Assembly (NCBI GenBank): GCA_015493225.1
Contig: WGDO01000087.1
Location: 514-64,513 of the forward strand
Source of the DNA: Patescibacteria group bacterium
GTDB taxonomy: Bacteria > Patescibacteriota > Minisyncoccia > Moranbacterales > DUUL01
Reading direction: 5' to 3'
Length of the DNA: 64,000 bases
Both the position numbers and the translations under genes were made by a program. A model generated the notes under the pieces. That model did not search any database, had not been told where the DNA came from, and was given only the letters and a program-made list of their open reading frames with translations. Of this stretch, positions 1 to 64,000 are shown piece by piece (the first letter of the stretch is position 1; each line of letters opens with the position of its first letter).

Positions 1-639
1 ATTGATGCTTTTAGATTAGCAGAGATTGGTAAATTAGAACCTAATCTACCTAAATTCTTTGATTCTCGTGAAACCCTTAAAAACAAACGTTTTCAGTCTC
101 TTTTAAAAAATTTAGAAAAGACTAAACAAAGATTTTCAAGAAGTTTAAATGATGCTATCAAGAGTTTTGAAACCTTAGGAGTAACCATGGACTTAACTGC
201 TCTAGAGGAAGCTTTAAAATCAATAGAAACAGCTATTACAGCTTGTAGGAAGATTATAGAAGAAACAGCTGATGACTTCGCTTGTAAAATAGCGGAAACT
301 CCTGGGATCTCTCTTTTTCAAGCTTCTGTTCTTTCTACGGCTATAGCTGGCAGAGAGTTTGATAGTCGTGAAAAACTAGTTGCTTTCTTTGGTTTAGATG
401 TTAGAGCTAGACAATCTGGTAATTGGTCAGGGGCTTCTCATTTGTCTAAGAGAGGTAATGCTTACTATCGTAAAATACTCTTTCAAATTGGTTGGAGTTT
501 AAAACAACATAATGACATTTTTAAAGAGTATTATCAGAGACTGATTAATGATGGAAAGCATTATTTTACAGCTGTTATTGCTACTGCTCGTAAATTTCTT
601 TATTATTTTTTTAAGGTACGGGTTGACTTTTCCTTATAA
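1..639 (+). mobile_element. IS110-family transposase, C-terminal part (5' end truncated by the window edge)
   Basis: Frame 1 is open from nt 1 to the TAA at 637-639. The translation (...FFGLDVRARQSGNWSGASHLSKRGNAYYRKILFQIGWSLKQHNDIFKEYYQRL...) matches the Transposase_20 / IS110-IS116-IS902 C-terminal domain, including the SGKxxxxxxISKRGN signature. The N-terminal DEDD domain lies upstream of the window. Confidence 0.6.
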
Positions 640-715
640 CTTGTCTTTAAAAAGGGGGCAACTTAAAATCAAAAATTTTTTGTATAACCTGAAAACTTCC
701 CAGGGATTAAACTTC

Positions 716-2185
716 CTAAAAGTTCTCAACATCAACAAAAGTCGCCACTGAAACTGTTTTATCTTTTTGAAAAGTCTTTTGTTCTTGCTTTTGGTCCTTT
801 TTGGAGCCAATAATTATTTTCACATCTCGATCAGAATCAACTGTGTATTGTTTCATATCCCCCATTTTATCAATTACCTTTACTTTACCCTGCAATTTAT
901 CAACACCAGGTTGCTTTTGAATAAATAACTGATAATTATCAAAAGTAATTGTTTCTGGCAAATAGTAATCAAATTCAACTATTTTTGTTTTCCCCAACTG
1001 AATTTGATGCAATACCCCAAAACTTTTTTTACCCATCGCTTTATCAAAATCAACAAATTCTAATCCCTCTAAACCATCCGTATCATAAAGCCAACTTTTG
1101 TCTGGAACAAAAATTCTTAAATAAGTACGATAATCTTCAGTCAACAAATCCCTGACTGTTCCCTGATGAGTATAAGTTATTTTTAATCTCACTGCTGGTC
1201 TTTTTCGACGAAAATCAACTATATATTCAAAGCGACGTTTCATCACCGCATCAGACTTACGTGATCCTAAATTAGCATCGACCATCATTAAATAATCCCC
1301 CGAAACATTTTGTCTCACTTCTCCAGACCAGCCTAATTTTTCAACCTTAGATTGCAAATCTTTATTTGCAAAATACAACATCACGTCTTTTCTATTTAGA
1401 TGTTGCTCTATTTTACTCAACAACTGCTTTTTCTGACTCCAATCCAATTCCTGAGCCTTTTGCACAATAGCTTTAAACATTTTTTTCATAATATATTTTC
1501 GCTTACCCTTTTCAATACCCTGATCATAATACCCTTTCTCTACTTGATATTCCAATTGTTCAATAACGTTGTCACTATTGTAAATTCCTGGATAACCATC
1601 CACCTTAATAGGACCAATCACTTCTAAAAATGACGGCAACAATTCTGTTGACAGGGCAATTACTCCATCTATTTTTTCTTGCCCTCCTTCTAAATGATAA
1701 AAATACTCCGCCCGTTGAGCATTAATTGGAAAATCAGGTGACCAATTACTGTCCCGTAATTCCCAATCTTTAATTCCCAGCATATCTTGCATTGGTTTTG
1801 GTGGTGCAATTTGACTAGAACTACCAGAATCAAAAACATTAGTATTATGAGAATCTGCAAAAACAATTTTCCCATCTTTAATCTTCATAATTCCAAAAGA
1901 CCCAATATATCCACCTCCCGGTCTTAATTCATTGTTATTTTGAAAAAGTAACAAAAAAGTACTTTCCTTTTTTTGAGATAAAGATTCCACTATATTCATC
2001 ACTCCAGTCAATTCTGTTTTGTGAACATTACTAAGAGGTAATACATTCACTACAGGTTTTATAAAAGAGATTAACCCCAAATAATTATTATTTCTATATT
2101 CCAAAAAAATATACCACCCAAACAATAATAATGCAGAAATAACCCAAAAACCAAACCAAAATTTTAATGAATGTTTTTTTCTCAT
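716..2185 (-). CDS. DUF4012-like secreted/membrane-anchored protein (N-terminal TM, LRPGGGYIGSFG motif)
   Basis: 489-aa ORF with a single N-terminal TM helix and a Gly-rich RPGGG motif of the kind I recall for DUF4012 cell-envelope proteins. The assignment is from memory, not a search. Confidence 0.4.
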   Translation of the reverse strand: MRKKHSLKFWFGFWVISALLLFGWYIFLEYRNNNYLGLISFIKPVVNVLPLSNVHKTELTGVMNIVESLSQKKESTFLLLFQNNNELRPGGGYIGSFGIMKIKDGKIVFADSHNTNVFDSGSSSQIAPPKPMQDMLGIKDWELRDSNWSPDFPINAQRAEYFYHLEGGQEKIDGVIALSTELLPSFLEVIGPIKVDGYPGIYNSDNVIEQLEYQVEKGYYDQGIEKGKRKYIMKKMFKAIVQKAQELDWSQKKQLLSKIEQHLNRKDVMLYFANKDLQSKVEKLGWSGEVRQNVSGDYLMMVDANLGSRKSDAVMKRRFEYIVDFRRKRPAVRLKITYTHQGTVRDLLTEDYRTYLRIFVPDKSWLYDTDGLEGLEFVDFDKAMGKKSFGVLHQIQLGKTKIVEFDYYLPETITFDNYQLFIQKQPGVDKLQGKVKVIDKMGDMKQYTVDSDRDVKIIIGSKKDQKQEQKTFQKDKTVSVATFVDVENF

Positions 2186-2194
2186 AGTAAATTA

Positions 2195-3718
2195 TTACAA
2201 ATTATTATCAAGTTTAGTTTCAGTCAAGCCAAACTCAATTTGATTATACTTCAAGTTTTGCAACACTCCATATAATAACCAAAACAAAAGTGCCACTGGT
2301 CCAACAAATAGGATATTATTAAATAATCCCAACAAAACAAACTCCACAAATATTGTTAAAATAACCACCAACCAAATTCTCTCAAATCCATCTGACTTTA
2401 AATAGGCCGATCTAATTTCCCTAAAATATTGTCCCAACCCCAACAAAAATAATCCCAAGCCAATAATACCAAATTTAGAGAATACCACTAAATACGAATT
2501 ATATATTTGCTGTCGCCAAGACTCATCAAACCCACGCCAAAACCAATCAACCCCCTGTGTATTTTTAATATTATGCCAAAGAGTTAACAAATAAGTTTTT
2601 TGTCTTACCATTAAAGCTGGCTCGAATCCCGGCAAAATTAAAACAAAGACCAGCAATAAAATTAAAGTTATCCAAATAATTTTCTGCTCTCTTAATAAAA
2701 TACCCATAATTAGCAAAGCCACTCCCAAAATAATTAAAGCCATATAGGAAAAAGTTAAAATTAAGGCAGAAATTTGAATAATAAATAAAATCAAAAACAA
2801 TCTTTGTCTACTAATTTTCAATTTTAACGGAGTTTTTAAATCAACAACCTTGTTTGCACTTCTAATCTGACCATTAAATGCCGAGTCAAGGACATTCTTC
2901 AAATATGAACTACCCCTTTCCGTCCAGCTAAGGCTAGCAATGGTTGATAAATCATATTTTTGTATTAACAACATCCCCAGGGTAATTGGTATGGTAATTA
3001 GTAATAACATTGCTAAAATATTATCTCCCAATTGTAAAAATAATTTATCTCCAAAAAAACCAGTTAGTTGTCGTATTCCATCCTGGGCAGAAATATTAGC
3101 AAAAACTTCACTGGTAATACCAATACCATTATTTAATTCCAAATTAAAAATTCTAGCCAATAGACCAAATAGAGCTTGCCCAGTTCCAATCATAATAATA
3201 ATCAAAAAGAATTTTTCCAAACGTTTTCCCGTTTGAAAAAAATATTGAAAAGAAATAATAATCATTGGATAAACAACAAATACCATAACCAATTGATACA
3301 GTGTTACTTGATTAATCTCCTTACTAATATCAAATGAATTTCCAAACAAGATTAACACTCCTCCTAAAATTATTAGTCCTAACCAGTAGTAAAATAAAGG
3401 AAATAATTTAATTTTATTTTTATCCAGTAATAAATTTCCTAAACCAATAATTGCCAAAACCAAAGTAAAAATTTCTTCCAAAGACACTAAGTTATCAGCA
3501 ATATAAATAGTTGGAAAAATTGTAATAATTAAGATTGAAAAAATCCAACCGAAATGAAAACTTTTTTGAAAAATTGCTAAATTAACAAAAATAACAAACG
3601 TCAAAAAAGCCAATGTTAAATTCAAAGTAGCTACTAAAATAAAAGAAAAAGCCAATGACCCAAAAACAATAGTCATTAATTCTTTTTGCTTTTTCAGTTG
3701 TTGCCAATATCTCTGCAC
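2195..3718 (-). CDS. Polytopic membrane protein, O-antigen ligase / Wzy-type polymerase-like
   Basis: 507-aa ORF with at least 10 predicted hydrophobic helices and a large periplasmic loop. It sits in a polysaccharide/cell-wall context. The family assignment is tentative. Confidence 0.35.
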   Translation of the reverse strand: MQRYWQQLKKQKELMTIVFGSLAFSFILVATLNLTLAFLTFVIFVNLAIFQKSFHFGWIFSILIITIFPTIYIADNLVSLEEIFTLVLAIIGLGNLLLDKNKIKLFPLFYYWLGLIILGGVLILFGNSFDISKEINQVTLYQLVMVFVVYPMIIISFQYFFQTGKRLEKFFLIIIMIGTGQALFGLLARIFNLELNNGIGITSEVFANISAQDGIRQLTGFFGDKLFLQLGDNILAMLLLITIPITLGMLLIQKYDLSTIASLSWTERGSSYLKNVLDSAFNGQIRSANKVVDLKTPLKLKISRQRLFLILFIIQISALILTFSYMALIILGVALLIMGILLREQKIIWITLILLLVFVLILPGFEPALMVRQKTYLLTLWHNIKNTQGVDWFWRGFDESWRQQIYNSYLVVFSKFGIIGLGLFLLGLGQYFREIRSAYLKSDGFERIWLVVILTIFVEFVLLGLFNNILFVGPVALLFWLLYGVLQNLKYNQIEFGLTETKLDNNL

Positions 3719-3849
3719 TTGTTTGATATAAAAAATTATACTAACTCATCATTATACTATAGTTTGTCATTTTTGTCAACACCATTGACATTCCTTTGTT
3801 TACGCCATAAACTAAGGATAGAGAAACAAAATAAATTAAAGATACGTCT

Positions 3850-4644
3850 ATGCTTAACTTTGCTGCAATTTGCCCCCATCCTTTAATATTGGCACCAGGA
3901 ATTAAAAGTTCCGAGAAAAATCTTCTACAAAAAACAACCAAATTTATTGATATTTTAGCTAGTGACCTACGAAAAACAAATCCTGACAATATCATCATCA
4001 TATCACCTCGCGGACCAATGCGCTATGATAAGTTTACCATTAATTTTGAAACTTCTTTCAAGGGGAATTTTGTTGAATTTGGTGGAGATGATTATGATTA
4101 TGTTTTCAAGAATAATTTAGAATTATCCCGTCAAATATTACGCTACCTACGTAAAAAACACGCACCCGTAGATATTATCAGAGAATCAAATTTAGATTAT
4201 GGTAGCTTAACTCCTTTAATTCATCTTACTAAAAATTTAGATAAAAAGCCAAAAATAATTCCTCTAACCTTTACCGCCACCGACTGGGATGCTCAATATA
4301 AATTTGGAAAACAGCTCAGCACAATTTTAGAAGAATCAAATGAAAGTAGCGCCATTATTGCCAGTGCCCATTTATCTAATCGACTCACCGAAGAAGCCCC
4401 TGCTGGCTTTTCTCCCTATGGTATTAAATATGACTCTACTATTACTAAACTCCTCCAAGAAAATGAAATTGACAAAATCAAAGCTCTTAATCCGGAATTT
4501 TGTGAAGAAGCCGGTGAAGGTGGTCTGCAGGCAATTTTGATAACCCTCGGCGCCATTGCCCACACTCGTCACTCCTTTCATCAACTCTCCTATGAAAACC
4601 CTCTGGGAACTGGATATTTAGTTGGAAAATGGGATATAAAATAA
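3850..4644 (+). CDS. Class III extradiol dioxygenase (LigB / MEMO-like) family protein
   Basis: 264 aa. The N-terminal AAICPHPLILAPG and the later IIASAHLSNRL resemble the two His-containing motifs of the LigB-type extradiol dioxygenase fold. The function in this organism is unknown. Confidence 0.45.
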   Translation: MLNFAAICPHPLILAPGIKSSEKNLLQKTTKFIDILASDLRKTNPDNIIIISPRGPMRYDKFTINFETSFKGNFVEFGGDDYDYVFKNNLELSRQILRYLRKKHAPVDIIRESNLDYGSLTPLIHLTKNLDKKPKIIPLTFTATDWDAQYKFGKQLSTILEESNESSAIIASAHLSNRLTEEAPAGFSPYGIKYDSTITKLLQENEIDKIKALNPEFCEEAGEGGLQAILITLGAIAHTRHSFHQLSYENPLGTGYLVGKWDIK

Positions 4645-4694
4645 TTAAGAATTTAGAGATTAAGAGTTTAGGAATTTGAAGTTATTTTTTTAGT

Positions 4695-4786
4695 CACCCC
4701 CTGTGTAAAGGGGGTCAAATTTTCTTGTCATTTTTATTTGTCAACTAGTTGACAAATAAAAATGCCAAGAAAATTTGGGGGTTTTT
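4695..4786. repeat. Long GC-clamped hairpin repeat element, family C (cacccccTGTGTAAAgggggtcaaaTT...AAtttgggggttttt)
   Basis: Perfect palindrome tcaaattttcttgtcatttttatttgtcaac-tag-ttgacaaataaaaatgccaagaaaatttg flanked by a ccccc/ggggg mini-hairpin and a GGGGG-TTTTT tail. Other copies are at 11795, 13383 and 33593. Confidence 0.8.
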
Positions 4787-4871
4787 GAGAATTTTAAGTT
4801 TTAAGCTTTAAATCTGTTCATAGAGGTCATAATTCAATAAAGACCACAAAAAATAAATTTCAAACTAAAAA

Positions 4872-7049
4872 ATGAAAAACTACTACCAAATCATCCCCCT
4901 AGTACGACTCCCCTTAACAAAGTCTAATGATTTTACATATCATTCAGATAAAATTATTAAATTTGGTTCGATTGTTAAAATAAATTTAAATAATAAAACC
5001 GTCAGGGGAGTTATTATTAAAAATAAAATTACCAAGCCGACATTTAAAACTTCTCCCATTCTACAAACAATTATTCCCGCTCAAATTACCAAACAACAAC
5101 TTAGATTAGCAAAACTGATATCAAACTATTATCTCACCCCCCTGAGTACCACTTTAAAATTTTTTGCCTTTAAATTAACAAAGAAAGATAACACTAAATA
5201 TTTTGAAAACCTAGTCAAACAAATAGAAAAAATAAACGAATCTAAATGGCAAAAAAAAATTACCTTAACCAAAGAACAAAAAAAAGCCATTAAAAAAATA
5301 ACTTCCCAAAGACCAAATACTGAATCCGCATTTAAAAATAATAACCTCGACAAAAAAAATAAAATACTTTCAACTTTTGACCCCAAGTCATCCAACGGGG
5401 TAAACTTTCAATCTTCAACTCTATTATTTGGCCCTCCCGCTTCCGGCAAAACCGAAGTCATTATTGGGGTTATTAAAAATGTTCTTAGAAAGAAACAACA
5501 AACTTTAATCCTCATTCCGGAAATTTTTCTCTCCTATCAAGAAATTGTACGTTATAGTGGAAAATTTTTAAAAGAAGCAACCAAAGAAGTGGCCATTTTA
5601 CATTCTCAACTCAAGCAATCGGAAATCACAACTATCTGGAATGGTGTTCAAAGTGGTCAAATCAAAATTGTCATCAGTACTCGTATGGGAATTTTTCTTC
5701 CCTTTCAAAACCTTGGTCTAATTATAGTTGACGAAGAACAAGATATTTCCCATAAACAATGGGATACCCCACCATTTTATCACATCCGACAAGTTGCCGA
5801 ATTAATGCAAAAAATTTATACTGAGGTCCAAACAATCTTAGTGTCCTCAACTCCTTCCCTGGAAAGTTGGCATAGATATTCAAATAACCCAAACCACCAG
5901 ATTATTAAACTCCCAGCTCTAAAAACAAACTCCATTACTATAAAACCACCGGAGATAAAATTGGTAGATCTAAAAAAATACTACAAAAAAAATCAACAGA
6001 TTTTCATTTCCAACGAGTTACGATTCGGATTAAAAAATTGTTTAGACCAAAATACCATAGCTATGTTATTGGTTCCTCGTCGGGGAAAAAGCCGTACTAT
6101 AATTTGTCAAGATTGCCACGAAGTACCCACCTGCCCAAATTGCCAAGTACCCTTAGTTCATAGTGAAAATAATTATCGTTGCCTACACTGCGATTTTAAA
6201 ATCTCCAATATTTCCAAATGTCCCCACTGTGGAAGCTTTCGATTACAGGATGTCGGTTTTGGAACAGAAAGCGTTGCTGATAATCTGCAAAATATATTCC
6301 CCTCCGCCAAGGTAGCCATTGCCGATAACACAACTTTCGCCAATAATAATTTTCGACGAAAAATTTTAAAACAATTATATAATAATGAGCTTGACTTTTT
6401 AATTGGCACCTACGGCATCGCCAAGGGATTAGACATTAAGGCTGTAAATTTAGTAGCCATTCTCAATGCCGATAATTGGCCAGGACAAACAGACTTTCGT
6501 TTTGATGAAAATTATCTAAGCACTATTTTTCAATTAGCCGGACGGGTTAACCGTCCCGGTAGTAAACAAACTGGACAATGTCTTATCCAAACCTTTGACC
6601 CTACCAATAGAATTTTCACCTATTTAAAAGACTGGGATTGGCCAGCTTTTGTAAAATACGAACTAAAAAATAGAAAATCATTAAGCTATCCACCATTTAT
6701 ACATCTTCTAAAAATAACCCACAGAAATTACAACCGAGAAACTGTTGAAAAAGAATTAGACAAACTTCACAAAAAATTAGAGAAATACACCCACAACAAG
6801 CAAAGCAATACAACAAGCGAAGCAATCCAACGAGGTGCCAACCGATCCAACAAACAAAACGATAAAACAAACGAAGTGATCCAACTTCTCCCCCCTTATT
6901 TTGGCTACCAAGAAAAATTACGAGGCTATTGGCAAAAAAATCTTCTTCTAAAAATAAAAACTCTACCGATTACCGACAAAAAACTTCTTAAAATTCTAGA
7001 CCTCCCTACAAATTGGAAAATAGACGTCGACACAGAGAATATTTTTTGA
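4872..7049 (+). CDS. priA: Primosomal protein N' (PriA helicase)
   Basis: 725 aa. Walker A GPPASGKTEV, DEEQD Walker B-like motif, and the characteristic Cys4-Cys4 zinc-binding insertion (CQDCHEVPTCPNCQ...CLHCDF...CPHCGS) inside the helicase C-terminal domain. Confidence 0.85.
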   Translation: MKNYYQIIPLVRLPLTKSNDFTYHSDKIIKFGSIVKINLNNKTVRGVIIKNKITKPTFKTSPILQTIIPAQITKQQLRLAKLISNYYLTPLSTTLKFFAFKLTKKDNTKYFENLVKQIEKINESKWQKKITLTKEQKKAIKKITSQRPNTESAFKNNNLDKKNKILSTFDPKSSNGVNFQSSTLLFGPPASGKTEVIIGVIKNVLRKKQQTLILIPEIFLSYQEIVRYSGKFLKEATKEVAILHSQLKQSEITTIWNGVQSGQIKIVISTRMGIFLPFQNLGLIIVDEEQDISHKQWDTPPFYHIRQVAELMQKIYTEVQTILVSSTPSLESWHRYSNNPNHQIIKLPALKTNSITIKPPEIKLVDLKKYYKKNQQIFISNELRFGLKNCLDQNTIAMLLVPRRGKSRTIICQDCHEVPTCPNCQVPLVHSENNYRCLHCDFKISNISKCPHCGSFRLQDVGFGTESVADNLQNIFPSAKVAIADNTTFANNNFRRKILKQLYNNELDFLIGTYGIAKGLDIKAVNLVAILNADNWPGQTDFRFDENYLSTIFQLAGRVNRPGSKQTGQCLIQTFDPTNRIFTYLKDWDWPAFVKYELKNRKSLSYPPFIHLLKITHRNYNRETVEKELDKLHKKLEKYTHNKQSNTTSEAIQRGANRSNKQNDKTNEVIQLLPPYFGYQEKLRGYWQKNLLLKIKTLPITDKKLLKILDLPTNWKIDVDTENIF

Positions 7050-7130
7050 TATAATAAACTTATCTCTTAAAGTATCAACCCCTTAAATTATCAAATTCCT
7101 AATTTCTTAAATTCTTAATCTTCTAATCAT

Positions 7131-7571
7131 ATGCTAGAAATTATTACCTATCCAAATCCAATTTTAACCAAGCCCTGTCAACCAATTGCCAACCCCACAG
7201 ACTTAGAAATAAAACAATTAATTACTGACATGACAAAAGCCATGCGAGCTCACGACGGACTGGGTTTGGCCGCTCCTCAAATTGGAAAAAATATCCGCTT
7301 ATTTTTAACAGAAATAGACCACGAATTAATGGTATTTATTAATCCAGAGATACAAAAATTGTCCGGGAAAGATACTCGGGCAGAAGAAGGATGTCTATCT
7401 TTCCCCGGCCAATATTTACCCGTTGTGCGACCTGATAAAGTTAAAATTAAATTTACTGATACTAGTGGACAAAAACAAATTATAAAAGCCAACGGTCTTT
7501 TGGCTCGAGCTATTCAACATGAATTTGATCACCTGGAAGGAATTTTATTTATAGAGAGAACTGATTCTTAG
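7131..7571 (+). CDS. def: Peptide deformylase
   Basis: All three PDF motifs are present: GLGLAAPQIG, EGCLSFPG and QHEFDHLEG. Confidence 0.92.
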   Translation: MLEIITYPNPILTKPCQPIANPTDLEIKQLITDMTKAMRAHDGLGLAAPQIGKNIRLFLTEIDHELMVFINPEIQKLSGKDTRAEEGCLSFPGQYLPVVRPDKVKIKFTDTSGQKQIIKANGLLARAIQHEFDHLEGILFIERTDS

Positions 7572-7582
7572 CACACAAAATG

Positions 7583-7701
7583 CAAGATACAAATAACAAG
7601 ATACAAACAAATCACAATAACCAATTCTCAAAAAATATTTAAATTTTGGTTATTGAAATTTGAAATTTGTTTGTTTCTTGTTATTTGTAACTTGTATCTT
7701 G
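7583..7701. repeat. Long imperfect palindrome caagatacaa...aataaccaa / ttggttattg...ttgtatcttg (family F)
   Basis: About 120-bp inverted repeat in the def-fmt spacer. Related copies are at 22150-22250, 37283-37362 and 43621-43745. Confidence 0.7.
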
Positions 7702-7739
7702 TATTCTATATTCCATTAATTATCCCACTTAATACATCT

Positions 7740-8723
7740 ATGATGTCTAACAAAAAAAATAACCAACCATTAAAAATAACATTTTTCGGTGCTCCCCATT
7801 TTTCCGGGGAGATTTTAAAATTTTTGATTAAAAATAATTTTACACCCCAATTAATAATTACCCATCCAGACCAATCAATAGGACGCAAAAAAATATTAAC
7901 CCCCACTAAAACTAAAACTATCGCCAAGAAAAATAATATTTCTATTAAAGAATTTAACTCACTTGATCATAAAGCTATTAAATATTTTCAAACAAACCCT
8001 CCAGACCTAATTATCACCGCTTCCTATGGATTAATTATTCCTCCGGAAATTATCAACTCAGCAAAGTTTGGTGCTTTAAATGTTCACCCTTCATTACTAC
8101 CCAGACTACGAGGAGCTACTCCGATTCAAACAACCCTCCTACAAGGATCACAAACAACTAGCTCCACCATCATGCTGATGGATGCCGGCATGGACACCGG
8201 AGACATTATTGCCCAAAAGCAATCACCAATCAGCCCCACCGACACTTATCCTAAATTAGAACAGAAACTAATTAAACTATCCACTGAGTTACTTTTACCA
8301 ATTCTGGAAAATATTCAAAAAACCAGACAAAAACCAGTCGGAAAACAACAGAATAATTCTCAAGCAACCTTCACTAAACTTATTAAAAAACAAGACGGCT
8401 TAATTGATTGGAATAAATCAGCTCAAGAAATTTATAATCAATGGCGAGCTTTTTATGACTGGCCAAAAATTAACACTTTCTATAAACAACAAAAATTAAC
8501 CTTAACTGAGATTGAAATATTTTCCAAAGATGCTATAATTAATGACGTAAACATTGTCGCTTCCGGCACTGTTTTTAAAAACGAAAACAAAGAAATTTTA
8601 GTTCAAACTGGCGAAGGTCAAATAAAAATAAACAAATTACAACTAGCTGGAAAAGAAGCATTAAACATATCTGATTTTCTGAATGGACAACCCCAATTCA
8701 TTGGCACTAATCTTGCGAAATAA
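7740..8723 (+). CDS. fmt: Methionyl-tRNA formyltransferase
   Basis: The N-terminal formyltransferase domain has ITFFGAPHFS and LNVHPSLLPRLRGATPIQ (the SLLP motif), followed by the C-terminal Fmt domain. I place the start at the internal ATG at 7740 (MMSNKK...) because the ORF-track start at 7653 runs through the palindromic repeat. Confidence 0.88.
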   Translation: MMSNKKNNQPLKITFFGAPHFSGEILKFLIKNNFTPQLIITHPDQSIGRKKILTPTKTKTIAKKNNISIKEFNSLDHKAIKYFQTNPPDLIITASYGLIIPPEIINSAKFGALNVHPSLLPRLRGATPIQTTLLQGSQTTSSTIMLMDAGMDTGDIIAQKQSPISPTDTYPKLEQKLIKLSTELLLPILENIQKTRQKPVGKQQNNSQATFTKLIKKQDGLIDWNKSAQEIYNQWRAFYDWPKINTFYKQQKLTLTEIEIFSKDAIINDVNIVASGTVFKNENKEILVQTGEGQIKINKLQLAGKEALNISDFLNGQPQFIGTNLAK

Positions 8724-8726
8724 AAA

Positions 8727-9554
8727 ATGAAAAATAAAAATATTACTCAAAATTTTCAACATTTCAAGCCATTGTTAATTGGTTTTATTTTAATTATTTT
8801 AATCACTGGATATTTTCTAACGAAAACTTGGCAAACAAAAAATCATTTAAATGAATTAGAACAAAGACTGAAAAACAAAAATCAGGAAAGCCAAAACATA
8901 AACATTGAAACAGTCACTCCAGAAAATGTCTACCAATGGATTAATAAATCGGATGTTCAGCTTATAGATATTAGAAATAACAATGAATACAACATCAAAC
9001 ACATTGAATCCTCCATTAATATTCCTTTAGATTCCATCAAAAAAAATATTAGTAAATTTAATAAAAATAAACAACTTATCATCATTGACCGCGAAAATAA
9101 TCTAGAAGGAAAAATATTAGTTGATCATTTTAAAAAAGAAGGATTAAATATTAAATATTTAGAAGGTGGGATTTTAAAATATGCTCAAGAAAATTATCCA
9201 CTAATTACCAATGGTGACCCAACTGTTAAAACAAATTTATTAAAGATTAAACCAATTGCCGCCGAAGAAGTAAAAAAAGATTTATTAAGTGGAAAAATTT
9301 TCTCTTTTATAGACACTCGACCTTCTTTATCTTATAATCTAGACAAAATAGGTGGGAGTACAAATATTCCCTTAGAAAAGATTGAGGAATCAAAAGACTC
9401 TTTACCAACTCATATCTTATTATTATACGATACTAATCCAGAAAGAAGTTTCAAGGCCGGTGTTAAACTCTACGACATGGGTATTTCCAATTTTTATGTT
9501 TGCACCGACACCTACGAACAATTAAAACAAACTTTATTTAATAAACAAAAATAG
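8727..9554 (+). CDS. Membrane-anchored tandem rhodanese-domain protein
   Basis: N-terminal TM helix followed by two rhodanese-like modules (DIRNNNEYNIKHIESSINIP ... FIDTRPSLSY...GGSTNIP). Confidence 0.6.
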   Translation: MKNKNITQNFQHFKPLLIGFILIILITGYFLTKTWQTKNHLNELEQRLKNKNQESQNINIETVTPENVYQWINKSDVQLIDIRNNNEYNIKHIESSINIPLDSIKKNISKFNKNKQLIIIDRENNLEGKILVDHFKKEGLNIKYLEGGILKYAQENYPLITNGDPTVKTNLLKIKPIAAEEVKKDLLSGKIFSFIDTRPSLSYNLDKIGGSTNIPLEKIEESKDSLPTHILLLYDTNPERSFKAGVKLYDMGISNFYVCTDTYEQLKQTLFNKQK

Positions 9555-9560
9555 ACTATC

Positions 9561-11789
9561 ATGACAAAAAAACATACTCAAAAGAAAAAAAACAAAAAGA
9601 AAAAATCATCCACAAAAAAACAGATTTCCTCCAACAAAAAATTCTTAAAAGAAAAGCATAATAAAAAAAGTAAAAAAATAGCCGGAAAAGAAATTGAAAA
9701 AATAGCTAGAGTTCAAATAAAAAAATCATTTAAAGACCGTCGAAAAAAAGTTATTAAAACTTCCTATTTAACTTTTATTTTAGTTTTTGCTATTCTAACA
9801 GTCATTGTAATTAACCTACGCCACCTCTTTCCACCAATTAAAACTTCCATTAAAAAACCAGAACCTCTCAATCTTAAACAAATAGACAATGAGGGAGATT
9901 TTATAAAAATACAAAATAGCTTAATAAAAAAATCATCAGAAATTTCCATAAACAATGAAGAAAAATGTCAAAATAACATCTTATTCAATACCAAAAAACA
10001 ACGATTCGTTACTGTTAATAAAAAATATTTGGTAATTTTAAAAAGAGGAAAATTATTTGTAACAAATCTCACCACAAACAAATACATTAGTAAAACAGAA
10101 ATTTCTCCAATCCCCCTAAAGGAAAAAGAAGCAATTCAATATAATAATATTTATGCAACCGACAATATAATAACCGTCACCGGCTACCGTCAGGCTAAAA
10201 AAGCTTTAGAAATATCTCTATTTGAATTATCTCCCAATGGTATTCTAACAAGAAAAGAAACTTATGATTTACCAAGTAATAAATGTTCCCAAGATGCCAA
10301 AATAATTAACGACAAATTTATTAGTTACACGGCTCGTAATCTAAGAACAACTAATTATCCAACAATTTCAGAAATAAATATCTGGAATGAAAAACAAAAT
10401 ATATTTGATAATAAACACGTAAATAATAGTCAACTTTTTTATAATAACTCAAAATTAGACACTCCCTACCTACACACTATTACTACTTGCCAAATTAAAG
10501 ATTCTGTTCTAAAAGCTTGCCGTCAACAAAATTTCATTGATAATAAAATTGACACATTAACTATTGATTCCAATAATCTATATGCCTGGGTCTCTCATCA
10601 AAAGACAGATAACCAAATAAAAAGAACCCTGCCAACTTCTTTTATTTATCAAATTAATTTACAAGAACAAAGCAACCCCAAAATCATTCAAGTAGATGGA
10701 ACACCTATCAAAAACAATAAGCTCAAAGTGAGCGATGACTACCTTAAAGCAACTATTTATCAAAACAACACTACCGCTCCCACCTGGTTAACAAATTTTT
10801 CCAACAACAGCCTAGCCTTATTATCAATAAATTTAGAAGATTTTCAAAACAAAGGCCTAATTATAGATAATCCTGATAATTATCAAATGCTACCTTCTGA
10901 TATTTCCTATTCTCCGGAAAATAAATTCATCGCTCAAAATGATACTCTATTGGAAATAAATTCTGATAACTCAAAAATAAAAATTACCAAAGACAATACG
11001 TTATCCACAATTGACATTCCTGGAAAGATGCTTACCAGTTACAATATTCCAGAGCAAAATAAACTGCTTTTAATATATGTCAAAGAAAATAACTTGTATG
11101 CTAATTATTTGAATTATTCTAATAATTTTAATTTTGGTCAAGAAATTGTTCTAGCCAACAAAATAGATGAGGAAAATACAACCGTTCTTAAGGATGAAAT
11201 AAATAATTTTAATTTAACTAATAATCAATTTATTAGCCTACCAATTATCAATCAACTCAAAAATAATGGGCAACTCTATCTGCTAACAATAAATTCTGAT
11301 ACACTTGCAAAAGCTTATATTCTCAATATCAACAAAAACTTCCAGAGACTAAATGATGGTTGTCAAAATTCTTGCCAAGAAGATTGGACTAAGTTGCTTA
11401 CATTTTTTCCCAAAGAAAATTTAAATAAAATTTACAGTTTAACGGGCAGTTATTTAAAATCATTTCGCCTTCTTAATCAAAACAAACTACAACTATTACG
11501 CTCCATTAACTACACCCTAAGGCCAGCTCCACCAAAACCTCGTCGACCAAAAGCCAAAATCCCCGGTGGAGCCAAGGTAGTTAATGGAAGATATGTTTGT
11601 GCTAAAAAACATGACTATGTCGGCAAGAGTAAAAAAAATAACAAAGGTTACTTACATATGGATATGGAATGTTGCTTAGACCCAGATGAATATCCAAATC
11701 CTTGGTGTACCTATCAACCAGGAGAACTAAAAGTAACAAAGCTTCGTGCAGCAGACTACCATGGACGAGTTAAGAAAAAACATCACTAA
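9561..11789 (+). CDS. Large membrane-anchored extracytoplasmic protein with Lys-rich cytoplasmic tail and Cys-rich C-terminus (hypothetical)
   Basis: 742 aa. The N-terminal 70 aa are very basic (KKKNKKKK), followed by one TM helix and a long Asn/Ile-rich domain. The last 90 aa carry C..CC..C and a Pro/Lys-rich segment. No family recognised. Confidence 0.5.
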   Translation: MTKKHTQKKKNKKKKSSTKKQISSNKKFLKEKHNKKSKKIAGKEIEKIARVQIKKSFKDRRKKVIKTSYLTFILVFAILTVIVINLRHLFPPIKTSIKKPEPLNLKQIDNEGDFIKIQNSLIKKSSEISINNEEKCQNNILFNTKKQRFVTVNKKYLVILKRGKLFVTNLTTNKYISKTEISPIPLKEKEAIQYNNIYATDNIITVTGYRQAKKALEISLFELSPNGILTRKETYDLPSNKCSQDAKIINDKFISYTARNLRTTNYPTISEINIWNEKQNIFDNKHVNNSQLFYNNSKLDTPYLHTITTCQIKDSVLKACRQQNFIDNKIDTLTIDSNNLYAWVSHQKTDNQIKRTLPTSFIYQINLQEQSNPKIIQVDGTPIKNNKLKVSDDYLKATIYQNNTTAPTWLTNFSNNSLALLSINLEDFQNKGLIIDNPDNYQMLPSDISYSPENKFIAQNDTLLEINSDNSKIKITKDNTLSTIDIPGKMLTSYNIPEQNKLLLIYVKENNLYANYLNYSNNFNFGQEIVLANKIDEENTTVLKDEINNFNLTNNQFISLPIINQLKNNGQLYLLTINSDTLAKAYILNINKNFQRLNDGCQNSCQEDWTKLLTFFPKENLNKIYSLTGSYLKSFRLLNQNKLQLLRSINYTLRPAPPKPRRPKAKIPGGAKVVNGRYVCAKKHDYVGKSKKNNKGYLHMDMECCLDPDEYPNPWCTYQPGELKVTKLRAADYHGRVKKKHH

Positions 11790-11794
11790 TCAAA

Positions 11795-11998
11795 CACCCC
11801 CTGTGTAAAGGGGGTCAAATTCTCTCATTACTTTTATTTGTTAACATAGTTAACAAATAAAAGTAATGAGAGAATTTGGGGGGTTTTTCGATTAATTACC
11901 TAAAAACCCCCGAAGCCTGGACAAGTTCTTTTTTAACTTTCTATCGAAAGTTAAAAAAGAACTTGTCCAACCTTCCGCCCCCCCCCCTAAAAAGGGGA
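11795..11998. repeat. Composite repeat: family C hairpin element (11795-11888) followed by family D hairpin element (11903-11998)
   Basis: Family C: caccccctgtgtaaagggggtcaaattctctcattacttttatttgttaacatagttaacaaataaaagtaatgagagaatttggggggttttt. Family D: cccccgaagcctggacaagtt...aacttgtccaaccttccgccccc. Family D recurs inverted at 39645-39730. Confidence 0.8.
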
Positions 11999-12059
11999 CA
12001 ACTTAAAGTCAATGACTTTGCATATGACCCCTATAAACTGTGAGCTATGAACCAAATAC

Positions 12060-12356
12060 TTAAAAACCAATTTTCCCACTCTTACCATTTAAATCCTCGG
12101 CTATATCGATCTTTCCAAACTGATCTTCGTAAGCTTTTAAAGTATTCTGCATCACTTCTATCATTTTTTTAAAATGCCCAGGAGAAGTGGTAATCTTTCC
12201 AACCATTTTTCCTGTTGGTGGCAAAATGTGCGCAAAAAGCAAATTAAATTCTTCTTTGTTATGTAAAATCTGCATTAGATTAGCATACTCCGCCCCCGCA
12301 ATATTATCGGAAATTTTAATCTCTTGTTGTTTAACCTGTTTATTATTTTTTGTCAT
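12060..12356 (-). CDS. DUF3467-family small protein
   Basis: 98 aa. The pattern AEYANLMQILHNKEEFNLLF...GKITTSPGHFKKMIEVMQNTLKAYEDQFGKI matches what I recall of DUF3467 (YSNxxxIxHSxxEFxxDF...LxxxLxxxIxxYExxFG). Confidence 0.5.
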   Translation of the reverse strand: MTKNNKQVKQQEIKISDNIAGAEYANLMQILHNKEEFNLLFAHILPPTGKMVGKITTSPGHFKKMIEVMQNTLKAYEDQFGKIDIAEDLNGKSGKIGF

Positions 12357-12452
12357 CTTTGTGCATTATTAATTTTTATAATTCTAGGTTAAAATCTGAA
12401 ATTTAATTCCTACATCTCTAAATGGTAGTTTAAAATTCCTAATTCTTAATTT

Positions 12453-13397
12453 CTAATTCTTAATTATTTTTGCCCATTCTTGCAATGCCTCCTCATAATT
12501 CCGCAAAGGTTTTCTTTTTCTATTTTGCAAAACAGAAACTTCTGCTCTTTTAGCCGGACGAGGAAATTCTTCTGGACCAACCGGAATTATCTTAGTATCC
12601 AATCCGAGTATTTTATACAGAGTTTTCAATCCCTCATACCAAGTAACTGCCCCTTCATTTACAATATGATAAATTCCAAAAGGTTCATTTTCTTCTACAA
12701 TATTTTTACTTTCCAAAGCTAAATCGGGAGCATAGGTAAATTTACTTAACTCATTATCTACCGCCTTTACTTCTTTGTTTTTTTTACCCAGATCCCCCAT
12801 TACCTCAAAAAAACTCTTTTTTCCCAAAGCATTTTTACTCAATCCTCCAAATAATTTTGACAGTCTAATAATGTAATATTTTTCACCTTGCTCCTCCACT
12901 GCTTGTTCTCCTTTGTATTTTGTCCAACCATAGCGACTTAAAGGATTGGGCTGGTCTTCTTCGGAATATTGCCAATAAGGAATAGTTTCTTCTTTACCCA
13001 TATATTGGCAACCATCACAACCACTGCCACAACAATGGGGAGCTCGTTGTCCACTCCGATAAGTCGGTCTTTTACCATCAAAAACATAATCTGTTGAATA
13101 GTGCGCCAAAACAGCTTCTAGATTTTTAGCAATTTTAGCCAGTTCTCCTGGCAGTTCTGTGTTTAAAATTTTTGCCTTGGCATATTCTTCATCATCTTCT
13201 TCACAAGAATCAACCGCATTATAAGCCACCGCATTATAAATTACATCCGGCCAAACTTCTTGAATCTTTTTTCGTAAATTTTCAAAGTCTCGTACATCCA
13301 CATCATCAATGTCCCAAGCAACCACCTCATATTCCGATTTCACCCCAGGCGCCTGCCCCTCGAAGCCATTTTGGCGAAGTGGGGTAAAGGGGGTCAA
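12453..13397 (-). CDS. dTDP-4-dehydrorhamnose reductase-like protein (RmlD family). The ORF lacks the Rossmann GxxGxxG, which lies upstream in another frame across a repeat insertion
   Basis: STDYVFDG and YGWTKYKGE match the RmlD catalytic Y/K region, and NAVAYNAVD matches the RmlD NAAAYTAVD motif. The ORF starts on TTG inside family C repeat copy 13383-13435. The canonical N-terminus MQKILILGSKGMLGSELVRLYGDGF is encoded at 13403-13519 in a different frame and terminates at a TGA inside the repeat. A Cys-rich insertion (HCCGSGCDGCQY) is also present. Confidence 0.55.
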   Translation of the reverse strand: MTPFTPLRQNGFEGQAPGVKSEYEVVAWDIDDVDVRDFENLRKKIQEVWPDVIYNAVAYNAVDSCEEDDEEYAKAKILNTELPGELAKIAKNLEAVLAHYSTDYVFDGKRPTYRSGQRAPHCCGSGCDGCQYMGKEETIPYWQYSEEDQPNPLSRYGWTKYKGEQAVEEQGEKYYIIRLSKLFGGLSKNALGKKSFFEVMGDLGKKNKEVKAVDNELSKFTYAPDLALESKNIVEENEPFGIYHIVNEGAVTWYEGLKTLYKILGLDTKIIPVGPEEFPRPAKRAEVSVLQNRKRKPLRNYEEALQEWAKIIKN

Positions 13398-13435
13398 AGA
13401 TTCGAGGTCACGAGAATCTTTGGGGGTTTTTCAGT
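13383..13435. repeat. Short family C repeat copy (ggtaaagggggtcaaagattcgaggtcacgagaatctttgggggttttt) inside the rmlD-like gene
   Basis: Same conserved ends as 4695-4786 and 11795-11888 with a short palindromic core gattc-gaggtcac-gagaatc. Confidence 0.75.
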
Positions 13436-13524
13436 ATTAAAACCATCACCATACAACCGCACTAACTCCGACCCTAACATCCCCTTCGATCCTAAAATCA
13501 ATATTTTTTGCATAAATAATTATT

Positions 13525-14778
13525 TTAATTGTTTGATTTTTTCACTATCCTATCAATAGCTAATTTATAACTGGCGCGCCGATAAGTTAAATTTTCTTTT
13601 CTGGCCATTGTTTTCACTTCCTCATAGGCACCGACAATTTTCTCTTTTAATTTATCATTGACCTCTTCCAAACTCCAGTGCTCATTGTCCAAATTTTGGC
13701 GCCATTCAAAATAAGATACAATCACTCCTCCGGAATTAGCTAAAATACCGGGAATAATTTTTATCTCATTATTAACCAATGTTCTCTCCGCTATTGGTAA
13801 AATCGGTCCATTGGCCAACTCCAGAATCATTTTAGCTTTGATTTTTTCGGCATTTTTGGCGGTAATTACTCCGCCCAGAGCCGCCGGAATTAACAAATCC
13901 ACTTCTGCCGTTAACAATTCTTCATTGCTAATTTTTTGTTCTTCTTGATAAGTAATTAATTTTTTGATTTTATTTTCTTCACCATAAATATAATCGATTA
14001 ATTTGGGGATATCCAAACCATCTTTATTATACAACCCACCGGAAGAATCGGAAACGGCCACCACTTTATAGCCGGCTTTAAACAATAAATCGGCCATCAC
14101 CGAACCGGCATTTCCAAAGCCTTGAATGGCCACGGTTATTTCACTTTTATCTATTACCGATTCATACTCTTTTTCCAAAATATAAAATCCTCCCCGAGCA
14201 GTGGAACGGTCTCGCCCTTCCGAACCTCCTTTTTCTATCGGTTTCCCGGTGATGAATGCCGGACTGGGTTTACCGGCAATTTTCTCGTATTCATCTAACA
14301 TCCAAGCCATAATTTGCGGATTGGTATTTACATCCGGAGCGGGGATATCCTTATGGGGGCCAAGAACCTCAAAAAGAGCCCGCACATAACCGCGAGCAAT
14401 TTGCTCCAATTCTTTGTCGGAATAATTTTCCGGATTAATTCTTACCCCTCCTTTGGCTCCACCATAGGGTAAATCAACTAAAGAAGTTTTTAGGGTCATT
14501 CCGAAAGCCAATTCAGTTACTTCATCCAGGTCAACTGCCGGATGAAACCTAATTCCTCCTTTGCCCGGACCTAAAATGGTATTATACTGAACCCGCCAAG
14601 CAGTGATTATTTTCACAGAATTGTCATTTTTGGTAATCGGATAATTCACTTGCACAATTCGTTCCGGTTGTTTTAGTAAAATCAACCGGTCCTTACTTAA
14701 TAATTTTTCTTGTCGAATGTTTTCCAATTCGGTTTTACAATTTTGGCAAACTATCAGCTCCCCTTCTCCATAAATCAT
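13525..14778 (-). CDS. Glutamate dehydrogenase (Glu/Leu/Phe/Val dehydrogenase family)
   Basis: GPGKGGIRFHP substrate motif, catalytic-Lys region GGAKGG, C-terminal NAD(P) Rossmann IQGFGNAGS. A short N-terminal Cys-containing extension is present. Confidence 0.88.
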   Translation of the reverse strand: MIYGEGELIVCQNCKTELENIRQEKLLSKDRLILLKQPERIVQVNYPITKNDNSVKIITAWRVQYNTILGPGKGGIRFHPAVDLDEVTELAFGMTLKTSLVDLPYGGAKGGVRINPENYSDKELEQIARGYVRALFEVLGPHKDIPAPDVNTNPQIMAWMLDEYEKIAGKPSPAFITGKPIEKGGSEGRDRSTARGGFYILEKEYESVIDKSEITVAIQGFGNAGSVMADLLFKAGYKVVAVSDSSGGLYNKDGLDIPKLIDYIYGEENKIKKLITYQEEQKISNEELLTAEVDLLIPAALGGVITAKNAEKIKAKMILELANGPILPIAERTLVNNEIKIIPGILANSGGVIVSYFEWRQNLDNEHWSLEEVNDKLKEKIVGAYEEVKTMARKENLTYRRASYKLAIDRIVKKSNN

Positions 14779-14840
14779 ATTTTTAAAAAATTAATTATTA
14801 TCAAATATTTTAACTTATTAACTTATTAGTTGTAACTTCT

Positions 14841-15989
14841 TTACTTTTTATATCCTCTATTTAATCTTACTTTTGACAACACTAACAAACTTGATCCACC
14901 CACAATCAAGGAAAGCAATAACATCAAAACAAAAAACGACCACCTATTCAAAACAAATCCCGTCACAAAAACAATCGCTGAAGCCGTTAACTTAAGCAAC
15001 AAACTTTTTAAAGAAAGAATACTGGCTCGATTTTCATCTCGGATAATCTTATTGATTTCAACGGTCAATTTTGTACTTAATATTCCTCTAATAAAATTAA
15101 TTAACAACACTCCCAATAGGGAAAGCAAAAAATATTTTGTTGCTCCCATTAACAACATCGCTATCACCAACCACATTAACAGTAAATTCAGAGTAAAATA
15201 TTTGCTTTTCTTTTTCTGATAAAAAATAATCCCCAAGGAAACAAATAATAAAGCCACTCCGGCGACCATTCCGCCATATTTAATATCAAGACCCAATTCC
15301 AAAAACAAGGCATTGTATAACCATTTTAGATTATAAAAGAAGGCGCCAGTCAAAGCGGAAACTGTAACCAATTTAAAAACGATTTTCTTTTGTAAAAAAT
15401 ATTTCAAACCTTCCCTACTCGCCAAAAACAAATTTTCTTGTTTATTCTTTCTTTGTTTCATTTGAATAGACAATAAAATTATCGCCGACAAAACAAACAA
15501 AATTCCGGTTAAATAAAAAGGATAATTTAAATCAAAAGACGCCAACCAGGCCCCAAAACTGAAACCAAAAGCGGACATTAACACCGAATAAAATTTAACT
15601 TGTGCTAAATCTTTTTTAAAATCCTGACTAACTGTATGTAATAAAGCCGTATTGCTACCGGAAACCAAAGACCCGCCCAAAGCATAAATCAAATAAAACA
15701 ATGCTACTCCAAAAACAGATTGACTGAAAACAGTCAAATAGAACATTCCGGATGCTAACAACAAATAACCACTGATTACGGATAATTTATGTGAAAAATA
15801 ATCTCCAATCACTCCGGTCGGATATTCCAATAAAACCGTCAAAATATAATAACCGCCGATAAACTGAAAAACCTCTCCTTTGCTGAAACCCTTACTCATT
15901 AAAAACGAAACAATTACAATCGCCCAAAAAACTCCCGAAGAAATCACCAGGGCTACTTTTATTTTTTGAATATCATTATTTTTGTTCAC
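14841..15989 (-). CDS. MFS-like multipass transporter (paralog of 27692-28840)
   Basis: 382 aa with about 12 hydrophobic helices. It shares a YPTGxxxDxFSHK motif with the ORF at 27692-28840. Confidence 0.55.
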   Translation of the reverse strand: MNKNNDIQKIKVALVISSGVFWAIVIVSFLMSKGFSKGEVFQFIGGYYILTVLLEYPTGVIGDYFSHKLSVISGYLLLASGMFYLTVFSQSVFGVALFYLIYALGGSLVSGSNTALLHTVSQDFKKDLAQVKFYSVLMSAFGFSFGAWLASFDLNYPFYLTGILFVLSAIILLSIQMKQRKNKQENLFLASREGLKYFLQKKIVFKLVTVSALTGAFFYNLKWLYNALFLELGLDIKYGGMVAGVALLFVSLGIIFYQKKKSKYFTLNLLLMWLVIAMLLMGATKYFLLSLLGVLLINFIRGILSTKLTVEINKIIRDENRASILSLKSLLLKLTASAIVFVTGFVLNRWSFFVLMLLLSLIVGGSSLLVLSKVRLNRGYKK

Positions 15990-16069
15990 TGTTTTTCAAT
16001 CTGAATTAAAACTATTATCACCGCCCCTTCACTTCCTTGTATAACATAAGGAAGTGCCCGTTATTTATT

Positions 16070-16612
16070 TTAGTTTATTTCGTAACCGGCTTTTATCCAG
16101 GCATTAATTCCTCCGTCCAATTCATAGACTTCGGGAAAATCAAAAGCTTTTGCCAGTACTTCCGCCTGTCCACTGCGATGACCGGACCGACAATAATAGA
16201 GATATTTTTTATTTTTATCTAATTTGGAAACTTGCTCTTTGAAGTCCGGAGCATAAAAATCGATATTGATTGCTCCTTTTATGTGTCCCGCTTGATATTC
16301 TTCCGGAGTCCTGATGTCCACTAATACATATTCGCCACTTTCCATTTTTTCTTTAAACTCCGCCGGAGAAATTAAGTATACGCCGTTTTTTGTTTTGTCG
16401 GTTGTTTTAAGTGTGGAAGTGATTGCTTTGGAATTACTAGATTGACTTTGGGTGGCAACATTATTATTGCCAAAATTTTCCGCTTTATTATTTCCACATC
16501 CCGCCAATAAAACAACACTTAATGCTATTCCTCCTAAAACTATTATTTTTTGTTTTTGCATAATTTTTAAATTAATTATTAGGAACTTAATATTATTATA
16601 ACACATTTTCAA
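16070..16612 (-). CDS. Rhodanese-domain lipoprotein
   Basis: Signal peptide with lipobox LLAGC, a Ser/Asn-rich linker, then a single rhodanese domain with active-site CRSGHRSG. Confidence 0.7.
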   Translation of the reverse strand: MKMCYNNIKFLIINLKIMQKQKIIVLGGIALSVVLLAGCGNNKAENFGNNNVATQSQSSNSKAITSTLKTTDKTKNGVYLISPAEFKEKMESGEYVLVDIRTPEEYQAGHIKGAINIDFYAPDFKEQVSKLDKNKKYLYYCRSGHRSGQAEVLAKAFDFPEVYELDGGINAWIKAGYEIN

Positions 16613-16630
16613 ATTTGAAAAATAAAAAAA

Positions 16631-17098
16631 TTAATACCCTTTTGGTGGTTGTTTTTTCTTGCCTAGTAATTTAAATTTCTTTTCTTTAATTTCCTGCAAT
16701 ACTTGTTCCACAGATTGATCAAACTTTTTCAAATTAACACCCCTCTTTTTCATAATTTCTCGCACTTCTAATAAAGTCTTTTCAAAATTATTTTTATTTT
16801 TAGTATTTATATCTTTCCAGGCAATATCTTTTAAACTCTCTGCGTATTTTTGATTAAAAGATAGTTCGCCAATACTCATTAAGCAAGCAATAGCCGGATA
16901 ACCAAGATAACCAACCCAGTAAGAGCCATTATCGTTGGCCATAATTGCATTTTTCTTTTTATCAAAAATAATTGTATAAAACTTTTGCCCACTAGACGAA
17001 TAAACTCGCAACTCACCATCAACTTCTTTGATCCTCCCATCGGCCAAACACCCCAAAGCCTCATAAATTTTAATTTCCGGTGGTATTTTCCACTGCAT
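16631..17098 (-). CDS. Hypothetical protein
   Basis: 155-aa ORF with clear coding periodicity and a Lys-rich C-terminus. No family recognised. Confidence 0.4.
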   Translation of the reverse strand: MQWKIPPEIKIYEALGCLADGRIKEVDGELRVYSSSGQKFYTIIFDKKKNAIMANDNGSYWVGYLGYPAIACLMSIGELSFNQKYAESLKDIAWKDINTKNKNNFEKTLLEVREIMKKRGVNLKKFDQSVEQVLQEIKEKKFKLLGKKKQPPKGY

Positions 17099-17253
17099 TG
17101 GATTGTAAAAATTAAAAACAATATTTTAAATCCTTTAACATCTTTATTATACCACATCAAAATACAAAACCAAATACAAAATTAATCTGGACTTACTCAA
17201 TTTTATATGTTATACTAACAATGTTTTGAAAAATGACGAATGAAAAAATAACT

Positions 17254-17324
17254 GCGGGTGTCGGTTAATGGTAAACCACAGGTCTCCAAAACCTGGACTG
17301 TAGGTTCGATTCCTACCACCCGTG
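17254..17324 (+). tRNA. tRNA-Trp (anticodon CCA)
   Basis: Cloverleaf read by hand: acceptor GCGGGTG/CACCCGT (G1-U72), D arm GGTT-AATGGTA-AACC, anticodon stem CAGGT/ACCTG with loop CTCCAAA, T arm GTAGG-TTCGATT-CCTAC, discriminator G. Confidence 0.8.
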
Positions 17325-17335
17325 CAAAGCATAAA

Positions 17336-17364
17336 AAAACAGCTTGCATGAGCTGTTTTTTTAT
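17336..17364 (+). terminator. Rho-independent terminator after tRNA-Trp
   Basis: acagct-tgcatg-agctgt followed by ttttttt. Confidence 0.6.
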
Positions 17365-17374
17365 ATTCAACTTT

Positions 17375-18955
17375 TTAGTTTGCATCCGCGCCGATAAATC
17401 TTTCATTGGCGATATATTTTTTAAAAGTAGCTAAAGCACGGGGAGAGGAATCCAGACGAATAGTCGCCCAAAGATCATCATCTTCTTCCCAATTTTCGTG
17501 CCATGGTGAGATGGCTTTAAATTGCAGAGAACTAGCTGGATTTAAAATATATTCAAAAGCTCCTGCCAGCCACTTGTCCTTTCGTCCTAAAGGATGATGG
17601 TCTGTCACTCCGAATTCTAACAAAGCCAAAGGTTTAGTTTTAATCCCCGGGATTTCTAAAATATTTTTTTGCGTGTCACGCATAATCTCCGGAAAAGTGT
17701 CCCAATAATCTTCATCTGGATTTTGCGGACCATAAGCACTAATACCAATCCAATCAACATAATCATCTCCCGGATAATAATTTTTTTGTCGATTCCAAGC
17801 CACATCAGGATCAGAATAAACATCTGGATGCCAAAACCAAGTTACATTATTAACTTTCTCTTCCCGAAAAATATCTTCTATATGCCTATAGGCATCCACA
17901 AATCTTTCTGGCCCATCCGCCTTTTGAGGATCACCATATTTAGTTTTTACTCCACCTCCATTAAGAGCACCGCTCCAGGGGAACCAATTACCATTCATTT
18001 CCAAACCAAAATCAATTAAAATCATATTTCCATAATTTTTCACATCCTTAGCATATTGATGCAAATCTTCATCAAATTTTCCATCAATAATTTTTTGCAA
18101 GGAAAAATTTTTATCATAGGCTGTATCTAAAATCTTACGAGGCATCATTCGCACAAATGGAATTGTCCCCGTGGAAGCAATATCCTCCACCTTCTTTAGG
18201 GGAAATTTCAAACCATCCCGCCCCCAATTATTTGAAAAATAGGCCCATTTGATATTTTTACCAACCAAATTATTAAAATCTACAATCTTCTTAGCTGTCA
18301 CATAATCTTCCGGACCACCAAAATCCGGAAAAGCCCCAAAATAAATTTTATCTCCCTCCGGTGGCAACAGGGTTAAATCCTCATCGTCTCTTTCGGACAA
18401 GTAATGACTGATTGGTTCTCCATTAAAAAACATTTCCGTATTCTCAAATCCGAAAAACTGCTTCATTGTTTTCTCCAGTTGAGCAATAATTCTCGGGCTA
18501 TCACAGGCACCACCACCCAATCCTTCACCATTTAACTCAATCCGTTTTACCTTATTATCTCCTTCTACAATTTTACCCCGCAAAGGTGTTTCCATATTAG
18601 CAAAAACATTATATAAATTATTATTATCATCAACATAACTTAATAATTTATTCAAAGTTTCTTGTGGTGATAAATTTTCCCCAACCACCACCGGTAATAA
18701 CTTATCATCACAACCGAATGTTTCACCTTTCGTTGTTTTTATCAATTCGCTACCATCCAAAACCGTCAAAAATATATTCGTTTTTTTATTTTCAACTGAC
18801 TTACTTATATTTTTATCATGTCCCCCTTTGTTTATCCCAAAAACATTTTCTCCTGGGCTGGAATTACTAAATACCGAACCGAAAAGATAAACCCCAATCA
18901 ACCCCAAAAAAACCACTCCCCCGGCAATTAAACTATAGATTACTCCTTTTTTCAT
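17375..18955 (-). CDS. Secreted glycoside hydrolase family 26-like (beta-mannanase-type) protein with N-terminal GerMN-like domain
   Basis: N-terminal TM/signal. The domain GCDDKLLPVVVGE...GGGACDSPRIIAQLEKT resembles GerMN. The catalytic domain carries the GH26 acid/base motif (LEMNGNWFPW, cf. HEMNGxW) and the nucleophile motif (LLEFGV, cf. TELG). Confidence 0.55.
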   Translation of the reverse strand: MKKGVIYSLIAGGVVFLGLIGVYLFGSVFSNSSPGENVFGINKGGHDKNISKSVENKKTNIFLTVLDGSELIKTTKGETFGCDDKLLPVVVGENLSPQETLNKLLSYVDDNNNLYNVFANMETPLRGKIVEGDNKVKRIELNGEGLGGGACDSPRIIAQLEKTMKQFFGFENTEMFFNGEPISHYLSERDDEDLTLLPPEGDKIYFGAFPDFGGPEDYVTAKKIVDFNNLVGKNIKWAYFSNNWGRDGLKFPLKKVEDIASTGTIPFVRMMPRKILDTAYDKNFSLQKIIDGKFDEDLHQYAKDVKNYGNMILIDFGLEMNGNWFPWSGALNGGGVKTKYGDPQKADGPERFVDAYRHIEDIFREEKVNNVTWFWHPDVYSDPDVAWNRQKNYYPGDDYVDWIGISAYGPQNPDEDYWDTFPEIMRDTQKNILEIPGIKTKPLALLEFGVTDHHPLGRKDKWLAGAFEYILNPASSLQFKAISPWHENWEEDDDLWATIRLDSSPRALATFKKYIANERFIGADAN

Positions 18956-19087
18956 TTTTTTGTTTTTAATTTATTATTAAATATATTAATATTATACCAC
19001 CAATCCACCAAAAAACAAAAACTGATTTACTTTCACCCTAATGAGTTGTATACTAAAGACAGAATTAAATTTATCTAAAATCATAAT

Positions 19088-19753
19088 ATGCAAACAAAAA
19101 TCCACCCTTCCTGGGAAAAAGTTTTGGAACCGTATTTTCAAACCGACGAATGGAAAAAGTTGGCTGATTTTGTGCGAGGAGAATATTTAAGCCAAACAAT
19201 CTATCCTCGTCCCAAAAATGTTTTTAACGCTTTTAACTCCACTCCCTTTGATAAAGTTAAAATAGTGATTATTGGACAGGACCCCTATCACAATCCCGGC
19301 GAGGCTCATGGGCTTTGTTTTTCCGTCCAGCCTGGAATTAAAGTTCCCCCTTCTTTACAAAATATTTACAAGGAATTAGAAAGTGATTTAAATATCAAAA
19401 AAGATTTTACCAAAGGTGATTTAACCAACTGGGCTAAACAAGGAGTATTTTTAATAAACGCCGTTCTGACGGTTCGTCACAACCAACCCGGCTCCCACGC
19501 CAACAAGGGCTGGGAAAAATTTACCGATGAAGTTATCAAACAATTATCCGAACAAAAAGAAAATTTGGTTTTTTTGCTTTGGGGAAATTATGCCAGACAA
19601 AAAGGCACTTTGATTGACCGCACTAAACATCTTATTTTAGAAACCACTCATCCATCTCCCCTTTCCGCCTACCAAGGCTTCCTCGGTTGCAAACATTTTT
19701 CCAAAACCAATACTTATCTAGAAAAAAATAACCTTTCAAAAATCAACTGGTAA
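19088..19753 (+). CDS. ung: Uracil-DNA glycosylase (family 1)
   Basis: GQDPYH water-activating loop, GLCFSV, and HPSPLSA leucine-loop motif. Confidence 0.9.
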   Translation: MQTKIHPSWEKVLEPYFQTDEWKKLADFVRGEYLSQTIYPRPKNVFNAFNSTPFDKVKIVIIGQDPYHNPGEAHGLCFSVQPGIKVPPSLQNIYKELESDLNIKKDFTKGDLTNWAKQGVFLINAVLTVRHNQPGSHANKGWEKFTDEVIKQLSEQKENLVFLLWGNYARQKGTLIDRTKHLILETTHPSPLSAYQGFLGCKHFSKTNTYLEKNNLSKINW

Positions 19754-19800
19754 AAAATTTCAAAATCTATCTATCTACTATTCATCTACTTACTACCAGT

Positions 19801-21114
19801 CTACTTACTACCTACTAATTTTATCCATTTTTTATTTTTTAACTCCGCTGGCAAAAATTCCTGCTGAGCATTTTCTCTCTTGCTGGCCTTTGGGGTATAT
19901 TTATAATCTTTTCCATAGCCAAGGTCTCCCATTAATTTTGTGGGGGCGTTACGGATGTGTAATGGCACCGGAAGGTTTCCTGTTCGTTTAATATCTTCCA
20001 TAACATTTTCGTATGCTTCGTATAACGCAATTGATTTTTTACTCTTAGCCATATAAACCGCCGCCTGAGCCAAATTTACACCGCACTCCGGCATCCCAAT
20101 AAATCGACAAGCATCGTAGGCAGCGGTTGCCTGAGGCAAAGCTAAACTATTCGCTAACCCAATATCTTCACTGGCAAAACGAATTATTCGTCGAGCAATA
20201 TAAAGTGGATCTTCTCCCCCCGCCAACATTCTATTCATCCAATACAAAGTAGCGTTCTCATCTCCACCACGCATTGATTTATGAAAAGCACTAATAATAT
20301 TATAATGCTCATCACCAGCACGGTCGTAAAGTAAATTTGATTTTTGAAGAGCTTGTTCAATGTTCTTTTTGGTGATACATTTATCTTCCCTCTTTCTTAA
20401 AGAGGGACTGGAGGGAGATTTCTTTTTTCTAAAATCCCCCTTTAATCTCCTTTTTTTTAAAGGAGGAAGATTATTTGTCAAATCAACTGCCAGTTCCAGG
20501 GCATTTAACATTGTCCGCGCATCACCATTACTCAATTTTACTAAATATTCTTTATTCTTTTTAGTAATTTTTAACTGTCTATTTCCAATCCCTTTATCTT
20601 TATCCTTCAGGGCCTGATTTAAAATAGCTAATAATTCTTCTTCCGTTAAGCTCTCCAAAACAAACGTCCGACAACGAGAGAGTAACGCGTTGTTAACTTT
20701 AAAACTAGGATTTTCCGTAGTTGCTCCGATTAAAATCATCGTACCATTTTCTACGCTTGGTAAAAAAGCATCCTGTTGGGCTTTATTAAAACGATGGATT
20801 TCATCTATAAACAAAATGGTTTTCTCTCCTAGTCGTTTGTCTTTCTCCGCTCGCTCCACAACGTCTCTAATATCTTTAACTCCAGCATTAATAGCACTAA
20901 TTTGATTAAAATTTGCTTTTGTTTCGTTGGCTATAATCCTAGCCAAGGTTGTCTTGCCCGTTCCCGGCGGGCCCCAAAACAAAAGAGAGGGAATTTTATC
21001 CCCTTGGATTAACTCTCTTAAAATTTTTCCCTCACCAACCAAATGTCTTTGCCCCTGAAATTCTTTCAAACTCCTCGGCCTCATTCGATTAGCAAGCGGT
21101 GACTGAGTTGTCAT
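19801..21114 (-). CDS. rarA: Replication-associated recombination protein A (RarA/MgsA AAA+ ATPase) carrying a repeat-derived in-frame insertion
   Basis: Walker [12 protein letters not shown], Walker [13 protein letters not shown], sensor GATTENP, C-terminal MgsA helical domain. A 27-aa basic insertion [27 protein letters not shown] is encoded by a palindromic repeat copy at about 20386-20470. Confidence 0.88.
20386..20470. repeat. Family A/B-type palindromic repeat copy embedded in-frame in rarA
   Basis: ccctctttcttaaagaggg hairpin, then ggagggagatttc, then aaaatccccctttaatctcctttttttttaaaggagg. These are the same building blocks as the intergenic arrays at 36540-36790 and 55531-55630. Confidence 0.65.
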
Positions 21115-21118
21115 AAAA

Positions 21119-22093
21119 TTATTTTTCCTTTAACGGCCTCCACCAATCCTCATTATCTTTATACCATTGGATAGTTTGGGCAGTACCCTCCTCAAAGGAA
21201 ATACTTGGCTCCCAATCCAACTCATCTTTAATCTTAGAAAAATCAATAGCATAACGCAGATCATGACCCTTTCGATCATCTACATATTCAATCATCTCTT
21301 CTCCTCTATTCATCTCCTTCAAAATTATTTTTGTAATATCCATATTTGTTTTTTCAGCATTTCCCCCAACACAATAAGTCTCACCAATCTTCCCCTCCTG
21401 AATAATTTTATTAATGGCAATGCAATGGTCTTTAACATGCAACCAATCCCGAATAGCTCCACCATTTCCATAAATGGGAATTTTTTTATCATCAATTAAA
21501 TTAGTAACAAATAGGGGGATTAATTTTTCCGGAAATTGATAGGGCCCGTAATTATTGGAACAGTTGGAAATGGTGATTGGCAAATCATGAGTGTGATAAT
21601 AAGCTCGAACCAGATGATCAGCTGAAGCCTTAGAAGCGCTATAGGGACTACGGGGATCATAACAACTCTGCTCATTAAAAGCCAGGTCATCGGGAGCCAG
21701 AGAGCCAAACACCTCATCGGTGGAAATATGATGAAATCTCACCCCACCATTATCCCGGGCCGCCTCCAGCAAATTCAAAGTTCCGTTAATGTTTGTCTTA
21801 ACAAAAATATCGCTATCTTCAATGGAGCGATCCACATGACTTTCCGCCGCAAAATGCACCACTAAGTCAATCTCTTTCATTAAATCATTCACCAACTTTT
21901 TATCCGTGATATCTCCATGCACAAATTTATAATTTGGATTATTTTCTACACTTTTTAAATTTTCCAAATTACCGGCATAAGTCAAAGCATCCAAATTAAT
22001 AATCTTGGAATCCGGATATTTTTCCAACATATAGTGAATAAAATTCGACCCAATAAATCCCGCTCCCCCCGTTACTAAAATATTTTTTTGCAT
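21119..22093 (-). CDS. rfbB: dTDP-glucose 4,6-dehydratase
   Basis: ILVTGGAGFIGSN Rossmann motif and YSASKASADH catalytic YxxxK. Confidence 0.88.
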   Translation of the reverse strand: MQKNILVTGGAGFIGSNFIHYMLEKYPDSKIINLDALTYAGNLENLKSVENNPNYKFVHGDITDKKLVNDLMKEIDLVVHFAAESHVDRSIEDSDIFVKTNINGTLNLLEAARDNGGVRFHHISTDEVFGSLAPDDLAFNEQSCYDPRSPYSASKASADHLVRAYYHTHDLPITISNCSNNYGPYQFPEKLIPLFVTNLIDDKKIPIYGNGGAIRDWLHVKDHCIAINKIIQEGKIGETYCVGGNAEKTNMDITKIILKEMNRGEEMIEYVDDRKGHDLRYAIDFSKIKDELDWEPSISFEEGTAQTIQWYKDNEDWWRPLKEK

Positions 22094-22149
22094 TTTTTAA
22101 TAATTTATTTATTAAGATATTCTATTATTGTATAACAAACAATAATTTC

Positions 22150-22250
22150 CAAGATACAAGATACAAACAAATTCCAAACACCAAATGCCAAATTTCAAAC
22201 ATTGGTTATTGAAATTTGAGATTTGTTTGTATCTTGTAATTTGTATCTTG
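22150..22250. repeat. Family F long palindrome (caagatacaagatacaaacaa...ttgtttgtatcttgtaatttgtatcttg)
   Basis: The inverted arms are separated by ccaaacaccaaatgccaaatttcaaacattggttattg. Located between rfbB and the DUF456 gene. Confidence 0.7.
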
Positions 22251-22328
22251 TTTCTTTTTCTAATACCACATCCTTATAATTAACAAACATTCAATCCCAA
22301 CCAATAAACAATTAAGTCGTAATTTCGT

Positions 22329-22811
22329 TTATACAATCTTCCACACAAAAATCCCAATAATAACCAAAGCAAAAATTATTTTCAAGACCATCCCAAAAAC
22401 AATTCCCATAATTGTACCAAAACCGGCTTTGGTTGCCGAAGAAGTTCGTTCATATTTTAAATATTCTCCCAACCAGGCACCCACAAAAGAGCCAATGAAC
22501 AAACCAAAGACACTAACCGCTATAAATCCAAAAATTCCGCCCAACAACGCCCCCAGAACTCCATACCAACTAGCCCCAAAAGTTTTTGCCCCCAGAACTC
22601 CGGCCAAAAAATCCAAAGTCATACCAATTAAGGCGATAATCCCCGTTAGAACCACCACTCCCACCGTCACCTCTTGAAAACCAGTCGCCCAACCATAAAC
22701 CAAAACACCTAACCATAAAATTGGCAACCCTGGAATAGCCGGCAAAACGACTCCCAGTAAACCTAGTGCAAATAAAAACACCACTGCAATTATTAATATT
22801 GTTGTTCCCAT
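22329..22811 (-). CDS. DUF456-family small membrane protein
   Basis: 160 aa with four TM helices rich in GxxxG and a typical DUF456-like N-terminus (PGLPILWLGVLVYGW). Confidence 0.5.
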   Translation of the reverse strand: MGTTILIIAVVFLFALGLLGVVLPAIPGLPILWLGVLVYGWATGFQEVTVGVVVLTGIIALIGMTLDFLAGVLGAKTFGASWYGVLGALLGGIFGFIAVSVFGLFIGSFVGAWLGEYLKYERTSSATKAGFGTIMGIVFGMVLKIIFALVIIGIFVWKIV

Positions 22812-22856
22812 ATAATTTTGATAATTATTTATAACAAATTTAACTTGTTATAAAAA

Positions 22857-23408
22857 TTATGTTATTAAACTTTTAAAACTAACTCCTTTTTTATCTTTCT
22901 CAGAAATTATTGGCTTGTCAATCTCATATTTATCCAACTGCCAATCTACATTTAAATCCTTATCATTCCAAGCTATCCCAACCTCTGATTCCGGATTATA
23001 CAAATTGGTACATTTATAATTAAAAATTGTATCATCCTTCAATGTGATAAACCCATGTAAAAATCCCGCCGGTATCCAAAACTGCTTTTTGTTCTCCTCG
23101 GTCAATTCTACACTTTCCCACTGACCATAGGTTGGTGAATTCGGTCGGGCATCCACTGCCACATCTAAAACCGCTCCGGTAATAACTTGCACCAACTTCC
23201 CCTGAGCATAGGGCTCTTTTTGCATATGCAACCCCCGCAAAACTCCTTTGGTTGACTTAGATAAATTATCCTGAACAAACTCTGGTTCAATACCGTCCTT
23301 TTGATAACGCTCTTTATTGTAGGTTTCCACAAAAAACCCTCTCTCATCACCAAATACATCCGGCTCAATAATCAACAATCCCTCAATTTTTGTTTTTGTA
23401 ATTTTCAT
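22857..23408 (-). CDS. rfbC: dTDP-4-dehydrorhamnose 3,5-epimerase
   Basis: IEGLLIIEPDVFGDERGFF and RGLHMQ cupin motifs. Length 183 aa. Confidence 0.88.
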   Translation of the reverse strand: MKITKTKIEGLLIIEPDVFGDERGFFVETYNKERYQKDGIEPEFVQDNLSKSTKGVLRGLHMQKEPYAQGKLVQVITGAVLDVAVDARPNSPTYGQWESVELTEENKKQFWIPAGFLHGFITLKDDTIFNYKCTNLYNPESEVGIAWNDKDLNVDWQLDKYEIDKPIISEKDKKGVSFKSLIT

Positions 23409-23607
23409 AATATTGCAAAATTAACAATAAATATTTAATAACCTCAGACCATAATTATCTTCACATTCATAATACCATTTTCACCATTCTAAATCAAATA
23501 CAAAAGACCAAATAAACTTATTATAAAAATTATATTTGCACCATTGATTTTTTATTTAAATATGCTATTATGTACTTTGTGAAGAAAGTTTAATAATTTA
23601 TACATAT

Positions 23608-23692
23608 GGAGAGTTGCCAGAGCGGTCGAATGGGACACCCTGCTAAGGTGTTGTGCCTCCGGGTACCTAGGGTTCGAATCCCTAACTCTCCG
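23608..23692 (+). tRNA. tRNA-Ser (anticodon GCT)
   Basis: Acceptor GGAGAGT/ACTCTCC, anticodon stem ACACC/GGTGT with loop CTGCTAA, long variable arm, T arm GGTTCGAATCC. Confidence 0.8.
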
Positions 23693-23965
23693 CACTAAAG
23701 TTCGAATCATACAATCAATACTCATTATTCACTCGTATCATATTCTCCACATTAAAAAAATAAAAAGGGCTTGCTAAATGCAACCCTTTTTATTTTATTG
23801 TGATAATAAATCATAGATTATACCCCTATCTACCCCCTCCCCTACTCTCTATTCTCTACTCTCTACTATCTAGTGTCTAGTGTCTAATATCTAGTACCTA
23901 TCTCACCAACGCTTTTTGCTTAAGAGTAGAAAAATAGCTTGTAAAAGTATTTGAACCATAAAATC

Positions 23966-25345
23966 TTACTCTCTAATTATTGCCAACAATTCATCTCTTT
24001 TTTCTTCCATCATTTCTTTAGTTTTCGCTTCCACATTTAGACGCAAAACCGGTTCCGTATTACTTTGTCGAACATTAAACCACCAATCGGGGTAATCAAT
24101 TTTAATTCCGTCCAACTCCGATAATTCGCCATCGGAATATTTTTCTTTTAATTTTTCTATCACCGCTTCTTTATCTCCTACTTCTGAATTAATTTCCCCA
24201 CTATGATAATATCGTCGTAAATCTTGGACCAATTCAGAAATAGGTTGTCCAGTCTTCGCCATTAAATTTAACAAAGTCAAGGCAGCCAAAGTACTAACTT
24301 CACCATTTTTATTCGCCTGAAAATAATAATGCCCGGAAAGTTCTCCGGCAAATAAAGCATTTTCTTCTAACATTTGCGCTTTAATCAAGGTGTGCCCTAC
24401 TCGACACTCGTGAGCGATGCCACCATTCTCCTCAATAACTTCTTTGACCGCTCGCGAAGAACGCAAATCATATAAAATCACCCTACCCTTATTTTCCTCT
24501 TTTTCCAACAAAACCTTAGCAATCAAGCCTGTTACTAAATCCATTGGAATTATCACTCCTTTTTCATCCACAAAACCAACTCGATCGGCATCTCCGTCAT
24601 AGGCAATTCCTAAATCAGCATTCTCTGAAACAACTTTCTTTTGTAAATTGACTAGCGTTTCTGTTTTTAGAGGATTAGCCTCATGAGAATTTTGATAAGC
24701 GCTGTTTTCCAAATCACAATCCAATTTAACCACCTCAAAATTATTGGCCAAATATTTTTCATAAAACGGCAACTCCAGGACACCCATCGCATTGGCACAA
24801 TCAACAACAATCTTAAATTTCTTATCACCCAATTTGGCAAATTTCACAAAATAATTATAATAATCTTCTTTGATGTCATATTCCGACAACATACCTTTTG
24901 AAGAATGGGCTTTTTTAGGAATATTAATTTCCTCATTTTCTCGTGCTAAGACTCCAACCTTAGTAACGTCAATTCCAACTTCTCCCCCAACCGGCACAGC
25001 GTTGCGCAAACAAGTTTTTACCCCATTCCATTCACCAGGATTATGAGAAGCGGTTACCGACATCGCTCCATCCACATCCTTTAAAAAGTGAGAAGAAAAA
25101 TATAGCATCGGCGTTGTAATCACTCCCAAAGCAACCACATCCACTCCCATATCCAAAATACCTTGCATCAAAGCATTATATAAAACTGGACTAGATTCCC
25201 GCGCATCACGCCCGACAGCCATTTTTTTTACCCCCAAAGCTTTAACCATTTCCTGCCCAATGAGATAAAAAGTTTTCTCATCACAATCTTTACCATAAAT
25301 TCCCCTAATATCATAGGCCTTAAAAATTTCCGGATTTGTTTTCAT
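23966..25345 (-). CDS. Phosphoglucomutase/phosphomannomutase family protein
   Basis: Active-site phosphoserine loop TASHNPGEWNGVK and the four alpha-D-phosphohexomutase domains. Confidence 0.85.
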   Translation of the reverse strand: MKTNPEIFKAYDIRGIYGKDCDEKTFYLIGQEMVKALGVKKMAVGRDARESSPVLYNALMQGILDMGVDVVALGVITTPMLYFSSHFLKDVDGAMSVTASHNPGEWNGVKTCLRNAVPVGGEVGIDVTKVGVLARENEEINIPKKAHSSKGMLSEYDIKEDYYNYFVKFAKLGDKKFKIVVDCANAMGVLELPFYEKYLANNFEVVKLDCDLENSAYQNSHEANPLKTETLVNLQKKVVSENADLGIAYDGDADRVGFVDEKGVIIPMDLVTGLIAKVLLEKEENKGRVILYDLRSSRAVKEVIEENGGIAHECRVGHTLIKAQMLEENALFAGELSGHYYFQANKNGEVSTLAALTLLNLMAKTGQPISELVQDLRRYYHSGEINSEVGDKEAVIEKLKEKYSDGELSELDGIKIDYPDWWFNVRQSNTEPVLRLNVEAKTKEMMEEKRDELLAIIRE

Positions 25346-25461
25346 ATATTTATACTACTTTCTCCATAAGCTATGCTCACAAAGAAAATATTATTTAAAA
25401 ATTATTTTCACACCTATTGTGTCATCACTACTAAGATTTGTCAATAAATACACTCTACCAC

Positions 25462-26220
25462 TTATTTTTCCGCTTTTCTTATTTCAGCTACCCACTCACT
25501 GTTTCTATTACGAAAATCGTCTTCGATTGACAATATATCATATCTATTGGCTGTAAAATTAACTGTTCTAATTTCATCACCAACAACCTCTTTAACCTCA
25601 CGAACTGTTCCTGAATGAGAAATAATCTTATCCCCAGATGATAATCCCTCTACAGCCTCTTGAAACTTATATTCTTTCCCCTGATCTTTTTTCTCTTCTT
25701 TAGCATTCTCTTCCAATGTCAATCTATACCAAGAATTATTAGACTCAATAAGATATGTACCATCCGCACACAATTTAATCCCTCTAACCATTGGAATTTT
25801 AAATATCCTCCCATCAGGAACTTGTGCAGCAAAAATACCATTGATTTCACATTTACCTATAATGATTTCTCCATTAAATTTCTGTCCCAAATCAAACACT
25901 GCCACTTTTCCATTTTTACTACCCACTTTTTGAATTATTACCTGTTTGTTAGTTATATCATCAATAGAATTAATATCTTCAGCACTTAATAAATCTTTCT
26001 CAAAATCCACCTTTAATTTTTCTCTCTTTAAACCGTCTATTTGCGATTGAATTTTTTGAGCAAGTTTTGGCTTTTTTTGTGCTACTGCATCTAATCTGCC
26101 TTGAGCTGCCACAATCTCATTGTCAATTTCTTTCAATCTTTTTTCCAACTGTAAAGATTGTTCTGTCTTATCTTCTTGTATATTACCAACACCATCCCCT
26201 GGCATTTTTTCTCCACTCAT
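25462..26220 (-). CDS. Hypothetical protein, member 1 of a tandem paralog triplet (coiled-coil N-terminus)
   Basis: Starts MSGEKMPG. Shares the motif SGDKIISHSGTVRE / EGDMIILNDGRQL / EGDVIILNSGERY with the two upstream paralogs. Conserved 16-nt junction tttattttaattatta. Confidence 0.5.
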   Translation of the reverse strand: MSGEKMPGDGVGNIQEDKTEQSLQLEKRLKEIDNEIVAAQGRLDAVAQKKPKLAQKIQSQIDGLKREKLKVDFEKDLLSAEDINSIDDITNKQVIIQKVGSKNGKVAVFDLGQKFNGEIIIGKCEINGIFAAQVPDGRIFKIPMVRGIKLCADGTYLIESNNSWYRLTLEENAKEEKKDQGKEYKFQEAVEGLSSGDKIISHSGTVREVKEVVGDEIRTVNFTANRYDILSIEDDFRNRNSEWVAEIRKAEK

Positions 26221-26236
26221 ACTTTTATTTTAATTA

Positions 26237-26698
26237 TTAATTTATCTGTTTATCCGCCTCTTTTAATTCAATTATTTTATTATTAAGGTTATCAATTTCC
26301 ACCTGTAATTCAGCTACCCGCTGCTCCAGTCTTAATATTTGTTCTTGATTATTACCCTTATCATATTCACTGTCATTTTCCATTATTTCCCCTCTGCTAA
26401 TTAAAACTATTCTATCCACAGAACCTCCATTAACAAGGTCTTCTATCCCATGCTTAGATATTGGTTGTCCCTCCCCCTGTTCATTATTAATAACCATTCT
26501 CCACTCACTCTTATCACCTAATTTCTTTGGAATAATTTTTAATTGCCTACCATCATTTAGTATTATCATATCACCCTCTTGTATCTTCTCCACTTTTTCC
26601 AGCAGCCCTTTTTTAACTTCCTCTGAATCTTTACCGTACTGTCTGTCTTTATTCTGATTACTTAATCCATTATCTGGAATATTAGAATGCATACTCAT
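26237..26698 (-). CDS. Hypothetical protein, member 2 of tandem paralog triplet (coiled-coil C-terminus)
   Basis: See 25462-26220. N-terminus MSMHSNIPDNG. Confidence 0.5.
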   Translation of the reverse strand: MSMHSNIPDNGLSNQNKDRQYGKDSEEVKKGLLEKVEKIQEGDMIILNDGRQLKIIPKKLGDKSEWRMVINNEQGEGQPISKHGIEDLVNGGSVDRIVLISRGEIMENDSEYDKGNNQEQILRLEQRVAELQVEIDNLNNKIIELKEADKQIN

Positions 26699-26798
26699 AT
26701 TTTTATTTTAATTATTAGATTTGTTATTTACCACCCCATTTTTCTTAATCCAACCATTTCTCTCCTAATTAAGCTTTGTTCTAATAATATATCCTTTA

Positions 26799-27146
26799 TT
26801 ACAAAGCCTCGGCTTCATAAATTCCTTCATTATCTTTTATTGCACCTTCATCATCAGCAAGCACAAACTCTTTAACTCGTCCAAATTCAACAAAATCCTT
26901 AAGTCCTTTAACAGAAACCAAAGACTCCTCGGGAATTACCCCACTCTTCTTACTACGTTCAATGATACACCTCCACACCTCTTTACCCTCTATTAAGATT
27001 GGCTCGGTAAGCGTGTAACGTTCGCCGCTATTTAAAATAATTACATCCCCTTCTTTCAAATTATCCACTTTTGCTAATAACTCCACAGATCTTTCTTTGC
27101 CCTTATTATCATTAGTGTTTGCCCCTGGTATTTTTTCTACACTCAT
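26799..27146 (-). CDS. Hypothetical protein, member 3 of tandem paralog triplet
   Basis: See 25462-26220. N-terminus MSVEKIPGANT. Confidence 0.5.
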   Translation of the reverse strand: MSVEKIPGANTNDNKGKERSVELLAKVDNLKEGDVIILNSGERYTLTEPILIEGKEVWRCIIERSKKSGVIPEESLVSVKGLKDFVEFGRVKEFVLADDEGAIKDNEGIYEAEAL

Positions 27147-27196
27147 ACTTTTATTTTTAATTTTTGATTATTACCCATTTAATTTATCATCCTTAA

Positions 27197-27664
27197 TTAT
27201 ACCATATCTACCCCAACAATTCTACTATTTTTCACACCCTTACCATATTTAAATTTCAACAACCAATACTTTTTCGGCCAGATTTTCTTAATTCGTTCCG
27301 GCCACTCCACTAAAATTAAATTATTTTTGTCAGCAATAATTTCTTCCCAACCCAAATCCAAGACACTCTCCTCATCAACCCGATAACAATCCAAATGATA
27401 AACATTTTTGAGTTGAGAGGCCCGGCCTCTCAACTCATACTTTTTCATAATCACAAAAGTAGGCGAAGTAAAAGGCCCTTCCGCCCCAATCGCTTCCAAT
27501 AAAAATTGACTAAAAGTAGTTTTACCTGTCCCCAACTCTCCCTGTAACAAAATTACATTTCTATCCGCCTTGCCATCTAGGTAAGACGCCGGGCTTCTTA
27601 CCTCTACTAAAAATTCTTTAGCAAATTGTTTGGTATCTTGTAAATTTTTTAATACTTTTTCCAT
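27197..27664 (-). CDS. tsaE: tRNA threonylcarbamoyladenosine biosynthesis protein TsaE
   Basis: P-loop LQGELGTGKTTFSQ and TsaE-typical SPTFVIM...YHLDCYRV motifs. 155 aa. Confidence 0.85.
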   Translation of the reverse strand: MEKVLKNLQDTKQFAKEFLVEVRSPASYLDGKADRNVILLQGELGTGKTTFSQFLLEAIGAEGPFTSPTFVIMKKYELRGRASQLKNVYHLDCYRVDEESVLDLGWEEIIADKNNLILVEWPERIKKIWPKKYWLLKFKYGKGVKNSRIVGVDMV

Positions 27665-27691
27665 CTTGAAATTTTATAAACTTTATGGACT

Positions 27692-28840
27692 TTATGACTT
27701 TATAGACTTTCGACTTGTGCTTGTCACACTCCACACAAAATATACCACAAAAACACCCAAAATACCAAAGGTAACCACCGACAAAACTTCAAATGACCAA
27801 ATTCCTAAAATTTTTCCAATCATCAACATATAGATTGACATAAAAACCCTAGTAGTTAAACTTTTTAATGACATAACACTAGCGCGAATAGAATTTTTAG
27901 CATATTTGTTAACTAATACTGTCGTTCTAACAGCAAACATTCCTCTTAAAAAATGTATACTCCAAATTACTAAGGCCAAGGTAAATATCTGATTTACAAA
28001 GCCCAATAATAATGTCCCTAATAGTAATAAAGGAATTGTATATTTTAGCCTAATATAATATTTTGTTGAAGTTATAGCCGTCCCCATTGCCATAAACAAT
28101 ATGCTCATAGACATCACTGTACTTAAATAAATAATTGGTATATTTTTTACATTAAATAATACTGGTAAAAAATATTTATAACTAAAAAATGTTGCCAAAA
28201 ACGCACTAGTCATCAACACCAGTCCTCTAAGCTTTCTATGATTTTTAAGATGCTTTAAACTACCAAAAGCAATTTTATAAATATTTCCAAATTCAGATTT
28301 TTTACCTTGGAAATTATTTTTAACTTTAATTTGATTAAATATTATAGCAGCTAAAAGCATACTTAAACCATTTAATAAATATGGAAAAATAATATTAATG
28401 GTAAACAACCAACCACCAATAAAAGTTGTTAAAGCTATCCAAACAAAGCCAATCGTTTTTATTCTTGCTAAATCTCTCTGAAAATTATCAGATATTTTAT
28501 GCAACACCGCCACATTACTTCCTGAACGCATTGAAGAAGATAATCCCACCAGAATAAAAATTGTAAGATAAAAATAAAATCCAGCTGGGATAATGAGCAA
28601 AAATTGCAAAACTGAACCAAACATACCACTCCAAACAACTGACCCTTTGTGAGAAAACCTATCCGCTAATATTCCAGTAGGAAATTCAAATATAACCACA
28701 GCCACAGAAAAAGCGGCTACTATATAATAAACCTGCTCAATAGTTAGTCCCCGTTCCATAAAATAAAGTGGGCCAACGGCTAACCACCACATTGACCCTC
28801 GTAAAGTACTAGCAATTGTATACTTTTGTAAATTTGTCAT
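27692..28840 (-). CDS. MFS-like multipass transporter (paralog of 14841-15989)
   Basis: About 12 TM helices. Shares EFPTGILADRFSHKGS with the 14841 paralog. Confidence 0.55.
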   Translation of the reverse strand: MTNLQKYTIASTLRGSMWWLAVGPLYFMERGLTIEQVYYIVAAFSVAVVIFEFPTGILADRFSHKGSVVWSGMFGSVLQFLLIIPAGFYFYLTIFILVGLSSSMRSGSNVAVLHKISDNFQRDLARIKTIGFVWIALTTFIGGWLFTINIIFPYLLNGLSMLLAAIIFNQIKVKNNFQGKKSEFGNIYKIAFGSLKHLKNHRKLRGLVLMTSAFLATFFSYKYFLPVLFNVKNIPIIYLSTVMSMSILFMAMGTAITSTKYYIRLKYTIPLLLLGTLLLGFVNQIFTLALVIWSIHFLRGMFAVRTTVLVNKYAKNSIRASVMSLKSLTTRVFMSIYMLMIGKILGIWSFEVLSVVTFGILGVFVVYFVWSVTSTSRKSIKS

Positions 28841-29074
28841 ATTCCTGTGAAATTCTAATTGATAATTTTATGTTTTTTTAATATAGCTTTAGAATATCAA
28901 AATAACAAAAAATAAGCAATAAAAAATTTGCTTATTAAAAAAAACAATCTTTTATTTTTGTATTTAAAAATTATTGTATTATAAAAAAATTTTAACAAAT
29001 CTTATTTATAATTATATAAATAAGATTATCTTTTAATAGTTTATCTCCACTTTTTCGTTTAAAAATAAAAAAAT

Positions 29075-29110
29075 TCCGAGGATTGGTTTATCCCCGGAAA
29101 AATAGTACAA
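29075..29110 (-). terminator. Rho-independent terminator downstream of 29121-29441
   Basis: On the minus strand: ccggggataaaccaatcctcgg hairpin followed by aatttttttatttt. Confidence 0.45.
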
Positions 29111-29120
29111 TAACAATTAC

Positions 29121-29441
29121 CTACCGGAGGAATGTAAATATTCCTGGTAGTCCAGCAAGCAGGGTAAAATCTTCGGGATTAACTACGACCCCATCGATAT
29201 TACTTTTCTCGATAAACTGCTTAAATTCTCCTTGAGAACAAACGCAAGAAGAATTTCCAAAAACATCTCCACCCCGATGAGAACCCTGAGAATGGTCCTG
29301 AAGATTCACCACTAAATAATCTGGAAGTGACATCTTCTCTATTCGTTTCATCACCTTCTGAATGGCTTTAGGACAAAGCCACCAAACCAATACCATTCCT
29401 TCTGTCTGGTTCATTTTCCTCTCCTCGCAGATTATTGACAT
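29121..29441 (-). CDS. Small Cys-containing hypothetical protein
   Basis: 106-aa ORF (possibly starting at an internal Met). No confident family call. Confidence 0.35.
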   Translation of the reverse strand: MSIICEERKMNQTEGMVLVWWLCPKAIQKVMKRIEKMSLPDYLVVNLQDHSQGSHRGGDVFGNSSCVCSQGEFKQFIEKSNIDGVVVNPEDFTLLAGLPGIFTFLR

Positions 29442-29583
29442 ATTAGTCTCACTGCAATTTTTGAATTTTTAATTGTTGCCTATTTGTACTAAACATATAT
29501 TGTTATAGCATTAAAGCTACAAAATGTCAAGTAAATTTTACTTAATATTTTTTTATTTTTAAGTAGCATTAAAACTTAAAATC

Positions 29584-29800
29584 CAAATCCACCCCTAACC
29601 ATTTTTTGTTCACGGTTCACAGTTCACAGTTCACGGTTTATTTTTTAAAAAGTTTCACAAGACAGGTGTTGGAGGGAAACTAGATAAATCCACCCCTAAC
29701 CCCTCCTTTATCCCATTACGCCAAGGCTACGCGGGACAAGCGCTGGAGGGGAACTACTATCTACCATCTACTATCTACTATCTACTATCTATCCCCCAAC
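29584..29800. repeat. Composite repeat block: aaatccacccctaacc unit, (gttcac[ag])x4, long family A unit and (ctactatc)n
   Basis: gttcacggttcacagttcacagttcacgg at 29613-29640. The unit aaatccacccctaacccctcctttatcccattacgccaaggctacgcgggacaagcgctggaggggaac is at 29686-29760. ctaccatctactatctactatctactatct is at 29761-29792 and overlaps the last codons and stop of capA-like 29785-30951. Confidence 0.8.
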
Positions 29801-30951
29801 CCAAACTCCCCTTCCTCAATCTGTTTTTTCACATCATCCCCCACCACCGACCTAGTGGATAGATTTTGTAAAAACTTTCCTCGTTGTTCCCCGGCCATCA
29901 ATTCCAATTCTCCACTTCTTTGCTTAAATAATGGTATCAAAGTAAATTTAACTTGTCCATCTCCCAGTAAAACTCCCACTCCTAAAATAGACCGAACATC
30001 TTCAGAAAAATATTGGTCAAAAACAAAATTTCCCAAAGAATAAAAAATCACTTTATTTTTATAAATTTCAATGGGCTGAACCACATGAGGATGAGCGCCG
30101 ATAATCAGATCCGCTCCGGCGTCAATAAACAGATGAGCCAATTTTTGCTGTCGCTCATTATTAACTAATTTATATTCTTGCCCCCAGTGAGGATAAACAA
30201 TCACAAAATCGCTCTGCGTCTTCAGGGTTTTAATAATCTCAACAATTTGCTCCGGAAAAAAACCAGCAAACTGATTATAATTCACAAAACCAATTTTCCG
30301 TCCTCCCACATTCTTTATAATACTCATCTTAGCTAAATCCAAGGGATCTCCAAAATAACCAATACTATTCTTAGTTAAAATCTCCTCTGTCTGTTCTAAA
30401 CCTTCATTATGAAAATTTAAAATATGATTATTACCAATGTTTACCAAATTTATCCGATTAGCCTCCAAAAAATTAATGGCTTGTTCGGAATCAAAAGTAA
30501 AACGAAAGTGATTGGGATTTTCAACCGGCTGACCAACCGACACCGATGGCTTATCGGTAATCGGACCTTCTAAGTTAACCACATTTAAATCCTGTCCCCA
30601 AAATAACCGCTCCAATTTTTCCGTAAAAAATCCCACACCCTTTCTGTCCATCAAAATCCTATTCTGCCGATCCAACATCACATCCCCAAAAAATAACATT
30701 TTTATTTGTTTTATTTTTTTGTTTTGTTTTATTTTTAAATCATCATCCGTCTCAACCCTACCGGTTAAACTACCTAAAATTGTTTTAACATCATTCTTGT
30801 CTTGATTGTTATTTTCAACCTTCCCAATAATATTACCACCACGCACTATCACATTATTATTTGATAAAATATATTTTCCAAACAAAAAAAGAATAACTAT
30901 TAAAATAGCTAAAATTATTACTATAAAAACATTTCTTTTCTTGATGCTCAT
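29785..30951 (-). CDS. CapA-family (poly-gamma-glutamate synthesis-type) metallophosphatase with N-terminal TM anchor
   Basis: MLFFGDVMLDR and HPHWGQEY...GAHPHVVQPIE calcineurin-like phosphoesterase motifs typical of CapA/PgsA. Confidence 0.7.
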   Translation of the reverse strand: MSIKKRNVFIVIILAILIVILFLFGKYILSNNNVIVRGGNIIGKVENNNQDKNDVKTILGSLTGRVETDDDLKIKQNKKIKQIKMLFFGDVMLDRQNRILMDRKGVGFFTEKLERLFWGQDLNVVNLEGPITDKPSVSVGQPVENPNHFRFTFDSEQAINFLEANRINLVNIGNNHILNFHNEGLEQTEEILTKNSIGYFGDPLDLAKMSIIKNVGGRKIGFVNYNQFAGFFPEQIVEIIKTLKTQSDFVIVYPHWGQEYKLVNNERQQKLAHLFIDAGADLIIGAHPHVVQPIEIYKNKVIFYSLGNFVFDQYFSEDVRSILGVGVLLGDGQVKFTLIPLFKQRSGELELMAGEQRGKFLQNLSTRSVVGDDVKKQIEEGEFGLGDR

Positions 30952-30998
30952 TAAAAATATCTTTAATTACTCCTATCTTAATTATTAATTTCTCACTC

Positions 30999-32456
30999 TT
31001 AATTCTTAATTAATCTCTCTCCCACCAGATAAACATCGCCGGCACCCATGGTTATTAAAAGGTCGTTTGATCGAAGAGTTTTTTGAAAATATTTTATGGA
31101 TTCGGGAATAGTGTGAAGGTTTTTGACTGTTTTGTCGGGATTTTGTTTCTTTATTAAATCAATTAAATCGTCACTGGAAACTCTTCCTTGCTTCTCACGA
31201 GCAGAACCAAAAATATCTAACAGATAAATTTCATCGGCATCCGCAAAACTCTGAGAGAATTCTTCCAACAATGCTTCCGTCCGAGTAAAAGTATGAGGAT
31301 GAAAAATACATTTTATATTTTTATCAGGATATCTATTTTTAGTCGCTTGCAAAGTCGCTTGCACCTCCACTGGATGATGAGCATAGTCGTCTATAATCAA
31401 AACTCCCTTGTATTCTCCTTTTGTTTCAAATCGTCGAGCCGTTCCCTGAAAATTTTGCAAAGCTTGACGAACCTTTTGCTCGTCTAATCCTAATTTTTGA
31501 CAAACCTTAAAAGCACCCATGGCATTCAATAAATTATGCTTGCCAAATAATTGCATTTTTTCTTTGGCTTGACGAATAGCCGGACAACAACCAAATGTTT
31601 TGCCGTGGCAATTATCGTCAGCGCAAAAGCTGTCATCCAACAATACTTCCCTGGCCCCAACTTCATCATAAAAAATTACCTCACATTTTGCTGACTGAGT
31701 TATTTCCACCACATTTTTATCTCCGGCATAGGCCACCAAAAAACCATCTTCCGGAATTCGGGCTACAAAATTTCTAAACACCTGCTTATATTCTTCTTCG
31801 CTCTTAAAAAAATCCGGATGATCATAATCGGCCGAAGTTAAAATCACCGCCCGAGGATTATAATATTGTAATTTATTTTGATATTCATCCGCCTCAATTA
31901 CAAAATACTTTGCAAAGGTCGGGCCTTTGCAACTATCGGTAATTAAAGTATTGCTCTGCCACTCCAAAACCTTTGAGCCAACCAAAGCAGTTAAATTTTC
32001 CACACCTGCTCTTTCCATAGCCGTCGCCAACATCGCCGTAGTAGTTGTTTTACCATGAGTTCCGCACACAGCAATTCCAAATTCTGCTTGATTAAAAACC
32101 ATTCCCAGAGCCTGGGGATAACTCATTATTTTAAAATGCTGTTCAGTAGTCTCCATGGCATATTTTAATTCAGGATTTGTTTCCGGTTGAACTGAAGTGG
32201 AATAAATTATTAAATCTATCTTCCCTACTCCGCCTAAATCATCTTTTATATCCTGAAAACTACTCTCTAAATTTTTCTCATCAAACTTATGAAAAACCTG
32301 AATTCCCTTCTTTTTCAAAACATCATAATAAAAATGATCTCCCTCATCTGAGCCAGTAATATTTTTCCCCTGAGCTTGCAAAATAGACGCCAACGCCGAC
32401 GTTCCCGCCCCTTCGATTCCAATTATATAAATATTTTTAATTGTATCTAGATTCAT
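30999..32456 (-). CDS. murC: UDP-N-acetylmuramate--L-alanine ligase
   Basis: N-terminal IYIIGIEGAGTSALA (Mur ligase Rossmann), central GTHGKTTTTAML P-loop, and the C-terminal Mur ligase domain. It has an unusual Cys-rich insertion (FCADDNCHGKTFGCC). The last codons, IKN-stop, lie in an aattcttaatt repeat. Confidence 0.85.
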   Translation of the reverse strand: MNLDTIKNIYIIGIEGAGTSALASILQAQGKNITGSDEGDHFYYDVLKKKGIQVFHKFDEKNLESSFQDIKDDLGGVGKIDLIIYSTSVQPETNPELKYAMETTEQHFKIMSYPQALGMVFNQAEFGIAVCGTHGKTTTTAMLATAMERAGVENLTALVGSKVLEWQSNTLITDSCKGPTFAKYFVIEADEYQNKLQYYNPRAVILTSADYDHPDFFKSEEEYKQVFRNFVARIPEDGFLVAYAGDKNVVEITQSAKCEVIFYDEVGAREVLLDDSFCADDNCHGKTFGCCPAIRQAKEKMQLFGKHNLLNAMGAFKVCQKLGLDEQKVRQALQNFQGTARRFETKGEYKGVLIIDDYAHHPVEVQATLQATKNRYPDKNIKCIFHPHTFTRTEALLEEFSQSFADADEIYLLDIFGSAREKQGRVSSDDLIDLIKKQNPDKTVKNLHTIPESIKYFQKTLRSNDLLITMGAGDVYLVGERLIKN

Positions 32457-32539
32457 ATTGCTTGGTTGTCAGTTAATAGTTTATATTCTTTTAATTAATA
32501 TTTACCAACAATCCTTATATTATTTCAAAATTATTTATC

Positions 32540-33388
32540 CTATTTATTTTCTAAAGACTCAACAATGCTTCTTAGATATTTTAATGCCTCAATATCCGCA
32601 CTTATAAATTTATCGCTATTACTATATTCATTTTTCTCATTTTCTTTTAGCGTTATCACAATTGTTCCAAAATCAATGAATTTCAATTCTTTTTCCCCTT
32701 CATTACTTACAACACATAAATTATTTTTACCATGCAAATCAATAAACACTCCCTTTTCATTCAATTCCTCTGTCAATTTAACAAATTCAACAAAATCATT
32801 TTTTAATTTTTTATTACCCCTCAACAATTTAATTAGTTCTTCTAAAGGATATTGTAGTACGCCCCTTAAATCATTTCCCAAAAATTCTTGAATAGATATT
32901 ATTGCCAATCTGTTGTTATTAGTACTTTTACCAACTACTATATTTGTGTCAACAATTAAACCTTTAATATTTTTATAGTATTTTCTTAAGATTGTATTCC
33001 ATTTTTTTTCATTAGAAGCCTTGTTAACAACATTATCTAAAACAACTTTATATGGGGCCAACTCTACTTTAACAACAAATGTACCACCTTTTGTTTCCAG
33101 CTTATAGACATAACTACGCATTCCTTTATCAATAAAGACAAAATCATTTTCTTGAGTATTTATCGGAAGCTGTTCTATATTAATATTCAATAATCTATCT
33201 TCTAATTTTGCCGATATCAAATCAGGTAACATAGCACTAATAATACTTGCCAACGCAGAGGCTTTTATATCTAAACCTGTGTCTGACAACAAAATATCCA
33301 GAGCCCTACCAACCTCTTTCCTACCAATTATATTTCTAGCCCTTACTCCTTCTTCTATAGCGTATCCCCAATCTTTTTTATCCGACAT
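32540..33388 (-). CDS. Hypothetical protein with protein-kinase-like fold signatures
   Basis: FIDLHGKNNLCV resembles the HxDxxxxN catalytic loop and KFIDFGTIV a DFG motif. No glycine-rich loop was identified, so this is weak evidence. Confidence 0.35.
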   Translation of the reverse strand: MSDKKDWGYAIEEGVRARNIIGRKEVGRALDILLSDTGLDIKASALASIISAMLPDLISAKLEDRLLNINIEQLPINTQENDFVFIDKGMRSYVYKLETKGGTFVVKVELAPYKVVLDNVVNKASNEKKWNTILRKYYKNIKGLIVDTNIVVGKSTNNNRLAIISIQEFLGNDLRGVLQYPLEELIKLLRGNKKLKNDFVEFVKLTEELNEKGVFIDLHGKNNLCVVSNEGEKELKFIDFGTIVITLKENEKNEYSNSDKFISADIEALKYLRSIVESLENK

Positions 33389-33405
33389 ATAATTTAAATT
33401 TTAAC

Positions 33406-34251
33406 TTAAAACTCCAAAAACTTCCCTTCCAAATAATTCTTAATTGGCTCGGCGGTGGTTTGGGTAATTTTCTCCGGCAAATTATCCATCGCAAACCAGC
33501 CAATCTTATCACACTTATGAGGCTCCATATTCTTTGGCTGACCACTTTTTATCTTGGCAATAAAATTTAAAGCTACCCAGTGTTCAATTTTTTCACCCCC
33601 TGTGCTGAGCCCAGCGGATGCAGGGTAAAGGGGGTCATCCCCCCTTTCGCGAAAAGGGGGATGGGGAGTTTTTATAATATGATCAGTATGAAGCAAGTAA
33701 CCAACAATCTCCACCTTAATACCCAATTCTTCTTTCATTTCCCTAATCATTGCCTTTTCTGCCGTCTCTCCGAACTTCACCCCTCCACCAGGCTTGCTCC
33801 ACCAACCAGCCTCATTACGAACTTCACCCGCCCGCCGAATTAACAAAACTTCCTTTTTATCATTAAAAATCAAACACCCTCCCCCAACACCAATGTAATC
33901 TTTACCTTTTATTAATTTAGATTGCTCTGCATTGCTAGCTTCTCCGTTAATTATGGCTACTTTATTTTTTCTATAAATAAAAACTTGCCATAAAATTATA
34001 CCCGTAGTTAAAACTCCAAGGCCTTGCCCTATAATTATTACTTTATCATTTTTTAACACTCCATAATATGCCCAAAGCAAATATGCTAGCCAGGCTATAA
34101 CCCAAAATGAAATAGACTGTCCCTCAGTCGACTTCCGTCTATAATTTTTTCTAATTTGATCTGGTAATCCAATAACTTTTACCAATATTCCGATGGCCAG
34201 TGTCAGAAATGATACAACCCCAATAAGTGTAATTGATTGTAATAATTCCAT
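33406..34251 (-). CDS. Membrane-anchored NUDIX hydrolase (3 N-terminal TM helices) carrying an in-frame family C repeat insertion
   Basis: Nudix box GGGVKFGETAEKAMIREMKEELGI. Three N-terminal hydrophobic helices. The 27-aa segment KTPHPPFRERGDDPLYPASAGLSTGGE is encoded by repeat copy 33593-33673. Confidence 0.8.
   Translation of the reverse strand: MELLQSITLIGVVSFLTLAIGILVKVIGLPDQIRKNYRRKSTEGQSISFWVIAWLAYLLWAYYGVLKNDKVIIIGQGLGVLTTGIILWQVFIYRKNKVAIINGEASNAEQSKLIKGKDYIGVGGGCLIFNDKKEVLLIRRAGEVRNEAGWWSKPGGGVKFGETAEKAMIREMKEELGIKVEIVGYLLHTDHIIKTPHPPFRERGDDPLYPASAGLSTGGEKIEHWVALNFIAKIKSGQPKNMEPHKCDKIGWFAMDNLPEKITQTTAEPIKNYLEGKFLEF
33593..33673. repeat. Family C repeat copy (81 nt, 3n) inside the NUDIX CDS
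   Basis: caccccctgtg...cagggtaaagggggtcatcccccctttcgcgaaaagggggatggggagttttt. It has the same termini as 4695-4786 and 11795-11888 and an internal ccccccttt-cgcg-aaaggggg hairpin. Confidence 0.75.
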
Positions 34252-34273
34252 ATAAAATTTATTTTAATATTTT

Positions 34274-35695
34274 TTAATTCCTCCTCCCCCCTAATAACGC
34301 TGGGAGGGTTTTTAGAATGATTTTAATATCTCCCCAGAGAGACCAATTTTCGATGTAAAAAATATCCAAACGAACTTCATCTTCAAAGCTCAAATCACTT
34401 CGTCCAGAAACCTGAGCCATCCCGGTAATTCCTGGTTTAATAGTTAAGACTCGTTTAGCATAATCCTGATATTTTTCCACTTCCAAAGGTTGATGCGGAC
34501 GAGGACCAACTAAACTCATTTTCCCCATTAAAACATTAAAAAATTGCGGTAACTCATCAATAGAATATTTTTCCAAAAATGTTCCCACCTTCGTCTTACG
34601 AGGATCATCTTTGATTTTATACAAAGGCCCACTTTTAATAGATTGTTTTTGAATTAATTTTTTCAAATAAGACAAAGCCCGTTGATTATGCTCATCAGAA
34701 TATTGTTTACCATGACAATATTTATTTTTCATATAACGAAATTTATACAAATCAAAATTACCCTTATGCCCCACTCTTTCATTTTTAAAAATAATTGGCC
34801 AACCATCACTCAACCAAATAACCAAAGCAGACAACAACATTGGAATACCAAAAATAATAATTCCTACGCTTGCCCCCACAACGTCAAAAACTCTTTTTAA
34901 AATTTTTCCCCAACCATCCAAAGAAGTATTTTTAATTTCAATCAACGGTTCTCCTAAAAAAATTTCCACATCAAAATTAGAGGATTGCAACATTGTTGGT
35001 AAGTACTTGAAAACAATCCGATGCCTAATGCAATAATCTTTTAGCTTCAACAGCTTACCCTTATCAACCCCTGGTGTACATTCAATAATTTCATCAATCC
35101 CTTTTAATTTTTTAATTCTCTTAATTCGTTCAATATCCATATGGTCCAAATGCCCCACCACTTCATAACCCAACGAAGTATTTATATCTGTTTGTCTTTT
35201 AATATTAGCACAAAAATTATTCACCCCTATCAATAACAACCTATGTTTTCCGACACCTTTCACAGCCATTAAATACTTTTGTATTCTTCTTAGGATAATT
35301 CTACCAAAAGTCACAAAAACAAAAACTAAAATTCCTCCAACTAAAATAATAAATCGAGAAGAAAATACATCTCGATTCAAAAAGAATAAAACTATCATAA
35401 AAGTAACACCAATGGCTGTCGCCCTAAACACCTGATAAATTTGCTTCAAAATTTTGGCAGTTGTTTTTGTACGATAAAGGCCATCCAAAGCATATATAAA
35501 AACAAATAACATCCCCACAAGCAATAAACCCCTGGCATATTCTCCTTTTGGTATAATTTCTGATTGAGGCAGTGGATATTTTTCAATCATAGAAGAATAA
35601 AAACGCCAATAATAAACCGTTACCCCAGCCAATAAAACCATCATATAATCAATGGGTATTTGAAGTGCGCTAAAAAATAATTCTGATTTTTTCAT
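34274..35695 (-). CDS. Polyprenyl-phosphate hexose-1-phosphate transferase (WbaP/WcaJ-type bacterial sugar transferase)
   Basis: 5 N-terminal TM helices, a cytoplasmic linker, and the C-terminal bacterial sugar transferase domain with DELPQFFNVLMGKMSLVGPRP. Confidence 0.85.
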   Translation of the reverse strand: MKKSELFFSALQIPIDYMMVLLAGVTVYYWRFYSSMIEKYPLPQSEIIPKGEYARGLLLVGMLFVFIYALDGLYRTKTTAKILKQIYQVFRATAIGVTFMIVLFFLNRDVFSSRFIILVGGILVFVFVTFGRIILRRIQKYLMAVKGVGKHRLLLIGVNNFCANIKRQTDINTSLGYEVVGHLDHMDIERIKRIKKLKGIDEIIECTPGVDKGKLLKLKDYCIRHRIVFKYLPTMLQSSNFDVEIFLGEPLIEIKNTSLDGWGKILKRVFDVVGASVGIIIFGIPMLLSALVIWLSDGWPIIFKNERVGHKGNFDLYKFRYMKNKYCHGKQYSDEHNQRALSYLKKLIQKQSIKSGPLYKIKDDPRKTKVGTFLEKYSIDELPQFFNVLMGKMSLVGPRPHQPLEVEKYQDYAKRVLTIKPGITGMAQVSGRSDLSFEDEVRLDIFYIENWSLWGDIKIILKTLPALLGGRRN

Positions 35696-35919
35696 GACCC
35701 TACGAAACTACGAATTAACTACAAATATACGAATATACAAAATCACTCTTTTAAATCCCCTATCCACCAAGTTTTCTAGATGTTATTTTCAGACTTTGAC
35801 ACCTTCTTTAATCAACAAAGTATCAAACATCAAGTAGAAAATAACATCAAGAAAACTTGGTAAAACATTAAGAAAAAAAACCATAGATAAGTTCCACATT
35901 ACTATTAGTATACAGCATT

Positions 35920-35956
35920 CTCTCTAAAAAATAAAGACACTTGAAGTGTCTTTATT
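35920..35956 (-). terminator. Rho-independent terminator of rnpB
   Basis: Minus strand: AAAGACACUUCAAGUGUCUUU followed by AUUUUUU. Confidence 0.65.
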
Positions 35957-35958
35957 TT

Positions 35959-36382
35959 GATGACCAATCTTTAAGCCGGGTTCTGTTTAGATAATCATTT
36001 ATCTACGTTAATTATTACTAATTAACTTTAGCGGTTCAAATTCTAAATTAATAGAAAATACGACTTTACATCAGATAGGGTTTACCACTCAATCCAACCC
36101 ATACTAATGAACTGGATTTCAAACTCGCCATCACTGACAAGCGCGCCGGGTAATTCCGAAAAATACCCCGACACTTTTCACCTTTCTCCAGCTCCTGCAA
36201 GCAGGGGCTGGGTAGTATAGTCTCTGCGGCACTGTCCCTGAATAATTATTACTAATTATCCGATTGGCGTTACCAATTATCATTAAGAATTTAATCTCAC
36301 GATGCCCAGACTTTCCTCCCAGTCCTGAATTTAAAATTTTTTAATAAAAAATTTTAAATTCAGAGCTGGGTAATTATCAAAT
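35959..36382 (-). ncRNA. rnpB: RNase P RNA (bacterial type A-like)
   Basis: Minus-strand transcript contains the P4 5' strand GGAGGAAAGUCUGGGC (rc of 36306-36321), the P4 3' strand ACAGAACCCGGCUUA (rc of 35972-35986), and an AGAAAGGUGAAAAGUG...CGGGGUA...UACCCGG P10-P12-like region. A P3 hairpin and a P1 pairing UUGAU...AUCAA are present. No ORF covers this 1.1-kb gap. Confidence 0.8.
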
Positions 36383-36539
36383 CAGTCCTACCTAATATAC
36401 CAGAAAAACCCTCCTTTGTCAAGATAATTTGTACATTTCACAGAAGTTAAAGTAATCAATAGCTTATCCCAAAGTTAGTGCGGTCGTCGCAACTTTGGGA
36501 AAAATTATTGCCAATAATGTAGATTGCTGTTAAACTAAA

Positions 36540-36790
36540 ATTGGTTAATAAATCCACCCCCAACCCCTCCTTTACCAAAGGAGGGGAACCAAAGAAAATC
36601 CACCCCCAACCCCTCCTTTTTTAGCAAAGGGGAAATTTTCCACAGCTTCCACCCTTTGTAAAGGGGAGATTGAGGGGGGATTTTAAAACTAAATCCACCC
36701 CTAACCCCTCCTTTACAAAGGAGGGGAAATAAGGAAATCCGCCCCTAATCCCTCCTTTATTAAAGGAGGAGAACAAAAAGGAGAAACTAA
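36540..36790. repeat. Tandem array of 5-6 palindromic units (aaatccacccctaacccctcctttNNNaaaggaggggaa, plus the cccccctttgtaaagggggg attgagggggg variant)
   Basis: Units abut directly, each about 40-45 nt. Each is a stem-loop with a 10-bp GC-rich stem and contains an AAGGAGG Shine-Dalgarno-like core. Confidence 0.85.
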
Positions 36791-36802
36791 AAAAAATACT
36801 CT

Positions 36803-37111
36803 ATGAAATTTACTCTTCAAAACAAACTAAGTCACAACACCGAATATGTTATGCGCAAAGCCGGCTATACATATATTTTTGATAAAATTTCCCAACATGG
36901 CAGTTTTGTCCATAGACTTACCGCTGAACGCTATCCCCGTTTTCATTTATACATCACCGAAAATGAACAAGGAACTACCTTTGATCTTCATCTTGACCAA
37001 GCCAGGTCTCGCTACCAAGGACAAAAAGCTCATCGAGCTGATTATGAAAGTGAAGAAGTTAAGGCAGAGTTGGCGAGGATTTATTATGTTATTAAAGAGT
37101 TTTTAATTTAA
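36803..37111 (+). CDS. Hypothetical small protein
   Basis: 102-aa ORF immediately downstream of the repeat array. No confident family. Confidence 0.4.
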   Translation: MKFTLQNKLSHNTEYVMRKAGYTYIFDKISQHGSFVHRLTAERYPRFHLYITENEQGTTFDLHLDQARSRYQGQKAHRADYESEEVKAELARIYYVIKEFLI

Positions 37112-37374
37112 CCGGCCCCTACGAAAATATGAATTAATTTTAAATTTTAAGTTTTAAATTTTAAATGAGTTTTAAATTATCTAATTTTTAATATTAAATA
37201 TACAACCATCACAAAACAACAAGGCTCTGAATGATGCGTAAAATTAATAGAAATTAAAAACTTAAAATTCAAAATTAAATATTTAATCAAAATTCCAAAT
37301 TTTTCAAACATTGATTATTGGGATTTGTGATTTATTTGTTTCTTGAAATTTGTATCTTGGAAATTTATAAAATT

Positions 37375-37906
<532 letters not shown>

Positions 37907-37929
37907 TTTTTTATCTCACCCTATTATAT

Positions 37930-38712
37930 TTATCTATTCATACAACATCTAAATTTGTTATCACTACTACTGAGTTCACTCCCGATGTCACCATTATTAT
38001 CAATATAAAAATTGTTACTCGTATCAACCACATCAGCTGTCCATTCATTTTCTCCATTACCAATATCATCAGTTAAAGTTAGCCCATTCACACCCTTAGC
38101 CGCCAATAACTCTGCCGTCGTGCAAAGTCTTTTCCCAGCATCAGCACACAAATTAATGGCATTATTCCAATTAGAATCAGAATGCAAATTACCTTCTACA
38201 CAAAAATCTGCTACTCGCCTATAATCAGTAGGACAATTCGGCATTGCATAGGCCTCCAAAGACCGACCCACTTTTTCTTCTGCTAACTGACCATAAATTC
38301 CCGTCGCCCGCACGGCAATTATTTTATCAAGGGTTGTGTCGGGATTTATAATAATTTTACGATCTTGATTTGTATTTCCCAGCAAATAGATTTCACACCC
38401 TGATTTACCATCGTCAAAAAAACCACTCGGGCAAGAAATTTTTCCATCACCATCCATCGTTTGAGGAGCAAAAGCTTGAGCAATCGTTTGCACATTACCA
38501 CTGCTCACTGTGGCATCATTAATTTTCTTCAAAGCCCACTCAATGCCACTATTAGCACCTTGAAAAGCCGTTACTGATTTTTTACTCTTGGTAGTCATTT
38601 TTCTCTCCACCACCGAGATAGAAACCATTGCCACCGAAATAGACAACGCTCCCACCAAGGCCAGCAATGTCAAAATTAAAATCGAACCTTCTTGTTTTTT
38701 TTGTTTTTTCAT
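37930..38712 (-). CDS. PilX-like type IV pilus minor component (PilX_N-type N-terminus)
   Basis: N-terminus KQEGSILILTLLALVGALSISVAMVSI resembles the PilX N-terminal domain. Cys-rich extracellular domain. Confidence 0.45.
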   Translation of the reverse strand: MKKQKKQEGSILILTLLALVGALSISVAMVSISVVERKMTTKSKKSVTAFQGANSGIEWALKKINDATVSSGNVQTIAQAFAPQTMDGDGKISCPSGFFDDGKSGCEIYLLGNTNQDRKIIINPDTTLDKIIAVRATGIYGQLAEEKVGRSLEAYAMPNCPTDYRRVADFCVEGNLHSDSNWNNAINLCADAGKRLCTTAELLAAKGVNGLTLTDDIGNGENEWTADVVDTSNNFYIDNNGDIGSELSSSDNKFRCCMNR

Positions 38713-38764
38713 TTGTTTGTATTAATTGTTATCATTTTTTAAAAAAACTAAACCAATTCCAAAG

Positions 38765-38910
38765 GCTATTTCCTAGCTTCCCCCCTTTGTAAAGGGGGGA
38801 TTGAGGGGGGATTTTAAAGATTTTAAAACTAAAAAACTAAATCCACCCCTAACCCCTCCTTTATCCCACTACGCCTAAACGGCTACGCAGGACAAGCGCT
38901 AGAGGGGGAA
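38765..38910. repeat. Family B plus family A palindromic units
   Basis: cctagcttcccccctttgtaaaggggggattgaggggggatttt followed by aaatccacccctaacccctcctttatcccactacgcctaaacggctacgcaggacaagcgctagaggggg. Confidence 0.8.
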
Positions 38911-38912
38911 AA

Positions 38913-39578
38913 TTAGAACTCTACTCCACTTTCTCTAGTATAATCCAAAATAGAAACTCCTGTCTGAATATGAGCCTCGGCACTATCCGTTGGGTCTCCA
39001 GATTGTAATCCTTTCTTATAATAAATATCCACATTTATTCTCACAAAACCACGGTGAGGATCATCACTGGAAACATCAGTATTTAAAACATTAAAAGTAC
39101 CAGAAACATCAACCTTACTACTTCCTAATATATCAGTTGCCAAAGAAGAATTAATACCATCACAATCAACTATAGCATTATAAGGACCCGCATTTTGAAT
39201 AATATTACCCGCTCCAATCTGTAGAGCATAAGATTTCACTGTCATTTTTTTATTGCTTCCATTATCAACAAACTGATAACAATATTTAGTAACTGTCAAA
39301 TTATCTATAAAAAACAAAGATTGACCATCAGGAGACACAATAACATTAGAACTAGTCCTCACCTTTTTAGCCAAGTCATCAATGGCATAACGAGCATTAT
39401 CCATTGTTTCTTGCATCGCTTGAGACTTTGTACTAGCTTTAATGGCATTCACAGAAAACATCACCACTCCACCGATAATCAAAGTAAAAATAGCCATGGC
39501 CACTACTACTTCTATTAAGGTAAATCCACCCCTACCAAAATCTTTATCTTCTTTTTTAAAAATTGAAACCTTAGTCAT
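38913..39578 (-). CDS. Prepilin-type (class III signal) pilin/pseudopilin
   Basis: GFTLIEVVVAMAIFTLIIGG cleavage/methylation motif after a short basic leader. Confidence 0.75.
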   Translation of the reverse strand: MTKVSIFKKEDKDFGRGGFTLIEVVVAMAIFTLIIGGVVMFSVNAIKASTKSQAMQETMDNARYAIDDLAKKVRTSSNVIVSPDGQSLFFIDNLTVTKYCYQFVDNGSNKKMTVKSYALQIGAGNIIQNAGPYNAIVDCDGINSSLATDILGSSKVDVSGTFNVLNTDVSSDDPHRGFVRINVDIYYKKGLQSGDPTDSAEAHIQTGVSILDYTRESGVEF

Positions 39579-39644
39579 TTAAATTATTTATATTTTAAAA
39601 TTACGGATTATACGAAAAACCATTAATTCTAGATTGCCCCCTTT

Positions 39645-39730
39645 TTAAAGGGGGCGGAAGGCTGGACAAGTTATTTTTTTTACTTTCAGTAGAAAGTTAA
39701 AAAATAGCTTGTTCAGGCTTCGGGGGTTTT
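39645..39730. repeat. Family D long hairpin element (inverted relative to 11903-11998)
   Basis: gccccctttttaaagggggcggaaggctggacaagtt...actttcagtagaaagt...agcttgttcaggcttcgggggttttt. Confidence 0.8.
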
Positions 39731-39761
39731 AAAAATCAATAGTTTTGTGTATGCCCCAAAA

Positions 39762-40358
39762 CTACCTTTCCCAATCCGTCAAAACCAAGCCCGCTTTAAC
39801 ATTTCTTTCGCCTCCATTTAAAACATCACTTTTCCAACCTACTTCACAATCCACTTTTAAACTGTCCTTGTCAGAGTTATTATCGGTATCAATCATGATA
39901 GTATTACACCTCCTTGTATATTCCGGCCCGACACAATCACTCCCAGTACAATTTGTTTCATACCTATTCGCGGTTTTGTTATATCTAATTGTTGTATTAG
40001 AAGCATTACAAGAAAAGCTATATCCTGAATCCCAACTCAACATTGGATTGCAATCAATTAAGCTATCAATGTCATTAAATGTAGTTAAATTATCCACCTC
40101 AGAATAATCCGGATTATTCGAATCACTTGGTTTCCACACCGCCCAATCCATCTCATTTTTTTCTTTTTTATTCTTAATCATCTCAATTCCCTCCTGAACC
40201 AATTCCGAAGCAATAATTTCATGTCTTCCTTCCGCATCATATTTCATCGCCTTAGCAAACAAAGCATAAACACCCACAAAAACCGTCGCCGTAATAAACA
40301 TTGTAATTACCACCTCAATTAAAGTATAACCGTTTGCGCCTGTATTTTTATTGGACAT
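39762..40358 (-). CDS. Prepilin-type pilin/pseudopilin
   Basis: NGYTLIEVVITMFI class III signal. Overlaps the next pilin gene by 11 nt. Confidence 0.7.
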   Translation of the reverse strand: MSNKNTGANGYTLIEVVITMFITATVFVGVYALFAKAMKYDAEGRHEIIASELVQEGIEMIKNKKEKNEMDWAVWKPSDSNNPDYSEVDNLTTFNDIDSLIDCNPMLSWDSGYSFSCNASNTTIRYNKTANRYETNCTGSDCVGPEYTRRCNTIMIDTDNNSDKDSLKVDCEVGWKSDVLNGGERNVKAGLVLTDWER

Positions 40359-40935
40359 TAATTTTACCCTGCTTATTAAGTATTAGACTTTTAGAATAAC
40401 CGTCTCTTGGATTTCCATTTTCATCAGTCTGATTAATAGTAATTACCACTCCACCTCCAATCACTTCCCCATAAGGAGCTCTAAAAAATATCTTTACATC
40501 ATCAGTTCCCTCTTTTTTTACGCTAAATCCATCAAAATGTCTTGTTTCATACTCCTCACATGTCGTAGTACTGCCACAAACATCAGTCAACACTTTTAAG
40601 TTTCTGCAAGTTTCAACTTTTCCATCTGTTGGAGTAACCGTGTCAATTTCCAAATTATCATAACCAATACTATTGTCATTTCTCACCACAAATCCACAAA
40701 TATGAAGAATATCTCCCGCTCCATTGGTTTTAATCGGTGGAGCTAAAGCCAAAGTCTGGGCAGTTCTAATAGTTCCTTTCACTTCCGCCGTCGCCAAAGT
40801 CAAATTTTTATTAATATCTGAAAAACGCACCAATTTTAAAGTAGCCATACTCACTATCCCAATCATTCCCATCACCACCACCATCTCAATTAGAGTAAAA
40901 CCGGCTTTTTTTAATTTTTGCTTTTCTATAATCAT
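40348..40935 (-). CDS. Prepilin-type pilin/pseudopilin
   Basis: AGFTLIEMVVVMGMIGI class III signal. Confidence 0.7.
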   Translation of the reverse strand: MIIEKQKLKKAGFTLIEMVVVMGMIGIVSMATLKLVRFSDINKNLTLATAEVKGTIRTAQTLALAPPIKTNGAGDILHICGFVVRNDNSIGYDNLEIDTVTPTDGKVETCRNLKVLTDVCGSTTTCEEYETRHFDGFSVKKEGTDDVKIFFRAPYGEVIGGGVVITINQTDENGNPRDGYSKSLILNKQGKINVQ

Positions 40936-41086
40936 CCTTTGTGTAAATTTTAAATTTTAAGTTTTAAGTTTTAAATGAGTTTTAAATGACTAATTTTTAA
41001 TACCAAATACACAACCATAAATCTTACTAAAAATTCAAAATTAATCATTCATTTAGAATTTAAAATTTAAAACTTAAAACTTTCTA

Positions 41087-41908
41087 CTATCTCATCAACC
41101 ACACCCACCCGCTCCAAACTACCTCTCCCCACAACATCAAAATAAAACCAGCCAAAATTAAAAACGGACCAAAAGGAATTTTTGTTTTAGCAGTTACCTT
41201 CTTAGTAAGCAATAAATAAACTGCCGGAACTGCTCCTAAAATATACGCTAACATCAAAAATAAATAACTCATCTTCCAGCCCACTAAAAATCCCAATAAA
41301 AATCCCAGCTTTACATCTCCGCCACCAATCCACCGTCCCCGCGATACCATAAATAAAACATAAAAAAATCCTCCCACAGCTAAACCTCCCAAAAAATTCC
41401 TAGTCAAATCCGTATTTACCGACATTAAAAAATCCGGAGAAATCAAATACCGGTATCCAAAATAAATGACCGCCAAGACTAGCCCTCCTACCACCAGCCC
41501 ATCGGGAATAATCATATAACGCAAATCCCAAATTAAAATTACCAATAACACAAAACTAATTGCCAGGTAAAAAATCGTATCAATCAACTCCCTTTGATCC
41601 AACCAGCCAAAAATAAATCCCTTTTGCCAAGCCACTAAAACAAATACTATTCCAAACAGCAATTCCGTCGCCGGATATCGCCAGGAAATCTTCTTTCCAC
41701 AATTCCGACACTCTCCTCTTAAAAAAACATAACTCAACAAAGGAATATTATCATACCAAGCAATTTTTTTTCCGCAACTATCACATTTAGACCTCCCGTT
41801 CAAACTTTTCTTATTTTGTCCCCTCTCCATCACCACCTGCCCAAAACTACCAAAAATTAAACCTAAAATAAATACTGCTATAATTTTAAATAAAATTAAT
41901 CCTATCAT
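41087..41908 (-). CDS. pilD: Prepilin peptidase (A24 family)
   Basis: N-terminal Cys4 zinc motif (CDSCGKKI...CRNCGKKI), the DiS_P_DiS region, and multi-TM A24 peptidase core with the conserved GGGDVKL. Confidence 0.85.
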   Translation of the reverse strand: MIGLILFKIIAVFILGLIFGSFGQVVMERGQNKKSLNGRSKCDSCGKKIAWYDNIPLLSYVFLRGECRNCGKKISWRYPATELLFGIVFVLVAWQKGFIFGWLDQRELIDTIFYLAISFVLLVILIWDLRYMIIPDGLVVGGLVLAVIYFGYRYLISPDFLMSVNTDLTRNFLGGLAVGGFFYVLFMVSRGRWIGGGDVKLGFLLGFLVGWKMSYLFLMLAYILGAVPAVYLLLTKKVTAKTKIPFGPFLILAGFILMLWGEVVWSGWVWLMR

Positions 41909-41919
41909 AACAACAATTT

Positions 41920-42372
41920 TTATTTAATGATAGTATTAACACCACAGCCACCACTTACCTTACCACATTTTCCACTTGTAGAATTGCAACAAACAGTTTC
42001 CATGGTATGATCTGATGGTATTGCCGAATAATACCAAGTGGAAGTAGAGAAATTTATTCCGGTAGGATAACTAAAACCATCACCATCAATTTTTGGCCAC
42101 TTTCCGTAATTCCCATTAATGCTACAAATATCATTCCCTCCAGTAGCGCCAGGTGCATTTACCGTCCCATCATCCGATTTACACAAATAAATATTCTCCA
42201 TTATTCCAGACATTTCCGTCAAAACCTTATTCACAGTCGCCCTCTTTTTTTGCACACTCAAGGAAATCATAATTGCACTAGCTAAAATACCGATAATAGC
42301 CATTACTGTCATCAACTCAATTAAAGTAAATCCCTGATTTGTCTTAAATATACTTTTATTATTTTTTTTCAT
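41920..42372 (-). CDS. Type IV pilin (prepilin-type)
   Basis: QGFTLIELMTVMAIIGILAS class III signal. Cys-containing C-terminal globular part. Confidence 0.75.
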   Translation of the reverse strand: MKKNNKSIFKTNQGFTLIELMTVMAIIGILASAIMISLSVQKKRATVNKVLTEMSGIMENIYLCKSDDGTVNAPGATGGNDICSINGNYGKWPKIDGDGFSYPTGINFSTSTWYYSAIPSDHTMETVCCNSTSGKCGKVSGGCGVNTIIK

Positions 42373-42404
42373 TTTTATATTTTTTTTAAAAATAAATACT
42401 ATGT

Positions 42405-42806
42405 CTATGGGTTACTTTTGACACACCTACTATCTGAAATATTACAGGTGACAGTATCACTCCCACAAACAATAGTAAAAGGTCCTCCATTCTTTAATGT
42501 ATTTGAATTAAAAGATCCATAAGAACATTGTTTCGGTGGAGCTGGCCAAGTACCACTACCAGTACCACAAATTAAACCTCCTCCAGTAGTAGGAGTGGGG
42601 ACACCAAATGTTCCATTTTTCAAATAACAATCCGCCGCCTCTGCTAAAATATTATTACCTAATTTCAAAGCCGCCGTAACCCTAGCCCGTTGTCGACTAG
42701 CTTTCATTCCAATAGTTATCGTTCCTGCCAAAATACCAATAATCGCCATAACTAAAAGAAGCTCAATAAGCGTAAACCCACTTGTATTATTTTTTATAAA
42801 TTTCAT
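42405..42806 (-). CDS. Type IV pilin (prepilin-type)
   Basis: SGFTLIELLLVMAIIGILAG class III signal. Confidence 0.75.
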   Translation of the reverse strand: MKFIKNNTSGFTLIELLLVMAIIGILAGTITIGMKASRQRARVTAALKLGNNILAEAADCYLKNGTFGVPTPTTGGGLICGTGSGTWPAPPKQCSYGSFNSNTLKNGGPFTIVCGSDTVTCNISDSRCVKSNP

Positions 42807-42909
42807 TTTATTATAATAATATTTATATTAATTAAAAAGTATTATTTGAGTTTTTAGAATCTAACCATTATATTATTTCGAATTCTAAAAACCCATAAAT
42901 ACCTTGTAA

Positions 42910-43458
42910 TTATCCACCAGAACCTGAACCTGAACCAGAACCTGAACCTGAACCAGAACCTGAACCTGAACCTGAACTACTAGCTTTAACCTGTGGACAA
43001 CCATCATTACTAGTACCATTAGTTTGGTTGTTATCAAATTTACAACCATTGATATCACAATAAGCATGACATATAACAGCAGTTCCACTAACTGGACAAT
43101 CATATTTTATAACAAAATCATCCGCCGTAGACTCATCAACATCAAGTGCTTCTGACAAAACCCCACCACCACCACAACTTTTAATAGGTGGTACATTGCC
43201 TATACCATAATCACCACCGCCACTAGCCTGGCAAAGCGGACCCCCCGGAGCACTCTCCAAAATAGTACCACCATTATCAACACAATCTGTTGCTGCCGCT
43301 GTTATGTCTGACATCGTTTTTTTAAAAGCAGTTACTCTAGCCTTTTTACGAGCTGGACCAATCATAATAAAAACTATCCCAGCTAAAATTCCAATAATTG
43401 CCATAACCAAAAGGAGCTCAACTAATGTAAACCCCCTTTTATTTTTTATCAATTTCAT
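42910..43458 (-). CDS. Type IV pilin with C-terminal (Ser-Gly)n tail
   Basis: RGFTLVELLLVMAIIGILAG class III signal. The C-terminus SSSGSGSGSGSGSGSGSGSGSGG is encoded by a tandem hexanucleotide repeat. Confidence 0.75.
   Translation of the reverse strand: MKLIKNKRGFTLVELLLVMAIIGILAGIVFIMIGPARKKARVTAFKKTMSDITAAATDCVDNGGTILESAPGGPLCQASGGGDYGIGNVPPIKSCGGGGVLSEALDVDESTADDFVIKYDCPVSGTAVICHAYCDINGCKFDNNQTNGTSNDGCPQVKASSSGSGSGSGSGSGSGSGSGSGG
42918..42977. repeat. Tandem hexanucleotide repeat (gaacc[ta])x10 encoding (GS)n at the pilin C-terminus
   Basis: agaacctgaacctgaaccagaacctgaacctgaaccagaacctgaacctgaacctgaact. Confidence 0.85.
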
Positions 43459-43620
43459 ATTTTTTCCACCTCCATTCTATTTTTGTTTTTAATTTTTATA
43501 TTCTTCTTTAATCTAATTATACCACACTTCCTATTTAAAACCAGCTCAATCCCCTACTAACCTATTTATCTCCCGATTAGGGATAACAAATGTACAAAGG
43601 CAAAAATTAATGAGTAATTT

Positions 43621-43882
43621 GCAAATCTCAAGATACAAGTTACAAGATACAAACAATTTTCAATAACCAAATCCCAAACTTTTCAAACATTGGTTATTGG
43701 GATTTGTGATTTGTTTGTTTCTTGGTGTTTGTATCTTGGAAATTTATAAATTTGAATCCACCTCTAACCCCTCCTTTATCCCACTACGCCATCCCACTTC
43801 GCTAAAGCTACGAGGGACAAGAGGCTATGCGGGACAAGCGCCGGAGGGGAACTACTACCTACTACCTACTACCTACTACTTA
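43621..43882. repeat. Composite: family F long palindrome plus family A unit plus (ctactacc)n
   Basis: caagatacaagttacaagatacaaacaa...ttggttattgggatttgtgatttgtttgtttcttgg... then gaatccacctctaacccctcctttatcccactacgcc...ggacaagcgccggaggggaac, then ctactacctactacctactacctactact. The last supplies the stop of pilC. Confidence 0.8.
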
Positions 43883-45084
43883 ATACTCATCGCCACCTGA
43901 TAAATCGGCAACAAAATTGCTGAAACCAATATACCAACACCTATTGCCAAAACAACCATCAAAACTGGTTCAATAAGAGTAGAAAAATTCTTTACCATTC
44001 GATCCGATTCTTTCATATAAAATTCTGTCACCTTCCCCAAGGAAAAAGACATCCGTCCTGTGTGTTCACCCACTTCCACCATTTGAGTCATCACCGGCGG
44101 AATTTCCTCATAGCGATTTAAAACTTCTGATAAATTACCACCCTTTTTAATTTCCTCTGCAGCCGTCTTCACTATATATTTATAAACATTATTACCAATA
44201 ACATCCGCCGTAATAGATAAAGCCACTGTAATTGGTAAACCACTCTGCAATAAAGTACCTAAATTTTCTGAAAATCTAGCAATATAAACATTATGTAAAA
44301 TTTTACCAACAACTGGCAGTTTTAAAACCAACTGATCAAATTGATTTTTCCCATCTTCCGTTTTTAAATAATAAACAATACCAAAAATGCCCGCTCCTAC
44401 TCCAACAATAACCGCCCACCAATAATTTACCATAAAATTACTAGTCCAAATTAAAATTTTAGTTTGCAAGGGCAAATCCTCTCCAGCCTCTGTTAAGATG
44501 TCTAAAAGCTTAGGAATAACCGTTACCATCATTAAAGAACCAACTGCTATCATTGCCGTAATAATAAAAGCAGGATAATACATTGCTCCCTTTAAACTGG
44601 AAGATAATTCATAATTTCTCTCCATACTATCAGCCAATTTATTCAAAGATTCCTGCAAAGTTCCAGACGCTTCACCAGCTTTAACCATGCTAACATAAAA
44701 ATGGGAAAAAGTATCAGGATGTTTTGACATCGCTTCTGATAATGATGAACCACCATCAATATCAAACATTATAGATTTTAATTTCAAAGCAAAAAATTTA
44801 TTATCGATCTGATTAGAGATTGATTCCAAGGCAGCCAATAAAGGAACTTTTGAGTCTATTAGAGTAGCCAATTGTCGAGAAAAAATTACAAATTCTCTAG
44901 CACCAACACCTTCCCAAAGTTTAGAAACCATCATCGTCAAACTATTGGGTCTTAACTCTTTTAATTGAATATCAGAAATTCCTGAACCCAACAACAATCT
45001 TTCCGCTGCTCGCTGAGAAATAGTTTCCACTATCCCCTTTTGAACTTTACCTTCTCGATTAACGCCTTGATATTTAAAACGCAT
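43876..45084 (-). CDS. pilC: Type IV pilus inner-membrane platform protein (GspF/PilC family)
   Basis: Two GspF repeats and three TM helices. Length 402 aa. Confidence 0.85.
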   Translation of the reverse strand: MRFKYQGVNREGKVQKGIVETISQRAAERLLLGSGISDIQLKELRPNSLTMMVSKLWEGVGAREFVIFSRQLATLIDSKVPLLAALESISNQIDNKFFALKLKSIMFDIDGGSSLSEAMSKHPDTFSHFYVSMVKAGEASGTLQESLNKLADSMERNYELSSSLKGAMYYPAFIITAMIAVGSLMMVTVIPKLLDILTEAGEDLPLQTKILIWTSNFMVNYWWAVIVGVGAGIFGIVYYLKTEDGKNQFDQLVLKLPVVGKILHNVYIARFSENLGTLLQSGLPITVALSITADVIGNNVYKYIVKTAAEEIKKGGNLSEVLNRYEEIPPVMTQMVEVGEHTGRMSFSLGKVTEFYMKESDRMVKNFSTLIEPVLMVVLAIGVGILVSAILLPIYQVAMSIK

Positions 45085-45119
45085 TTTTTTATATTATTTT
45101 TTTATATTAGTTAAGTGTT

Positions 45120-45340
45120 TTAAATCCCCCTTCAATCCCCCCTTTACAAAATGGGGAAACTGTAAACACACCCCTTCTCAAAAAGAAGAAACTAAAAATG
45201 GATTTCCTTAGTTCCCCTCCGGCACTTGTCCCGCGTAGCCTTGGCGCAGTGGGATAAAGGAGGGGTTAGGGGTGGATTTCCTTAGTTCCCCTCCTTTGTA
45301 AAGAAGGGGTTAGGGGTGGATTTTAAAAAATAAATAATCC
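45120..45340. repeat. Family B and A palindromic units in reverse orientation
   Basis: aaatcccccttcaatcccccctttacaaaatggggaaa is the rc of the family B unit. ggatttccttagttcccctccggcacttgtcccgcgtagccttggcgcagtgggataaaggaggggttaggggtggattt is the rc of the long family A unit. Confidence 0.8.
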
Positions 45341-45341
45341 C

Positions 45342-46427
45342 CTACAACTGCTCAGACTCCAAAGACATTCTAAATGCATTAACATCCGTCGCATAGGTCT
45401 CTGCATCTTTTACATCAACTAGCCCCTGCTTAACCAATCTAGCCAATGACCTATTTATACTAATCATTCCCTCGTCCAAGGAAGTATCAATAACATTCCC
45501 AATTTGATGAGCCTGATTTTGTCTAATTAAATTTTCCACAGCAATATTCTTAATTAAAATCTCCACCGCCGGCACCCTACCGCCACCAATTTTTTTCAAC
45601 AATCTTTGAGAAACAATCCCCAACAAAACACTAGCAAGTTGAGCTCTAATTTGATTCTGTTGATGAGCCGGAAAAATATCCACAATTCTATCAATAGTTT
45701 GAATGGAATCATTAGTATGTAAAGTTGCTAAAATTAAATGCCCAGTTTCTGCCGCTGTAACTGCTGTTGAAATAGTATCCAAATCACGCATCTCCCCCAA
45801 CAAAATCACATCCACATCTTCTCTAAAGGCAGATTTCAATGCTCCGTGAAAACTAACCGCATCATCAAATATTTCCCTCTGATTCACTAAAGATTGTTTA
45901 GATTTATGTAAATATTCAATAGGATCTTCAATCGTTACAATATGATATCTTTTATTAGTATTCAAATAATCAACCAACGCCGCCAAAGTAGTACTCTTTC
46001 CATGCCCAGTCGGACCAGTAACCAATAATAATCCTTGAGTTTTTTCCATGAACTGGTAAAGATAATCTGGCATACCCAATTCCTGTAAAGGTCTAATTTT
46101 TTTAGGAATATATCGTAATGCCAAACTAATATTTTCCTTTTGATAATACATATTGGCTCGAAACCTATCTCCAGACTCAACAGTCAAAGAAAAGTCAACT
46201 GACCTTTCCTCTTTAAATTTTTTAATTTGCATCTCATTTAAAATCACCCCAGATAATGTTTCCATATCATCCTTTGTAACCATCATTTCTTTATCCAAAC
46301 GATATAAATCACCGTCTAATCTAATAATTGGATAATCTCCAACCGATAGATGTAAATCAGACGCTCCCTGTTGAATAACATAAGTTAAATATTTCTTTAA
46401 TTTTTCCTCTAATTGGCTTTCTCTCAT
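45342..46427 (-). CDS. pilT: Twitching-motility ATPase PilT
   Basis: Walker A GPTGHGKSTTLAA, Asp box, His box THTNDSIQTIDR. 361 aa without an N-terminal GSPII_E_N domain. Confidence 0.85.
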   Translation of the reverse strand: MRESQLEEKLKKYLTYVIQQGASDLHLSVGDYPIIRLDGDLYRLDKEMMVTKDDMETLSGVILNEMQIKKFKEERSVDFSLTVESGDRFRANMYYQKENISLALRYIPKKIRPLQELGMPDYLYQFMEKTQGLLLVTGPTGHGKSTTLAALVDYLNTNKRYHIVTIEDPIEYLHKSKQSLVNQREIFDDAVSFHGALKSAFREDVDVILLGEMRDLDTISTAVTAAETGHLILATLHTNDSIQTIDRIVDIFPAHQQNQIRAQLASVLLGIVSQRLLKKIGGGRVPAVEILIKNIAVENLIRQNQAHQIGNVIDTSLDEGMISINRSLARLVKQGLVDVKDAETYATDVNAFRMSLESEQL

Positions 46428-46446
46428 TTTTAAATAAAAAAATTAA

Positions 46447-48393
46447 TTAATTTGGATTATAATCTCTCTTGATAGGTTCATTACTATCTCCAGAACTATT
46501 ATCAGCACCATTTTTATCAATTTCACCATTAATATTTTGACCACCACCAATGCTATTTACAGAAGTATTTTCAGTTTGTTTTATTTTTTTAACAGGTTTA
46601 GTAGCCACTATTTCTTCCTCATCTCCATCCTCAGAAGTAACTCTTTGGATCTCTTCCAAAGTTGTTAATCCTTGTAAAGCTTTCATTAATCCATCTTCCT
46701 TCATAGTAATAAAACCATCTTTCCGAGCCTCATCTTCAAGCGCTTTACCTAAAACTTCTTTATCTATTAATTTACTAAAGGTATTAGTGACTTCTATTGT
46801 TTCAAAAATTCCGATTCTACCTTTCATACCAGTCCCTTGACATCTAGAACAACCTCTACCGTGATAAAAAGTCAAGTTACTATTTGGATCATTTAAATCT
46901 ATTTCAATTCCTCTTTCAGCCAATCTTTCTTTACTTACCTCCCTTAAATCTCTTTTAACGGTATCTTGAATTTCTTTTGGAATATCCGTCAAAGGCTCTT
47001 TACATTCCTGACAAATTCTTCTAACCAATCTCTGGGCCATTGCCAATTTCAAAGACGAAGCCAATAAAAACGGTTGTACCTCCATATCAATCAATCGAGG
47101 AATTGCTCCCGCTGCCGAATTAGTATGTAAAGTAGATAATACTAAATGTCCAGTCAAAGAAGCATGAATTGCTAATTCCGCCGTTTCTTCGTCACGAATT
47201 TCTCCAACCATTATAATATCTGGATCCTGTCGCAAGACACTTCGTAAACCATTAGCAAAAGTATACCCGATCTCCGGACGAACTTGACTTTGATTAACTC
47301 CATCCAAAACATATTCAATCGGATCTTCCAAGGTAATAATATTTACTTCTTCCCGATTAACCATCCTTAACATAGAATACAAAGTTGTAGATTTACCACT
47401 TCCCGTTGGCCCAGTTATTAAAATAATTCCATAGGGCTCTTTTATCATCCGTTCAATTACTTCTTTATCACGACCCTGAACTCCCAGTTTATCTAGAGTC
47501 AATAAACCAGACTGTGTATCCAAAATACGCATCACTATTTTTTCTCCATAGGCAGTTGGGAATGAAGAAACTCGAAAATCAATGGTTTTACCTAAATCAT
47601 TTATTCTAAAGCGACCATCCTGTGGCTTTCTTTTTTCGTCTATTTTTAAATTTGATAAAATTTTAATACGCGATACTAAAGCCGGTCCAACTTTTTTAGG
47701 CAAGGTTATTACTGTTTTTAAATCACCATCAATCCGATAACGAACCCTGATATTGTCTGCCATTGCTTCAATATGAATATCACTGGCCCCAGCATCAATA
47801 GCATTCTCCACAATCGACTCCGCCATTTTAGCAATGGGAGCATCTTTTAAAATATGTGCACTTTCTTTTCTTTCTCTTAACTTAAGTCCACTTGTATTTT
47901 CGTCTTCTTCCTCTTCTTTCTTTTTATAAACATCCAACGCATTACCGATCTCTAAAGATAATTTTTTTGTTTTTTTAATCAACAACTCAAAATCATCAAG
48001 ACCAATTGGATAAATTTCTAATCTTTTTTTGTTTTTACGAGCAAAAAATCGTAAAGCATTTTGAGTATTCAAATCAGTTTCATCAACGACAGCTACTTTA
48101 ATCACTTTATCATCCATTTCAAAAGGAATAAATCTAAATTTATTCAATGAATCCACTGAAACAATATCTAAAATATCTTTATTGATTTCTATCGCTTGCC
48201 AGTCTATAGTTTGACTTGAACTAGAAACCGCCTGTCGTTGACTATTCTCATCAGATTGAACAGACGCAGACTGCGTCGTATTACTAGTTTTTTCTTGATT
48301 ATCTCCAACCCCATTAATAAAACCATTAGCTACAATTTCATTCGAATCATTGGATTGATTAATGTTTGTATTGTTCTGTTGTCCATCCTCCAT
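46447..48393 (-). CDS. pilB: Type IV pilus assembly ATPase PilB/GspE
   Basis: GSPII_E_N-like N-domain, Walker A GPTGSGKSTTLYS, C-terminal tetracysteine (CQEC...CSRCQGTG). It also has low-complexity N- and C-terminal extensions. Confidence 0.85.
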   Translation of the reverse strand: MEDGQQNNTNINQSNDSNEIVANGFINGVGDNQEKTSNTTQSASVQSDENSQRQAVSSSSQTIDWQAIEINKDILDIVSVDSLNKFRFIPFEMDDKVIKVAVVDETDLNTQNALRFFARKNKKRLEIYPIGLDDFELLIKKTKKLSLEIGNALDVYKKKEEEEDENTSGLKLRERKESAHILKDAPIAKMAESIVENAIDAGASDIHIEAMADNIRVRYRIDGDLKTVITLPKKVGPALVSRIKILSNLKIDEKRKPQDGRFRINDLGKTIDFRVSSFPTAYGEKIVMRILDTQSGLLTLDKLGVQGRDKEVIERMIKEPYGIILITGPTGSGKSTTLYSMLRMVNREEVNIITLEDPIEYVLDGVNQSQVRPEIGYTFANGLRSVLRQDPDIIMVGEIRDEETAELAIHASLTGHLVLSTLHTNSAAGAIPRLIDMEVQPFLLASSLKLAMAQRLVRRICQECKEPLTDIPKEIQDTVKRDLREVSKERLAERGIEIDLNDPNSNLTFYHGRGCSRCQGTGMKGRIGIFETIEVTNTFSKLIDKEVLGKALEDEARKDGFITMKEDGLMKALQGLTTLEEIQRVTSEDGDEEEIVATKPVKKIKQTENTSVNSIGGGQNINGEIDKNGADNSSGDSNEPIKRDYNPN

Positions 48394-48423
48394 TAGAGTA
48401 AATTTTAATAATAAATACCAAAT

Positions 48424-49257
48424 TTATTGAACGGTCTCTGCAGTTTCAGTAGCTTGTTCAAATAAATTTTCTTTTCCAACACCATCAGCTGTAACTGGAT
48501 AAAATATTTCACTGGTAACCATGTTTTGCAACGCCTGTAAACCTTTTTGATTCAATCCTCCAGTCAATAGACTCTTTAAAATATTATCATTATCAATAGC
48601 TTTTGATAAAACAATTTTATTGTTTTGCTGTTTCTGAAAAACATCAAAACTAATTTTTGCATTCACTAAATCTATTACATCAGCAGTCTGTTTATCTTTG
48701 TCGTTCTGTTTATTATTAACACTAGCTAAAGAAAAACTCTGCGGAACAATAACTCTATTTTGAATATCTAATTTATTCAAGAAATCCTTAACCATTGGGT
48801 ATGTTCCAACCACAGACATATTTACATTAATAGGTACAGCTGTTAATGCACAATTAGTCACATTAGTTTTAATAGATTTATTATTTTTAGCGCTAGAAGC
48901 AACTTTTTTGCATTTACTAGCATTTCTATTTGTAGATTTTTTTGTTCCAATTTTAACTACCATCACACCACTTTGACTAGCATTTTTGTTAATTTCTGCA
49001 ACTAAATTATCATTATTCACAACCTGAGGCATAGCATTGTAAACCATCTTTTTATCATCATCACTAAGTTGCTTAAATTCAACTAAAGCTTTTTTGATAT
49101 TTGCAACTCCCTTTACTAGTGTTTGTTTTTCTGTAATTAGTTTCTGTAATTTTCCTTTATCAGCCTGATATTCAGTCCAAGCTGGTTTTGTTAAACTCAC
49201 AAAAGACCAAACAAAGACAATTAAAGCAAAAGGAAAAAATAAAAGTTTAGGACGCAT
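48424..49257 (-). CDS. pilO: PilO-like pilus assembly protein
   Basis: Single N-terminal TM, coiled-coil, periplasmic domain. Position between pilN-like and pilB. Confidence 0.5.
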   Translation of the reverse strand: MRPKLLFFPFALIVFVWSFVSLTKPAWTEYQADKGKLQKLITEKQTLVKGVANIKKALVEFKQLSDDDKKMVYNAMPQVVNNDNLVAEINKNASQSGVMVVKIGTKKSTNRNASKCKKVASSAKNNKSIKTNVTNCALTAVPINVNMSVVGTYPMVKDFLNKLDIQNRVIVPQSFSLASVNNKQNDKDKQTADVIDLVNAKISFDVFQKQQNNKIVLSKAIDNDNILKSLLTGGLNQKGLQALQNMVTSEIFYPVTADGVGKENLFEQATETAETVQ

Positions 49258-49300
49258 TATTCTAAATATTAAGTATTATAAAAAAATAAACAATTTATTA

Positions 49301-49870
49301 CTATTTATTTTTATTTGTCTTCTTAATTCCCATTCTTGGCAATGTAAAACTGACATTCATTTCCATAGCATCTTCTTTAATACCACTACTCTTCAGGGAA
49401 ACTTGACCCCGAGAACTAATTGCCTTATAAGCATTAATCTGCTTAGCCACTGTCATTAAATCTGGAGTTAACAAGTTAGTATCAATAGTACTAATTCCAT
49501 TATTAACTGCTACTTTTAAATTTTTCATCGTATCAACCGCTAAAGTAGATTGAGAAAGTTGATTTAAAATATTAACTTGTTTAATTTTATTTTTATCAAC
49601 CCCATCCAACTGTATTAATCTATCCTGAAAATCATAAACATTCTTGAAATCCTTATTGGTATCTAAGCTTTTCTTCAAAGTTTTTATTTCAGATTTAACA
49701 ACTACTATTTTTTTCACCTGAACATTTTTAAAATAAGTAGCCCCCCCATACAAACCACCTGCTAAAATCAATATTAAAATACCAATAATTAAAGAAATTT
49801 GTCCAGAAGCTCCTCCGGATGACGAAGTATCACTGGCAATATTTTTTGCTTTTAAATTAATTTTTCTCAC
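49301..49870 (-). CDS. pilN: PilN-like pilus assembly protein
   Basis: Short cytoplasmic N-terminus, one TM helix, periplasmic domain. Immediately downstream of pilM. Confidence 0.5.
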   Translation of the reverse strand: MRKINLKAKNIASDTSSSGGASGQISLIIGILILILAGGLYGGATYFKNVQVKKIVVVKSEIKTLKKSLDTNKDFKNVYDFQDRLIQLDGVDKNKIKQVNILNQLSQSTLAVDTMKNLKVAVNNGISTIDTNLLTPDLMTVAKQINAYKAISSRGQVSLKSSGIKEDAMEMNVSFTLPRMGIKKTNKNK

Positions 49871-49948
49871 TGTTTTTTTATTTTATTTTTTATTTATTTG
49901 TTTTTTGTATTTTTGATAGCTAAATATTTCGTTTACAACTTTCAAAAA

Positions 49949-51094
49949 CTATTCTTCAAAATTAGCCAAAGCTAAACCAATAGCAATACTTAAAGATGGC
50001 GCATTCTGCAATAAAGAACTTTTAATTTCTGGCACAAAAGCAACTCCCTCTAATGCATTTCCTATTGCAACTTCCCTCCCCGCCTGTTGTTGCACAAACT
50101 CCCTGAGTCCAATCATCATAGCCGCTCCTCCACTTAAAATTATTTTATTAATTTTTATACCTTCAAAATCAGCCTCAAATAATTCCACTGTTTTTTTAAT
50201 TTCTCCAATAATTATAGATAAAACGGTAGTTAAAATTCCTCCCGTCTGCCCATTGCCAGCCACATTCACCCCCTGTTCTTTTTTAATCTGCTCTGCTCGC
50301 TCAAAACTAACCTTCATTGAATCTGCAATAACCTGTGTCATCTTATCTCCTCCAACATCAATTGTTCTATTCATCAAAACACCCTGGGGTGAAGCCACTA
50401 AAATGTTACAAGTCTCATGACCAATATCTAAAATCAAATAAACGCCCTGTTTCCCATGAGTCAATGCCCTTGTCAAGGAAATAGAATCAATTTCCAAAAG
50501 ATTAATACTCAACTTACTCTGTGAAAATACTTTTTCATATTTATTACTAATCTCCTTCATTATAGCAATTACCAAAATTTTAACCATCTTACTATCCTTG
50601 GTGTCACCCATACCAATACCATTATTATTTTGGGGTATTTGTTGATCTATGTTATTTTGCAATTTATCCTCGTCTATAACCTGCCAATCATATACAACAT
50701 CTTCTATCTTTACAGGAATATATTTCGACACTTCTCTTCTAATAGCCTCTTCAGAAACTTTTCCAGAAACGCTAGCTACCTCAATAGTAATAATCAAAGA
50801 AGTAAAACTAGGAATAGCCACATTTACTGTTTTATTTTTAATATTTGCCTCATTCAGTGTTTCTTTAATTACATCTCCCGTAAACTCATTAATTACTCCC
50901 GTTTGACCAATTTTAATTAAAGGATCCTTAGTCCGAGCAATAGCATAATTTTTCAAAATAATTTTATCTTTTTCTTTCTTCAAGGCAACTACCTTTATAC
51001 TTTTTGTTCCAACATCAACACCAACCGCCAACTTATTGCCGGTAAATTTCTTAACTAAATTATTTGCCAAATCATCCAATGACTGCATACCCAT
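49949..51094 (-). CDS. pilM: Type IV pilus assembly ATPase-like protein PilM (actin/HSP70 fold)
   Basis: LAVGVDVGTKSIKVVAL phosphate-1 motif and FtsA/PilM-like architecture. Confidence 0.75.
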   Translation of the reverse strand: MGMQSLDDLANNLVKKFTGNKLAVGVDVGTKSIKVVALKKEKDKIILKNYAIARTKDPLIKIGQTGVINEFTGDVIKETLNEANIKNKTVNVAIPSFTSLIITIEVASVSGKVSEEAIRREVSKYIPVKIEDVVYDWQVIDEDKLQNNIDQQIPQNNNGIGMGDTKDSKMVKILVIAIMKEISNKYEKVFSQSKLSINLLEIDSISLTRALTHGKQGVYLILDIGHETCNILVASPQGVLMNRTIDVGGDKMTQVIADSMKVSFERAEQIKKEQGVNVAGNGQTGGILTTVLSIIIGEIKKTVELFEADFEGIKINKIILSGGAAMMIGLREFVQQQAGREVAIGNALEGVAFVPEIKSSLLQNAPSLSIAIGLALANFEE

Positions 51095-51254
51095 AATATT
51101 TTTATTTTTTATTTTTAACTAATTCAAGACTATTGTTCCAAAGCTTACTAAATACTAAAAATAAAAAACTTTAGATTAACTCTTTATTTTTATATTATAA
51201 CAAAATAATTACATCCACACAACTACCTAGAATATTATACACTAAATATTTAAC

Positions 51255-51908
51255 CTAATGTGCAGTTGGGGGAACATCACTATTAAAATTATCATCCCTA
51301 GTATCACCATCACTATATCCAAAAGATTCAACCGAATTCAAATTTTTTGAACATTTTTCATCAAGCATTGCTTTTCTTTTTCTTAAACCCTCCAAATTAT
51401 AAACACCCTCAAGATTTTGTAAAAATTTTTCTGCCCTTTCATCTCTCTTATCATAAACAAATTCTCTTTTACTCTCCAAACGTTGATTAATTGATTCTCC
51501 TCCTAAAACTCTGACCATTATATGTCTAGAAATCTCTTCTCCATCATCAATATCTCCAAAACATATTTTGTAAATTTTTCGAAAAATATCTTCGCAAAAA
51601 AGATGTTCATCAACTTGACTCATTGCTTCAATTTTTTGAACACTTGATAACTCTTCCTCATTATCAACAAAAAATCCTACTCCTGAAAATTCACCGCTCT
51701 CTTCAAAAAGTTGTTTTACATTATTAAAAACCGCTTGTCTGAGTTTGTTTTTCTTTTTCAATAATTTCTCTGCCTGTTCTGCTCCCAATATAACATCTTT
51801 ATTCCTATCAATTTTATCCACACTAAGATCCCCCCCTAAATCAATTGGTATTTTATTTGGCGTATTATATGTAGAAAAACCTTCAATTATTGATTCCTCT
51901 TCTAACAT
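51255..51908 (-). CDS. Acidic hypothetical protein at the head of the pilus gene string
   Basis: 217-aa ORF, strongly acidic. No family recognised. Confidence 0.4.
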   Translation of the reverse strand: MLEEESIIEGFSTYNTPNKIPIDLGGDLSVDKIDRNKDVILGAEQAEKLLKKKNKLRQAVFNNVKQLFEESGEFSGVGFFVDNEEELSSVQKIEAMSQVDEHLFCEDIFRKIYKICFGDIDDGEEISRHIMVRVLGGESINQRLESKREFVYDKRDERAEKFLQNLEGVYNLEGLRKRKAMLDEKCSKNLNSVESFGYSDGDTRDDNFNSDVPPTAH

Positions 51909-52032
51909 AAATTTCTTTTTATTTTTTTTAAATCCCTTGAAAAATAATCCATCCTGTGTTAAGGTAACTAATAATACTCAATGATACAAGGAATTTAATT
52001 AACCTACAATTACTATAACATAAAATAAACAA

Positions 52033-54423
52033 ATGTACAAACATTTTACAAATAATGCCAAAAAAATAATTTTCAGCATAAAGAAAAATCCCAAAATAAA
52101 CTTGAATAATATCCCGGCCAGTGATTTAATTGGAGCAATTCTTCAACACAAAGGAACCTACGGCAAAAACATTATAAATTCTTTACCCCCAGAATTAAAA
52201 GAAAAAATAATTCAAAAACTTAAAAAAGGTTCTGATCTGACAGCCTCTAAATTAATTACTGAAGCTAGTAAATTAGCCTATGCAACCAAAAGTCGTTTAA
52301 TTGGCACCGAACATCTTGTACAAGCTTTTATTGAAAATGAGCTACCTTCATCCACAATTGATAAAACGCTTAGCAACAATACTCCTCCGGAAGGAATTCC
52401 ACCAATACCCAAAGAAATGCAAAAGGAAATAGATAATCTCCTGAATGATTTATTTCCTCAAAGTACCGAACAAAAACAACAAAATATTTTAAAAGCATAT
52501 TGTTCTGATTTACACAGCCCCACCGAGAAACGACCACCCTTAATAGGTAAAACCAAGGAGTTAGCCAGACTAACTCATATTTTGGCTCGGAAAAATAAAA
52601 ACAACCCCATTTTACTAGGAGACCCCGGTGTTGGTAAAACAGCCATCGTAGAAGGATTAGCTAAAAATATCAACGACCTAAATGTCCCAGAACATCTTAT
52701 CAATAAAAAGATTTTATCTCTGGATTTAAGCCAATTAGTTGCCGGAACATCCTTTCGAGGAGAATTTGAATCAAGACTTAAAGAAATAATGCAAGTCGTG
52801 GAAGAAGATGAAAATATTATTTTATTCATTGACGAAATTCACATGCTCATGGGAGCTGGAAATTCCGTTGGCGGTATGGACGCTGCCAATATTCTAAAAC
52901 CAGCCCTTTCTCGAGGAACAATTAGAATTATTGGCGCCACCACCGTTGAAGAATATAAAAAAAGCATAGCCAAAGACTCTGCCTTGGAAAGAAGATTTCA
53001 ACCACTTATGATTTCAGAAGCTAGCCAACCAGAAACTATCCAGATTTTAAAAGGTATCAAACGATATTATGAAGAATATCACCAAGTAATTTTTTCCGAA
53101 GAAGCTATTACCAATTCCGCTAAGCTGGCCAAAAAATATATTAACAACAGATTTTTGCCAGACAGCGCCATTGATTTACTGGACGAAACCGCTGCTCGCA
53201 AACGTTCTCACTTAATAGACAATCCAGAATTCAAAAAATATATCATTAACAAGCAAAAACTAGCAACCCTAACTAAATTGAAAGAAGCTCTATTAATGGA
53301 TAACAAATTTAAAGAAGCTCTTCAACTTAAAGATGATGAATTTATTCTAAATAAAGATTTAATCAAACAGGAAAAACTTTTTGGACCAAAGAAAACATCC
53401 CAAGAAATTTCCATAGAACTTCAAGATATTCTAGACACTCTATCAGTTGTAACTAACATTTCACCCAATCTTCTAAAAACCAACAACTCAAACCTAATTA
53501 CTCAAATCAATAAATCTCTTCAAAATAATTTAATCGGACAAGGTCACATCAAAAAGAATATCAATGAGGTTGTAATGCGACGTCTCAGCGGGCTAAGCCG
53601 CCAACAAGGACCTCTGGGTTCCTTCGTTTTTATTGGTCCCAGTGGTGTTGGTAAAACCATGACTGCCAAACTTTTAGCCAAAGCTATTTCCCCAACCGAG
53701 GAACCATCTTTAGTTCAAATAAATATGAGTGAATTCACTGAAAAACACACCATTTCTCGCCTTCTAGGCGCTCCAGCCGGTTATGTCGGTCATGAGAACG
53801 AAGGCGAACTTAGTGCTAAAATATATCGCAATCCCTTTAGTGTTATTCTTTTTGATGAGATTGAAAAAGCCGACCCCACTATTTTAAACATCCTTTTACA
53901 AATTCTGGAAGAAGGTGAATTAGTAGACGCTAAAAACAAAAAAATTGACTTCAAAAATACTTTAATAATTTTAACCTCTAATATTGGCACTGAAACCTTA
54001 GATGGTTTAGATAGTTTGGGATTTACCTCTTCGAATAAAAAAAATACTCCCAGCAAAAAACAAATTAAAAAATCAATTCTGGAAGAATTACAAATGGAGC
54101 TACCAACTGAATTATTGGCCAGAATAGATAATACTTTAATTTTCAATAACTTAGAGAAAAAAGATATTCAAAAAATAGTTCAAACGTCCTTGACTGAGTT
54201 AAAAAAGAAGCTAAAGAAAAAACAAATCAGTTTAACATTCAATAAGAAAGTTGTTGACTTTTTAGTCAATAAAAGTTTAATTCTAAATCAGGGAGCTCGA
54301 TTAGTCAGACGAAATATTCAAAATCTTGTTGAACCTATTTTAGCCAAAGAATTATTAAAAAAGAATCCACCAAAAAATATTAAACTTTCTCTTAATAAAC
54401 AAGGTAATAAGATTGTTATTTGA
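52033..54423 (+). CDS. Class I Clp/Hsp100 AAA+ chaperone (ClpC-like, two nucleotide-binding domains, short middle region)
   Basis: Clp_N-like repeats. NBD1 Walker [16 protein letters not shown] and Walker [12 protein letters not shown]2 [15 protein letters not shown], Walker [10 protein letters not shown], and sensor-2 GAR. Confidence 0.85.
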
Positions 54424-54467
54424 AAGTGAATCATTAAGATTATTAATTTTGATAAACAACAGCAATA

Positions 54468-54675
54468 AATAAGTCTGCTTTGCTTTTAATTTTAATTTGT
54501 AATTTGTAAATTTTAATTCAATTTTAAATAATTCAATTTTAAATACTTAAAACAACAGAAGATGAAAATTGCTCGATAATTTATATTTTATTTGAAAATT
54601 TAAACAATTAGGCTTGAATTAAAATTTACAAATTACAAATTAAAATTTATCCTACCGGCAGACAAGTCTGCTTTA
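54468..54675. repeat. Large AT-rich inverted repeat (arms about 45 bp: ttttaattttaatttgtaatttgtaaatttt / aaaatttacaaattacaaattaaaattta) with flanking direct repeat aagtctgcttt
   Basis: Seen directly in the sequence. The arms are separated by about 105 bp. Lies between the clpC-like gene and comFC. Confidence 0.7.
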
Positions 54676-54737
54676 GTTATTTTAATAGTTAATAGCTACT
54701 CAAACAATTCAGAAAAATCTTCTAACACTCTTAATGT

Positions 54738-55496
54738 ATGCCTATACCATTTTTTAAGCTTAAAAAATATCTTGCCAATCTAATTTTCCCCACTTTTTGT
54801 ATCCGCTGTCATCATCCCGGAAGAATCATCTGTGATAATTGTCTAAAAACAATCAAACCCTTAAGTATTCAATTATGTCCTCTTTGTGAAAAAACCGTTA
54901 CTATAAATGGAGAAGTTTGCCGTCCTTGCCGAAAGCGCTTTCATCCGGCCATTGATAATTTACTGGTAGCCTCAGATTACAAGAATAATTTATTAGCCAA
55001 AAGTGTTCATCTTTTAAAATATAAATTTATTCGAGACCTAGCACCGTCCTTGGCGCAAATTTTAACCATCAGCCTCAATAAGTTTAAACTGCCCACACCT
55101 GATTTTATCCTGCCAATCCCTCTGCACCCTCGTCGTCTTCGCTGGCGCGGTTTTAATCAAGCAGAACTATTATCCCAAGGAGTATCCATTAATCTATTAC
55201 CTGGCCTAACAATTCCAATCTTAAATGATTTAATCATTCGTCAAAAATATACTCCCTCTCAAAAAAATATTAAAAACTATAAAGCTCGTCAAGAAAATCT
55301 TAAAAATGCCTTTCAGATCAATTCTGGATTTGACTGGCCATTAAATAACTTACCAAAACAAAACCTAACCGGAAAAAATATTTTAATCATTGATGATATT
55401 ACCACCACCGGTGCCACTATTTTAAATTTCGCCAAAGAACTAAAAAAGCTTCACCCCAAAAGTATTTCGGCAATTGTTTTGGGAAGACAATCGTAA
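54738..55496 (+). CDS. comFC: Competence protein ComF (ComFC-type phosphoribosyltransferase)
   Basis: N-terminal double zinc-ribbon (CIRCHHP...CDNC ... CPLCEK...CRPCRK) and C-terminal PRTase motif ILIIDDITTTGATI. Confidence 0.85.
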   Translation: MPIPFFKLKKYLANLIFPTFCIRCHHPGRIICDNCLKTIKPLSIQLCPLCEKTVTINGEVCRPCRKRFHPAIDNLLVASDYKNNLLAKSVHLLKYKFIRDLAPSLAQILTISLNKFKLPTPDFILPIPLHPRRLRWRGFNQAELLSQGVSINLLPGLTIPILNDLIIRQKYTPSQKNIKNYKARQENLKNAFQINSGFDWPLNNLPKQNLTGKNILIIDDITTTGATILNFAKELKKLHPKSISAIVLGRQS

Positions 55497-55500
55497 TTGT

Positions 55501-55770
55501 TAGTTCACAGTTCACAGTTCACGGTTCACAGTTTCTTTCCTAGCTTCCCCTCTTTGCAAAGGGGGGATTGAGGGGAATTTCCATGGCTTCCTCCCCCCTT
55601 TGTAAAGGGGGGATTGAGGGGGGATTTTAAGAATTTTAAGTTTTAAATTTTTCTGCCCCAGACGGACCAGCCTGGAGCTAGAAATTTCACGAATTAGTTG
55701 AAATCCACCCCTAACCCCTCCTTTGAGAAAGGAGGGGAACTACTTATCTACTATCTACTATCTACCCCTC
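55501..55770. repeat. Composite: (gttcac[ag])x4, two family B units, one family A unit and (ctactatc)n
   Basis: gttcacagttcacagttcacggttcacag. cctagcttcccctctttgcaaaggggggattgagggg and cccccctttgtaaaggggggattgaggggggatttt. aaatccacccctaacccctcctttgagaaaggaggggaactacttatctactatctactatctac. The last overlaps the ppaC stop. Confidence 0.85.
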
Positions 55771-56673
55771 AAACACTGGCACAATCTGTTTCTTCCTAGA
55801 AACCAATTTATCCACAAATAAAATCCCGTTCTGATCTTCAGCGGAAAATAATTCGGTGAATAATTTTTTGGCTTCTTCATCGGAGTAAAGCGTATAGGAT
55901 TTTTCATTAAGAATATCAACGATTGTAAAATAAACTGCCTTCAAGTTATCTTTTTCTTTTATCTCAGCCAGTTTTTCAAAAATTTCTTCCCTTCTTTTCA
56001 AACCAAAATCAACATCCGTTGTTTCCATCACCCCAATTCCATATTTTCCATCCTTAAAATTAAACTCCTTATAATCCAACCTAATTAAATTCTCCGTAGA
56101 AATATCCCCTAAATCACTTTTAGCTTTAAACATTTCCAAACTAAATTGTTCCAAATCTTCCAATCCCACTATTTCGTTCAATCCTTCCACTAATTTCTTA
56201 TCAGTATCGGTAGTAGTTGGTGAACGAAAAAACAAAGTATCAGAAATAATACCCGCCAATAACAAACTAGCGATTTTTTTGTCCAAATCAATACCCTCAG
56301 AAAAATATTTTTCTGCAACAATTGAACAAGACGACCCAAGTGGTTTAACGCAAATTGAAATTGGTTTATCCGTCTTCAGGTCAACCTTATGATGATCAAT
56401 AACTTCCACCAAACTCAATTCGGCTAAATTATCTATGGCCTGCCCAACTTCATTATGATCCAATAAGACAACTTCTGAACCAGCTTCTAACTCAGAAATT
56501 ATTTCTGGTCTTTTCATATCAAATTTATCAAACACAAATTGTGTTTCTTTATTCAACTCCCCTAGGGCAAAAGCTTGTGCTTCTTCGCCTTGCTGTTTCA
56601 AATATTCAGCATAGGCTACCGCACTACACACCGAATCAGTATCCGGATTTTTATGACCAATTACATTTTTCAT
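55762..56673 (-). CDS. ppaC: Manganese-dependent inorganic pyrophosphatase (family II, DHH/DHHA2)
   Basis: N-terminal GHKNPDTDSVCSAVAYA, DHH motif LLDHNE, C-terminal DHHA2 domain. About 300 aa, as for PpaC. Confidence 0.8.
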   Translation of the reverse strand: MKNVIGHKNPDTDSVCSAVAYAEYLKQQGEEAQAFALGELNKETQFVFDKFDMKRPEIISELEAGSEVVLLDHNEVGQAIDNLAELSLVEVIDHHKVDLKTDKPISICVKPLGSSCSIVAEKYFSEGIDLDKKIASLLLAGIISDTLFFRSPTTTDTDKKLVEGLNEIVGLEDLEQFSLEMFKAKSDLGDISTENLIRLDYKEFNFKDGKYGIGVMETTDVDFGLKRREEIFEKLAEIKEKDNLKAVYFTIVDILNEKSYTLYSDEEAKKLFTELFSAEDQNGILFVDKLVSRKKQIVPVFEG

Positions 56674-56740
56674 ATATTTTAAATTTAAAAAATTAATATT
56701 AACTTATAGAATAATTTAATGAAGTTACCAAAAAACAACC

Positions 56741-57130
56741 TTATTTAAATTTAGCATATTCCAAAAAATCTTTTTGGTATTCTGGTTGAATATATTTTGA
56801 CCCTGGTTCTACTTGATGTTTAATGCCGCACCAATACTTTTCTGTTTCGGCGGAAATTGCCGTTGCATATGGCAAAAGACCATTAGCATAACCACAATAA
56901 ACACAATTAATCTTTTGCAAAAGAGTCAACTTAGATAATTTATATCTATCTATTTTAATATATTTTTTTACATCTACTAACTCTAAACCATACAGCCTAA
57001 AGGCAATATGATGATATATTTCCAATGAAATATGTAACAAAATTAAAGAAGCCCCCATACCATAAATAAAAGGGATGGATAATGTATGTTTTAAAGTTCT
57101 TTTAATACTCCTATTTTTTCGATGTTGCAT
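56741..57130 (-). CDS. Small membrane protein with CxxC...C motif (hypothetical)
   Basis: 129-aa ORF with one TM helix and CVYCGY...YWCG. Confidence 0.35.
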   Translation of the reverse strand: MQHRKNRSIKRTLKHTLSIPFIYGMGASLILLHISLEIYHHIAFRLYGLELVDVKKYIKIDRYKLSKLTLLQKINCVYCGYANGLLPYATAISAETEKYWCGIKHQVEPGSKYIQPEYQKDFLEYAKFK

Positions 57131-57153
57131 ATATTTAAATATTGGTTATTTAG

Positions 57154-57240
57154 CGGAGATGGAAGGATTCGAACCCTCGGTACCAATAAAGGTACAACGC
57201 TTTTCGAGAGCGTCCCGTTCGACCACTCCGGCACATCTCC
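57154..57240 (-). tRNA. tRNA-Ser (anticodon CGA)
   Basis: Reverse complement: GGAGATG...acceptor, anticodon stem ACGCT/AGCGT with loop CTCGAAA, long variable arm, T arm GGTTCGAATCC, discriminator G. Confidence 0.8.
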
Positions 57241-57336
57241 AGTTTTAATATACATATTTCTATTTCGCTCAAAGCGGAGAGAGCGGGATTTTCACCTCCC
57301 GTTTAGGGAGGCCGAACCCTTGTCTAACAAATGCTG

Positions 57337-57421
57337 CGGAGAGAGCGGGATTCGAACCCACGGTACCTTACGGCACACATCGTTTCCAACGATGCGCATT
57401 CGACCACTCTGCCATCTCTCC
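57337..57421 (-). tRNA. tRNA-Ser (anticodon GGA)
   Basis: Reverse complement: GGAGAGA acceptor, anticodon stem CATCG/CGATG with loop TTGGAAA, long variable arm, T arm GGTTCGAATCC. Confidence 0.8.
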
Positions 57422-57457
57422 GTACTTAAATCATTATGCCTCAAAACTCATCAAAAA

Positions 57458-58648
57458 TCAAGCCTTTCCTTTTTTTCTACCAATCAAAAAATTCACCACA
57501 TTTATTACCAAACCAATCAATAGCACAACTCCCAATATTGCAATAACTTTTTGCACGGAATATAAATCAGCTAACCAGCCAAACATACTAGCCATAAAAA
57601 CATATGGTAAATTAATTAATAGATTGAAAGTAGATAAAGAGGTGGCTCGATGCTTTGAGGAAATGTATTTATTTAAAATATCTGACTGAATAACCAATGA
57701 TAGAGAATAGATAATTGCCCAAAAAATCATCAATATCACCGCCATCAAAAAATTAACTTTCAAAACAAGTAACATTAACAAGGCATACAAAAATGCCATA
57801 AAAACAAAAACCCTCAAATTGCCAATTTTGCTTTTTAACCAAGGACTTAATCTAACAATAAAAACATTAGCTAATATTGCCAAAACTAAAGCCATGCTAA
57901 TTTGCATAGCCGTTCCTCCCGTAGCCACCAATAACAAATCCACCAGCATCTCATACATAAACAAATAAATAATACCGACTATCAACAAAATATAAATTAT
58001 TTTTCTGATTCTTTTTTGAAAAAATAAAGCTCTAAACCCCTCCATGATTTGTCGACGATAATTATTCCAAGAAAATTTTTCACTATCAGTTTTTGGCTCT
58101 TGTAATTTCCAAGCTATAAATATGGCCACGACAGCCATCAAAGCAACAGCTAAATAAGGAGCTCGTGGATTAACAAATGTATATAATAATCCACCAATAA
58201 TTGTAGCCACAGCCTGAGCAAGATAAGAATAGCTTCTTTGTTTTGACAATACTTTATTATATTGTTTCTCTTTTCCAATATCTTTTAAGGTGTCATAGGT
58301 AATCGCCTCAAAAGTTCCCGAAAGAAAAGTAGAACCAAAAGCACTAAAAAAAGCCGAAAGAAAAAGAACTACAAAATTAGGAGCCAAACCCATTGCTAAA
58401 TCTCCCAAAAATATTACCCCCAAACCCAAAATCAATGTTTTCTTTTTTCCCAATAAATCCGCCAAAGCCCCCGAAGGAATCTCAAAGACAACAATTGAAA
58501 TAATCATCGCTGTTTCGATTATGCCGATGCCCGTATAATCAGTAAACAGCAAATAATACAAAACCCAAATTCCCAACCAAAACAAAAGGTTGTTAAAAAA
58601 CGAAATCCAATAAAGAAGTTTGATGTTGTTTTTGATACTGCTTGTCAT
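57458..58648 (-). CDS. MFS transporter
   Basis: 396 aa with 12 predicted TM helices and an MFS-like D-R/K-x-G-R-K loop (LADLLGKKKT). Confidence 0.6.
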   Translation of the reverse strand: MTSSIKNNIKLLYWISFFNNLLFWLGIWVLYYLLFTDYTGIGIIETAMIISIVVFEIPSGALADLLGKKKTLILGLGVIFLGDLAMGLAPNFVVLFLSAFFSAFGSTFLSGTFEAITYDTLKDIGKEKQYNKVLSKQRSYSYLAQAVATIIGGLLYTFVNPRAPYLAVALMAVVAIFIAWKLQEPKTDSEKFSWNNYRRQIMEGFRALFFQKRIRKIIYILLIVGIIYLFMYEMLVDLLLVATGGTAMQISMALVLAILANVFIVRLSPWLKSKIGNLRVFVFMAFLYALLMLLVLKVNFLMAVILMIFWAIIYSLSLVIQSDILNKYISSKHRATSLSTFNLLINLPYVFMASMFGWLADLYSVQKVIAILGVVLLIGLVINVVNFLIGRKKGKA

Positions 58649-58818
58649 ATTTTATAAAATTACATTTTGTAAAAATTTTTCTATTACCAGTTCACTTTCA
58701 AATTTACTAATCAGTTCAATATATCATGCTGCCACTAAACCTTCAACATACATTACTCTAACCTGCCCATACCTATCGTATAACGTAAGTCATACATAGC
58801 GCGTGAAATGTTGATTCC

Positions 58819-59727
58819 TTAATAATTCCTTTTTAAAATAATCTCATCGTCTACTTTACTTGCAGTCCAATTTTTAAACAGTTTTATGAATGACTTGTTT
58901 ATTGGATTCTTAGCAAAAGGATTATTAACAAACAAACAATCTTCCCCTATATTTTCAGGATGATTCAAAACTGATTTATCTGAAAACAAAATTCCGCTCA
59001 CAAAATTAAAATCTTCATTAATAAAATAATTAACAGGTACAGATTTATTATTTGATTTATCAATCTTATTTCTATGCAAAAAATTTGTTGCACCTGTTTT
59101 GATATTAATTTGCCTAAACTGTAAACCAAATAACGCTTTCAATACATTTGGTATGTCTGAATCGTCACCATATTTTAAATCGTTTGTATTTATAGCAATA
59201 ATAAATGGCATTTTAAAATCAAACCATTTTTTACTTTTCCAATTTTTATATTGATTCAATGCCTTATCTTTCACAGCTTGTGTGATTCGCAAAATCATTT
59301 TATCAACGGGTACATTTTGAACGCGAATTTCTTCAGGCATTGTTGCGATAAACATTTCGGGAACTGAATCAGGCTTAGCAGGATCACCTTTTGTTGGCGC
59401 AACACATTCGATATAAGCGATTTTATTGATTATAAAATCTGGTCCTTCGTTTTGTGATTGTATTGTTAATCCATTTTTTAAAAATACATTTCCAACATAC
59501 ATTTCCCATGATCTCTGATGAAAATTTGTTCGAATTTGATTCAAGAAATGTCTATCTGCATAAGGTTTGTATTTTACCCACAATTTATCAAATCTCTCTC
59601 GTCTTTCTTTAAAACATCCACTTGCAATAAAATATGGATCATATTGTTGATATAATTCTTTTACCTTTTTTAACTCCTTGTTTGTTTTTATGGAAGGAAG
59701 CCTAATTGTAAAAATAGTATCTTGCAT
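58819..59727 (-). CDS. Hypothetical protein, possibly nuclease-like, immediately downstream of the helicase-nuclease gene
   Basis: 302-aa ORF. It has a weak E...GPDF...IEC pattern reminiscent of PD-(D/E)XK. No confident family call. Confidence 0.4.
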   Translation of the reverse strand: MQDTIFTIRLPSIKTNKELKKVKELYQQYDPYFIASGCFKERRERFDKLWVKYKPYADRHFLNQIRTNFHQRSWEMYVGNVFLKNGLTIQSQNEGPDFIINKIAYIECVAPTKGDPAKPDSVPEMFIATMPEEIRVQNVPVDKMILRITQAVKDKALNQYKNWKSKKWFDFKMPFIIAINTNDLKYGDDSDIPNVLKALFGLQFRQINIKTGATNFLHRNKIDKSNNKSVPVNYFINEDFNFVSGILFSDKSVLNHPENIGEDCLFVNNPFAKNPINKSFIKLFKNWTASKVDDEIILKRNY

Positions 59728-59811
59728 AATTATAAAAATTAAATTTCCTTACTCGCTTTCTCAATCTTTATCTACACTTTCAATTAAACATTTATTGCTA
59801 TCAATCAAATT

Positions 59812-62800
59812 CTATTTCCTCAACTCCCACAAATCAAAGAAATCTTTGGTGATGTCATTGCGTTCGTATTTTTCTTTGAGGAAATTACCGCTTAAAATAT
59901 CCTCAGCAAAATCCTGAATTTGCTCTTCCAGTTCTTTAACTTCCGCTGGAGAAACACTTAACAGTTTTCGCTCAAATTCCCCGGTCTTTCTACTCTTCTC
60001 CATAAAATCCAACATTCCCTCCTCTACTTTAATTTCCGGATGACCAGTTTTTTCATGATATTTATCCAAAAGCAATTTATAAAAAACCAACTGTCGATGT
60101 AAATCTTCTCGTTCATCTTTAAATTTATCCTTATAAGTTCGCCCCGTTTTATAATCCACCACCCGAATTTTATTCCCCGGCAATAATTCTACCTTATCAA
60201 TAATTCCATACAATTTTAATGTCTCACCATTTCTTAATTTCATTGAAGCAAAAACCTTTTTCTCCGTTTCAATATCTAAAATAAATTCATCCTTATAATT
60301 TTGATAATACTCTTTTAATAATTTCTCTCCCCTGGTTTTAATTTCTTTATAATATTTTTCCAACATTGTCGTTGAATTCACCACCTTTTCAAAATATGCC
60401 AATAATTTTTCTTCTGGCAAAACCTTTTTTTCTTGTTTACTAGCCTTAAAAAAATCTTCCAAAGTTTGATGAATAATATTTCCAAAGATTAAAGTTTTAG
60501 TTTGAGTACTAGGCAATCGCAATAAATTACGGAAAAAATATTTCAACGGCGATTGCATATAATTATTCAAAGCAGACACTGACAAAGTATTTTTTAAAAA
60601 TTGTTCTCGCACATACTCCAGGCTAAATACTGACAACGCCTGCTCCTCTTTCGGCTGGAAAAATTTTTGAACTTTTTTCACCACATTTAACTGCTTAACA
60701 TCAACCGGTTCAATAAAATTATCATCAATTTCTGCCAAGAAACGAGAAGCTTTTTTCTCCCGCCCTTCCAAATCCAATTTAGAATAAGTAATAACCACCT
60801 CTTGCTTACCCCGAGTTAGGGCCACATAAAATAATCTTCTTTCATCATCAACCCCACCCTCTATTTTAGAAGTTGGCAATTTGAAAGTTGCTCCATAACG
60901 TCGCCCTGGCCAGATAGAATCAACAAAATTAGTAATATAAACAGTATCAAATTCTAATCCTTTGGAACCATGGGCGGTCATCAAATTCACCCCCTGCCCT
61001 AAATTATCCTGCCCTAAATCAATGGTCACATTATATTTTTCCAGAATATCTATATACTCCAAAAAATCTTTTAACTTATACTCCTTCTTACTAAAAAACT
61101 GTTTCCGTGCTTCATCAAAAATTTTCTCCAACCTTTTGAGGGCCAACGCTGAATCAGCCAACTTTAAAATATATTTCAAAAATCCCGATTCTTTTATAAA
61201 CCACTCAAAGAACTCCAAAAAATCACTGTCTTCTGATTTTTTCCTAACCTCTTTCAATTTATTAGATAAGGCCAAAAATTCAATTGGATGTTCTACCTCT
61301 ATTTCTTCTAAAATCTGTGGGGAAGAAATTATTTTTAGAATGGATTTGTTTTTTAAAATGCCACTTTTAATCGATTCTTTCTCATAGGTCGTAGAAAATT
61401 TTGATTTAGACGACTCTGAGGAAAGCGAGGCGATGCTGGAGTATCGTCGAGTTTTACGAAGTGAGTCTAAATCAGAATTTTCAAGAGCTGGTGGGGAAGA
61501 ATCGGTTGAATGTGGCATTACCCCACGACCTCGATAGTCCATTTTTCGCAACACTTTCAAAATATCAAAAGTGTCCAAGTTTAAAAAATCAACAAACAAC
61601 AACTTTGCCAAAGTTTCATCATCATAGGGATTGGCGACAGCCCGCAAGTACATAATAAGTTTTTTAATTTCCTTATTGTCTAAAATATTTTCCCGAGAAA
61701 AAACTTTATAGGGAATTTCAAACTTATCAAAAATATCCTTAATTTCAAATAGGTTTTTGTTCTGGCGATAGAAAACAGCAATAGAATCCGGGTCTTCACC
61801 ATCTTGAATTCTTTTCTTAATATCCTCCGCCAAAAAAATTAATTCTTCTTTATAATTATTTAATTCCGCCACTTTTATCTTATGCCCAAGATTGGCCACT
61901 TTCTCATTTTTAGCTTGTAACTCAGTATCCCCTGCCAAAACAGAATGAGCCGAATCTAGAATCTGTTGACTGGAACGATAATTATTTTTTAGATTTATAA
62001 CGGTAACATCATCGTACTGTTTTTCAAATTTCAAAAAATTTTCCAAGCTGGCTCCCTGAAAAGCATAGATAGCTTGCTTCTCATCACCAACCGTAAAAAT
62101 ATTGGGACGATTTTCATTGACTTCCGCCCCACCGATTAACTCAATAATTCTATTTTGAGCTCCATTGGTATCTTGATGCTCATCAACTAAAATATATTGA
62201 TACTGTTCCCGCAATAAAGCTAAATACTCCTGATTATTTTCTGCTTCCTGGACCACTGTTAAAATCATATCAGAGAAATCATATAATTTTTGTTTTTCCA
62301 ATTCCTCTTGATATTTTTCATAAATTTCCGCCAACTCTTCTTGCTTACCTCTCTGTTTGATAATTTTATCTTCAATCGCCTTTTTTAAATCACCTTTTTG
62401 CCGGTCGCCAGATTTTCTTTTTAGATAAGCATTTTCTCCCTCTTCCGCCAAAATTCTCTCCTCAATTTTTTCAATACTTTTATGAAAATCTTTCGGTGAA
62501 ATCGCTTCCATTTTTAAATCATTAATAGCACTAATAATATCTCGGGTATAATGATAATCAGAAGCAAAAGTTTTTAAATATTCCAATTCTGTTTCTTGAA
62601 CTAATTTTTCAACTATCTGAATTTGTTGAATGTCTGTTGCCGGTTGAGAAAAAGCAAAGCGACTAAAATATTCTGGATTTTTTTTAATTTGTTCTTCGGC
62701 AAAAGAATGAAAAGTAAAAATATTAACCTGATAAGCCATTTCTACACCAATAAACTCAGTTAATCTTTCTCGCATTGCAAAAACACCAGCATTGGTAAAA

Positions 62801-63012
62801 GTTAACGCTAAAATATTTTCCGCCACATCCGCACCTAGCTTATCGATAATATTAGCAATTCGCAAAGTCAAAATCTGCGTCTTTCCCGTCCCCGGTCCAG
62901 CCACAACCACCACCGGACCATCGATAGTATCCACTGCTTTCTTTTGTTGAGAATTTAACCTTTTATACTCCTCCTCAAACTTCTCCCGATATTCATTTTT
63001 TTCTTTTGGCAT
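59812..63012 (-). CDS. UvrD/PcrA-family SF1 helicase fused to a C-terminal RecB/Cas4-like PD-(D/E)XK nuclease domain
   Basis: Walker A AGPGTGKTQILTLRIA, UvrD motifs (DEHQDTN, QNYRSS), a Ser-rich disordered insertion in the 2B region, and C-terminal GIIDKVEL...VVDYKTG...QLVFYKLL nuclease motifs. Confidence 0.8.
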   Translation of the reverse strand: MPKEKNEYREKFEEEYKRLNSQQKKAVDTIDGPVVVVAGPGTGKTQILTLRIANIIDKLGADVAENILALTFTNAGVFAMRERLTEFIGVEMAYQVNIFTFHSFAEEQIKKNPEYFSRFAFSQPATDIQQIQIVEKLVQETELEYLKTFASDYHYTRDIISAINDLKMEAISPKDFHKSIEKIEERILAEEGENAYLKRKSGDRQKGDLKKAIEDKIIKQRGKQEELAEIYEKYQEELEKQKLYDFSDMILTVVQEAENNQEYLALLREQYQYILVDEHQDTNGAQNRIIELIGGAEVNENRPNIFTVGDEKQAIYAFQGASLENFLKFEKQYDDVTVINLKNNYRSSQQILDSAHSVLAGDTELQAKNEKVANLGHKIKVAELNNYKEELIFLAEDIKKRIQDGEDPDSIAVFYRQNKNLFEIKDIFDKFEIPYKVFSRENILDNKEIKKLIMYLRAVANPYDDETLAKLLFVDFLNLDTFDILKVLRKMDYRGRGVMPHSTDSSPPALENSDLDSLRKTRRYSSIASLSSESSKSKFSTTYEKESIKSGILKNKSILKIISSPQILEEIEVEHPIEFLALSNKLKEVRKKSEDSDFLEFFEWFIKESGFLKYILKLADSALALKRLEKIFDEARKQFFSKKEYKLKDFLEYIDILEKYNVTIDLGQDNLGQGVNLMTAHGSKGLEFDTVYITNFVDSIWPGRRYGATFKLPTSKIEGGVDDERRLFYVALTRGKQEVVITYSKLDLEGREKKASRFLAEIDDNFIEPVDVKQLNVVKKVQKFFQPKEEQALSVFSLEYVREQFLKNTLSVSALNNYMQSPLKYFFRNLLRLPSTQTKTLIFGNIIHQTLEDFFKASKQEKKVLPEEKLLAYFEKVVNSTTMLEKYYKEIKTRGEKLLKEYYQNYKDEFILDIETEKKVFASMKLRNGETLKLYGIIDKVELLPGNKIRVVDYKTGRTYKDKFKDEREDLHRQLVFYKLLLDKYHEKTGHPEIKVEEGMLDFMEKSRKTGEFERKLLSVSPAEVKELEEQIQDFAEDILSGNFLKEKYERNDITKDFFDLWELRK

Positions 63013-63114
63013 AATTTTATTTTTTAAATTAAATTTACTTAGACGTCCGACACCTAAGTAAAAACACCTTGCAACAAAAAATACAAGGTGTTATCAGGCA
63101 CCATTAAAATACAA

Positions 63115-63354
63115 TTATTTTTGTTGACCCCCTTTAAAATTTATTGACTGAGTAACTTCAACCTCACCATCAGGATGCTGTTCATCACAGGTAGCCTTTA
63201 TTTTTATCTCTCCTTCAGACACAAGCTTCTTATCTGGGCCAATAAAATCTACCTTTCTTACAGTTGTAACAACCTTAGCACCATCTGGAATTTTTTCTCC
63301 GCTCTCACTGTTGTCTCCATCTTTTGGTGATTGTTTCTCAAATTTTTCACGCAT
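63115..63354 (-). CDS. Small acidic hypothetical protein
   Basis: 79-aa ORF upstream of the helicase. No family recognised. Confidence 0.3.
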   Translation of the reverse strand: MREKFEKQSPKDGDNSESGEKIPDGAKVVTTVRKVDFIGPDKKLVSEGEIKIKATCDEQHPDGEVEVTQSINFKGGQQK

Positions 63355-63369
63355 ATCTTTATTTTATTT

Positions 63370-63936
63370 TTATTTCAAAATCTTTTTAATAATAATTTTA
63401 ACAACTTTATAAAGGATAAATATCACCAAGGCAATGATAATCAGAACTGGTAAAGTAGCAATGATAAAATAAATTACTCCGTTAATTGTTTTCTGAGAGT
63501 TTAAAACCAAATTATGCAAAGCCTTTTGAGCAACTCGAGCTGGTTTCCACTTAATTGGTGTATTAGCAACTTGCTCATACTCAACTAAACTCACATCAAT
63601 TCTAGACATATCAGTTTGCGATTCCATAAATTTAATTCTTCCCTCTAAACGGTCGATTTCTCCTCGCACTCGCGCCACTTCCCTGGTCACACTCAAAACA
63701 TCATCCAATTTTCCAGAACGTTCCAATAAATTTCGAAAAGTCTCTTCTTCTGCTTTTTTATTTCTAATTTGAGCCTGTAAATCAACATATTCTTCCGTAA
63801 CATCGCTACCACTAATTGATTCAGATAAAACCTGGTCACCAACTGCTTTTATCGCTTTCATCGCTGATTCAAATTGATCCACTGGAACTTTAACTGTTAA
63901 ATTACCACCTAAACCATTTTTGCCCTGTCGATACAA
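63370..63936 (-). CDS. DUF4349-like protein with coiled-coil and C-terminal TM anchor
   Basis: Architecture (amphipathic coiled-coil, then C-terminal hydrophobic helix) and sequence flavour as I recall for DUF4349. The true N-terminus may lie beyond the window edge. Confidence 0.4.
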   Translation of the reverse strand: MYRQGKNGLGGNLTVKVPVDQFESAMKAIKAVGDQVLSESISGSDVTEEYVDLQAQIRNKKAEEETFRNLLERSGKLDDVLSVTREVARVRGEIDRLEGRIKFMESQTDMSRIDVSLVEYEQVANTPIKWKPARVAQKALHNLVLNSQKTINGVIYFIIATLPVLIIIALVIFILYKVVKIIIKKILK

Positions 63937-64000
63937 ATTTACATTGGCAACCTCTCCCTTATATTGTTTGGCAATATTTTTAATCTTCTCAGCACTATCC

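Follow-up and report, generated by a model that had tools for sequence, protein, structure and literature searches.

Family C and family D elements in the window

The window, a stretch of 64,000 nucleotides from a contig of an uncultivated, ultra-small bacterium of the Patescibacteria, carries four copies of a palindromic repeat, family C, and two copies of another, family D; the original prediction had listed both sets, and both are real. Family C elements are about 55-95 nt long and share the layout (Y)CA-CCCCC-TGTGTAAA-GGGGG-TCA-(core hairpin)-GGGGGG-TTTT(T), which folds as two hairpins side by side. Both ends, (Y)CACCCCCTGTGTAAAGGGGG and GGGGGGTTTT, are sharp: sequence conservation extends no further than the YCA and, at the opposite end, the T-run. 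The A/T run is invariant and found at that one end only. The terminal inverted repeat consists of the C/G clamp alone (CCCCC versus GGGGG(G), 5-6 nt). In copies 1-4 the single 5' C-run faces two competing G-runs, and in the folds the G-run that lies between the last stem and the U-run is unpaired. Of the two termini that had been described as shared, GTAAAGGGGGTCA is exact in all four copies, each on the + strand, and CACCCCCTGTG is exact in three of the four; the tail in the window copies reads GGGGG(G)TTTTT. The full 23-mer of family C occurs twice, against an expectation of 5e-11. The first hairpin, CCCCC-T(G/T)T(G/A/T)TAAA-GGGGG, is common to families C, D and E, and family C is part of a larger repeat set that includes the other two. 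The conservation of this hairpin is overstated, because the scans that yielded all the copies from beyond the window demanded this hairpin letter for letter; copies reached by other routes show the variant loops TGCGTAAA and TGCATAAA, together with decay.

Copy 1 (4695-4786, + strand) is intergenic, 50 nt past the stop codon of a LigB-like gene (3850-4644, + strand) and 85 nt upstream of priA. Its CA (4695-4696) is followed by the first hairpin, P1, in which CCCCC (4697-4701) and GGGGG (4710-4714) enclose the loop. Next come TCA and the AT-rich core hairpin, which is long and occupies 4718-4776; the G-run of the tail is at 4777-4781 and its T-run at 4782-4786. Copy 2 (11795-11888, + strand) begins 5 nt past the TAA stop of a gene for a 742-aa protein (9561-11789, + strand), a terminator-like position. 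The cores of these two copies belong to one subfamily, c, and are 78% identical, so that the earlier description of the four cores as completely different applies only to copies 3 and 4, which carry other types.

Copy 3 (13341-13434, + strand) had been thought to start at 13383. It is not truncated at its 5' end; its first hairpin is instead split by a nested palindrome of about 33 nt in the P1 loop (13347-13383), and its core is of the short a' subfamily (AAGATTCGAGGTCACGAGAATCTT). It lies antisense within the N-terminal part of rmlD, the gene for dTDP-4-dehydrorhamnose reductase (12453-13523, - strand), which is frame-shifted inside the element: relative to orthologues the G-run at 13422-13426 lacks one base, and rmlD is therefore split into reading frames of 39 and 314 aa. 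The core of copy 4 (33594-33673, + strand) is GC-rich and of subfamily b (TCCCCCCTTTCGCGAAAAGGGGGATG), and its P1 loop contains a nested insert of 21 nt. This copy is placed antisense and in frame within a PQ-loop/NUDIX fusion gene (33406-34251, - strand), where it encodes KTPHPPFRERGDDPLYPASAGLSTGGE at the tip of a β-hairpin.

RNA folding bore out the expected self-complementarity strongly for copies 1 and 2 (z = -8.1 with MFE -45.1, and z = -13.2 with MFE -53.3) and weakly for copies 3 and 4 (z = -2.2 and -1.3). At Rfam gathering thresholds nothing in the whole window passed except RNase P and tRNAs, and in E-value mode, over 4500-13600, the elements received generic hairpin models only, below threshold. 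A promoter and terminator scan flagged the first hairpin only and was uninformative.

Across genomes the family C cores fall into about six subfamilies, which are common to several genomes and have a conserved stem base. Compensatory changes keep the core hairpin paired: the 28 pairs of core c are 98% paired, 10 of them with both sides changed, a level that none of 500 shuffles reached and at which slid controls collapse. Other small palindromes are found nested within the hairpin loops of family C. These few heritable subfamilies and nested inserts take the place of the templated cores that had been suggested. An origin in which the core was inserted into a simple CCCCC-loop-GGGGG-TTTTT, with duplication of the G-run, was rejected when no coreless family C was seen in the 296 kb examined, although the test is a weak one, since only sequences with GGGGGTCA could be retrieved.

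Family D has the same architecture as family C. One copy (39636-39730, + strand; fold z = -8.2) lies between two minus-strand pilin-like genes and comprises GCCCCC-TTTTTAAA-GGGGGC, CGGAAGG, a long hairpin, CTTC and GGGGG-TTTT. The other (11902-11999, - strand; fold z = -9.9) lies about 60 nt downstream of a DUF3467 gene (12060-12356, - strand). The two are in opposite orientations, as predicted, and are 80% identical over 123 aligned columns. The reverse copy had been described as fused with family C at 11795-11998; it is in fact tail to tail with copy 2, 13 nt apart, and the pair sits between convergent genes as a composite that recurs in other contigs.

At the start of the window is the 3' part of an IS110-family transposase gene (1-672, + strand), with a reading frame open from base 1 to base 639. 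It had been taken for an internal fragment, but since the frame is open from the first base of the window it is cut by the contig end. The motif that it was said to share with family D is present: about 28 nt (TTGATTTTAAGTTGCCCCCTTTTTAAAG), at 640-672 just after the frame, are identical to the flank of D plus one arm of its first hairpin, and this arrangement suggests that IS110 inserted into a D-type hairpin. Pfam scanning covered 40 of the 57 window ORFs, and among these the IS110 remnant is the sole mobile-element gene seen; it is linked to family D and not to family C, and a tblastn search of the related loci gave no further IS110 copies.

Copies within genes and distribution among genomes

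Fifteen of 58 family C copies lie within long reading frames and are read through in frame. Nearly all of these are antisense and only stop-free frames are used, giving KTPQNxRSSNFDPLYTGG or EKPPKDSRDLESLTPFTQGV within an encoded stretch of 19-27 residues. The hosts represent at least 12 gene families, including NUDIX, RmlD, MurC and other Mur ligases, AlaRS, CysRS and a class I synthetase, and also SMC, Fpg, a GT4 glycosyltransferase and a TPP enzyme. The exception to the open frame is the rmlD gene of the window, with its 1-nt change in run length. Intron-like removal of the in-gene copies, or their bypass by the ribosome, is an unnecessary assumption, because these copies leave the frame intact and are confined to frames free of stops.

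Filled and empty sites are both present among orthologues of RmlD and NUDIX, and for MurC they are seen at two sites, including a comparison of near-identical contigs (L055 and L056). The existence of orthologous genes with and without the element means that the element inserts. The same protein loop can hold different elements in different lineages. In the AlphaFold model of NUDIX, the one protein modelled, the insert (residues 83-104) has pLDDT values below 50 and is located at the tip of a β-hairpin, compared with values above 90 for the rest of the protein, and the loop concerned ranges from 5 to 45 residues among homologues. In this predicted structure the insert sits in a loop that is compatible with the protein fold.

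Searches with the termini showed that further copies do exist elsewhere, about 50 of them in related contigs by exact-pattern scans, and 47 metagenome contigs carry family C. A scan of 185,579 species-representative genomes returned three true matches, all on contigs that resemble the window in composition, which rules out the possibility that the termini are a general terminator consensus of AT-rich genomes. Two other hits (L001 and L003) were chance matches to the gapped pattern and were set aside. Two of the metagenome-assembled genomes are labelled Lutibacter and Bdellovibrionales (L004 and L005), but a wide host range was not accepted on the strength of these labels: both are window-like in composition (33-35% G+C, negative GC skew), and L005 is syntenic with the window. 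A further contig among the true matches, L002, is labelled Moraniibacteriota, and those homologues of the window NUDIX and RmlD proteins that bear names belong to Patescibacteria, Parcubacteria or Moranbacteria. Viral contigs gave no family C match, and there is thus no link to phage. A 42-aa query made from two element-encoded peptides gave one candidate only, with a word index that needs longer matches. The identical 23-mers at unrelated loci and genomes imply copying and not convergence. The mobility originally proposed for family C is supported by this dispersal, by the in-frame copies in unrelated genes and by the filled and empty sites; the proposed likeness to Rickettsia palindromic elements (RPEs) is likewise borne out by the occurrence of these copies and sites in unrelated housekeeping genes and their orthologues.

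Strand bias, mobility and alternative explanations

The C-rich strand holds 46 of 57 family C copies, and 40 of the 47 for which |skew| exceeds 0.1, where the skew is estimated from contigs of 1-2 kb and is noisy. The G-rich strand carries 78% of coding bases, and GC skew is negative even inside + strand genes. Selection could be partly responsible for this bias, in that sense copies put a hairpin and a U-run into mRNAs. As a sole cause, however, it is weakened by the absence of any strand bias in families D and E, whose tail is similar.

We conclude that family C is probably a lineage-restricted, non-autonomous, mobile palindromic repeat of the RPE kind, a judgement that concerns the nature of the element and excludes the chemistry of its transposition. 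How, then, would such an element move? The enzyme that mobilises it would act in trans, from a gene at some other place in the genome. The mechanism that fits best is one in which hairpins are recognised in single-stranded DNA, of the IS200/IS605-RAYT (HUH) type, because of the bias to the C-rich strand, the A/T run at one end and the secondary insertions into hairpin loops; we put it forward tentatively, as possible but short of probable. A six-frame regular-expression search of the window and 63 loci (296 kb) gave no IS200-like TnpA or RAYT N-terminal motif, Pfam gave no HUH Y1 transposase among 40 of the 57 window ORFs, and the 296 kb examined yielded neither a transposase nor a parent insertion sequence whose ends match those of family C. 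A more far-reaching picture, which we consider unlikely and offer as speculation, is of a replication-coupled, family-specific single-strand mechanism that inserts C/G-clamped hairpins beside A-runs and into existing hairpin loops. If this were true, the same surface loops of essential proteins (NUDIX, RmlD, MurC) would as a result be repeatedly rewritten with different palindromic modules, and the C/G runs could switch genes off and on by slippage, at which the 1-nt difference in run length in the rmlD gene of the window hints.

The main alternative mechanism is that of a classical miniature element (MITE), in which family C would be the deletion derivative of a DDE-type insertion sequence, with the C/G runs as its inverted repeats and a duplication of about 5 bp in the A/T runs. 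The sharp ends of the element agree with this, as do the A-runs that flank both sides of the best-resolved coding insertions, in RmlD of contig L062 (GAAAAG, element, then GAAAAA further on), NUDIX (AAAAA, element, AAAAA) and a LeuRS-like gene (AAAAAG, element, TAAAAAG). Upstream T4 runs are also enriched, being present within 12 nt of 31% of copies compared with a background of 16% (p = 0.006), but the T-run lies anywhere from 2 to 9 nt away from the element, and such a run is missing from two thirds of the copies. The longest direct repeats between flanks are slightly longer than in shuffled pairings (4.18 against 3.92 +/- 0.12, z of about 2), a marginal result, and the inverted repeat of 5-6 nt falls short of the roughly 10-40 bp expected. 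Double-strand cut-and-paste, moreover, would not predict a replication-strand bias confined to particular families, and no parent insertion sequence was seen in the sequence examined. With a terminal inverted repeat that is only a C5/G5 clamp and a target-site duplication that is suggested but not demonstrable, the MITE-like nature also suggested for these elements is not supported, and we regard this origin as somewhat unlikely.

Three further explanations are less likely. That family C elements are conserved Rho-independent terminators, shared for their function and evolved or duplicated locally downstream of genes, is suggested by copies 1 and 2, which follow co-directional genes and end in a G-run and a T-run, by about 13 intergenic copies elsewhere that lie no more than 50 nt from the end of a co-directional reading frame, by the location of most G-rich-strand copies after co-directional reading frames, and by the excess of G-T wobbles over A-C mismatches in core c on the + strand (8 to 3). 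Against this, a quarter of the copies are within coding sequence, nearly all antisense; intergenic copies that face a divergent gene start are about as many as those after a co-directional gene; most copies run antisense to the dominant direction of transcription; the unpaired G-run parts the U-run from the last stem; and the 23-mers found at unrelated loci imply copying. We therefore consider it improbable as a general account. Where a + oriented copy directly follows a gene, as in the case of copies 1 and 2, transcription may also be stopped by the hairpins together with the G-run and U-run, and a terminator role is plausible for copies of this sort, not as a general role. The conserved first hairpin and second-stem base, the distal stem that varies with strong covariation and the competition of two G-runs for one C-run could also be those of a structured small RNA gene or a cis-regulatory RNA, in which, for example, the 5' C-run switches between the two G-runs and the different cores represent a variable peripheral stem. 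Such covariation is expected just as much of a DNA hairpin recognised as single-stranded DNA, however, and the absence of any Rfam match, the antisense copies translated in frame within coding sequence, the flanks devoid of a conserved promoter or sequence and the free decay of the in-gene copies make an RNA function very improbable. Already close to refutation is the idea that these are recombination sites for a tyrosine recombinase, of the integron attC or Xer/dif type. The conserved ends and variable centre, the length and the position just 3' of some genes do recall attC sites, but GTTRRRY/RYYYAAC cores and cassette arrays are both absent, Pfam recognised no integrase in the 40 window ORFs scanned out of 57, and copies are found within housekeeping genes.

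Significance and comparison with known systems

The genomes of Patescibacteria, the candidate phyla radiation (CPR), are tiny and dense in genes and are usually deemed streamlined. This contig shows the opposite, with several palindromic families invading even essential genes, among them those for tRNA synthetases, Mur ligases and SMC, where they are read as extra protein loops. In the literature searched we found no report of in-frame or palindromic repeat insertions in Patescibacteria or the CPR. For annotation, the consequences of the inserts are longer proteins, genes broken in two, as with rmlD, and spurious small reading frames; for binning and assembly, repeats and IS110 are found at contig ends; and for protein evolution, the elements provide ready-made loop insertions at hot spots. 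They also offer a second independent system, beside Rickettsia, in which to study how such elements move, with sharp ends, strand bias and filled and empty alleles in the same metagenomes as handles.

The closest likeness is to the RPEs (RPE-1 to RPE-10; Ogata et al. 2000, 2002), which are several short palindromic families in a small AT-rich genome, where they occupy intergenic sites and also many unrelated housekeeping genes, into which they are inserted in frame, with a peptide that is tolerated at the surface or in a loop and no associated transposase known (PMC10969869). Family C has in common with them the multiple families, the in-frame insertions into housekeeping genes, the tolerated peptide loop and the lack of a visible transposase. 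The hosts are Alphaproteobacteria in one case and Patescibacteria in the other, and a sequence relationship is not expected. Family C differs in its length (55-95 nt, against roughly 100-150 nt for the RPEs), its two-hairpin module, its C5/G5 clamp, its tail of G-run and T-run and its exchangeable cores. The replication-strand bias and the turnover at the same site that are seen in family C are not known to have been reported for the RPEs.

The pneumococcal SPRITE, BOX and RUP elements resemble family C in having a terminator-like hairpin with a T-run, in clustering and inserting into one another and in being mainly intergenic, but frequent in-frame insertion into essential genes is not known for them; RUP has, in addition, inverted repeats and duplications like those of insertion sequences, and the sequences are unrelated (PMC10969869). 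MITEs such as Correia, ERIC and Nezha are, like family C, small, non-autonomous, multicopy and hairpin-folding, and are occasionally in frame. They are defined by clear terminal inverted repeats that match a parent insertion sequence and by target-site duplications of fixed length, neither of which is shown here for family C.

The REP/BIME sequences with RAYT (HUH Y1) and the palindromes derived from IS200/IS605 are short GC-clamped hairpins that are recognised as single-stranded DNA and form modular composites, with no target duplication, a fixed oligonucleotide on one flank and an orientation linked to replication. The C-rich-strand bias of family C and its T-run at one end are compatible with the last two traits, although selection could also give rise to both. 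Members of the IS110/IS1111 family insert into REP-type hairpins, and in the window IS110 adjoins half a family D hairpin. REPs, however, are extragenic and carry a 5' tetranucleotide of the GTAG type, whereas family C combines two unlike hairpins and frequently lies inside genes, and no RAYT or TnpA was found with it in the regions searched. Finally, the GC clusters, double-hairpin elements and 'byp' elements of fungal mitochondria are also GC-clamped palindromes that invade an AT-rich genome, coding regions included, and nest within one another. All of these are organellar and eukaryotic, and byp elements are skipped by the ribosome, whereas family C keeps the reading frame and is apparently translated.

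Architecture and distribution of family C

The four copies of family C that had been predicted in the window are present, all on the + strand, at 4695-4786, 11795-11888, 13341-13434 and 33594-33673 (copies 1 to 4). Each follows the order CA, CCCCC, a loop TGTGTAAA, GGGGG, TCA, a palindromic core, GGGGG(G) and TTTTT. There are four exact occurrences of GTAAAGGGGGTCA in the window and three of CACCCCCTGTG, while the full 23-mer CACCCCCTGTGTAAAGGGGGTCA is found two times, where base composition predicts 5e-11. When folded as RNA, every copy forms two abutting hairpins, P1 and the palindromic core hairpin P2, with a G-run and U-run left unpaired after them; copies 1 and 2 have fold z-scores of -8.1 and -13.2, whereas copies 3 and 4 reach only -2.2 and -1.3. 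Two details of the original prediction need correction. Copy 3, placed there at 13383-13435, is complete and spans 13341-13434, its P1 loop being split by a nested insert of ~33 nt; in copy 4 the loop is interrupted at the same position by an insert of 21 nt. Nor are the four cores completely different, as had been proposed, since those of copies 1 and 2 share 78% identity and fall into a single subfamily.

Among ~55 copies, information content is at background just outside the 5' boundary, (Y)CA-CCCCC, and falls after GGGGGG-TTTT(T) at the 3' boundary, where a weaker (C/A)AG comes next. The cores are not arbitrary but belong to distinct subfamilies found repeatedly in different contigs: a (AAAATTCGAGGAACGAGAATTTT with its compensated variants, one of them the a' form seen in copy 3), b (TCCCCCCTTTCGCGAAAGGGGGGATG, copy 4), c (an AT-rich hairpin of 60 nt, in copies 1 and 2), d (AATTTTTCGAAGAAAAATTT) and e (a form of ~63 nt), with further forms of a that have an additional small hairpin nested in the loop. 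A stem base AAA(A)TT...AATTT is common to subfamilies a, c, d and e, so the variation lies in the distal part of P2. For the nine copies of subfamily c, a 28-bp helix is 98% paired, with both partners changed in 10 pairs; in 500 shuffles the observed values are never attained, and moving the partner by 1-3 columns reduces pairing to 42-54%. On the + strand G-T wobbles exceed A-C mismatches (8 versus 3), a weak hint as to which strand matters.

Further copies, which the original prediction had proposed to seek in other genomes, were found with a gapped exact P1 pattern in two of three collections. The 185,579 species-representative genomes gave five matches, of which three have the whole architecture (L002, labelled Moraniibacteriota, L004 and L005) and two (L001 and L003) are chance matches to the gapped pattern. 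Forty-seven contigs matched in the metagenome collection, almost exclusively from a single set of related samples, and the viral collection gave no match to this pattern. Conservation of P1 is overstated by this retrieval of all outside copies by exact match; copies found by other routes have P1 loop variants and decay. The true matches sit in relatives of the window genome, and L005, despite its Bdellovibrionales label, shares the window's gene order (MurC, a hypothetical gene, NUDIX); family C is therefore confined to a single clade, to which the window genome is related. The contigs L004, from a Lutibacter-labelled MAG, and L005 are like the window in composition and are probably mis-binned. 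Source names of NUDIX and RmlD homologues, where given, are Patescibacteria, Parcubacteria or Moranbacteria. One window protein is residue-identical on JALUMK010000042.1 (MAG GCA_027039935.1) and in an independent Logan assembly.

Copies within genes and turnover of sites

Fifteen of the 58 family C copies lie within long reading frames (called mechanically), 13 of them antisense to the host gene. All are read through in one of two stop-free frames, giving (L/I)KTPQN(F/S)RSSNFDPLYTGG(E/G) or EKPPKDSRDLESLTPFTQGV; the third frame contains a TGA and is used in no in-gene copy. The hosts are the genes for RmlD, MurC, two other Mur ligases, a GT4 glycosyltransferase, a GH114 protein, tRNA synthetases (alanyl-, cysteinyl- and LeuRS-like class I), NUDIX, SMC, Fpg and a TPP enzyme. 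In the window, copy 3 is located in the N-terminal region of rmlD (12453-13523, - strand) and copy 4 in a PQ-loop/NUDIX fusion gene (33406-34251, - strand), where it encodes KTPHPPFRERGDDPLYPASAGLSTGGE within the NUDIX domain. An AlphaFold2 model of this domain (63 sequences, mean pLDDT 84) has pLDDT >90 for the fold and <50 for residues 83-104, which lie within the element-encoded peptide and form the turn joining strands 65-81 and 107-122. The modelled position matches the precedent of the Rickettsia palindromic elements (RPEs), whose inserts are placed on the protein surface (PMC10969869).

Comparison of orthologous sites indicates that the elements insert, since RmlD, NUDIX and MurC sites are variously filled, empty or altered. 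The RmlD orthologues L061, L058 and L060 are empty (…AAT CCT GAA AAA|TAT GAA…), whereas L025, L062, L063 and the window have a C element immediately 3' of GAAAAA; in L059 a family E/G element lies ≤9 nt from the C insertion point. In distant NUDIX relatives the loop has 5-11 residues (HTDHII-KKEGQ-HW). In the subclade with xIEHW it is filled, with contents that vary by lineage: C with core b and a loop insert in the window and the homologue P0001, C with core a in P0009/L051 and P0007, a chimera with another repeat in P0004/L057, and several unrelated inserts of ≤45 residues in other members. MurC site 1 is filled in L005, L055 and L056 and has unrelated sequence in the window. At MurC site 2 there is a difference even between L055 and L056, two almost identical contigs: L055 has C(b) with a nested repeat, and L056 has a different small palindrome in two copies. 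This loop is a hot spot for differing palindromes. New copies directly adjoin decayed older ones in L005, L013 and L048, and palindrome-holding sites are re-used or overwritten. From the filled and empty orthologues we infer that the element moves, in agreement with the mobile element originally proposed.

Two further observations concern these genes. The small palindrome TTGCAAAGGTCGGGCCTTTGCAA, present twice in L056, occurs once at the same site in the window murC (30999-32456, - strand), at 31910-31932. In rmlD, the G-run at 13422-13426 is GGGGG, compared with GGGGGG in the in-frame orthologue L025, and this 1-nt difference splits the gene into reading frames of 39 and 314 aa. The split is identical in the NCBI MAG and the independent Logan assembly; rmlD may be a pseudogene here, the run may vary by homopolymer slippage (phase variation), or the assemblies may share a sequencing error.

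Related palindromic families in the window

Family D has the expected two copies in opposite orientations, at 39636-39730 (+, fold z -8.2) and 11902-11999 (-, fold z -9.9), with 80% identity over 123 aligned columns. Its plan, GCCCCC-TTTTTAAA-GGGGGC, a long hairpin and GGGGG-TTTT, matches that of family C. The two families had been described as fused at 11795-11998, but C copy 2 and the reverse D copy are instead arranged tail to tail with a 13-nt gap and convergent genes around them; this composite also occurs in L006, L011, L050 and L052. The abundant family E reads CCCCCC TTTGTAAA GGGGGG ATTGA GGGGGG ATTTT (complement AAATCCACCCCTAACCCCTCCTTT...). Because P1 with the loop T(G/T)T(G/A/T)TAAA is common to C, D and E, all three look like one superfamily, differing in the sequence after P1.

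Dense family E clusters, at 36536-36777, 37361-37462, 38779-38910, 43740-43900, 45122-45335 and 55546-55772, are mixed with family G (GGCTACGCGGGACAAGCGC) and tandem heptamers CTACTAT and fill intergenic DNA such as the stretch that follows the RNase P RNA gene. Compared with the Rfam model, the RNase P RNA itself (35956-36389, - strand, class A, 121 bits) is expanded, with a long AU-rich addition to one of the early stems and further enlargements elsewhere. Another repeat family, of ~125 nt and forming a long AT-rich hairpin (CAAGATACAAATAACAAGATACAAAC ... GTTTGTTTCTTGTTATTTGTAACTTG), occurs in four or more intergenic regions (7576-7700, 22136-22256, 37303-37365 and 43622-43744). In coding sequence, the MgsA/RarA gene (19801-21114, - strand) has two family E-like hairpins at 20386-20468, and its AAA_assoc_2 match covers 105 residues for an 81-position profile, a length consistent with an in-frame insert; tsaE (27197-27664, - strand) has a perfect 13-bp stem palindrome, TGAGTTGAGAGGCCCGGCCTCTCAACTCA, at 27409-27437. 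A family F hairpin at 5375-5410 (ACCCCGTTGGATGACTTGGGGT on the - strand) lies in frame in priA (4872-7049, + strand), immediately ahead of the codons for the Walker A motif of PriA, where it encodes TFDPKSSNGVNFQ; the family F module is also nested in the core loop of the family C copies of L016 and L046.

The region 1-672 holds an IS110-family transposase gene (Transposase_20 domain). Its reading frame (1-639) is open from window base 1 and is therefore cut by the contig end, rather than being an internal fragment. The motif said to be common to its end and family D is real: ~28 nt after the frame are identical to half of the family D first hairpin plus flank. Members of IS110/IS1111 insert into REP elements, and this one looks as if it had entered a D-type hairpin at the loop.

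Mechanism, function and known systems

How might family C move? The aligned copies have no terminal inverted repeat beyond the C5/G5 clamp. The T-run at the 3' end is invariant and a T4 run ≤12 nt upstream is enriched (31% of copies versus 16% background, p = 0.006), at a distance varying from 2-9 nt; family C therefore prefers A/T runs. In RmlD, the TTTTTCAG next to the element also occurs in alleles that lack the element and is thus part of the target. The check for target-site duplication gave a marginal result (direct repeats between flanks 4.18 versus 3.92 +/- 0.12), and duplication is possible. Of 57 copies, 46 have the element + strand on the C-rich strand; with |skew| >0.1 the figure is 40 of 47, skew from 1-2 kb contigs being noisy. 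For intergenic copies only, the counts are 23 C-rich and 7 G-rich. Every in-gene copy is on the C-rich strand, even the only one in sense orientation (CysRS, L032). G+C in the window is 34% and GC skew is negative throughout, with 78% of genes by coding bases on the G-rich strand; since skew is negative even inside + strand genes (-0.145, versus -0.337 inside - strand genes), its sign reports the replication strand. Families D and E have no strand bias.

Transposition of the IS200/IS605-RAYT type proceeds by insertion beside a fixed oligonucleotide without duplication and is coupled to the lagging-strand template. Set against this background, the clamp-only ends, the flank run, the strand bias and the entry of secondary insertions into hairpin loops together fit a hairpin-recognising single-strand DNA transposition of this type better than a DDE-type MITE. 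Such an enzyme is, however, absent from the sequence searched: an IS200 motif search over 296 kb found none, and among the 57 window ORFs, the 40 searched with Pfam include no transposase other than the IS110 remnant. The strand bias could also arise partly from selection against a hairpin and U-run within sense transcripts. Copies on the G-rich strand are mostly located just 3' of co-directional gene ends. A terminator role is plausible for copies 1 and 2, which lie 50 and 5 nt 3' of co-directional genes, and for the C/D site between a convergent gene pair. It is not the general role, because about as many intergenic copies face the starts of divergent genes as follow co-directional genes, a quarter of all copies are intragenic, and an unpaired G-run separates the last stem from the U-run. 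The most economical reading is selfish DNA, tolerated where harmless and sometimes co-opted.

Among known systems, family C fails the defining tests of attC sites and of any Rfam family, no copy giving an Rfam match at threshold, and within the sequence searched it lacks the transposase that defines REP/RAYT. Full-text literature searches on Patescibacteria with palindromic elements, MITEs or in-frame repeat insertions found no account of such an element in the group. Of the original label, MITE- or RPE-like, the second half stands, while the hallmarks of a MITE (inverted repeats, duplication, a parent insertion sequence) are either missing or at most hinted at in the sequence examined. Family C also resembles REP/BIME elements and the terminator-like, clustered and nested SPRITE, BOX and RUP repeats of pneumococci (reviewed in PMC10969869), but in behaviour the RPEs are closest. 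We file it as an RPE-like protein-coding palindromic repeat, of interest for its host group and for the clear handles it offers on mechanism.

Follow-up and report, generated by a model that had tools for sequence, protein, structure and literature searches.

A one-base difference within a palindromic element that relatives translate in frame splits an RmlD-like gene in a Moranbacterales genome

We analyzed a 64-kb stretch of DNA (the window) from a Patescibacteria group bacterium (Moranbacterales; assembly GCA_015493225.1, contig WGDO01000087.1), in which an RmlD-like gene is split into two reading frames. The break lies at one base, in the C-run of a dispersed and coding-compatible palindromic element which intact relatives carry at the same site and read in frame. 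We favor, with a probability of roughly 55%, the reading that this loop-borne element, translated in relatives, underwent a real and recent C6 to C5 contraction here and that this contraction split the gene. We infer that the C5 allele itself is both real and recent. Unless stated otherwise, features given below lie on the minus strand of the window.

The split of the gene is confirmed. Its N-terminal part is a 39-aa ORF at 13513..13394 (ATG at 13513, TGA at 13396-13394) which translates to MQKILILGSKGMLGSELVRLYGDGFNTEKPPKILVTSNL* and is a separate gene call in public assemblies. This ORF comprises strand beta1, the glycine-rich loop GSKGMLG and helix alphaA, followed by repeat sequence up to the TGA. 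The body of the gene is a 314-aa ORF at 13397..12453, starting at a TTG (13397), in the -1 (equivalent to +2) frame relative to the N-terminal ORF, and contains the motifs NAVAYNAVD, STDYVFDG and YGWTKYKGE. Its RmlD-homologous part begins with EYEVVAWD at about 13334, the approximately 21 codons before it being repeat sequence. The two reading frames are open together for about 36 nt (13430..13394). These results agree with the initial annotation, which had placed an RmlD N-terminus on the minus strand (at 13519-13403, bounds which are now slightly shifted), its TGA stop within a repeat, and all three motifs of the remainder in the +2 frame from a TTG inside that repeat; the repeat is GC-rich, whereas the window has 34% GC overall.

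According to profile searches, the gene product is predicted to be a reductase of the RmlD family (extended SDR). The body alone matches Pfam RmlD_sub_bind (PF04321) over profile positions 21-282, with an E-value of 4e-56 and 190.6 bits. When the N-terminal piece is joined to the body, the match reaches profile position 2 and the score rises from 190.6 to 208.7 bits; the gathering cut-off of 27 bits is passed by the body and by the joined protein. Because joining both lengthens and raises the match, the two ORFs are halves of one gene and not a chance effect. The GxxGxxG motif is present as GSKGMLG, but in the separate 39-aa ORF, and Y195 and K199 of YGWTK (the catalytic YxxxK) are invariant in a 22-sequence alignment. 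Against the NCBIfam equivalog TIGR01214, the frame-corrected protein scores 198.1 bits, below the cut-off of 224.05, and the match is broken into two stretches by inserts of the clade. As this cut-off is missed, "RmlD-like" is the best name.

Like RmlD, the joined protein matches the full Pfam profile, and its gene shares the window with rmlB (21119..22093) and rmlC (22857..23408), between which lies a DUF456 gene. Both had been described as intact, and we find the same: each has its Pfam match and scores above its NCBIfam equivalog cut-off. The RmlD-like gene is unlinked to these rml genes, its recurring neighbors being DUF3467, rhodanese and NUDIX genes, and the clade carries a Cys-rich insert of ~35 residues (HCCGSGCDGCQY) that is lacking in the solved RmlD structures (PDB 1vl0 and 1kbz). 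No second RmlD-type protein was found in a search of the 64-kb window.

All 120 homologs listed are single ORFs, with no split homolog among them. The body ORF is 74-93% identical to intact homologs, and the first 18 residues of the 39-aa ORF are the same as in the closest of these. Three relatives (P0005, P0006 and P0008) encode intact 340-aa proteins with the same element in frame, reading NTEKPPKDSRDLESLTPFTQGV, while four others (P0001, P0127, P0128 and P0129) have another family member at the same site, also in frame. In the closest relative (P0124, 93% identical), the site is empty. The alphaA-beta2 loop site is found in four different states among proteins that are >90% identical. At the DNA level, the best match in a scan of genome contigs was 84% identical, and P0005 and P0008 share the AATACTGAAAAA 5' junction of the element with the window.

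An alignment of the DNA of five occupied and three empty orthologous sites places the break at one base: the window has C5 at 13426..13422 where P0005 and P0006 have C6. The second difference between the window and the in-frame versions is a nested net gain of 30 nt, and the remaining length differences among orthologs are all multiples of 3. Because intact orthologs translate the same element in frame, we do not regard the repeat itself as the cause of the split. The insertion proposed by the initial annotation as the cause therefore stands in part: a repeat is inserted, it holds both the stop and the TTG, and the net insert is 3n+2 in length, but P0005, P0006 and P0008 read the element through. 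A two-frame arrangement was sought in the orthologs, among which an arrangement of this kind lacking any repeat had also been envisaged, and none is so arranged.

In the structural model of P0005 (model mean pLDDT 89.9), residues 27-48, which separate helix 12-25 from strand 52-57, have pLDDT <50. The insert is the sole long low-confidence segment of this model, and its position corresponds to that between residues 30 and 35 of PDB 1vl0. The model suggests that the translated insert is a surface loop compatible with the host fold.

The repeat at the break had been delimited as ~53 nt (13383-13435). A repeat is indeed present there, but it is a larger, composite palindromic element (13431..13340) located in the codons of the alphaA-beta2 loop and absent from this site in the empty-site orthologs. 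The net insert between GAAAAA and TATGAGG is 95 nt (3n+2). The element is made of an A-run, a C-run, a first hairpin and a second hairpin with an expanded loop. The C5 run (13422..13426) is the actual site of the frame break; its counterpart is C6 in P0005, P0006 and in another gene on contig L011. The heptamer C_CCA_AAG (13418..13424) has the X_XXY_YYZ shape in the N-terminal frame and lies within the 36-nt overlap. Hairpin 1, defined by folding (13395..13422; arms CAAAGATTC / GAATCTTTG, 10-nt loop), is a module of variable sequence and conserved pairing, since the arms of other copies differ yet are complementary over 9 to 30 bp. Hairpin 2 (13342..13394; ACCCCC TTTAC ... GGGGT) is the conserved core of the family; the N-terminal frame ends within it, at the TGA. 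The module nested in its loop (13347..13383; CCCACTTCGCCAAAATGGCTTCGAGGGGCAGGCGCCT), a net +30 nt compared to P0005, is homologous to the "long form" loop of the commonest repeat family of the window. The general plan of the element is a run of As and Cs, a variable hairpin, a GACCCCCTTTAC..GGGGGTG hairpin and optional nested loop modules. Two of its three frames are open, and different hosts use two reading frames.

The same architecture is found at three other sites in the window, making four copies, and on contigs L001-L004, L008, L010 and L011, while the related commonest family has at least 12 copies in the window. The hairpin 2 sequence GACCCCCTTTACACAGGGGGTG recurs at 4694-4786, 11795-11888 and 33593-33673, and on L001-L004, L008, L011 and L019. 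Hairpin folds of the copies have z-scores of -2.3 to -13. The copy at 33593..33673 is in frame and intact (KTPHPPFRERGDDPLYPASAGLSTGGEK), within the NUDIX domain of ORF 33406..34251, whose NUDIX match covers 146 residues over 125 profile positions. The two remaining window copies are intergenic. One (11795..11888) has C6 and a perfect AT-rich hairpin 1 of 30 bp (z = -13), and lies between the convergent 3' ends of a 742-aa ORF (9561..11789, plus strand) and the DUF3467 gene (12060..12356), which comes next after the RmlD-like gene. The other (4694..4786; z = -8.9) has C5, so that both run lengths exist among the intergenic copies of this genome.

Elsewhere, the element is in frame in a TPP-enzyme ORF (L011, C6 form) and in the inter-domain linker of a rhodanese-GH114 gene (L008), the latter forming with L006 a clean occupied/empty pair that differs by 17 aa. 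The remaining coding copies that were found all keep the frame of their host gene as well. Short and long loop forms occur in pairs (P0128 and P0001, 30 nt; P0135 and P0131, 21 nt; window 11795-11888 and L019), and between lineages with saturated synonymous sites the DNA of the element is about 98% identical. Insertions come after a GAAAA(A/G) run and have A-rich 3' flanks. We looked for a target-site duplication and a terminal inverted repeat at the insertions and could define no clean one. The window ORFs include no hairpin-acting (Y1/RAYT) transposase, the only transposase being an IS110-family fragment, and no Rfam family covers the element. A 45-nt exact or near-exact search of the window with the junction repeat retrieved only itself, relatives emerging through shorter cores; a scan of metagenomes with the hairpin-1 core retrieved three contigs only, and a search of representative proteins with the 34-aa window peptide gave only chance matches to Sel1-like and ankyrin repeat proteins. 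With a 73-aa concatenate of translated modules, no word-sharing candidate emerged from a protein database.

Under the favored reading, the palindromic element would have colonized the alphaA-beta2 surface loop, as it appears to have done in several relatives, and in intact genes it would merely be translated, as a disordered loop. C5 in place of C6 would then shift the ribosome into the one closed frame of the element, so that translation would stop at the TGA in TTTGACCCCC (13396-13394) and the remainder of the gene would be left in the -1 frame. In its simplest form, the origin of C5 may be a slipped-strand contraction of the homopolymer beside the hairpin. The gene would then have become a pseudogene only very recently, or would be a hypomorph. 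The contraction from C6 to C5 would itself create C_CCA_AAG, and a -1 slip at this heptamer would yield ...EKPPKDSRD..., the peptide of intact relatives, so that some ribosomes would regenerate the exact ancestral protein. Because of this, the loss of function is perhaps incomplete.

An unlikely reading, but one that carries real weight, is that the true sequence has C6 and a single intact 353-aa ORF, and that nothing is biologically broken. Undercalling a homopolymer by one base is a classic error in a setting such as this, a GC-rich hairpin in a genome of 34% GC. The initial annotation had allowed for a small assembly error, and the window does part from its in-frame relatives by just such a one-base discrepancy; C5 is nevertheless present in both assemblies. 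In the Logan assembly of SRR10312499, 2,958 nt of DNA are identical to the window, C5 included; in the NCBI MAG contig the identical stretch is 3,945 nt long. The two assemblies were built differently and a third contig size is on record, which argues against an artefact, but all may derive from one read set and a GC-rich hairpin with a homopolymer could be miscalled systematically. The exact 314-aa and 39-aa products are on record in NCBI, Logan and ENA (longest contig 65,229 nt), while an exact look-up of the intact 353-aa product among about 15 billion proteins did not find it. The window contains runs of at least 6 bases, >300 of A/T and 20 of C/G, yet its approximately 50 annotated ORFs have full-length domain matches and no other gene in the 64 kb looks split. 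The C5 of an intergenic copy elsewhere in this genome speaks against an error as well, whereas the C6 of in-frame copies (P0005, P0006, and L011 in another gene) speaks for one. So does the perfect conservation of the frame-corrected protein: no private substitution was found at otherwise invariant columns, and dN/dS for the body is 0.03-0.07 (0.033 relative to the nearest relative whose DNA was compared). Such a lack of decay would fit an intact gene and a very recent break equally well.

The view that the insertion broke the gene at once, a 3n+2 copy such as one from a C5 donor like 4694-4786 landing in rmlD and leaving a pseudogene, we consider doubtful. The net insert of 95 nt has the required length, a C5 copy is present in the same genome, and the empty site of P0124, the closest relative, would allow a recent arrival of the element in this lineage. 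However, P0005 and P0008 have the element in frame at the same site and with the same 5' junction, which suggests that an in-frame state preceded the break, and the other coding copies that were found are all in frame. The later nested gain of 30 nt did no more damage to the frame, which hints that the frame stayed under selection for a while.

It is improbable that the cell uses the two frames, through programmed -1 frameshifting at C_CCA_AAG or through reversible phase variation of the C-run that turns the reductase on and off. This proposal draws on a canonical X_XXY_YYZ heptamer in the correct frame inside the overlap, on a -1 product that equals the ancestral protein, on a gene without decay and on C-run lengths that differ among copies. 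A published description of C_CCA_AAG as a highly shift-prone heptamer in E. coli (PMC5009743) also favors it. Against it, folding found no stimulatory structure 5-10 nt 3' of the heptamer (z-score about 0); stable pairing begins >20 nt downstream, and the heptamer is itself part of hairpin 1. The arrangement occurs in no ortholog, C5/C6 is short for a contingency tract, and a C6 allele of this gene is not on record. Programmed -1 frameshifting, having neither a stimulatory structure nor conservation in orthologs, was set aside. A close parallel is corrective frameshifting at homopolymer indels (PMC5009743), where the same heptamer is involved and a one-base indel allows -1 re-pairing of tRNAs, so that a minority of ribosomes restore the protein. 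Here, the unconserved heptamer without a stimulatory structure would make such slippage at most adventitious, not programmed. A bolder version, to which we give marginally less credence, is that the element delivers a switch: its A5-C6-A3 slippage tract would toggle host genes, and the CCC CCA AAG form would be partly rescued by -1 slippage. If this were true, the split rmlD-like gene would be one expression state and not a dead gene.

That the two pieces, or a product made only from an internal TTG/GTG, are still functional is scarcely credible, for although both ORFs are intact and called as genes, the 314-aa piece, in which profile positions 1-20 are unmatched, is without the beta1 strand, the GxxGxxG loop and the alphaA helix that bind the dinucleotide in all extended SDRs, no Shine-Dalgarno-like sequence was seen in the few bases before TTG 13397, and no homolog is split; because the body is without this strand-loop-helix, the expression in two pieces or from an internal start that the initial annotation had offered is not borne out.

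For annotation purposes, the locus is not to be recorded as a gene that a repeat has destroyed: as a rule the repeat is translated, and the fault is a single base in a homopolymer. The main biological result is that GC-rich hairpin modules occur in an AT-rich CPR genome both between genes and in frame in at least 4 unrelated enzymes. They offer a tractable case for studying the movement of such elements, their tolerance by host proteins and how often they create frame errors that show up as split genes in gene calls. In the literature searched on CPR, Patescibacteria and Moranbacteria, we found no description of such elements.

GC-rich palindromic elements are known from yeast mitochondria, where the mobile GC clusters are mostly intergenic, also occur in frame in VAR1, and vary in presence between strains. 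Those clusters are organellar and not bacterial, and the likeness lies in general features only, within a very AT-rich genome. The element also resembles REP/BIME and MITE-type repeats (PMC3733652, PMC3184786, PMC10969869), which are likewise small GC-rich multicopy stem-loops at gene ends with possible roles in termination or mRNA stability. Unlike REPs, which are extragenic by definition, it also lies inside ORFs, and in the copies inspected by eye no GTAG/CGTC tag was seen. At its insertions neither a target-site duplication nor terminal inverted repeats could be clearly made out, and in the window no RAYT or matching transposase accompanies it.

The closest resemblance is to Rickettsia palindromic elements (RPEs), selfish palindromic repeats that insert in frame into protein-coding genes (PMC10969869). 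Both are short dispersed hairpin repeats located between genes and in unrelated metabolic genes, and both are translated within the host protein, tolerated in surface loops and found in small, host-dependent, AT-rich genomes. For the element described here, these traits are seen as dispersed hairpin copies, in-frame copies inside RmlD-like, TPP, rhodanese-GH114 and NUDIX genes, and empty sites in orthologs. The Moranbacteria element is shorter, at about 50-95 nt compared with about 100-150 nt for RPEs, is GC-rich in an AT-rich genome and belongs to another phylum; the likeness noted here is in properties. In contrast to RPEs, it is modular, with hairpin 1 variable, hairpin 2 conserved and optional modules of 21-37 nt nested in the loop of the latter, uses two reading frames across its hosts and presents one site with four allelic states (proteins >90% identical). 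By analogy, the element family appears to represent the Rickettsia phenomenon of selfish DNA in coding genes in another lineage with reduced genomes.

The two pieces of the RmlD-like gene lie in different frames of the minus strand. An N-terminal ORF of 39 aa (product MQKILILGSKGMLGSELVRLYGDGFNTEKPPKILVTSNL) runs from an ATG at 13513 to a TGA at 13396-13394, and a body ORF of 314 aa, which contains NAVAYNAVD, STDYVFDG, and YGWTKYKGE, runs in the -1 (= +2) frame from a TTG at 13397 to 12453, with about 36 nt open in both frames. The Pfam RmlD_sub_bind match to the body alone begins at profile position 21, while joining the N-terminal piece to the body extends it to position 2, for a gain of 18 bits. 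Residues 1-18 are identical to those of the nearest intact homologs, which are Moranbacteria/Patescibacteria proteins, 74-93% identical and every one a single ORF. These results bear out the two-frame split described in the initial annotation, with slightly corrected coordinates; rmlB (21119..22093) and rmlC (22857..23408) are intact, as it had reported. The host protein scores under the TIGR01214 cut-off. A Cys-rich insert of ~35 residues follows STDYVFDG (window about 13000-13080, minus strand; residues ~HCCGSGCDGCQY) and may be a metal-binding loop. It is kept clade-wide (in 22 sequences three of its Cys never vary) but is missing from solved RmlD structures. In view of both the score and this insert, we class the protein as RmlD-like and not as a proven RmlD.

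The frame break had been ascribed to the length of the inserted repeat, about 53 nt (3n+2). Three homologs of 340 aa (P0005, P0006, and P0008) carry an in-frame insert at exactly the same position, reading NTEKPPKDSRDLESLTPFTQGV, which corresponds to the window's N-terminal frame through KPP and then to the body frame. When the DNA of homologs was aligned with the window across the insert, the window read GAAAAACC-CCCAAAGAT versus GAAAAACCCCCCAAAGAT in P0005 and P0006. Because the remaining length differences (a 60-nt insert that the window has in common with these relatives and a window-only net 30 nt) are all multiples of 3, the break comes down to one C missing from the run at 13426-13422. 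The net insert is indeed 3n+2, but only through the missing C; the element itself is translatable in relatives that carry it within a single ORF. The split is thus real in the sequence, and its cause is a C-run one base shorter within a translatable repeat, not repeat length as such.

At a probability of about 0.55, we take the shorter run (C5, against C6) for a genuine contraction that arose very recently and may be leaky. The window corresponds to contig JALUMK010000042.1 (NCBI MAG GCA_027039935.1), and its DNA recurs unchanged over 2,958 nt in a Logan assembly of run SRR10312499, where C5 and both gene calls are the same, although the agreeing assemblies may derive from shared reads. The exact 39-aa and 314-aa products are also in ENA, another contig of 65,229 nt is on record, and exact look-up found no record of an intact 353-aa product. 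About 50 other ORFs of the window have full-length domain matches and none is apparently split, so the assembly gives no sign of widespread indel errors. A read-level artefact is the less likely reading. The RmlD-like gene is undecayed, without private changes at otherwise invariant columns and with a dN/dS of 0.033 versus the nearest relative with available DNA; this fits an artefact and a very recent break alike. Intergenic copies of the element in the same genome include both C5 and C6. Less probable again is that the element was already out of frame on arrival.

Through the contraction, CCC CCC AAA G becomes CCC CCA AAG, so that the upstream frame now contains the heptamer C_CCA_AAG (13424-13418). 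In E. coli this heptamer is described as very prone to shifting (PMC5009743), and a -1 slip on it would give the exact ancestral …EKPPKDSRD…, so it is plausible that some full-length protein is made by slippage. The same features could speak for a two-frame arrangement that serves recoding or switching. However, folding 3' of the heptamer gave no stable structure starting at a useful distance, the heptamer itself lies within hairpin 1, and no ortholog compared has the arrangement; programmed frameshifting is therefore unsupported, and we hold such a role to be quite improbable. Extended SDRs need beta1, the GxxGxxG loop, and alphaA for dinucleotide binding. Since the 314-aa piece has none of these, it is predicted not to bind a dinucleotide alone, and a protein working in two pieces or from an internal start, as first proposed, is hardly credible.

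The insert is a composite of repeat modules. It starts at its 5' end with an A-run and C-run (AAAAACCCCC[C]). Hairpin 1 varies in sequence among copies but keeps its self-complementarity, with 9 bp in coding copies. In two intergenic copies (4694-4786 and 11795-11888, both minus; fold z = -8.9 and -13, respectively), one of them C5 and the other C6, it is a 30-bp perfect AT-rich palindrome. The 11795-11888 copy sits between convergent gene ends and for this reason could be a terminator. The sequence of hairpin 2 (GACCCCCTTTAC-ACA-GGGGGTG) is conserved, and its loop accommodates additional modules. The RmlD-like gene copy has a 37-nt loop module (13383-13347), which shares homology with the long form of the commonest repeat in the window (…CCTCCTTTATCCCACTACGCCAAGGCTACGCGGGACAAGCGCTGGAGGGG). 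Short and long loops are paired in the proteins P0128 and P0001 (30 nt) and in P0135 and the window's NUDIX protein (21 nt, P0135 being shorter). At an orthologous intergenic position in GCA_026990205.1 (L019, 3455-3500), a hairpin-2 copy has a 21-nt loop module, CATGCATTCGCTGGACTTCGT, resembling that of the NUDIX copy, whereas the window's orthologous copy is short-looped. Two frames of the element are open, and the third is closed by the TGA in TTTGACCCCC, the stop of the 39-aa ORF.

The element also lies in frame in a TPP-enzyme ORF (locus L011; …NQKPPKDSRDLESLTPFTQGVVPKF…) and in the linker of a rhodanese-GH114 protein (locus L008), the latter forming a clean 17-aa occupied/empty pair with the L006 ortholog. 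A further in-frame copy, shared with close relatives, encodes KTPHPPFRERGDDPLYPASAGLSTGGEK in the NUDIX domain of ORF 33406..34251 (33593-33673, minus). In the 281-aa product of this ORF, an MtN3/PQ-loop membrane domain is fused to NUDIX; relatives >90% identical to its product are NUDIX proteins of 162-169 aa starting MQKGK, and it may reflect gene fusion or stop/start codon loss in this genome. In the AlphaFold model of P0005 (mean pLDDT 89.9), the rmlD insert (residues 27-48, pLDDT <50) follows helix alphaA and precedes strand beta2; in PDB 1vl0 the position falls between residues 30 and 35. Proteins >90% identical show four states at this site: empty, the short or the long commonest family, and the window's form. 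Synonymous sites are saturated between the window and P0005 (dS about 1.8), yet the element DNA is still ~98% identical, and it is 100% identical between L001 and L011 in two different host genes, which points to recent spread or homogenization.

Other repeats occur in the window. A 56-nt inverted repeat pair (11903-11958 and 39675-39730, 89% complementary) resembles the element's design, with AAAACCCCC, a long hairpin, and then a C/G run; its first arm adjoins a G10 run. Short and long forms of the commonest repeat (AAATCCACCCCTAACCCCTCCTTT…) cluster at 29575-29800, 36540-36770, 37365-37460, 38779-38907, 43740-43894, 45100-45335, and 55546-55772, all intergenic and many near the RNase P RNA gene and pilus genes; after several of them come tandem runs of heptamers resembling (TATCTAC)n. 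A separate AT-rich family (CAAGATACAAGATACAAACAAAT…) forms closely spaced inverted pairs at 7576-7700, 22136-22256, 37303-37365, and 43622-43744. Repeat copies also lie between genes of the type IV pilus/pseudopilin cluster (about 38.9-51.1 kb, minus), which comprises several N_methyl pilins, a PilD-type peptidase, T2SSF, two T2SSE ATPases, PilM, and PilO. A 150-aa ORF (187-639, plus) matches only the C-terminal Transposase_20 domain (IS110 family) and is either a fragment or cut by the window's edge. ARAGORN placed a tRNA-Ser(gct) at 23608-23693 (plus), which Rfam does not list at gathering threshold; its complementarity to the tRNA-Ser at 57336-57421 is 72%.

As a broken gene the locus is unremarkable; the moderately interesting part is the in-frame repeat family, of a kind already known. 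Membership of the REP or MITE classes is not established, because we found neither clean terminal repeats nor target duplication nor, within the window, a matching transposase. In the searchable literature, no account of elements of this sort in CPR bacteria came up. The GC clusters in yeast mitochondrial DNA offer one parallel. The phenomenon also resembles the Rickettsia palindromic elements, which are repeats in frame within unrelated genes (PMC10969869). Compared with these, the element described here is smaller and GC-rich, is modular and nested, is read in two frames depending on the host, comes from a different phylum, and has one hot-spot site, at which four allelic states occur.

Follow-up and report, generated by a model that had tools for sequence, protein, structure and literature searches.

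A BoxC/PIT-like potential-triplex repeat dimer translated within the lid loop of RarA in a Patescibacteria bacterium

In-frame "selfish" repeats in proteins are already known from Rickettsia and from some REP-rich bacteria. The Rickettsia palindromic elements (RPE; Ogata 2000 Science 290:347; Ogata 2002 Genome Res 12:808; reviewed in PMC10969869) are dispersed palindromes of about 100-150 bp, confined to Rickettsia, that are found between genes and also in frame in conserved housekeeping genes, where they are translated at tolerant sites. The intragenic GTAG/CGTC REPs of Di Nocera et al. (2013) are 20-40-bp GC-rich hairpins, often arranged as inverted dimers, and that study (PMC3733652) reports them from several species. 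More than half of them occur as dimers or groups with a coding capacity of 20-30 residues, genes of replication and repair (uvrA, uvrB, dnaE, recBCD) are frequent hosts, and the authors judge the inserts, which are in linkers or loops, to be probably neutral. In REPINs, which are lineage-specific, two inverted REP units with a short spacer make up the repeated entity (PMC3116915, PMC3337134). The BoxC/PIT/TMECO repeats of E. coli (Holder et al. 2015, citing Hoyne et al. 2000) have the consensus CCCTCNCCC N3-6 GGGNGAGGG N3 GGGNGAGGG, with TTA as the second loop in TMECO type A, and some of the copies are inverted pairs (PMC4666352). According to the same source, TMECO oligonucleotides form triplexes in vitro and these were undetected in double-stranded DNA or in vivo; TMECO repeats in E. 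coli MG1655 are "always located intergenically", have no link to known mobile elements and mark unusually variable local regions, and PIT elements have no promoter or terminator activity (PMC4666352). The BoxC/PIT/TMECO repeats have so far been described as intergenic curiosities of unknown function, and in the literature we found no paper placing BoxC/PIT/TM units inside coding sequences.

The rarA locus described here joins both phenomena. It lies in a stretch of 64,000 nucleotides from a Patescibacteria bacterium (hereafter the window) with a G+C content of about 33%. Like the RPEs, its insert is a dispersed palindromic repeat that is in frame in a conserved housekeeping gene, at a tolerant site, and that also occurs between genes. 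The rarA units, however, are 38-42 nt long and their dimer is 84 nt, and the host is a Moranbacteria-like member of the Patescibacteria, so that length and host set the insert apart from RPEs sensu stricto (RPE-1 to RPE-10); further points of difference are the layout of C-stem, G-stem and mirrored G-stem in the rarA units and the one loop that is struck repeatedly and holds alternative cassettes. In its size and its inverted dimer form the insert fits closely to the intragenic REPs as described in the excerpt of PMC3733652, which does not name rarA among the REP-bearing repair genes, but the units of the window appear to have no consistent terminal GTAG/CGTC tag, and they have an extra third, mirrored G-segment. 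The inverted pair with a short spacer is also like a REPIN, whereas no Y1_Tnp (RAYT) transposase was found by Pfam among the 58 long ORFs of the 64-kb window, where there is only an IS110-family fragment (187-639), and the core of the window's units recurs across phyla. With the BoxC/PIT/TMECO repeats the units share the order of parts (C-stem, loop of 3-6 nt, G-stem, 3-nt loop, mirrored second G-stem), the inverted pairs, the high copy number and the lack of a known associated transposase; this kinship with a class known from other phyla had escaped the initial annotation. The stem is different, being CCCCTCCTTT or TCCCCCCTTT here and CCCTCNCCC in TMECO, and the strict TMECO consensus has 0 matches in the window. 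Judged by their sequences, the units are a different family from TMECO with a common architecture, having the shape of the motif but not its strict consensus. While TMECO is intergenic in MG1655, in rarA and in at least 8 other sampled genes the unit is in coding sequence and in frame. What is new, then, is that a BoxC/PIT-like potential-triplex class, previously intergenic, is translated within a conserved repair enzyme, that the host is a small-genome lineage of the Patescibacteria, that one loop is used recurrently and with alternative cassettes, and that the same translated core recurs across phyla in unrelated proteins.

The rarA insert and the repeat units of the window

The features of the gene and of its insert are as follows; units are numbered in coding order.

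19801-21114, minus strand: rarA/mgsA coding sequence, intact, 437 aa (ORF list, Pfam, PDB match)
20386-20469, minus strand: repeat-derived in-frame insert, 84 nt, codons 216-243, two inverted units and a spacer (ortholog alignment, AlphaFold coil)
20432-20469, minus strand: unit 1, decayed, CTTCCTCCTTT/AAAAAAAAGGAGA/TTA/AAGGGGGATTT (nhmmer E 2.9e-5, model positions 2-39)
20422-20431, no strand: A/T-rich spacer, 10 nt, separating the inverted units (sequence; the intergenic head-to-head dimers are alike)
20386-20421, plus strand: unit 2, intact potential-triplex motif (nhmmer E 1.6e-5; 9 of 9 triads)
20387-20395, plus strand: C-stem of unit 2, TCCCTCTTT, followed by the loop CTT
20399-20407, plus strand: G-stem 1 of unit 2, AAAGAGGGA, followed by the loop CTGG
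20412-20420, plus strand: G-stem 2 of unit 2, AGGGAGATT (triplex-motif scan)

By its domains and its homology to a solved structure the host gene encodes RarA/MgsA. The Pfam domains AAA (PF00004, residues 44-151), AAA_assoc_2 (PF16193, 178-282) and MgsA_C (PF12002, 283-432) were all above their cut-offs, the match to the E. coli RarA structure (PDB 3PVS) had an E-value of 1e-109, and all the family-invariant RarA residues are kept in the window protein. Among named homologs the nearest come from Candidatus Moranbacteria, at identities of 76% and below, and from other Patescibacteria, and it is on them that the placement of the host as Moranbacteria-like rests. The neighbours of rarA are a uracil-DNA glycosylase gene and rhamnose-pathway genes.

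The G-rich strand is the coding strand in unit 1 and the plus (template) strand in unit 2. A nhmmer profile made from 13 intergenic units of the window, with the rarA copies excluded, matched both rarA units at full model length and with the E-values listed above, at 20386-20421 on the minus strand and at 20432-20469 on the plus strand. The hairpin module CCCTCTTTNNNAAAGAGGG, with at most 2 mismatches, has 3 matches in the window where 0.03 are expected. These results bear out what the initial annotation had claimed, namely that the rarA segment resembles the intergenic units beyond composition and that the insert derives in frame from a dispersed palindromic repeat. The reading frame stays open through the insert, and a member of the dispersed-repeat family lies wholly inside a conserved ORF of which empty orthologs are known. 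The DNA quoted in that annotation is present at 20386-20470 except that a T-run had been transcribed with one T too many, and its 27-aa peptide corresponds to residues 217-243, whereas the repeat-derived stretch of 84 nt takes up 28 codons and encodes residues 216-243, of which 12 are Lys or Arg. The segment is indeed missing from characterised RarA proteins, as had been stated, since the alignments to PDB 3PVS and 8G28 are interrupted exactly at the insert and insertion-free orthologs exist in the RarA alignment. Its location had been given as the C-terminal helical domain; this has to be corrected, because the insert lies in the AAA+ lid domain AAA_assoc_2 (178-282), of which 105 residues are aligned to an 81-position Pfam profile, and not in MgsA_C (283-432).

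In the AlphaFold model of RarA from a 92-sequence alignment (mean pLDDT 87.4), residues 216-244 are coil flanked by helix 199-215 and strand 245-247, and the insert is the weakest internal stretch: the two 10-residue blocks of 221-240 average 50 and 47, and at 231-239 the pLDDT drops below 50. This model superseded a first run with 40 close homologs, in which the insert was also coil and the C-terminal domain was poor (mean pLDDT 63.5). The insert is predicted to occupy a loop or linker compatible with the fold, as is the case for coding palindromic repeats. Computed folding of the mRNA spanning the insert gave a long imperfect hairpin (-35.7 kcal/mol, z -4.9), and folding of the DNA hairpin gave -17.2 kcal/mol (z -2.8). 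A role of the insert as a terminator or promoter was rejected because the totals of intrinsic terminators and promoters in it, among them one weak terminator-like match on the antisense strand (20446-20466), were no higher than in shuffles.

The profile search found 15 full units in the window, of which only the rarA pair falls within a long ORF. The others are intergenic:

36549-36772, mixed strands: array of five units, including a head-to-head dimer at 36647-36727 (nhmmer, triplex scan)
37374-37457, plus strand: two tandem units (nhmmer, triplex scan)
38778-38814, minus strand: unit of the all-C sub-variant, 10 triads (nhmmer, triplex scan)
45122-45323: units at 45122-45158 (plus strand) and 45287-45323 (minus strand) and a half unit at 45255-45280 (nhmmer)
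55545-55738: units at 55545-55580 (minus strand), 55591-55627 (minus strand) and 55701-55738 (plus strand) (nhmmer, triplex scan)

When the intergenic units were aligned, the families A and B, which had been taken to be separate, turned out to be one element read on opposite strands, and the element has two sub-variants, ATCCACCCCTAACCCCTCCTTT and ATCCCCCCTCAATCCCCCCTTT. A unit-spacer-unit layout like that in rarA is found in the intergenic dimers at 36647-36727 and from 38778 to about 38863, the second member of the latter being a half unit, and also in the RarA homolog L117. By inspection, four units adjoin a CTAC-rich tract (GGAGGGGAA-CTAC..., GTAG on the opposite strand) and the remaining units, both rarA ones included, are untagged. 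No curated Rfam family covers the units, the only matches being sub-threshold chance matches to miRNA hairpins.

On its G-rich strand a unit has a C-stem CCCCTCCTTT, a loop of 2-5 nt, a G-stem AAAGGAGGGG, TTA or TTG, a mirrored G-stem GGGGTGGATT and then ATTT. Since the third segment mirrors the second, every unit position can form a purine-motif triad (G·G-C, A·A-T, T·A-T). The triplex test called for stems of at least 8 with at most 1 mismatch, a G-stem 1 that is Watson-Crick paired with the C-stem, a loop of 3-4 nt, and an antiparallel G-stem 2 forming G·G, A·A or T·A triads. By this test 8 of the 13 intergenic units have 9-10 consecutive triads with at most 1 mismatch, which 0 of 200 shuffles reach, and unit 2 of rarA (20386-20421) has 9 of 9 triads, which 0 of 200 shuffles equal. 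The stem of unit 2, AAAGAGGGA, is non-consensus, three-way co-varied and unique within the window. Unit 1 (20432-20469) fails the test in the window, but in the ortholog L001 it passes with 9 triads.

Alleles of the lid loop among RarA orthologs

In most of 120 RarA homologs the linker at the site of the insert has 5-17 residues. The orthologs L003 (P0013) and L009 (P0026) have an empty site, with an 8-residue linker and no repeat, and the linker is also 8 aa in P0028. One near-consensus unit of 42 nt, CTCCCTCCTTTGAAAAAGGGGGGATTAAGGGGGGATTTTAAA, is present in L001 (P0003), and two units are present at the site in the window and in L004 (P0002). When the one-unit and two-unit alleles are aligned, they differ by a 33-nt in-frame gap or deletion. 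In our reading of the alignment this gap is bounded by direct repeats of short length, TTTAGAAAAAAG / TTTAAGAAAGAG, an outcome to be expected if replication had slipped across a palindrome. The insert is found in independent assemblies, P0001 being on two contigs and P0002 and P0003 each being in both NCBI and ENA, and P0003-P0006 are four distinct insert-bearing proteins from different sources.

Linkers of 21-53 residues, of several unrelated types, are found in 22 of the 27 closest RarA homologs. These linkers hold potential-triplex monomers or dimers, or else cassettes of family D, which is rich in G+C (TRTSASQRGLTRK...), of family C (HPLCKGGQNS..NFGGFL) or of other kinds; two intergenic sites of the window, 4695-4719 and 11795-11819, have 25-nt identical copies of family C. 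The presence of the insert varies among orthologs that are 80-90% identical, sister lineages hold unrelated inserts at the site, and the reading frame is open in all alleles seen. In two RarA proteins that are about 60% identical to that of the window, the same loop is occupied by units of this type: by a dimer read in another frame in P0118 (L117), and by one unit, CCTCTCCCCTAACCCCTCTCC..GGAGAGGGG, in P0112 (L118). Potential-triplex units entered the RarA lid loop independently in these two more distant lineages.

The backbones of the orthologs were compared by a neighbour-joining tree built without the linker, by pairwise identities, by sliding windows and by informative sites, and all of these were concordant. 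The backbone of the window is nearest to that of L006 (P0007), with 5-10% nucleotide differences, and yet the cassette of L006 is of family D, while the triplex-unit cassette is shared with the more distant backbones of L004 and L001 (about 18-19% differences). The cassette types are thus patchy over the backbone tree, and this patchiness needs repeated replacement or exchange and not one old insertion. At the informative sites the window is L004-like and no longer L006-like just within about nt 609-753, which is essentially the cassette alone. Because the switch is so confined, cassette exchange and repeated in-situ replacement are inseparable, and homologous recombination with extended flanks was rejected. 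Visual inspection of filled versus empty sites, whose flanks are too diverged for certainty, revealed no target-site duplication.

Units in other genomes

A cross-genome scan with the core ATCCNCCCYYAAYCCCNCCTTT, for which one genome per species was used, gave at least 107 stretches from more than 100 genomes of many phyla. Among the matches listed, core-bearing stretches are from Acinetobacter, cyanobacteria, Deltaproteobacteria, Clostridia, Bacteroidota, Shapirobacteria, Microgenomates and others, and the unit core is nearly identical from phylum to phylum. The complementary arm is present in 106 of the 116 matches listed, though the pattern did not demand it, and the variable position is triad-compatible in 110 of the 116 copies listed (T/T in 41, C/C in 57 and A/T in 12). 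The core pattern was found in 1 viral contig in 2.9 million, and given this single contig a phage is not an obvious vector.

Stop-free frames of at least 200 codons that span a unit number at least 53 among the scan loci. When 10 such frames were examined with Pfam, 8 of them had the unit between or within recognised domains, and in these the in-frame unit is located as follows:

in the HATPase_c domain of a cyanobacterial hybrid (histidine) kinase
in a VWA domain protein
in HsdR, between Helicase_C and EcoEI_R_C
in the CheW domain of CheA
in UvrA
in a Mg-chelatase-like AAA/VWA protein
in Mur_ligase_C
in MurG, between its two domains

In the ninth frame, that of a TraG-like ATPase, the unit is downstream of the sole recognised domain, and the tenth is without a Pfam match. 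The peptides encoded by the units take four recurring forms, two per orientation, and those of rarA fall in two of the four, one being LPPLKKGGLRGDF-like and the other a second, 12-residue form. The TAA or TAG of the second loop appears to close one frame in each orientation.

Decay, constraint and origin of the insert

The unit in L001 reads AAA AAG GGG GGA TTA AGG GGG GAT (KKGGLRGD), and unit 1 of the window reads AAA AAA AGG AGA TTA AAG GGG GAT (KKRRLKGD). Most of the differences that separate unit 1 from its counterparts in L001 and L004 are G-to-A changes of the coding strand, and the extra basic residues of the window's unit 1 are missing in L001 and L004. As the change from KKGGLRG to KKRRLKG indicates, the extra Arg and Lys are products of G-to-A decay of Gly codons and not of selection for charge, and such decay is expected in a genome of about 33% G+C. 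As a measure of constraint, silent changes per conserved codon were counted between the window and L004:

5' backbone: 63/152
5' flank: 10/24
unit 1: 4/9
spacer and unit 2 (codons 228-241): 0/13
3' flank: 12/42
3' backbone: 61/131

The value of 0/13 for the spacer and unit 2 compares with 41-47% in the backbone (P about 8e-4, from two alleles and 14 codons). Between the same two alleles, 4 of 13 residues are replaced in unit 1 and one residue differs in codons 228-241. Unit 1 behaves as a weakly constrained passenger that evolves like silent sites. The spacer and unit 2 are anomalously conserved, a pattern in which a short conversion tract of recent date and selection acting on the nucleic acid are indistinguishable.

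The likely explanation is that the insert is a dimer of a selfish repeat, partly in decay, which a permissive loop of the RarA lid tolerates. A head-to-head dimer of the small dispersed repeat would have entered, by insertion or recombination, the surface loop of the AAA+ lid that connects helix 199-215 to strand 245-247, and it would have survived there because its 84 nt are divisible by three, the frame used is without a stop, and the loop is tolerant of extra residues. It would be translated as a disordered 28-residue loop of Pro, Ser, Lys and Arg, the basic character of which would be a by-product of the purine-rich coding strand and of AT-biased G-to-A decay that turns Gly codons into Arg and Lys codons. 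Replication slippage, template switching and homologous exchange are candidates for the movement of the units, for which no transposase was identified. The repeat origin, the empty, single and double alleles, the location in a loop, the decay, and the hypervariability of the loop in the clade have direct support in the alignments and models described above. What we infer is that RarA functions with the insert as it would without it, or nearly so. Some considerations count against regarding it as a passenger. The silent-site identity of unit 2 together with its nine-triad motif is not what one expects of a purely neutral passenger dating back to the separation of the lineages, the patchy cassette types call for repeated replacement or exchange, and the three independent entries into one loop could reflect targeting besides tolerance.

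An unlikely alternative is that the intact unit at 20386-20421, by itself or together with its partner, is kept in place at the level of DNA or RNA, where it could be a structure-prone site for local rearrangement or cassette exchange or, as an mRNA hairpin, could modulate the translation or stability of rarA. The lack of silent change in all 13 conserved codons of the spacer and unit 2 argues for such maintenance, as do the perfect nine-triad motif with its three-way co-varied non-consensus stem and the mRNA fold of the insert (z -4.9). The linker is also the most variable part of the gene in the clade, with patchy cassettes, which is reminiscent of the unusual variability reported for TMECO loci in E. 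coli (PMC4666352), and the near identity of the core across phyla, with 110 of the 116 listed copies triad-compatible at the variable position, points in the same direction. However, the conservation comes from a small sample of two alleles and 14 codons and a short recent conversion tract gives the same pattern, the decay of the partner unit means that the long hairpin is not maintained, and L001-type alleles have lost unit 2 without obvious harm. The TMECO precedent is also unfavourable in that its triplex was undetected in double-stranded DNA or in vivo and in that PIT elements are without promoter or terminator activity (PMC4666352).

The initial annotation had proposed domestication. On such a view the Lys/Arg-rich segment would have been recruited, for example as an arm contacting DNA or SSB, and would be kept by selection on the protein. 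We consider this quite improbable. A segment with 12 Lys or Arg in 28 residues in an enzyme of DNA metabolism does suggest such a role, and codons 228-241 differ by a single residue between the window and L004 and the frame is open in every allele seen. Against this, orthologs that are 80-90% identical are without the segment, have half of it, or have unrelated sequence in its place, as sister lineages do, and the basic residues, which are not in L001 or L004, arose recently from Gly codons by G-to-A changes. Moreover, unit 1 has 4 replacements in 13 residues and a silent divergence equal to that of the backbone, the conservation of unit 2 extends to silent positions, which selection on a peptide leaves unexplained, and the insert is modelled as a low-confidence coil.

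A wider reading, in which we place little confidence, is that the units belong to a pan-bacterial, self-propagating BoxC/PIT-like class that writes stereotyped peptides into permissive loops, that the RarA lid loop is a preferred landing or exchange site, and that the rarA unit is kept by selection on DNA structure; the stereotyped peptides may be PPLxKGGLRGDF, PPFxKGGIxGGF, NPPLxPPLxKGG and KSxPNPSFxKEG. If this were true, a structure that is reported to block DNA polymerase in vitro would be linked with the gene of a replication-associated recombination ATPase. Lastly, an in-situ expansion of a low-complexity linker or an assembly artefact, with a merely compositional resemblance to the intergenic repeats, could be thought of since RarA linkers differ in length and the insert has a simple composition, but it is effectively refuted by the full-length profile matches of both units at about 1e-5, the unit-spacer-unit layout shared with the intergenic dimers, the triplex motif, the allele series with its near-consensus unit in L001, and the presence of the insert in independent assemblies from different samples (P0001, P0002, P0003-P0006).

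The rarA alleles, with empty sites, single units, double units and other cassettes, form a natural series in which the entry of repeats into genes, their decay and exchange, and their seeding of new loop sequence can be studied. The locus is also a warning for annotation: where proteins of metagenome-assembled genomes have loops rich in Pro, Gly and Lys, these may derive from repeats. Elsewhere in the window, the N-terminal domain of MurC is about 23 residues longer than the Pfam profile, with no repeat-like sequence seen there. A NUDIX fusion gene (33406-34251), 13 kb from rarA, has another dispersed repeat in frame at 33585-33672, in agreement with the earlier claim that a second gene nearby carries an in-frame repeat of a different kind.

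In-frame cassettes of other repeat families

The RarA loop that holds two inverted potential-triplex units (dispersed repeats of ~38-42 nt) in the window holds cassettes of other types, families C and D, in relatives. Contigs with rarA orthologs from these relatives are denoted L006, L007 and L008.

Window 4695-4787 and 11795-11887, L008 3004-3060, L007 6722-6777: family C
L006 995-1120, L007 6628-6685: family D
Window 33585-33672: G+C-rich repeat TPHPPFRERGDDPLYPASAGLSTGG, inside ORF 33406-34251 (minus strand)

The family C element, ~95 nt long, forms a nested palindrome, CACCCCCTGTGTAAAGGGGGTCAAA...TTTGGGGGTTTTT. Its window copies are intergenic, while in the RarA loop of relatives a 57-nt version is in frame and is translated as HPLCKGGQNS..NFGGFL. 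In family D the tandem unit, ACGCGGACTTCTGCTTCGCAGCGCGGACTAACGCGGAAGACT, is G+C-rich, and several relatives translate it within their RarA loop as the peptide TRTSASQRGLTRKTT. The family D copies of L006 and L007 are 93% identical across 58 nt, whereas the gene backbones of this pair are more diverged. The initial annotation had counted the RarA insert as the second of two in-frame repeat insertions, and the other one is probably the TPHPPFRERGDDPLYPASAGLSTGG repeat, which lies in frame within a gene for a PQ-loop/NUDIX fusion. Intergenic copies of this repeat were found on related contigs (L006 2579-2626 and L007 11921-11944).

Composite elements and CTA-rich tracts

Window 29686-29760, 38839-38905, 43754-43850 and 45199-45280: composite elements
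Window 19759-19822, 29744-29804, 37449-37509, 43839-43891 and 55731-55777 (plus strand): CTA-rich tracts

The composite elements consist of a half unit, AAATCCACCCCTAACCCCTCCTTTA, followed by a G+C-rich segment of 40-70 nt (..CCCAYTACGCC..GGCTACGCGGGACAAGCGC..) with GGAGGGGAAC at its end. This layout gives the impression of a second element inserted within loop 1 of the potential-triplex unit. The CTA-rich tracts are TAG-rich on the minus strand, with stops in several frames, and each of the five falls exactly at the stop codon of a minus-strand gene, rarA being one of these genes. Four of these tracts immediately adjoin a potential-triplex unit at its GGAGGGGAAC end. Another such tract, the sixth, spans 23839-23895 and is not located at the end of a gene.

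The unit core in other genomes

When one genome per species was scanned, the unit core ATCCNCCCYYAAYCCCNCCTTT with its complementary arm was found in over 100 genomes spread across many phyla (loci L010-L116, among the matches listed). At several Acinetobacter loci, again among the matches listed, the unit directly precedes a start codon, and its 3' arm, AAGGAGGGGG, provides a Shine-Dalgarno-like sequence there. The Lyngbya locus (L032) contains a tandem array with a 38-nt period.

Setting of the arrays in the window

Window 35956-36389 (minus strand): RNase P RNA, bacterial class A (121 bits)
Window 187-639 (plus strand): transposase fragment, IS110/IS116/IS902 family (PF02371)
Window 23608-23693 (plus strand): tRNA-Ser(gct) (ARAGORN)

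The largest unit array (36549-36772) adjoins the RNase P RNA gene, and the remaining arrays flank a cluster of type IV pilus and pseudopilin genes at ~37.5-51 kb. The transposase fragment is the sole transposase-like ORF detected within the window, and tRNA-Ser(gct) was absent from the Rfam gathering-threshold scan of the window. The minus strand holds 47 of the 58 long ORFs, and GC skew, computed in 2-kb windows, ranges between -0.16 and -0.48, strongly negative over the whole stretch.

What the first reader, a model, noticed from the sequence alone, without database searches (positions are those of the whole stretch)
25462..27146. Tandem triplet of fast-diverging small paralogs with a shared EGD-IIL-xG core, conserved gene junctions, and coiled-coil extensions
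Three consecutive minus-strand ORFs (252, 153 and 115 aa) each start with MS-x-x-x-(I/M)PG, share a roughly 30-aa core (EGDMIILNDGRQLKIIPKK, EGDVIILNSGERYTLTEP, SGDKIISHSGTVREVKEV), and are separated by nearly identical 16-40-nt junctions (tttattttaattatta). Outside the core they differ in length and carry coiled-coil segments at opposite ends. They lie downstream of tsaE and an MFS-like gene in one co-oriented string. Locally expanded, rapidly diverging small protein families are candidates for surface or host-interaction or toxin-immunity functions. I cannot assign a function.
Basis: seen in the sequence. Interest (0 to 1): 0.5.

Follow-up and report, generated by a model that had tools for sequence, protein, structure and literature searches.

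The report
Strain-variable small-gene cassettes in Moraniibacteriota
Between two housekeeping genes of an uncultured Moraniibacteriota (CPR) bacterium lies a small hot spot where fast-evolving genes for soluble proteins of unknown function, all sharing one conserved start module, are gained, lost and swapped between closely related strains.

Summary
The three minus-strand ORFs (A 115 aa, B 153 aa, C 252 aa) and the repeated junction are real. They are not a triplet of paralogs. A and B are true paralogs (BLASTP E=7e-11) with a moderately confident Sm/SH3-like small beta-barrel core. The body of C belongs to a different family and has a 160-165-aa allele, D, in sister strains. Its 'GDKII' motif fails profile tests (hhalign probability 1.6%; shuffle p=0.06). 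What all cassettes share is a ~45-nt 5' module: an AT-rich leader plus ATG-AGY-NNN-GAA-AAA-ATR-CCR-GGG (MSxEKxPG). It is conserved in most cassettes across four haplotypes, whose protein bodies are only 26-41% identical while flanking PGM is 90-96% identical. The haplotypes are A-B-C, A'-C, A'-D and A4-D'. One haplotype is a mosaic whose crossovers fall inside the 5' module and inside the conserved PGM promoter block. The proteins have no signal peptide or TM segment and are acidic. They match nothing in Pfam, NCBIfam, PADLOC, PHROGs, PDB sequences or phage collections. The A family has only four sequence clusters in ~15 billion proteins. Omega is 0.2-0.65, against 0.03 for PGM. Most likely this is a lineage-restricted, recombining accessory cassette locus encoding a cytoplasmic protein pair. 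Its function is unknown, and a conflict role is only speculation.

The parts
26799..27146 (-). Gene A (115 aa): A-type protein with a disordered acidic N-terminus, an N-terminal helix and a five-strand small beta-barrel core (residues ~21-100)
26237..26698 (-). Gene B (153 aa): a diverged A-type paralog with a C-terminal coiled-coil extension (~118-150). It is present only in haplotype H1.
   Evidence: BLASTP against A gives E=7e-11. Heptad segment 118-145. Absent from L001-L005, L087 and L089. Present in L006, L093 and L094.
25462..26220 (-). Gene C (252 aa): a C/D-type protein with an N-terminal helical hairpin (10-79), a beta-rich middle domain (92-171) and an extra C-terminal 82 aa carrying the 'GDKII' motif and a terminal helix
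   Evidence: ORF. AF2. Homologous to D of L087 over residues 1-170 (E=7e-6). The C-terminal part is not significantly A-like. It gives a sub-threshold YajC-like hit (E=0.0066, 16.7 bits against a cut-off of 28.2).
27122..27171 (-). 5' module of cassette A (AT-rich leader plus the first 8 codons, MSVEKIPG)
   Evidence: Repeat family D2, 84% identical to the C module. Alignment of modules.
26693..26742 (-). 5' module of cassette B (the leader is identical to C's over 25 nt; the coding part has diverged)
   Evidence: (family D3).
26196..26264 (-). 5' module of cassette C (leader plus MSGEKMPG). It contains the left crossover of the mosaic haplotype H2, at CDS +11 to +22.
26699..26798 (-). A-B spacer (100 nt). 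It is alignable with the A4-D' spacer of haplotype H4; the similarity was not tested statistically.
   Evidence: Alignment.
25416..25444 (-). Promoter-like block for PGM (TTGACA-17-CACAAT), conserved in all haplotypes. It contains the right crossover of the H2 mosaic.
25417..26255 (-). Block that is 95-100% identical between the window and strain L001, while both flanks are 77-90% identical. This is a recently exchanged C cassette.
   Evidence: Sliding identity. dS is 0.041 for C against 0.75 for PGM.
27197..27664 (-). tsaE, the conserved upstream boundary of the variable interval
   Evidence: Pfam PF02367, E=3e-31.
23966..25345 (-). Phosphoglucomutase/phosphomannomutase, the conserved downstream boundary
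   Evidence: Pfam PGM_PMM I-IV. Used to find related loci.

Best explanation
The tsaE-PGM interval of this Candidatus Moraniibacteriota lineage is a small accessory-gene hot spot holding an array of expression cassettes.

Shown:
- Each cassette consists of a conserved ~45-nt 5' module followed by a fast-evolving body. The module is the AT-rich leader ...TAATAATTAAAATAAAARY, then ATG AGY NNN GAA AAA ATR CCR GGG, which encodes MSxEKxPG.
- The bodies fall into two families with no detectable relationship. The A-type is a Sm/SH3-like small beta-barrel (genes A and B here). The C/D-type has a helical hairpin plus a beta-rich domain (gene C here).
- Every haplotype keeps one A-type gene followed by one C/D-type gene. 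The window's haplotype adds a second, old A-type paralog, B.
- Cassettes are exchanged between strains by homologous recombination, with crossovers in the conserved 5' module and in the conserved PGM promoter block.

Inferred:
- The 5' module serves as a common transcription/translation start signal. It contains a -10-like TAAAAT about 7 nt before the ATG, and the genome largely lacks Shine-Dalgarno sites. It also acts as the homology patch that makes cassettes portable.
- The A-type and C/D-type proteins are soluble and cytoplasmic and act together as a pair.
- Their rapid change and the co-existing alleles reflect weak or diversifying selection, perhaps in a strain-specific interaction (phage, host or kin). 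The biochemical activity is unknown.
For: - ORFs and module repeats.
- A-B homology: E=7e-11.
- C-D homology: E=7e-6.
- Four haplotypes: H1 A-B-C (window, L006, L093, L094); H2 A'-C (L001-L005); H3 A'-D (L087, L091, L092); H4 A4-D' (L089, L090).
- Divergence: A-type 35-64% and C against D 26-28% amino-acid identity, while PGM is 90-96%.
- Omega: 0.27-0.61 for A and 0.22-0.65 for C/D, against 0.02-0.05 for PGM.
- Mosaic H2: the A gene is 94% identical to H3 and 80% to H1; the C gene is 97.9% identical to H1; PGM is ~88% to both. The left crossover lies at CDS +11 to +22 of the module and the right one in the PGM promoter block.
- H3 and H4 co-occur in one sample, ERZ23491057.
- Four contigs break just upstream of the A' gene, three of them 48 nt and one 123 nt upstream.
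- No TM segment or signal peptide; the proteins are acidic.
- Only 4 of 49 long genes in the window have an SD-like motif.
- In other Moraniibacteriota the interval is empty or holds unrelated genes.
Against: - No functional evidence of any kind exists: no family, domain or defence-system match.
- Omega below 1 and the small sample mean diversifying selection is not demonstrated. Some pairwise comparisons (for example A in the window against L001) are, by my own rough chi-square on the counts, not clearly different from neutrality.
- The roles proposed for the 5' module (promoter or leaderless start, recombination patch) are inferred from sequence alone. AT-rich leaders are generic in this genome.
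- Only one recombination event has mapped breakpoints.
- The pairing of A-type and C/D-type genes could reflect shared ancestry of the locus rather than a functional interaction.
Confidence: 0.6

Rival explanations
1. Single-family reading. A, B and C are three tandem paralogs that share one ~30-aa EGD-IIL-xG core. C has simply diverged further and acquired extensions.
For: The motif sits in the same local context (helix, then L..GD.II...G) in all three proteins. The 4-sequence HMM gave an empirical p=0.002 for C residues 171-252. The C-terminal part of C gives a weak YajC-like (SH3-like barrel) hit, so it may also be a small barrel. All three genes share the 5' module.
Against: hhalign gives probability 1.6% over 25 columns. 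The HMM scores C at E=0.31 among window ORFs. Adding the divergent member A4 lowers the score to p=0.06. Residues 1-170 of C are homologous to D, which has no such motif or domain at all. GD-x-[IV] followed by a hairpin is a generic feature of SH3-like barrels such as YajC and KOW (my own knowledge).
Confidence: 0.15
2. Conflict module. The A-type plus C/D-type pair is a two-gene toxin-antitoxin, abortive-infection or anti-phage (or anti-host-defence) system kept polymorphic by frequency-dependent selection.
For: The locus has two small adjacent co-oriented cytoplasmic genes that always occur together. The upstream partner is acidic (net charge -1 to -8) and the downstream partner neutral (about 0) in the D alleles. 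It is extremely lineage-restricted, highly diverged alleles co-exist in one sample, cassettes are exchanged by recombination, and it sits in an insertion hot spot. SH3-like barrels occur in several toxin and antitoxin families (my own knowledge).
Against: PADLOC, Pfam, NCBIfam and PHROGs give no hits. No DNA-binding antitoxin domain is recognisable. Each gene carries its own leader and the genes are not translationally coupled (spacers of 16-115 nt). Omega is below 1. No relative was found in viral contigs or phage genomes.
Confidence: 0.15
3. Nearly neutral young ORFans. The genes are lineage-specific, weakly constrained passengers in a recombination-prone intergenic hot spot, with little or no adaptive function.
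For: The A family has only four sequence clusters and the C/D family about five, in 5.8-15 billion proteins. Omega is high (0.2-0.65). B can be lost, and the MFS gene next door is also lost in some strains. The interval holds unrelated genes in sister species.
Against: Intact ORFs of 106-252 aa are maintained in a 33% GC genome across four haplotypes, despite saturated dS (>1) between some of them. By my own rough chi-square on the counts, purifying selection is detectable for the D alleles (Nd 43 against Sd 31, with about 58:16 expected under neutrality) and for A' (10:9). The fold-determining residues of A are invariant. The 5' module is strongly conserved.
Confidence: 0.2
4. Exported effectors. 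The shared N-terminal octapeptide MSxEKxPG is a non-classical export or processing tag that sends both protein types to the cell surface or into the host cell of this putatively episymbiotic bacterium.
For: The N-terminal peptide is conserved across two otherwise unrelated protein families and four haplotypes (7 of 9 cassettes). The locus is embedded among cell-envelope genes (PGA_cap, Mur ligase, PGM, RmlB/C). Coiled coils are present.
Against: There is no hydrophobic segment, lipobox or prepilin-like motif. B and D' of L089 have lost the motif. The conservation extends into the untranslated leader and includes synonymous positions, which fits a nucleotide-level signal (translation start or recombination) as well as a peptide-level one. 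No secretion genes are adjacent.
Confidence: 0.07

Closest known systems
Sm/LSm/Hfq and other SH3-like small beta-barrel domains (Tudor, KOW, CarD N-terminal, FeoA, DUF1653)
Mycoplasma variable surface-protein gene families (vlp/vsa type; from my own knowledge)
   Same: Both are tandem, co-oriented genes whose 5' non-coding region and first codons are highly conserved, while the bodies are highly variable and strain-specific.
   Different: There is no signal peptide or lipobox, no internal tandem repeats, no invertase and no inverted recombination sites. Here the variation is seen between strains through homologous exchange, not as phase variation within a clone.
Integron gene-cassette arrays
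   Same: Both are short, co-oriented, strain-variable ORFan cassettes separated by a recurring junction sequence.
   Different: The junction is a 25-50-nt AT-rich direct repeat at the 5' end of each gene, without the imperfect inverted repeats of attC. The Pfam-scanned neighbours (window 22329-30951) and the Pfam-annotated ~20-kb locus L093 contain no integrase. The mapped exchange is homologous, not site-specific.
Type II toxin-antitoxin gene pairs
   Same: Both are two small adjacent cytoplasmic genes that always occur together, are strain-variable and sit in an insertion hot spot, with an acidic upstream partner.
   Different: No toxin or antitoxin domain is recognisable. The genes are not overlapping or coupled. 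No toxicity data exist.
YajC (preprotein translocase subunit)
   Same: C residues 180-220 weakly resemble the YajC barrel motif (L..GD.[VI]......G....V).
   Different: Scores are far below the curated cut-offs (16.7 against 28.2 bits; 13.7 against 44.2). There is no N-terminal TM helix. The genomic context differs.

Membership tests
   A-B gives E=7e-11. For C: BLASTP E=0.04-2.5, HMM E=0.31, hhalign probability 1.6%, shuffle p=0.06 with the best profile.
   An exact 25-mer precedes B and C. 50-nt repeats at 76-84% identity link all three starts. The coding part is shared by A and C only.
SH3-like / Sm-like small beta-barrel fold (A-type core) | Five-strand bent antiparallel barrel, with an N-terminal helix in the Sm topology | tested here: inconclusive
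Sm/LSm/Hfq protein family | Sm1/Sm2 sequence motifs detectable by family profile | tested here: not met
   No Pfam or NCBIfam hit at E<=10 or E<=1. No PDB sequence hit.
Sm/LSm/Hfq protein family | Ring-shaped hexamer or heptamer that binds RNA | not testable with these tools
   No multimer prediction or experiment is available. The net charge of -7 makes RNA binding less likely, which is an inference.
Type II toxin-antitoxin system | Recognisable toxin and/or antitoxin domain | tested here: not met
   Pfam, NCBIfam and PADLOC give no hits.
Type II toxin-antitoxin system | Two small adjacent co-transcribed genes that always occur together | tested here: met
   An A-type gene followed by a C/D-type gene appears in all four haplotypes. 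Co-transcription was not tested.
Type II toxin-antitoxin system | Toxicity of one partner, neutralised by the other | not testable with these tools
   This needs an expression experiment.
Integron cassette array | attC sites (imperfect inverted repeats) at cassette boundaries | tested here: not met
   No inverted repeats at the junctions, only direct AT-rich repeats.
Integron cassette array | Adjacent integron integrase (IntI) | tested here: not met
   The neighbours scanned with Pfam, and the annotated genes of L093 (~20 kb), include no integrase or recombinase. The rest of the window was not scanned.
Diversity-generating retroelement target | Template/variable repeat pair near a reverse transcriptase, with variation confined to a C-terminal variable region | tested here: not met
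   No ~100-nt repeat pair lies in 25300-27300. No RT appears among the annotated neighbours. The differences in A are spread over the whole protein.
Secreted or surface proteins (Sec signal, lipoprotein, pilin) | Hydrophobic N-terminal signal or TM segment | tested here: not met
   The maximum 19-residue Kyte-Doolittle mean is <=0.98. The first 20 residues are strongly hydrophilic (-0.7 to -1.6).
Phage-derived genes | Homologs in phage or viral sequence collections | tested here: not met
   IMG/VR scans with the profile and the DNA pattern found nothing. tblastn against INPHARED found nothing. PHROGs gave only non-significant coiled-coil hits.

The most novel reading that the evidence does not exclude
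The conserved 5' module is a dedicated cassette-exchange and expression signal. Its encoded octapeptide MSxEKxPG is a shared targeting tag. On this reading, the locus is a previously undescribed system by which ultra-small episymbiotic CPR bacteria shuffle strain-specific pairs of effector or recognition proteins (Sm/SH3-like barrel plus coiled-coil partner) used in host or phage interaction.
Probability: 0.1. Interest if true: 0.7.

Novelty: new variant of a known kind. Interest (0 to 1): 0.35.

Why it matters
Most CPR/Patescibacteria proteins have no known function, and the basis of their strain-level specificity toward hosts and phages is poorly understood. This locus is a compact and clearly delimited example of within-species gene-content and allele turnover in such a genome, and its recombination breakpoints are mapped to the nucleotide. 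It defines two new, extremely narrow protein families and a conserved start module shared by unrelated genes. If the pair proved to mediate strain-specific interactions, the locus would be a useful marker and an entry point for experiments. If not, it is a tidy case of ORFan turnover at an intergenic hot spot.

Tried and rejected
- **P0009.** This 1702-aa hit of the exhaustive HMMER search (E=6e-16) is rejected. It is a SpaA_4 prealbumin-fold repeat protein, and 11 near-identical repeats each contribute only ~5 bits.
- **C's C-terminal 82 aa as a fused A-type core.** The first test was encouraging (p=0.002). It weakened with a more diverse profile (p=0.06) and with hhalign, so it remains unproven.
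- **GTDB representative genomes.** A scan with the A/B profile found no relative.
- **Viral collections.** No relatives were found, by profile, by DNA pattern or by tblastn. BFVD Foldseek returned only uncharacterised weak hits.
- **afdb50 fold library.** It was unavailable.
- **AF2 of C.** The model is poor outside the helical hairpin (pLDDT 45), so no fold search was attempted with it.
- **Rfam.** No RNA family lies in 25200-27400.
- **Literature.** A search for 'Moranbacteria' and 'hypervariable' returned only unrelated 16S studies.
- **Integron, DGR and phase-variation models.** All were rejected for lack of attC or inverted repeats, an integrase or an RT.
- **Promoter and terminator scan.** The count of promoter-like sites equals the shuffle expectation (11 against 11.0). 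Only the conserved TTGACA-17-CACAAT block upstream of PGM is used, and it is supported by cross-strain conservation rather than by the scan.
Full report
**What is there**

The window is a low-GC (~33%) contig with nearly all genes on the minus strand. It appears to be NCBI MAG GCA_027039935.1, contig JALUMK010000042.1: the exact B and C proteins and the same gene order occur there. Related PGM loci place it in Candidatus Moraniibacteriota (Patescibacteria/CPR).

Three co-oriented ORFs lie between tsaE (27664-27197) and a phosphoglucomutase/phosphomannomutase gene (25345-23966):
- A: 27146-26799, 115 aa
- B: 26698-26237, 153 aa
- C: 26220-25462, 252 aa

An MFS gene lies upstream of tsaE.

**Checking the observation**

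A and B are real paralogs, with 34% identity over 89 residues (E=7e-11).

C is different:
- BLASTP finds only the N-terminal MSxEKxPG (E=0.04) and a 15-residue 'GD.II..SG' patch (E=0.09).
- An HMM of the A/B family scores C at E=0.31 among the window's ORFs.
- hhalign gives 1.6% probability over 25 columns.
- A shuffle test of C residues 171-252 gave p=0.002 with a 4-sequence profile. This rose to p=0.06 once the divergent family member A4 was added.
- The motif also resembles YajC at sub-threshold level. It is a generic first-hairpin signature of SH3-like barrels (my own knowledge).

The 'shared core' therefore holds for A and B only.

The junction repeat is real. TAATAATTAAAATAAAARTATGAGT occurs exactly before B and C and nowhere else in 64 kb within 3 mismatches, with 0 expected by chance. 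50-nt direct repeats link the starts of C and A (84% identity) and of C and B (76%). The first 24 coding nucleotides, ATGAGYNNNGAAAAAATRCCRGGG, occur only at A and C.

**The proteins**

None of the three matches Pfam, NCBIfam, PADLOC or PHROGs significantly, nor any PDB sequence.

AF2 on the 4-sequence A/B alignment gives a moderately confident core (pLDDT 75-83 for residues 21-100). It has helix 14-28, strands 35-38, 43-52, 55-63 and 73-78, helix 79-87, and strand 91-95.
- Foldseek against the PDB ranks Sm/LSm proteins first (E~1e-2, probability 0.96-0.99, TM 0.3-0.5).

I read this as a Sm/SH3-like small beta-barrel, without membership in any named family.

B adds a C-terminal heptad-repeat helix (118-145). 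For C, only an N-terminal helical hairpin (10-79) is predicted with confidence, and the rest is low-confidence beta structure. All the proteins are hydrophilic, lack TM segments and signal peptides, and are acidic (A -7, B -8, C -4). They are therefore predicted to be soluble and cytoplasmic.

**Distribution**

The families are extraordinarily narrow.
- Word-indexed searches of 5.8 billion clusters found only near-identical or 63%-identical copies of A, and a 96% copy of C.
- An exhaustive HMMER profile search of 1.84 billion representatives found only A' (P0002), B (P0008) and a 106-aa member A4 (P0010).
- The same search returned a 1702-aa protein, which is a repeat-inflated false positive: it has SpaA_4 repeats that score ~5 bits each.
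- No relatives occur in GTDB species representatives, IMG/VR or INPHARED phages.

**Comparative anatomy of the locus**

Contigs from related populations give four haplotypes of the tsaE-PGM interval:

| Haplotype | Content | Loci |
|---|---|---|
| H1 | A-B-C | window, L006, L093/L095, L094 |
| H2 | A'(112 aa)-C | L001-L005 |
| H3 | A'-D (160 aa) | L087, L091, L092 |
| H4 | A4 (106 aa)-D' (165 aa) | L089, L090 |

D is homologous to C residues 1-170 (25% identity, E=7e-6). It lacks C's last 82 residues.

Every haplotype thus keeps one A-type gene followed by one C/D-type gene. B is an extra A-type copy found only in H1. Synonymous sites between A and B are saturated, so B is an old duplicate, and its absence elsewhere is more likely loss or non-acquisition than recent duplication.

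In more distant Moraniibacteriota the same interval varies:
- It is empty in L042 (~240 nt).
- It holds what I read as a YerC/TrpR-like gene in L039 (judged by eye from the translation, not tested).
- It holds unrelated ORFs in L007.
- It holds an ORF plus a 636-aa gene that looks like dxs (again judged from the translation) in L008.

The interval is therefore a hot spot for lineage-specific genes.

**Rates of change**

While PGM is 90-96% identical at the protein level among the four haplotypes, A-type proteins are 35-64% identical and C against D is 26-28%.

| Gene | omega (Nei-Gojobori) |
|---|---|
| A-type | 0.27-0.61 |
| C/D-type | 0.22-0.65 |
| tsaE | 0.16-0.31 |
| PGM | 0.02-0.05 |

For A, dS is comparable to or lower than that of PGM (0.35 against 0.75; 1.07 against 1.21). 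The protein divergence therefore reflects a roughly 10-fold higher non-synonymous rate, not older alleles.

By my own rough chi-square on the counts, purifying selection is still detectable in the D alleles (Nd 43 against Sd 31) and in A' of H2 against H3 (10 against 9). The ORFs stay intact in a 33% GC genome. They are real genes under weak constraint. Positive selection is neither shown nor excluded with so few sequences.

**The 5' module and cassette exchange**

In nine cassettes from four haplotypes the leader ...AAT(T/A)ATTAAAA(A)TAAAARY-ATG-AGY is conserved. Seven of the nine continue NNN-GAA-AAA/CGA-ATR-CCR-GGN, giving MS[VIGA]E[KR][IM]PG, whether the body is A-type or C/D-type.

The genome as a whole has few SD-like motifs (4 of 49 long genes) and AT-rich leaders are general. 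The leader's composition is therefore ordinary, but the extended identity is specific to this locus.

The leader contains TAAAAT ending 7 nt before the ATG. This is compatible with a -10 element that yields a leaderless or near-leaderless transcript, which is an inference only.

H2 is a clear mosaic.
- Its A' gene is 94% identical to H3 and 80% to H1.
- Its C gene is 97.9% identical to H1.
- Its PGM is ~88% identical to both.
- The identity profile against the window jumps from 77-88% to 95-100% over 26255-25417, then falls back to 77-90%.
- dS is 0.041 for C against 0.75 for PGM.
- Informative sites place the left crossover between CDS positions +11 and +22 of the shared module. H2 equals H3 through ATGAGCGTAG and equals H1 from AGGGGAT onward.
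- The right crossover lies inside the conserved TTGACA-17-CACAAT block upstream of PGM.

At least one cassette has therefore moved between lineages by homologous recombination that used the conserved module boundaries.

Two further observations indicate population-level heterogeneity at this locus. H3 and H4 co-occur in one sample (ERZ23491057). Four independent contigs of the H2 strain break just upstream of the A' gene, three of them 48 nt and one 123 nt upstream.

**Interpretation**

The best-supported description is a lineage-restricted accessory cassette array. It has a conserved start module and two families of fast-evolving soluble proteins that travel as a pair, with gain, loss and exchange by homologous recombination.

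What the pair does is unknown. I consider four readings:
- A conflict or strain-specificity function (TA-like, or phage- or host-related).
- Nearly neutral ORFan turnover.
- Export via the N-terminal tag.

None has direct support, and their probabilities are given in the rival list. Integron, DGR and phase-variation models fail their defining-feature tests: there are no attC-like or inverted repeats, and no integrase or RT among the annotated neighbours.

**Verdict**

The finding is a neat but modest example of strain-level cassette turnover in a CPR genome, involving two new and very narrow protein families. I rate it a new variant of a known kind, with interest 0.35.

Noticed in passing
window 27692-28840 (MFS gene); L087 10-68; L089 3652-4173: The MFS gene upstream of tsaE is itself polymorphic. 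In L087 the MFS start region (window 28868-28817) abuts tsaE directly. In L087 and L089 the tsaE ORF begins MTNLQKYT, the same N-terminus as the window's MFS protein, so a deletion has fused the MFS start to tsaE. L091, which also carries haplotype H3, still has an MFS gene.
   Followed up: partly
window 23409-23965; L001 2685-4619: Between PGM and rmlC the window has only a tRNA-Ser (23608-23693, plus strand). The related strain L001 carries two extra genes there (Lnb_N, 263 aa; NUDIX, 184 aa). Its tRNA-Ser-like segment matches the window in the opposite relative orientation. This is a second indel or inversion hot spot about 2 kb from the cassettes.
   Followed up: no
whole window (gene starts listed): Only 4 of 49 ORFs of at least 150 aa have an SD-like motif within 20 nt of the start. 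Most have AT-rich leaders with TAAAAT or TATAAT-like hexamers about 7-12 nt upstream of the ATG. This suggests non-SD or leaderless initiation is the rule in this genome.
   Followed up: partly
window 29121-29441 (minus strand) and the gap 28841-29784: A 106-aa ORF with no Pfam match lies between the PGA_cap and MFS genes, in a ~940-nt stretch that is otherwise unassigned. It is called as a gene in the NCBI and Logan contigs. In L089 PGA_cap is followed directly by tsaE, so this ORF is absent there.
   Followed up: no
window 27409-27437 (plus strand, inside tsaE): A strong 13-bp GC-rich hairpin followed by a T-run sits on the strand opposite to tsaE, inside its coding sequence. It corresponds to the RGRASQL insertion region, which differs in length between tsaE orthologs.
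   Followed up: no
L007 (DQTL01000265.1) and L008, L016, L023 and others: Several GTDB representative MAGs whose PGM and tsaE are closest to this Moraniibacteriota window carry record titles such as 'Lutibacter sp.', 'uncultured Bdellovibrionales' or 'Micavibrio sp.'. These are probably mis-binned or mislabelled contigs.
   Followed up: no
window 26699-26798; L089 4554-4668: The 100-nt A-B spacer of H1 is alignable with the 115-nt A4-D' spacer of H4 (shared ...GGAGAGAAATGGTTG...-like stretch). H2 and H3 have only a 35-nt spacer. The long spacer may therefore be ancestral and could hold a regulatory element. The similarity was not tested statistically.
   Followed up: partly
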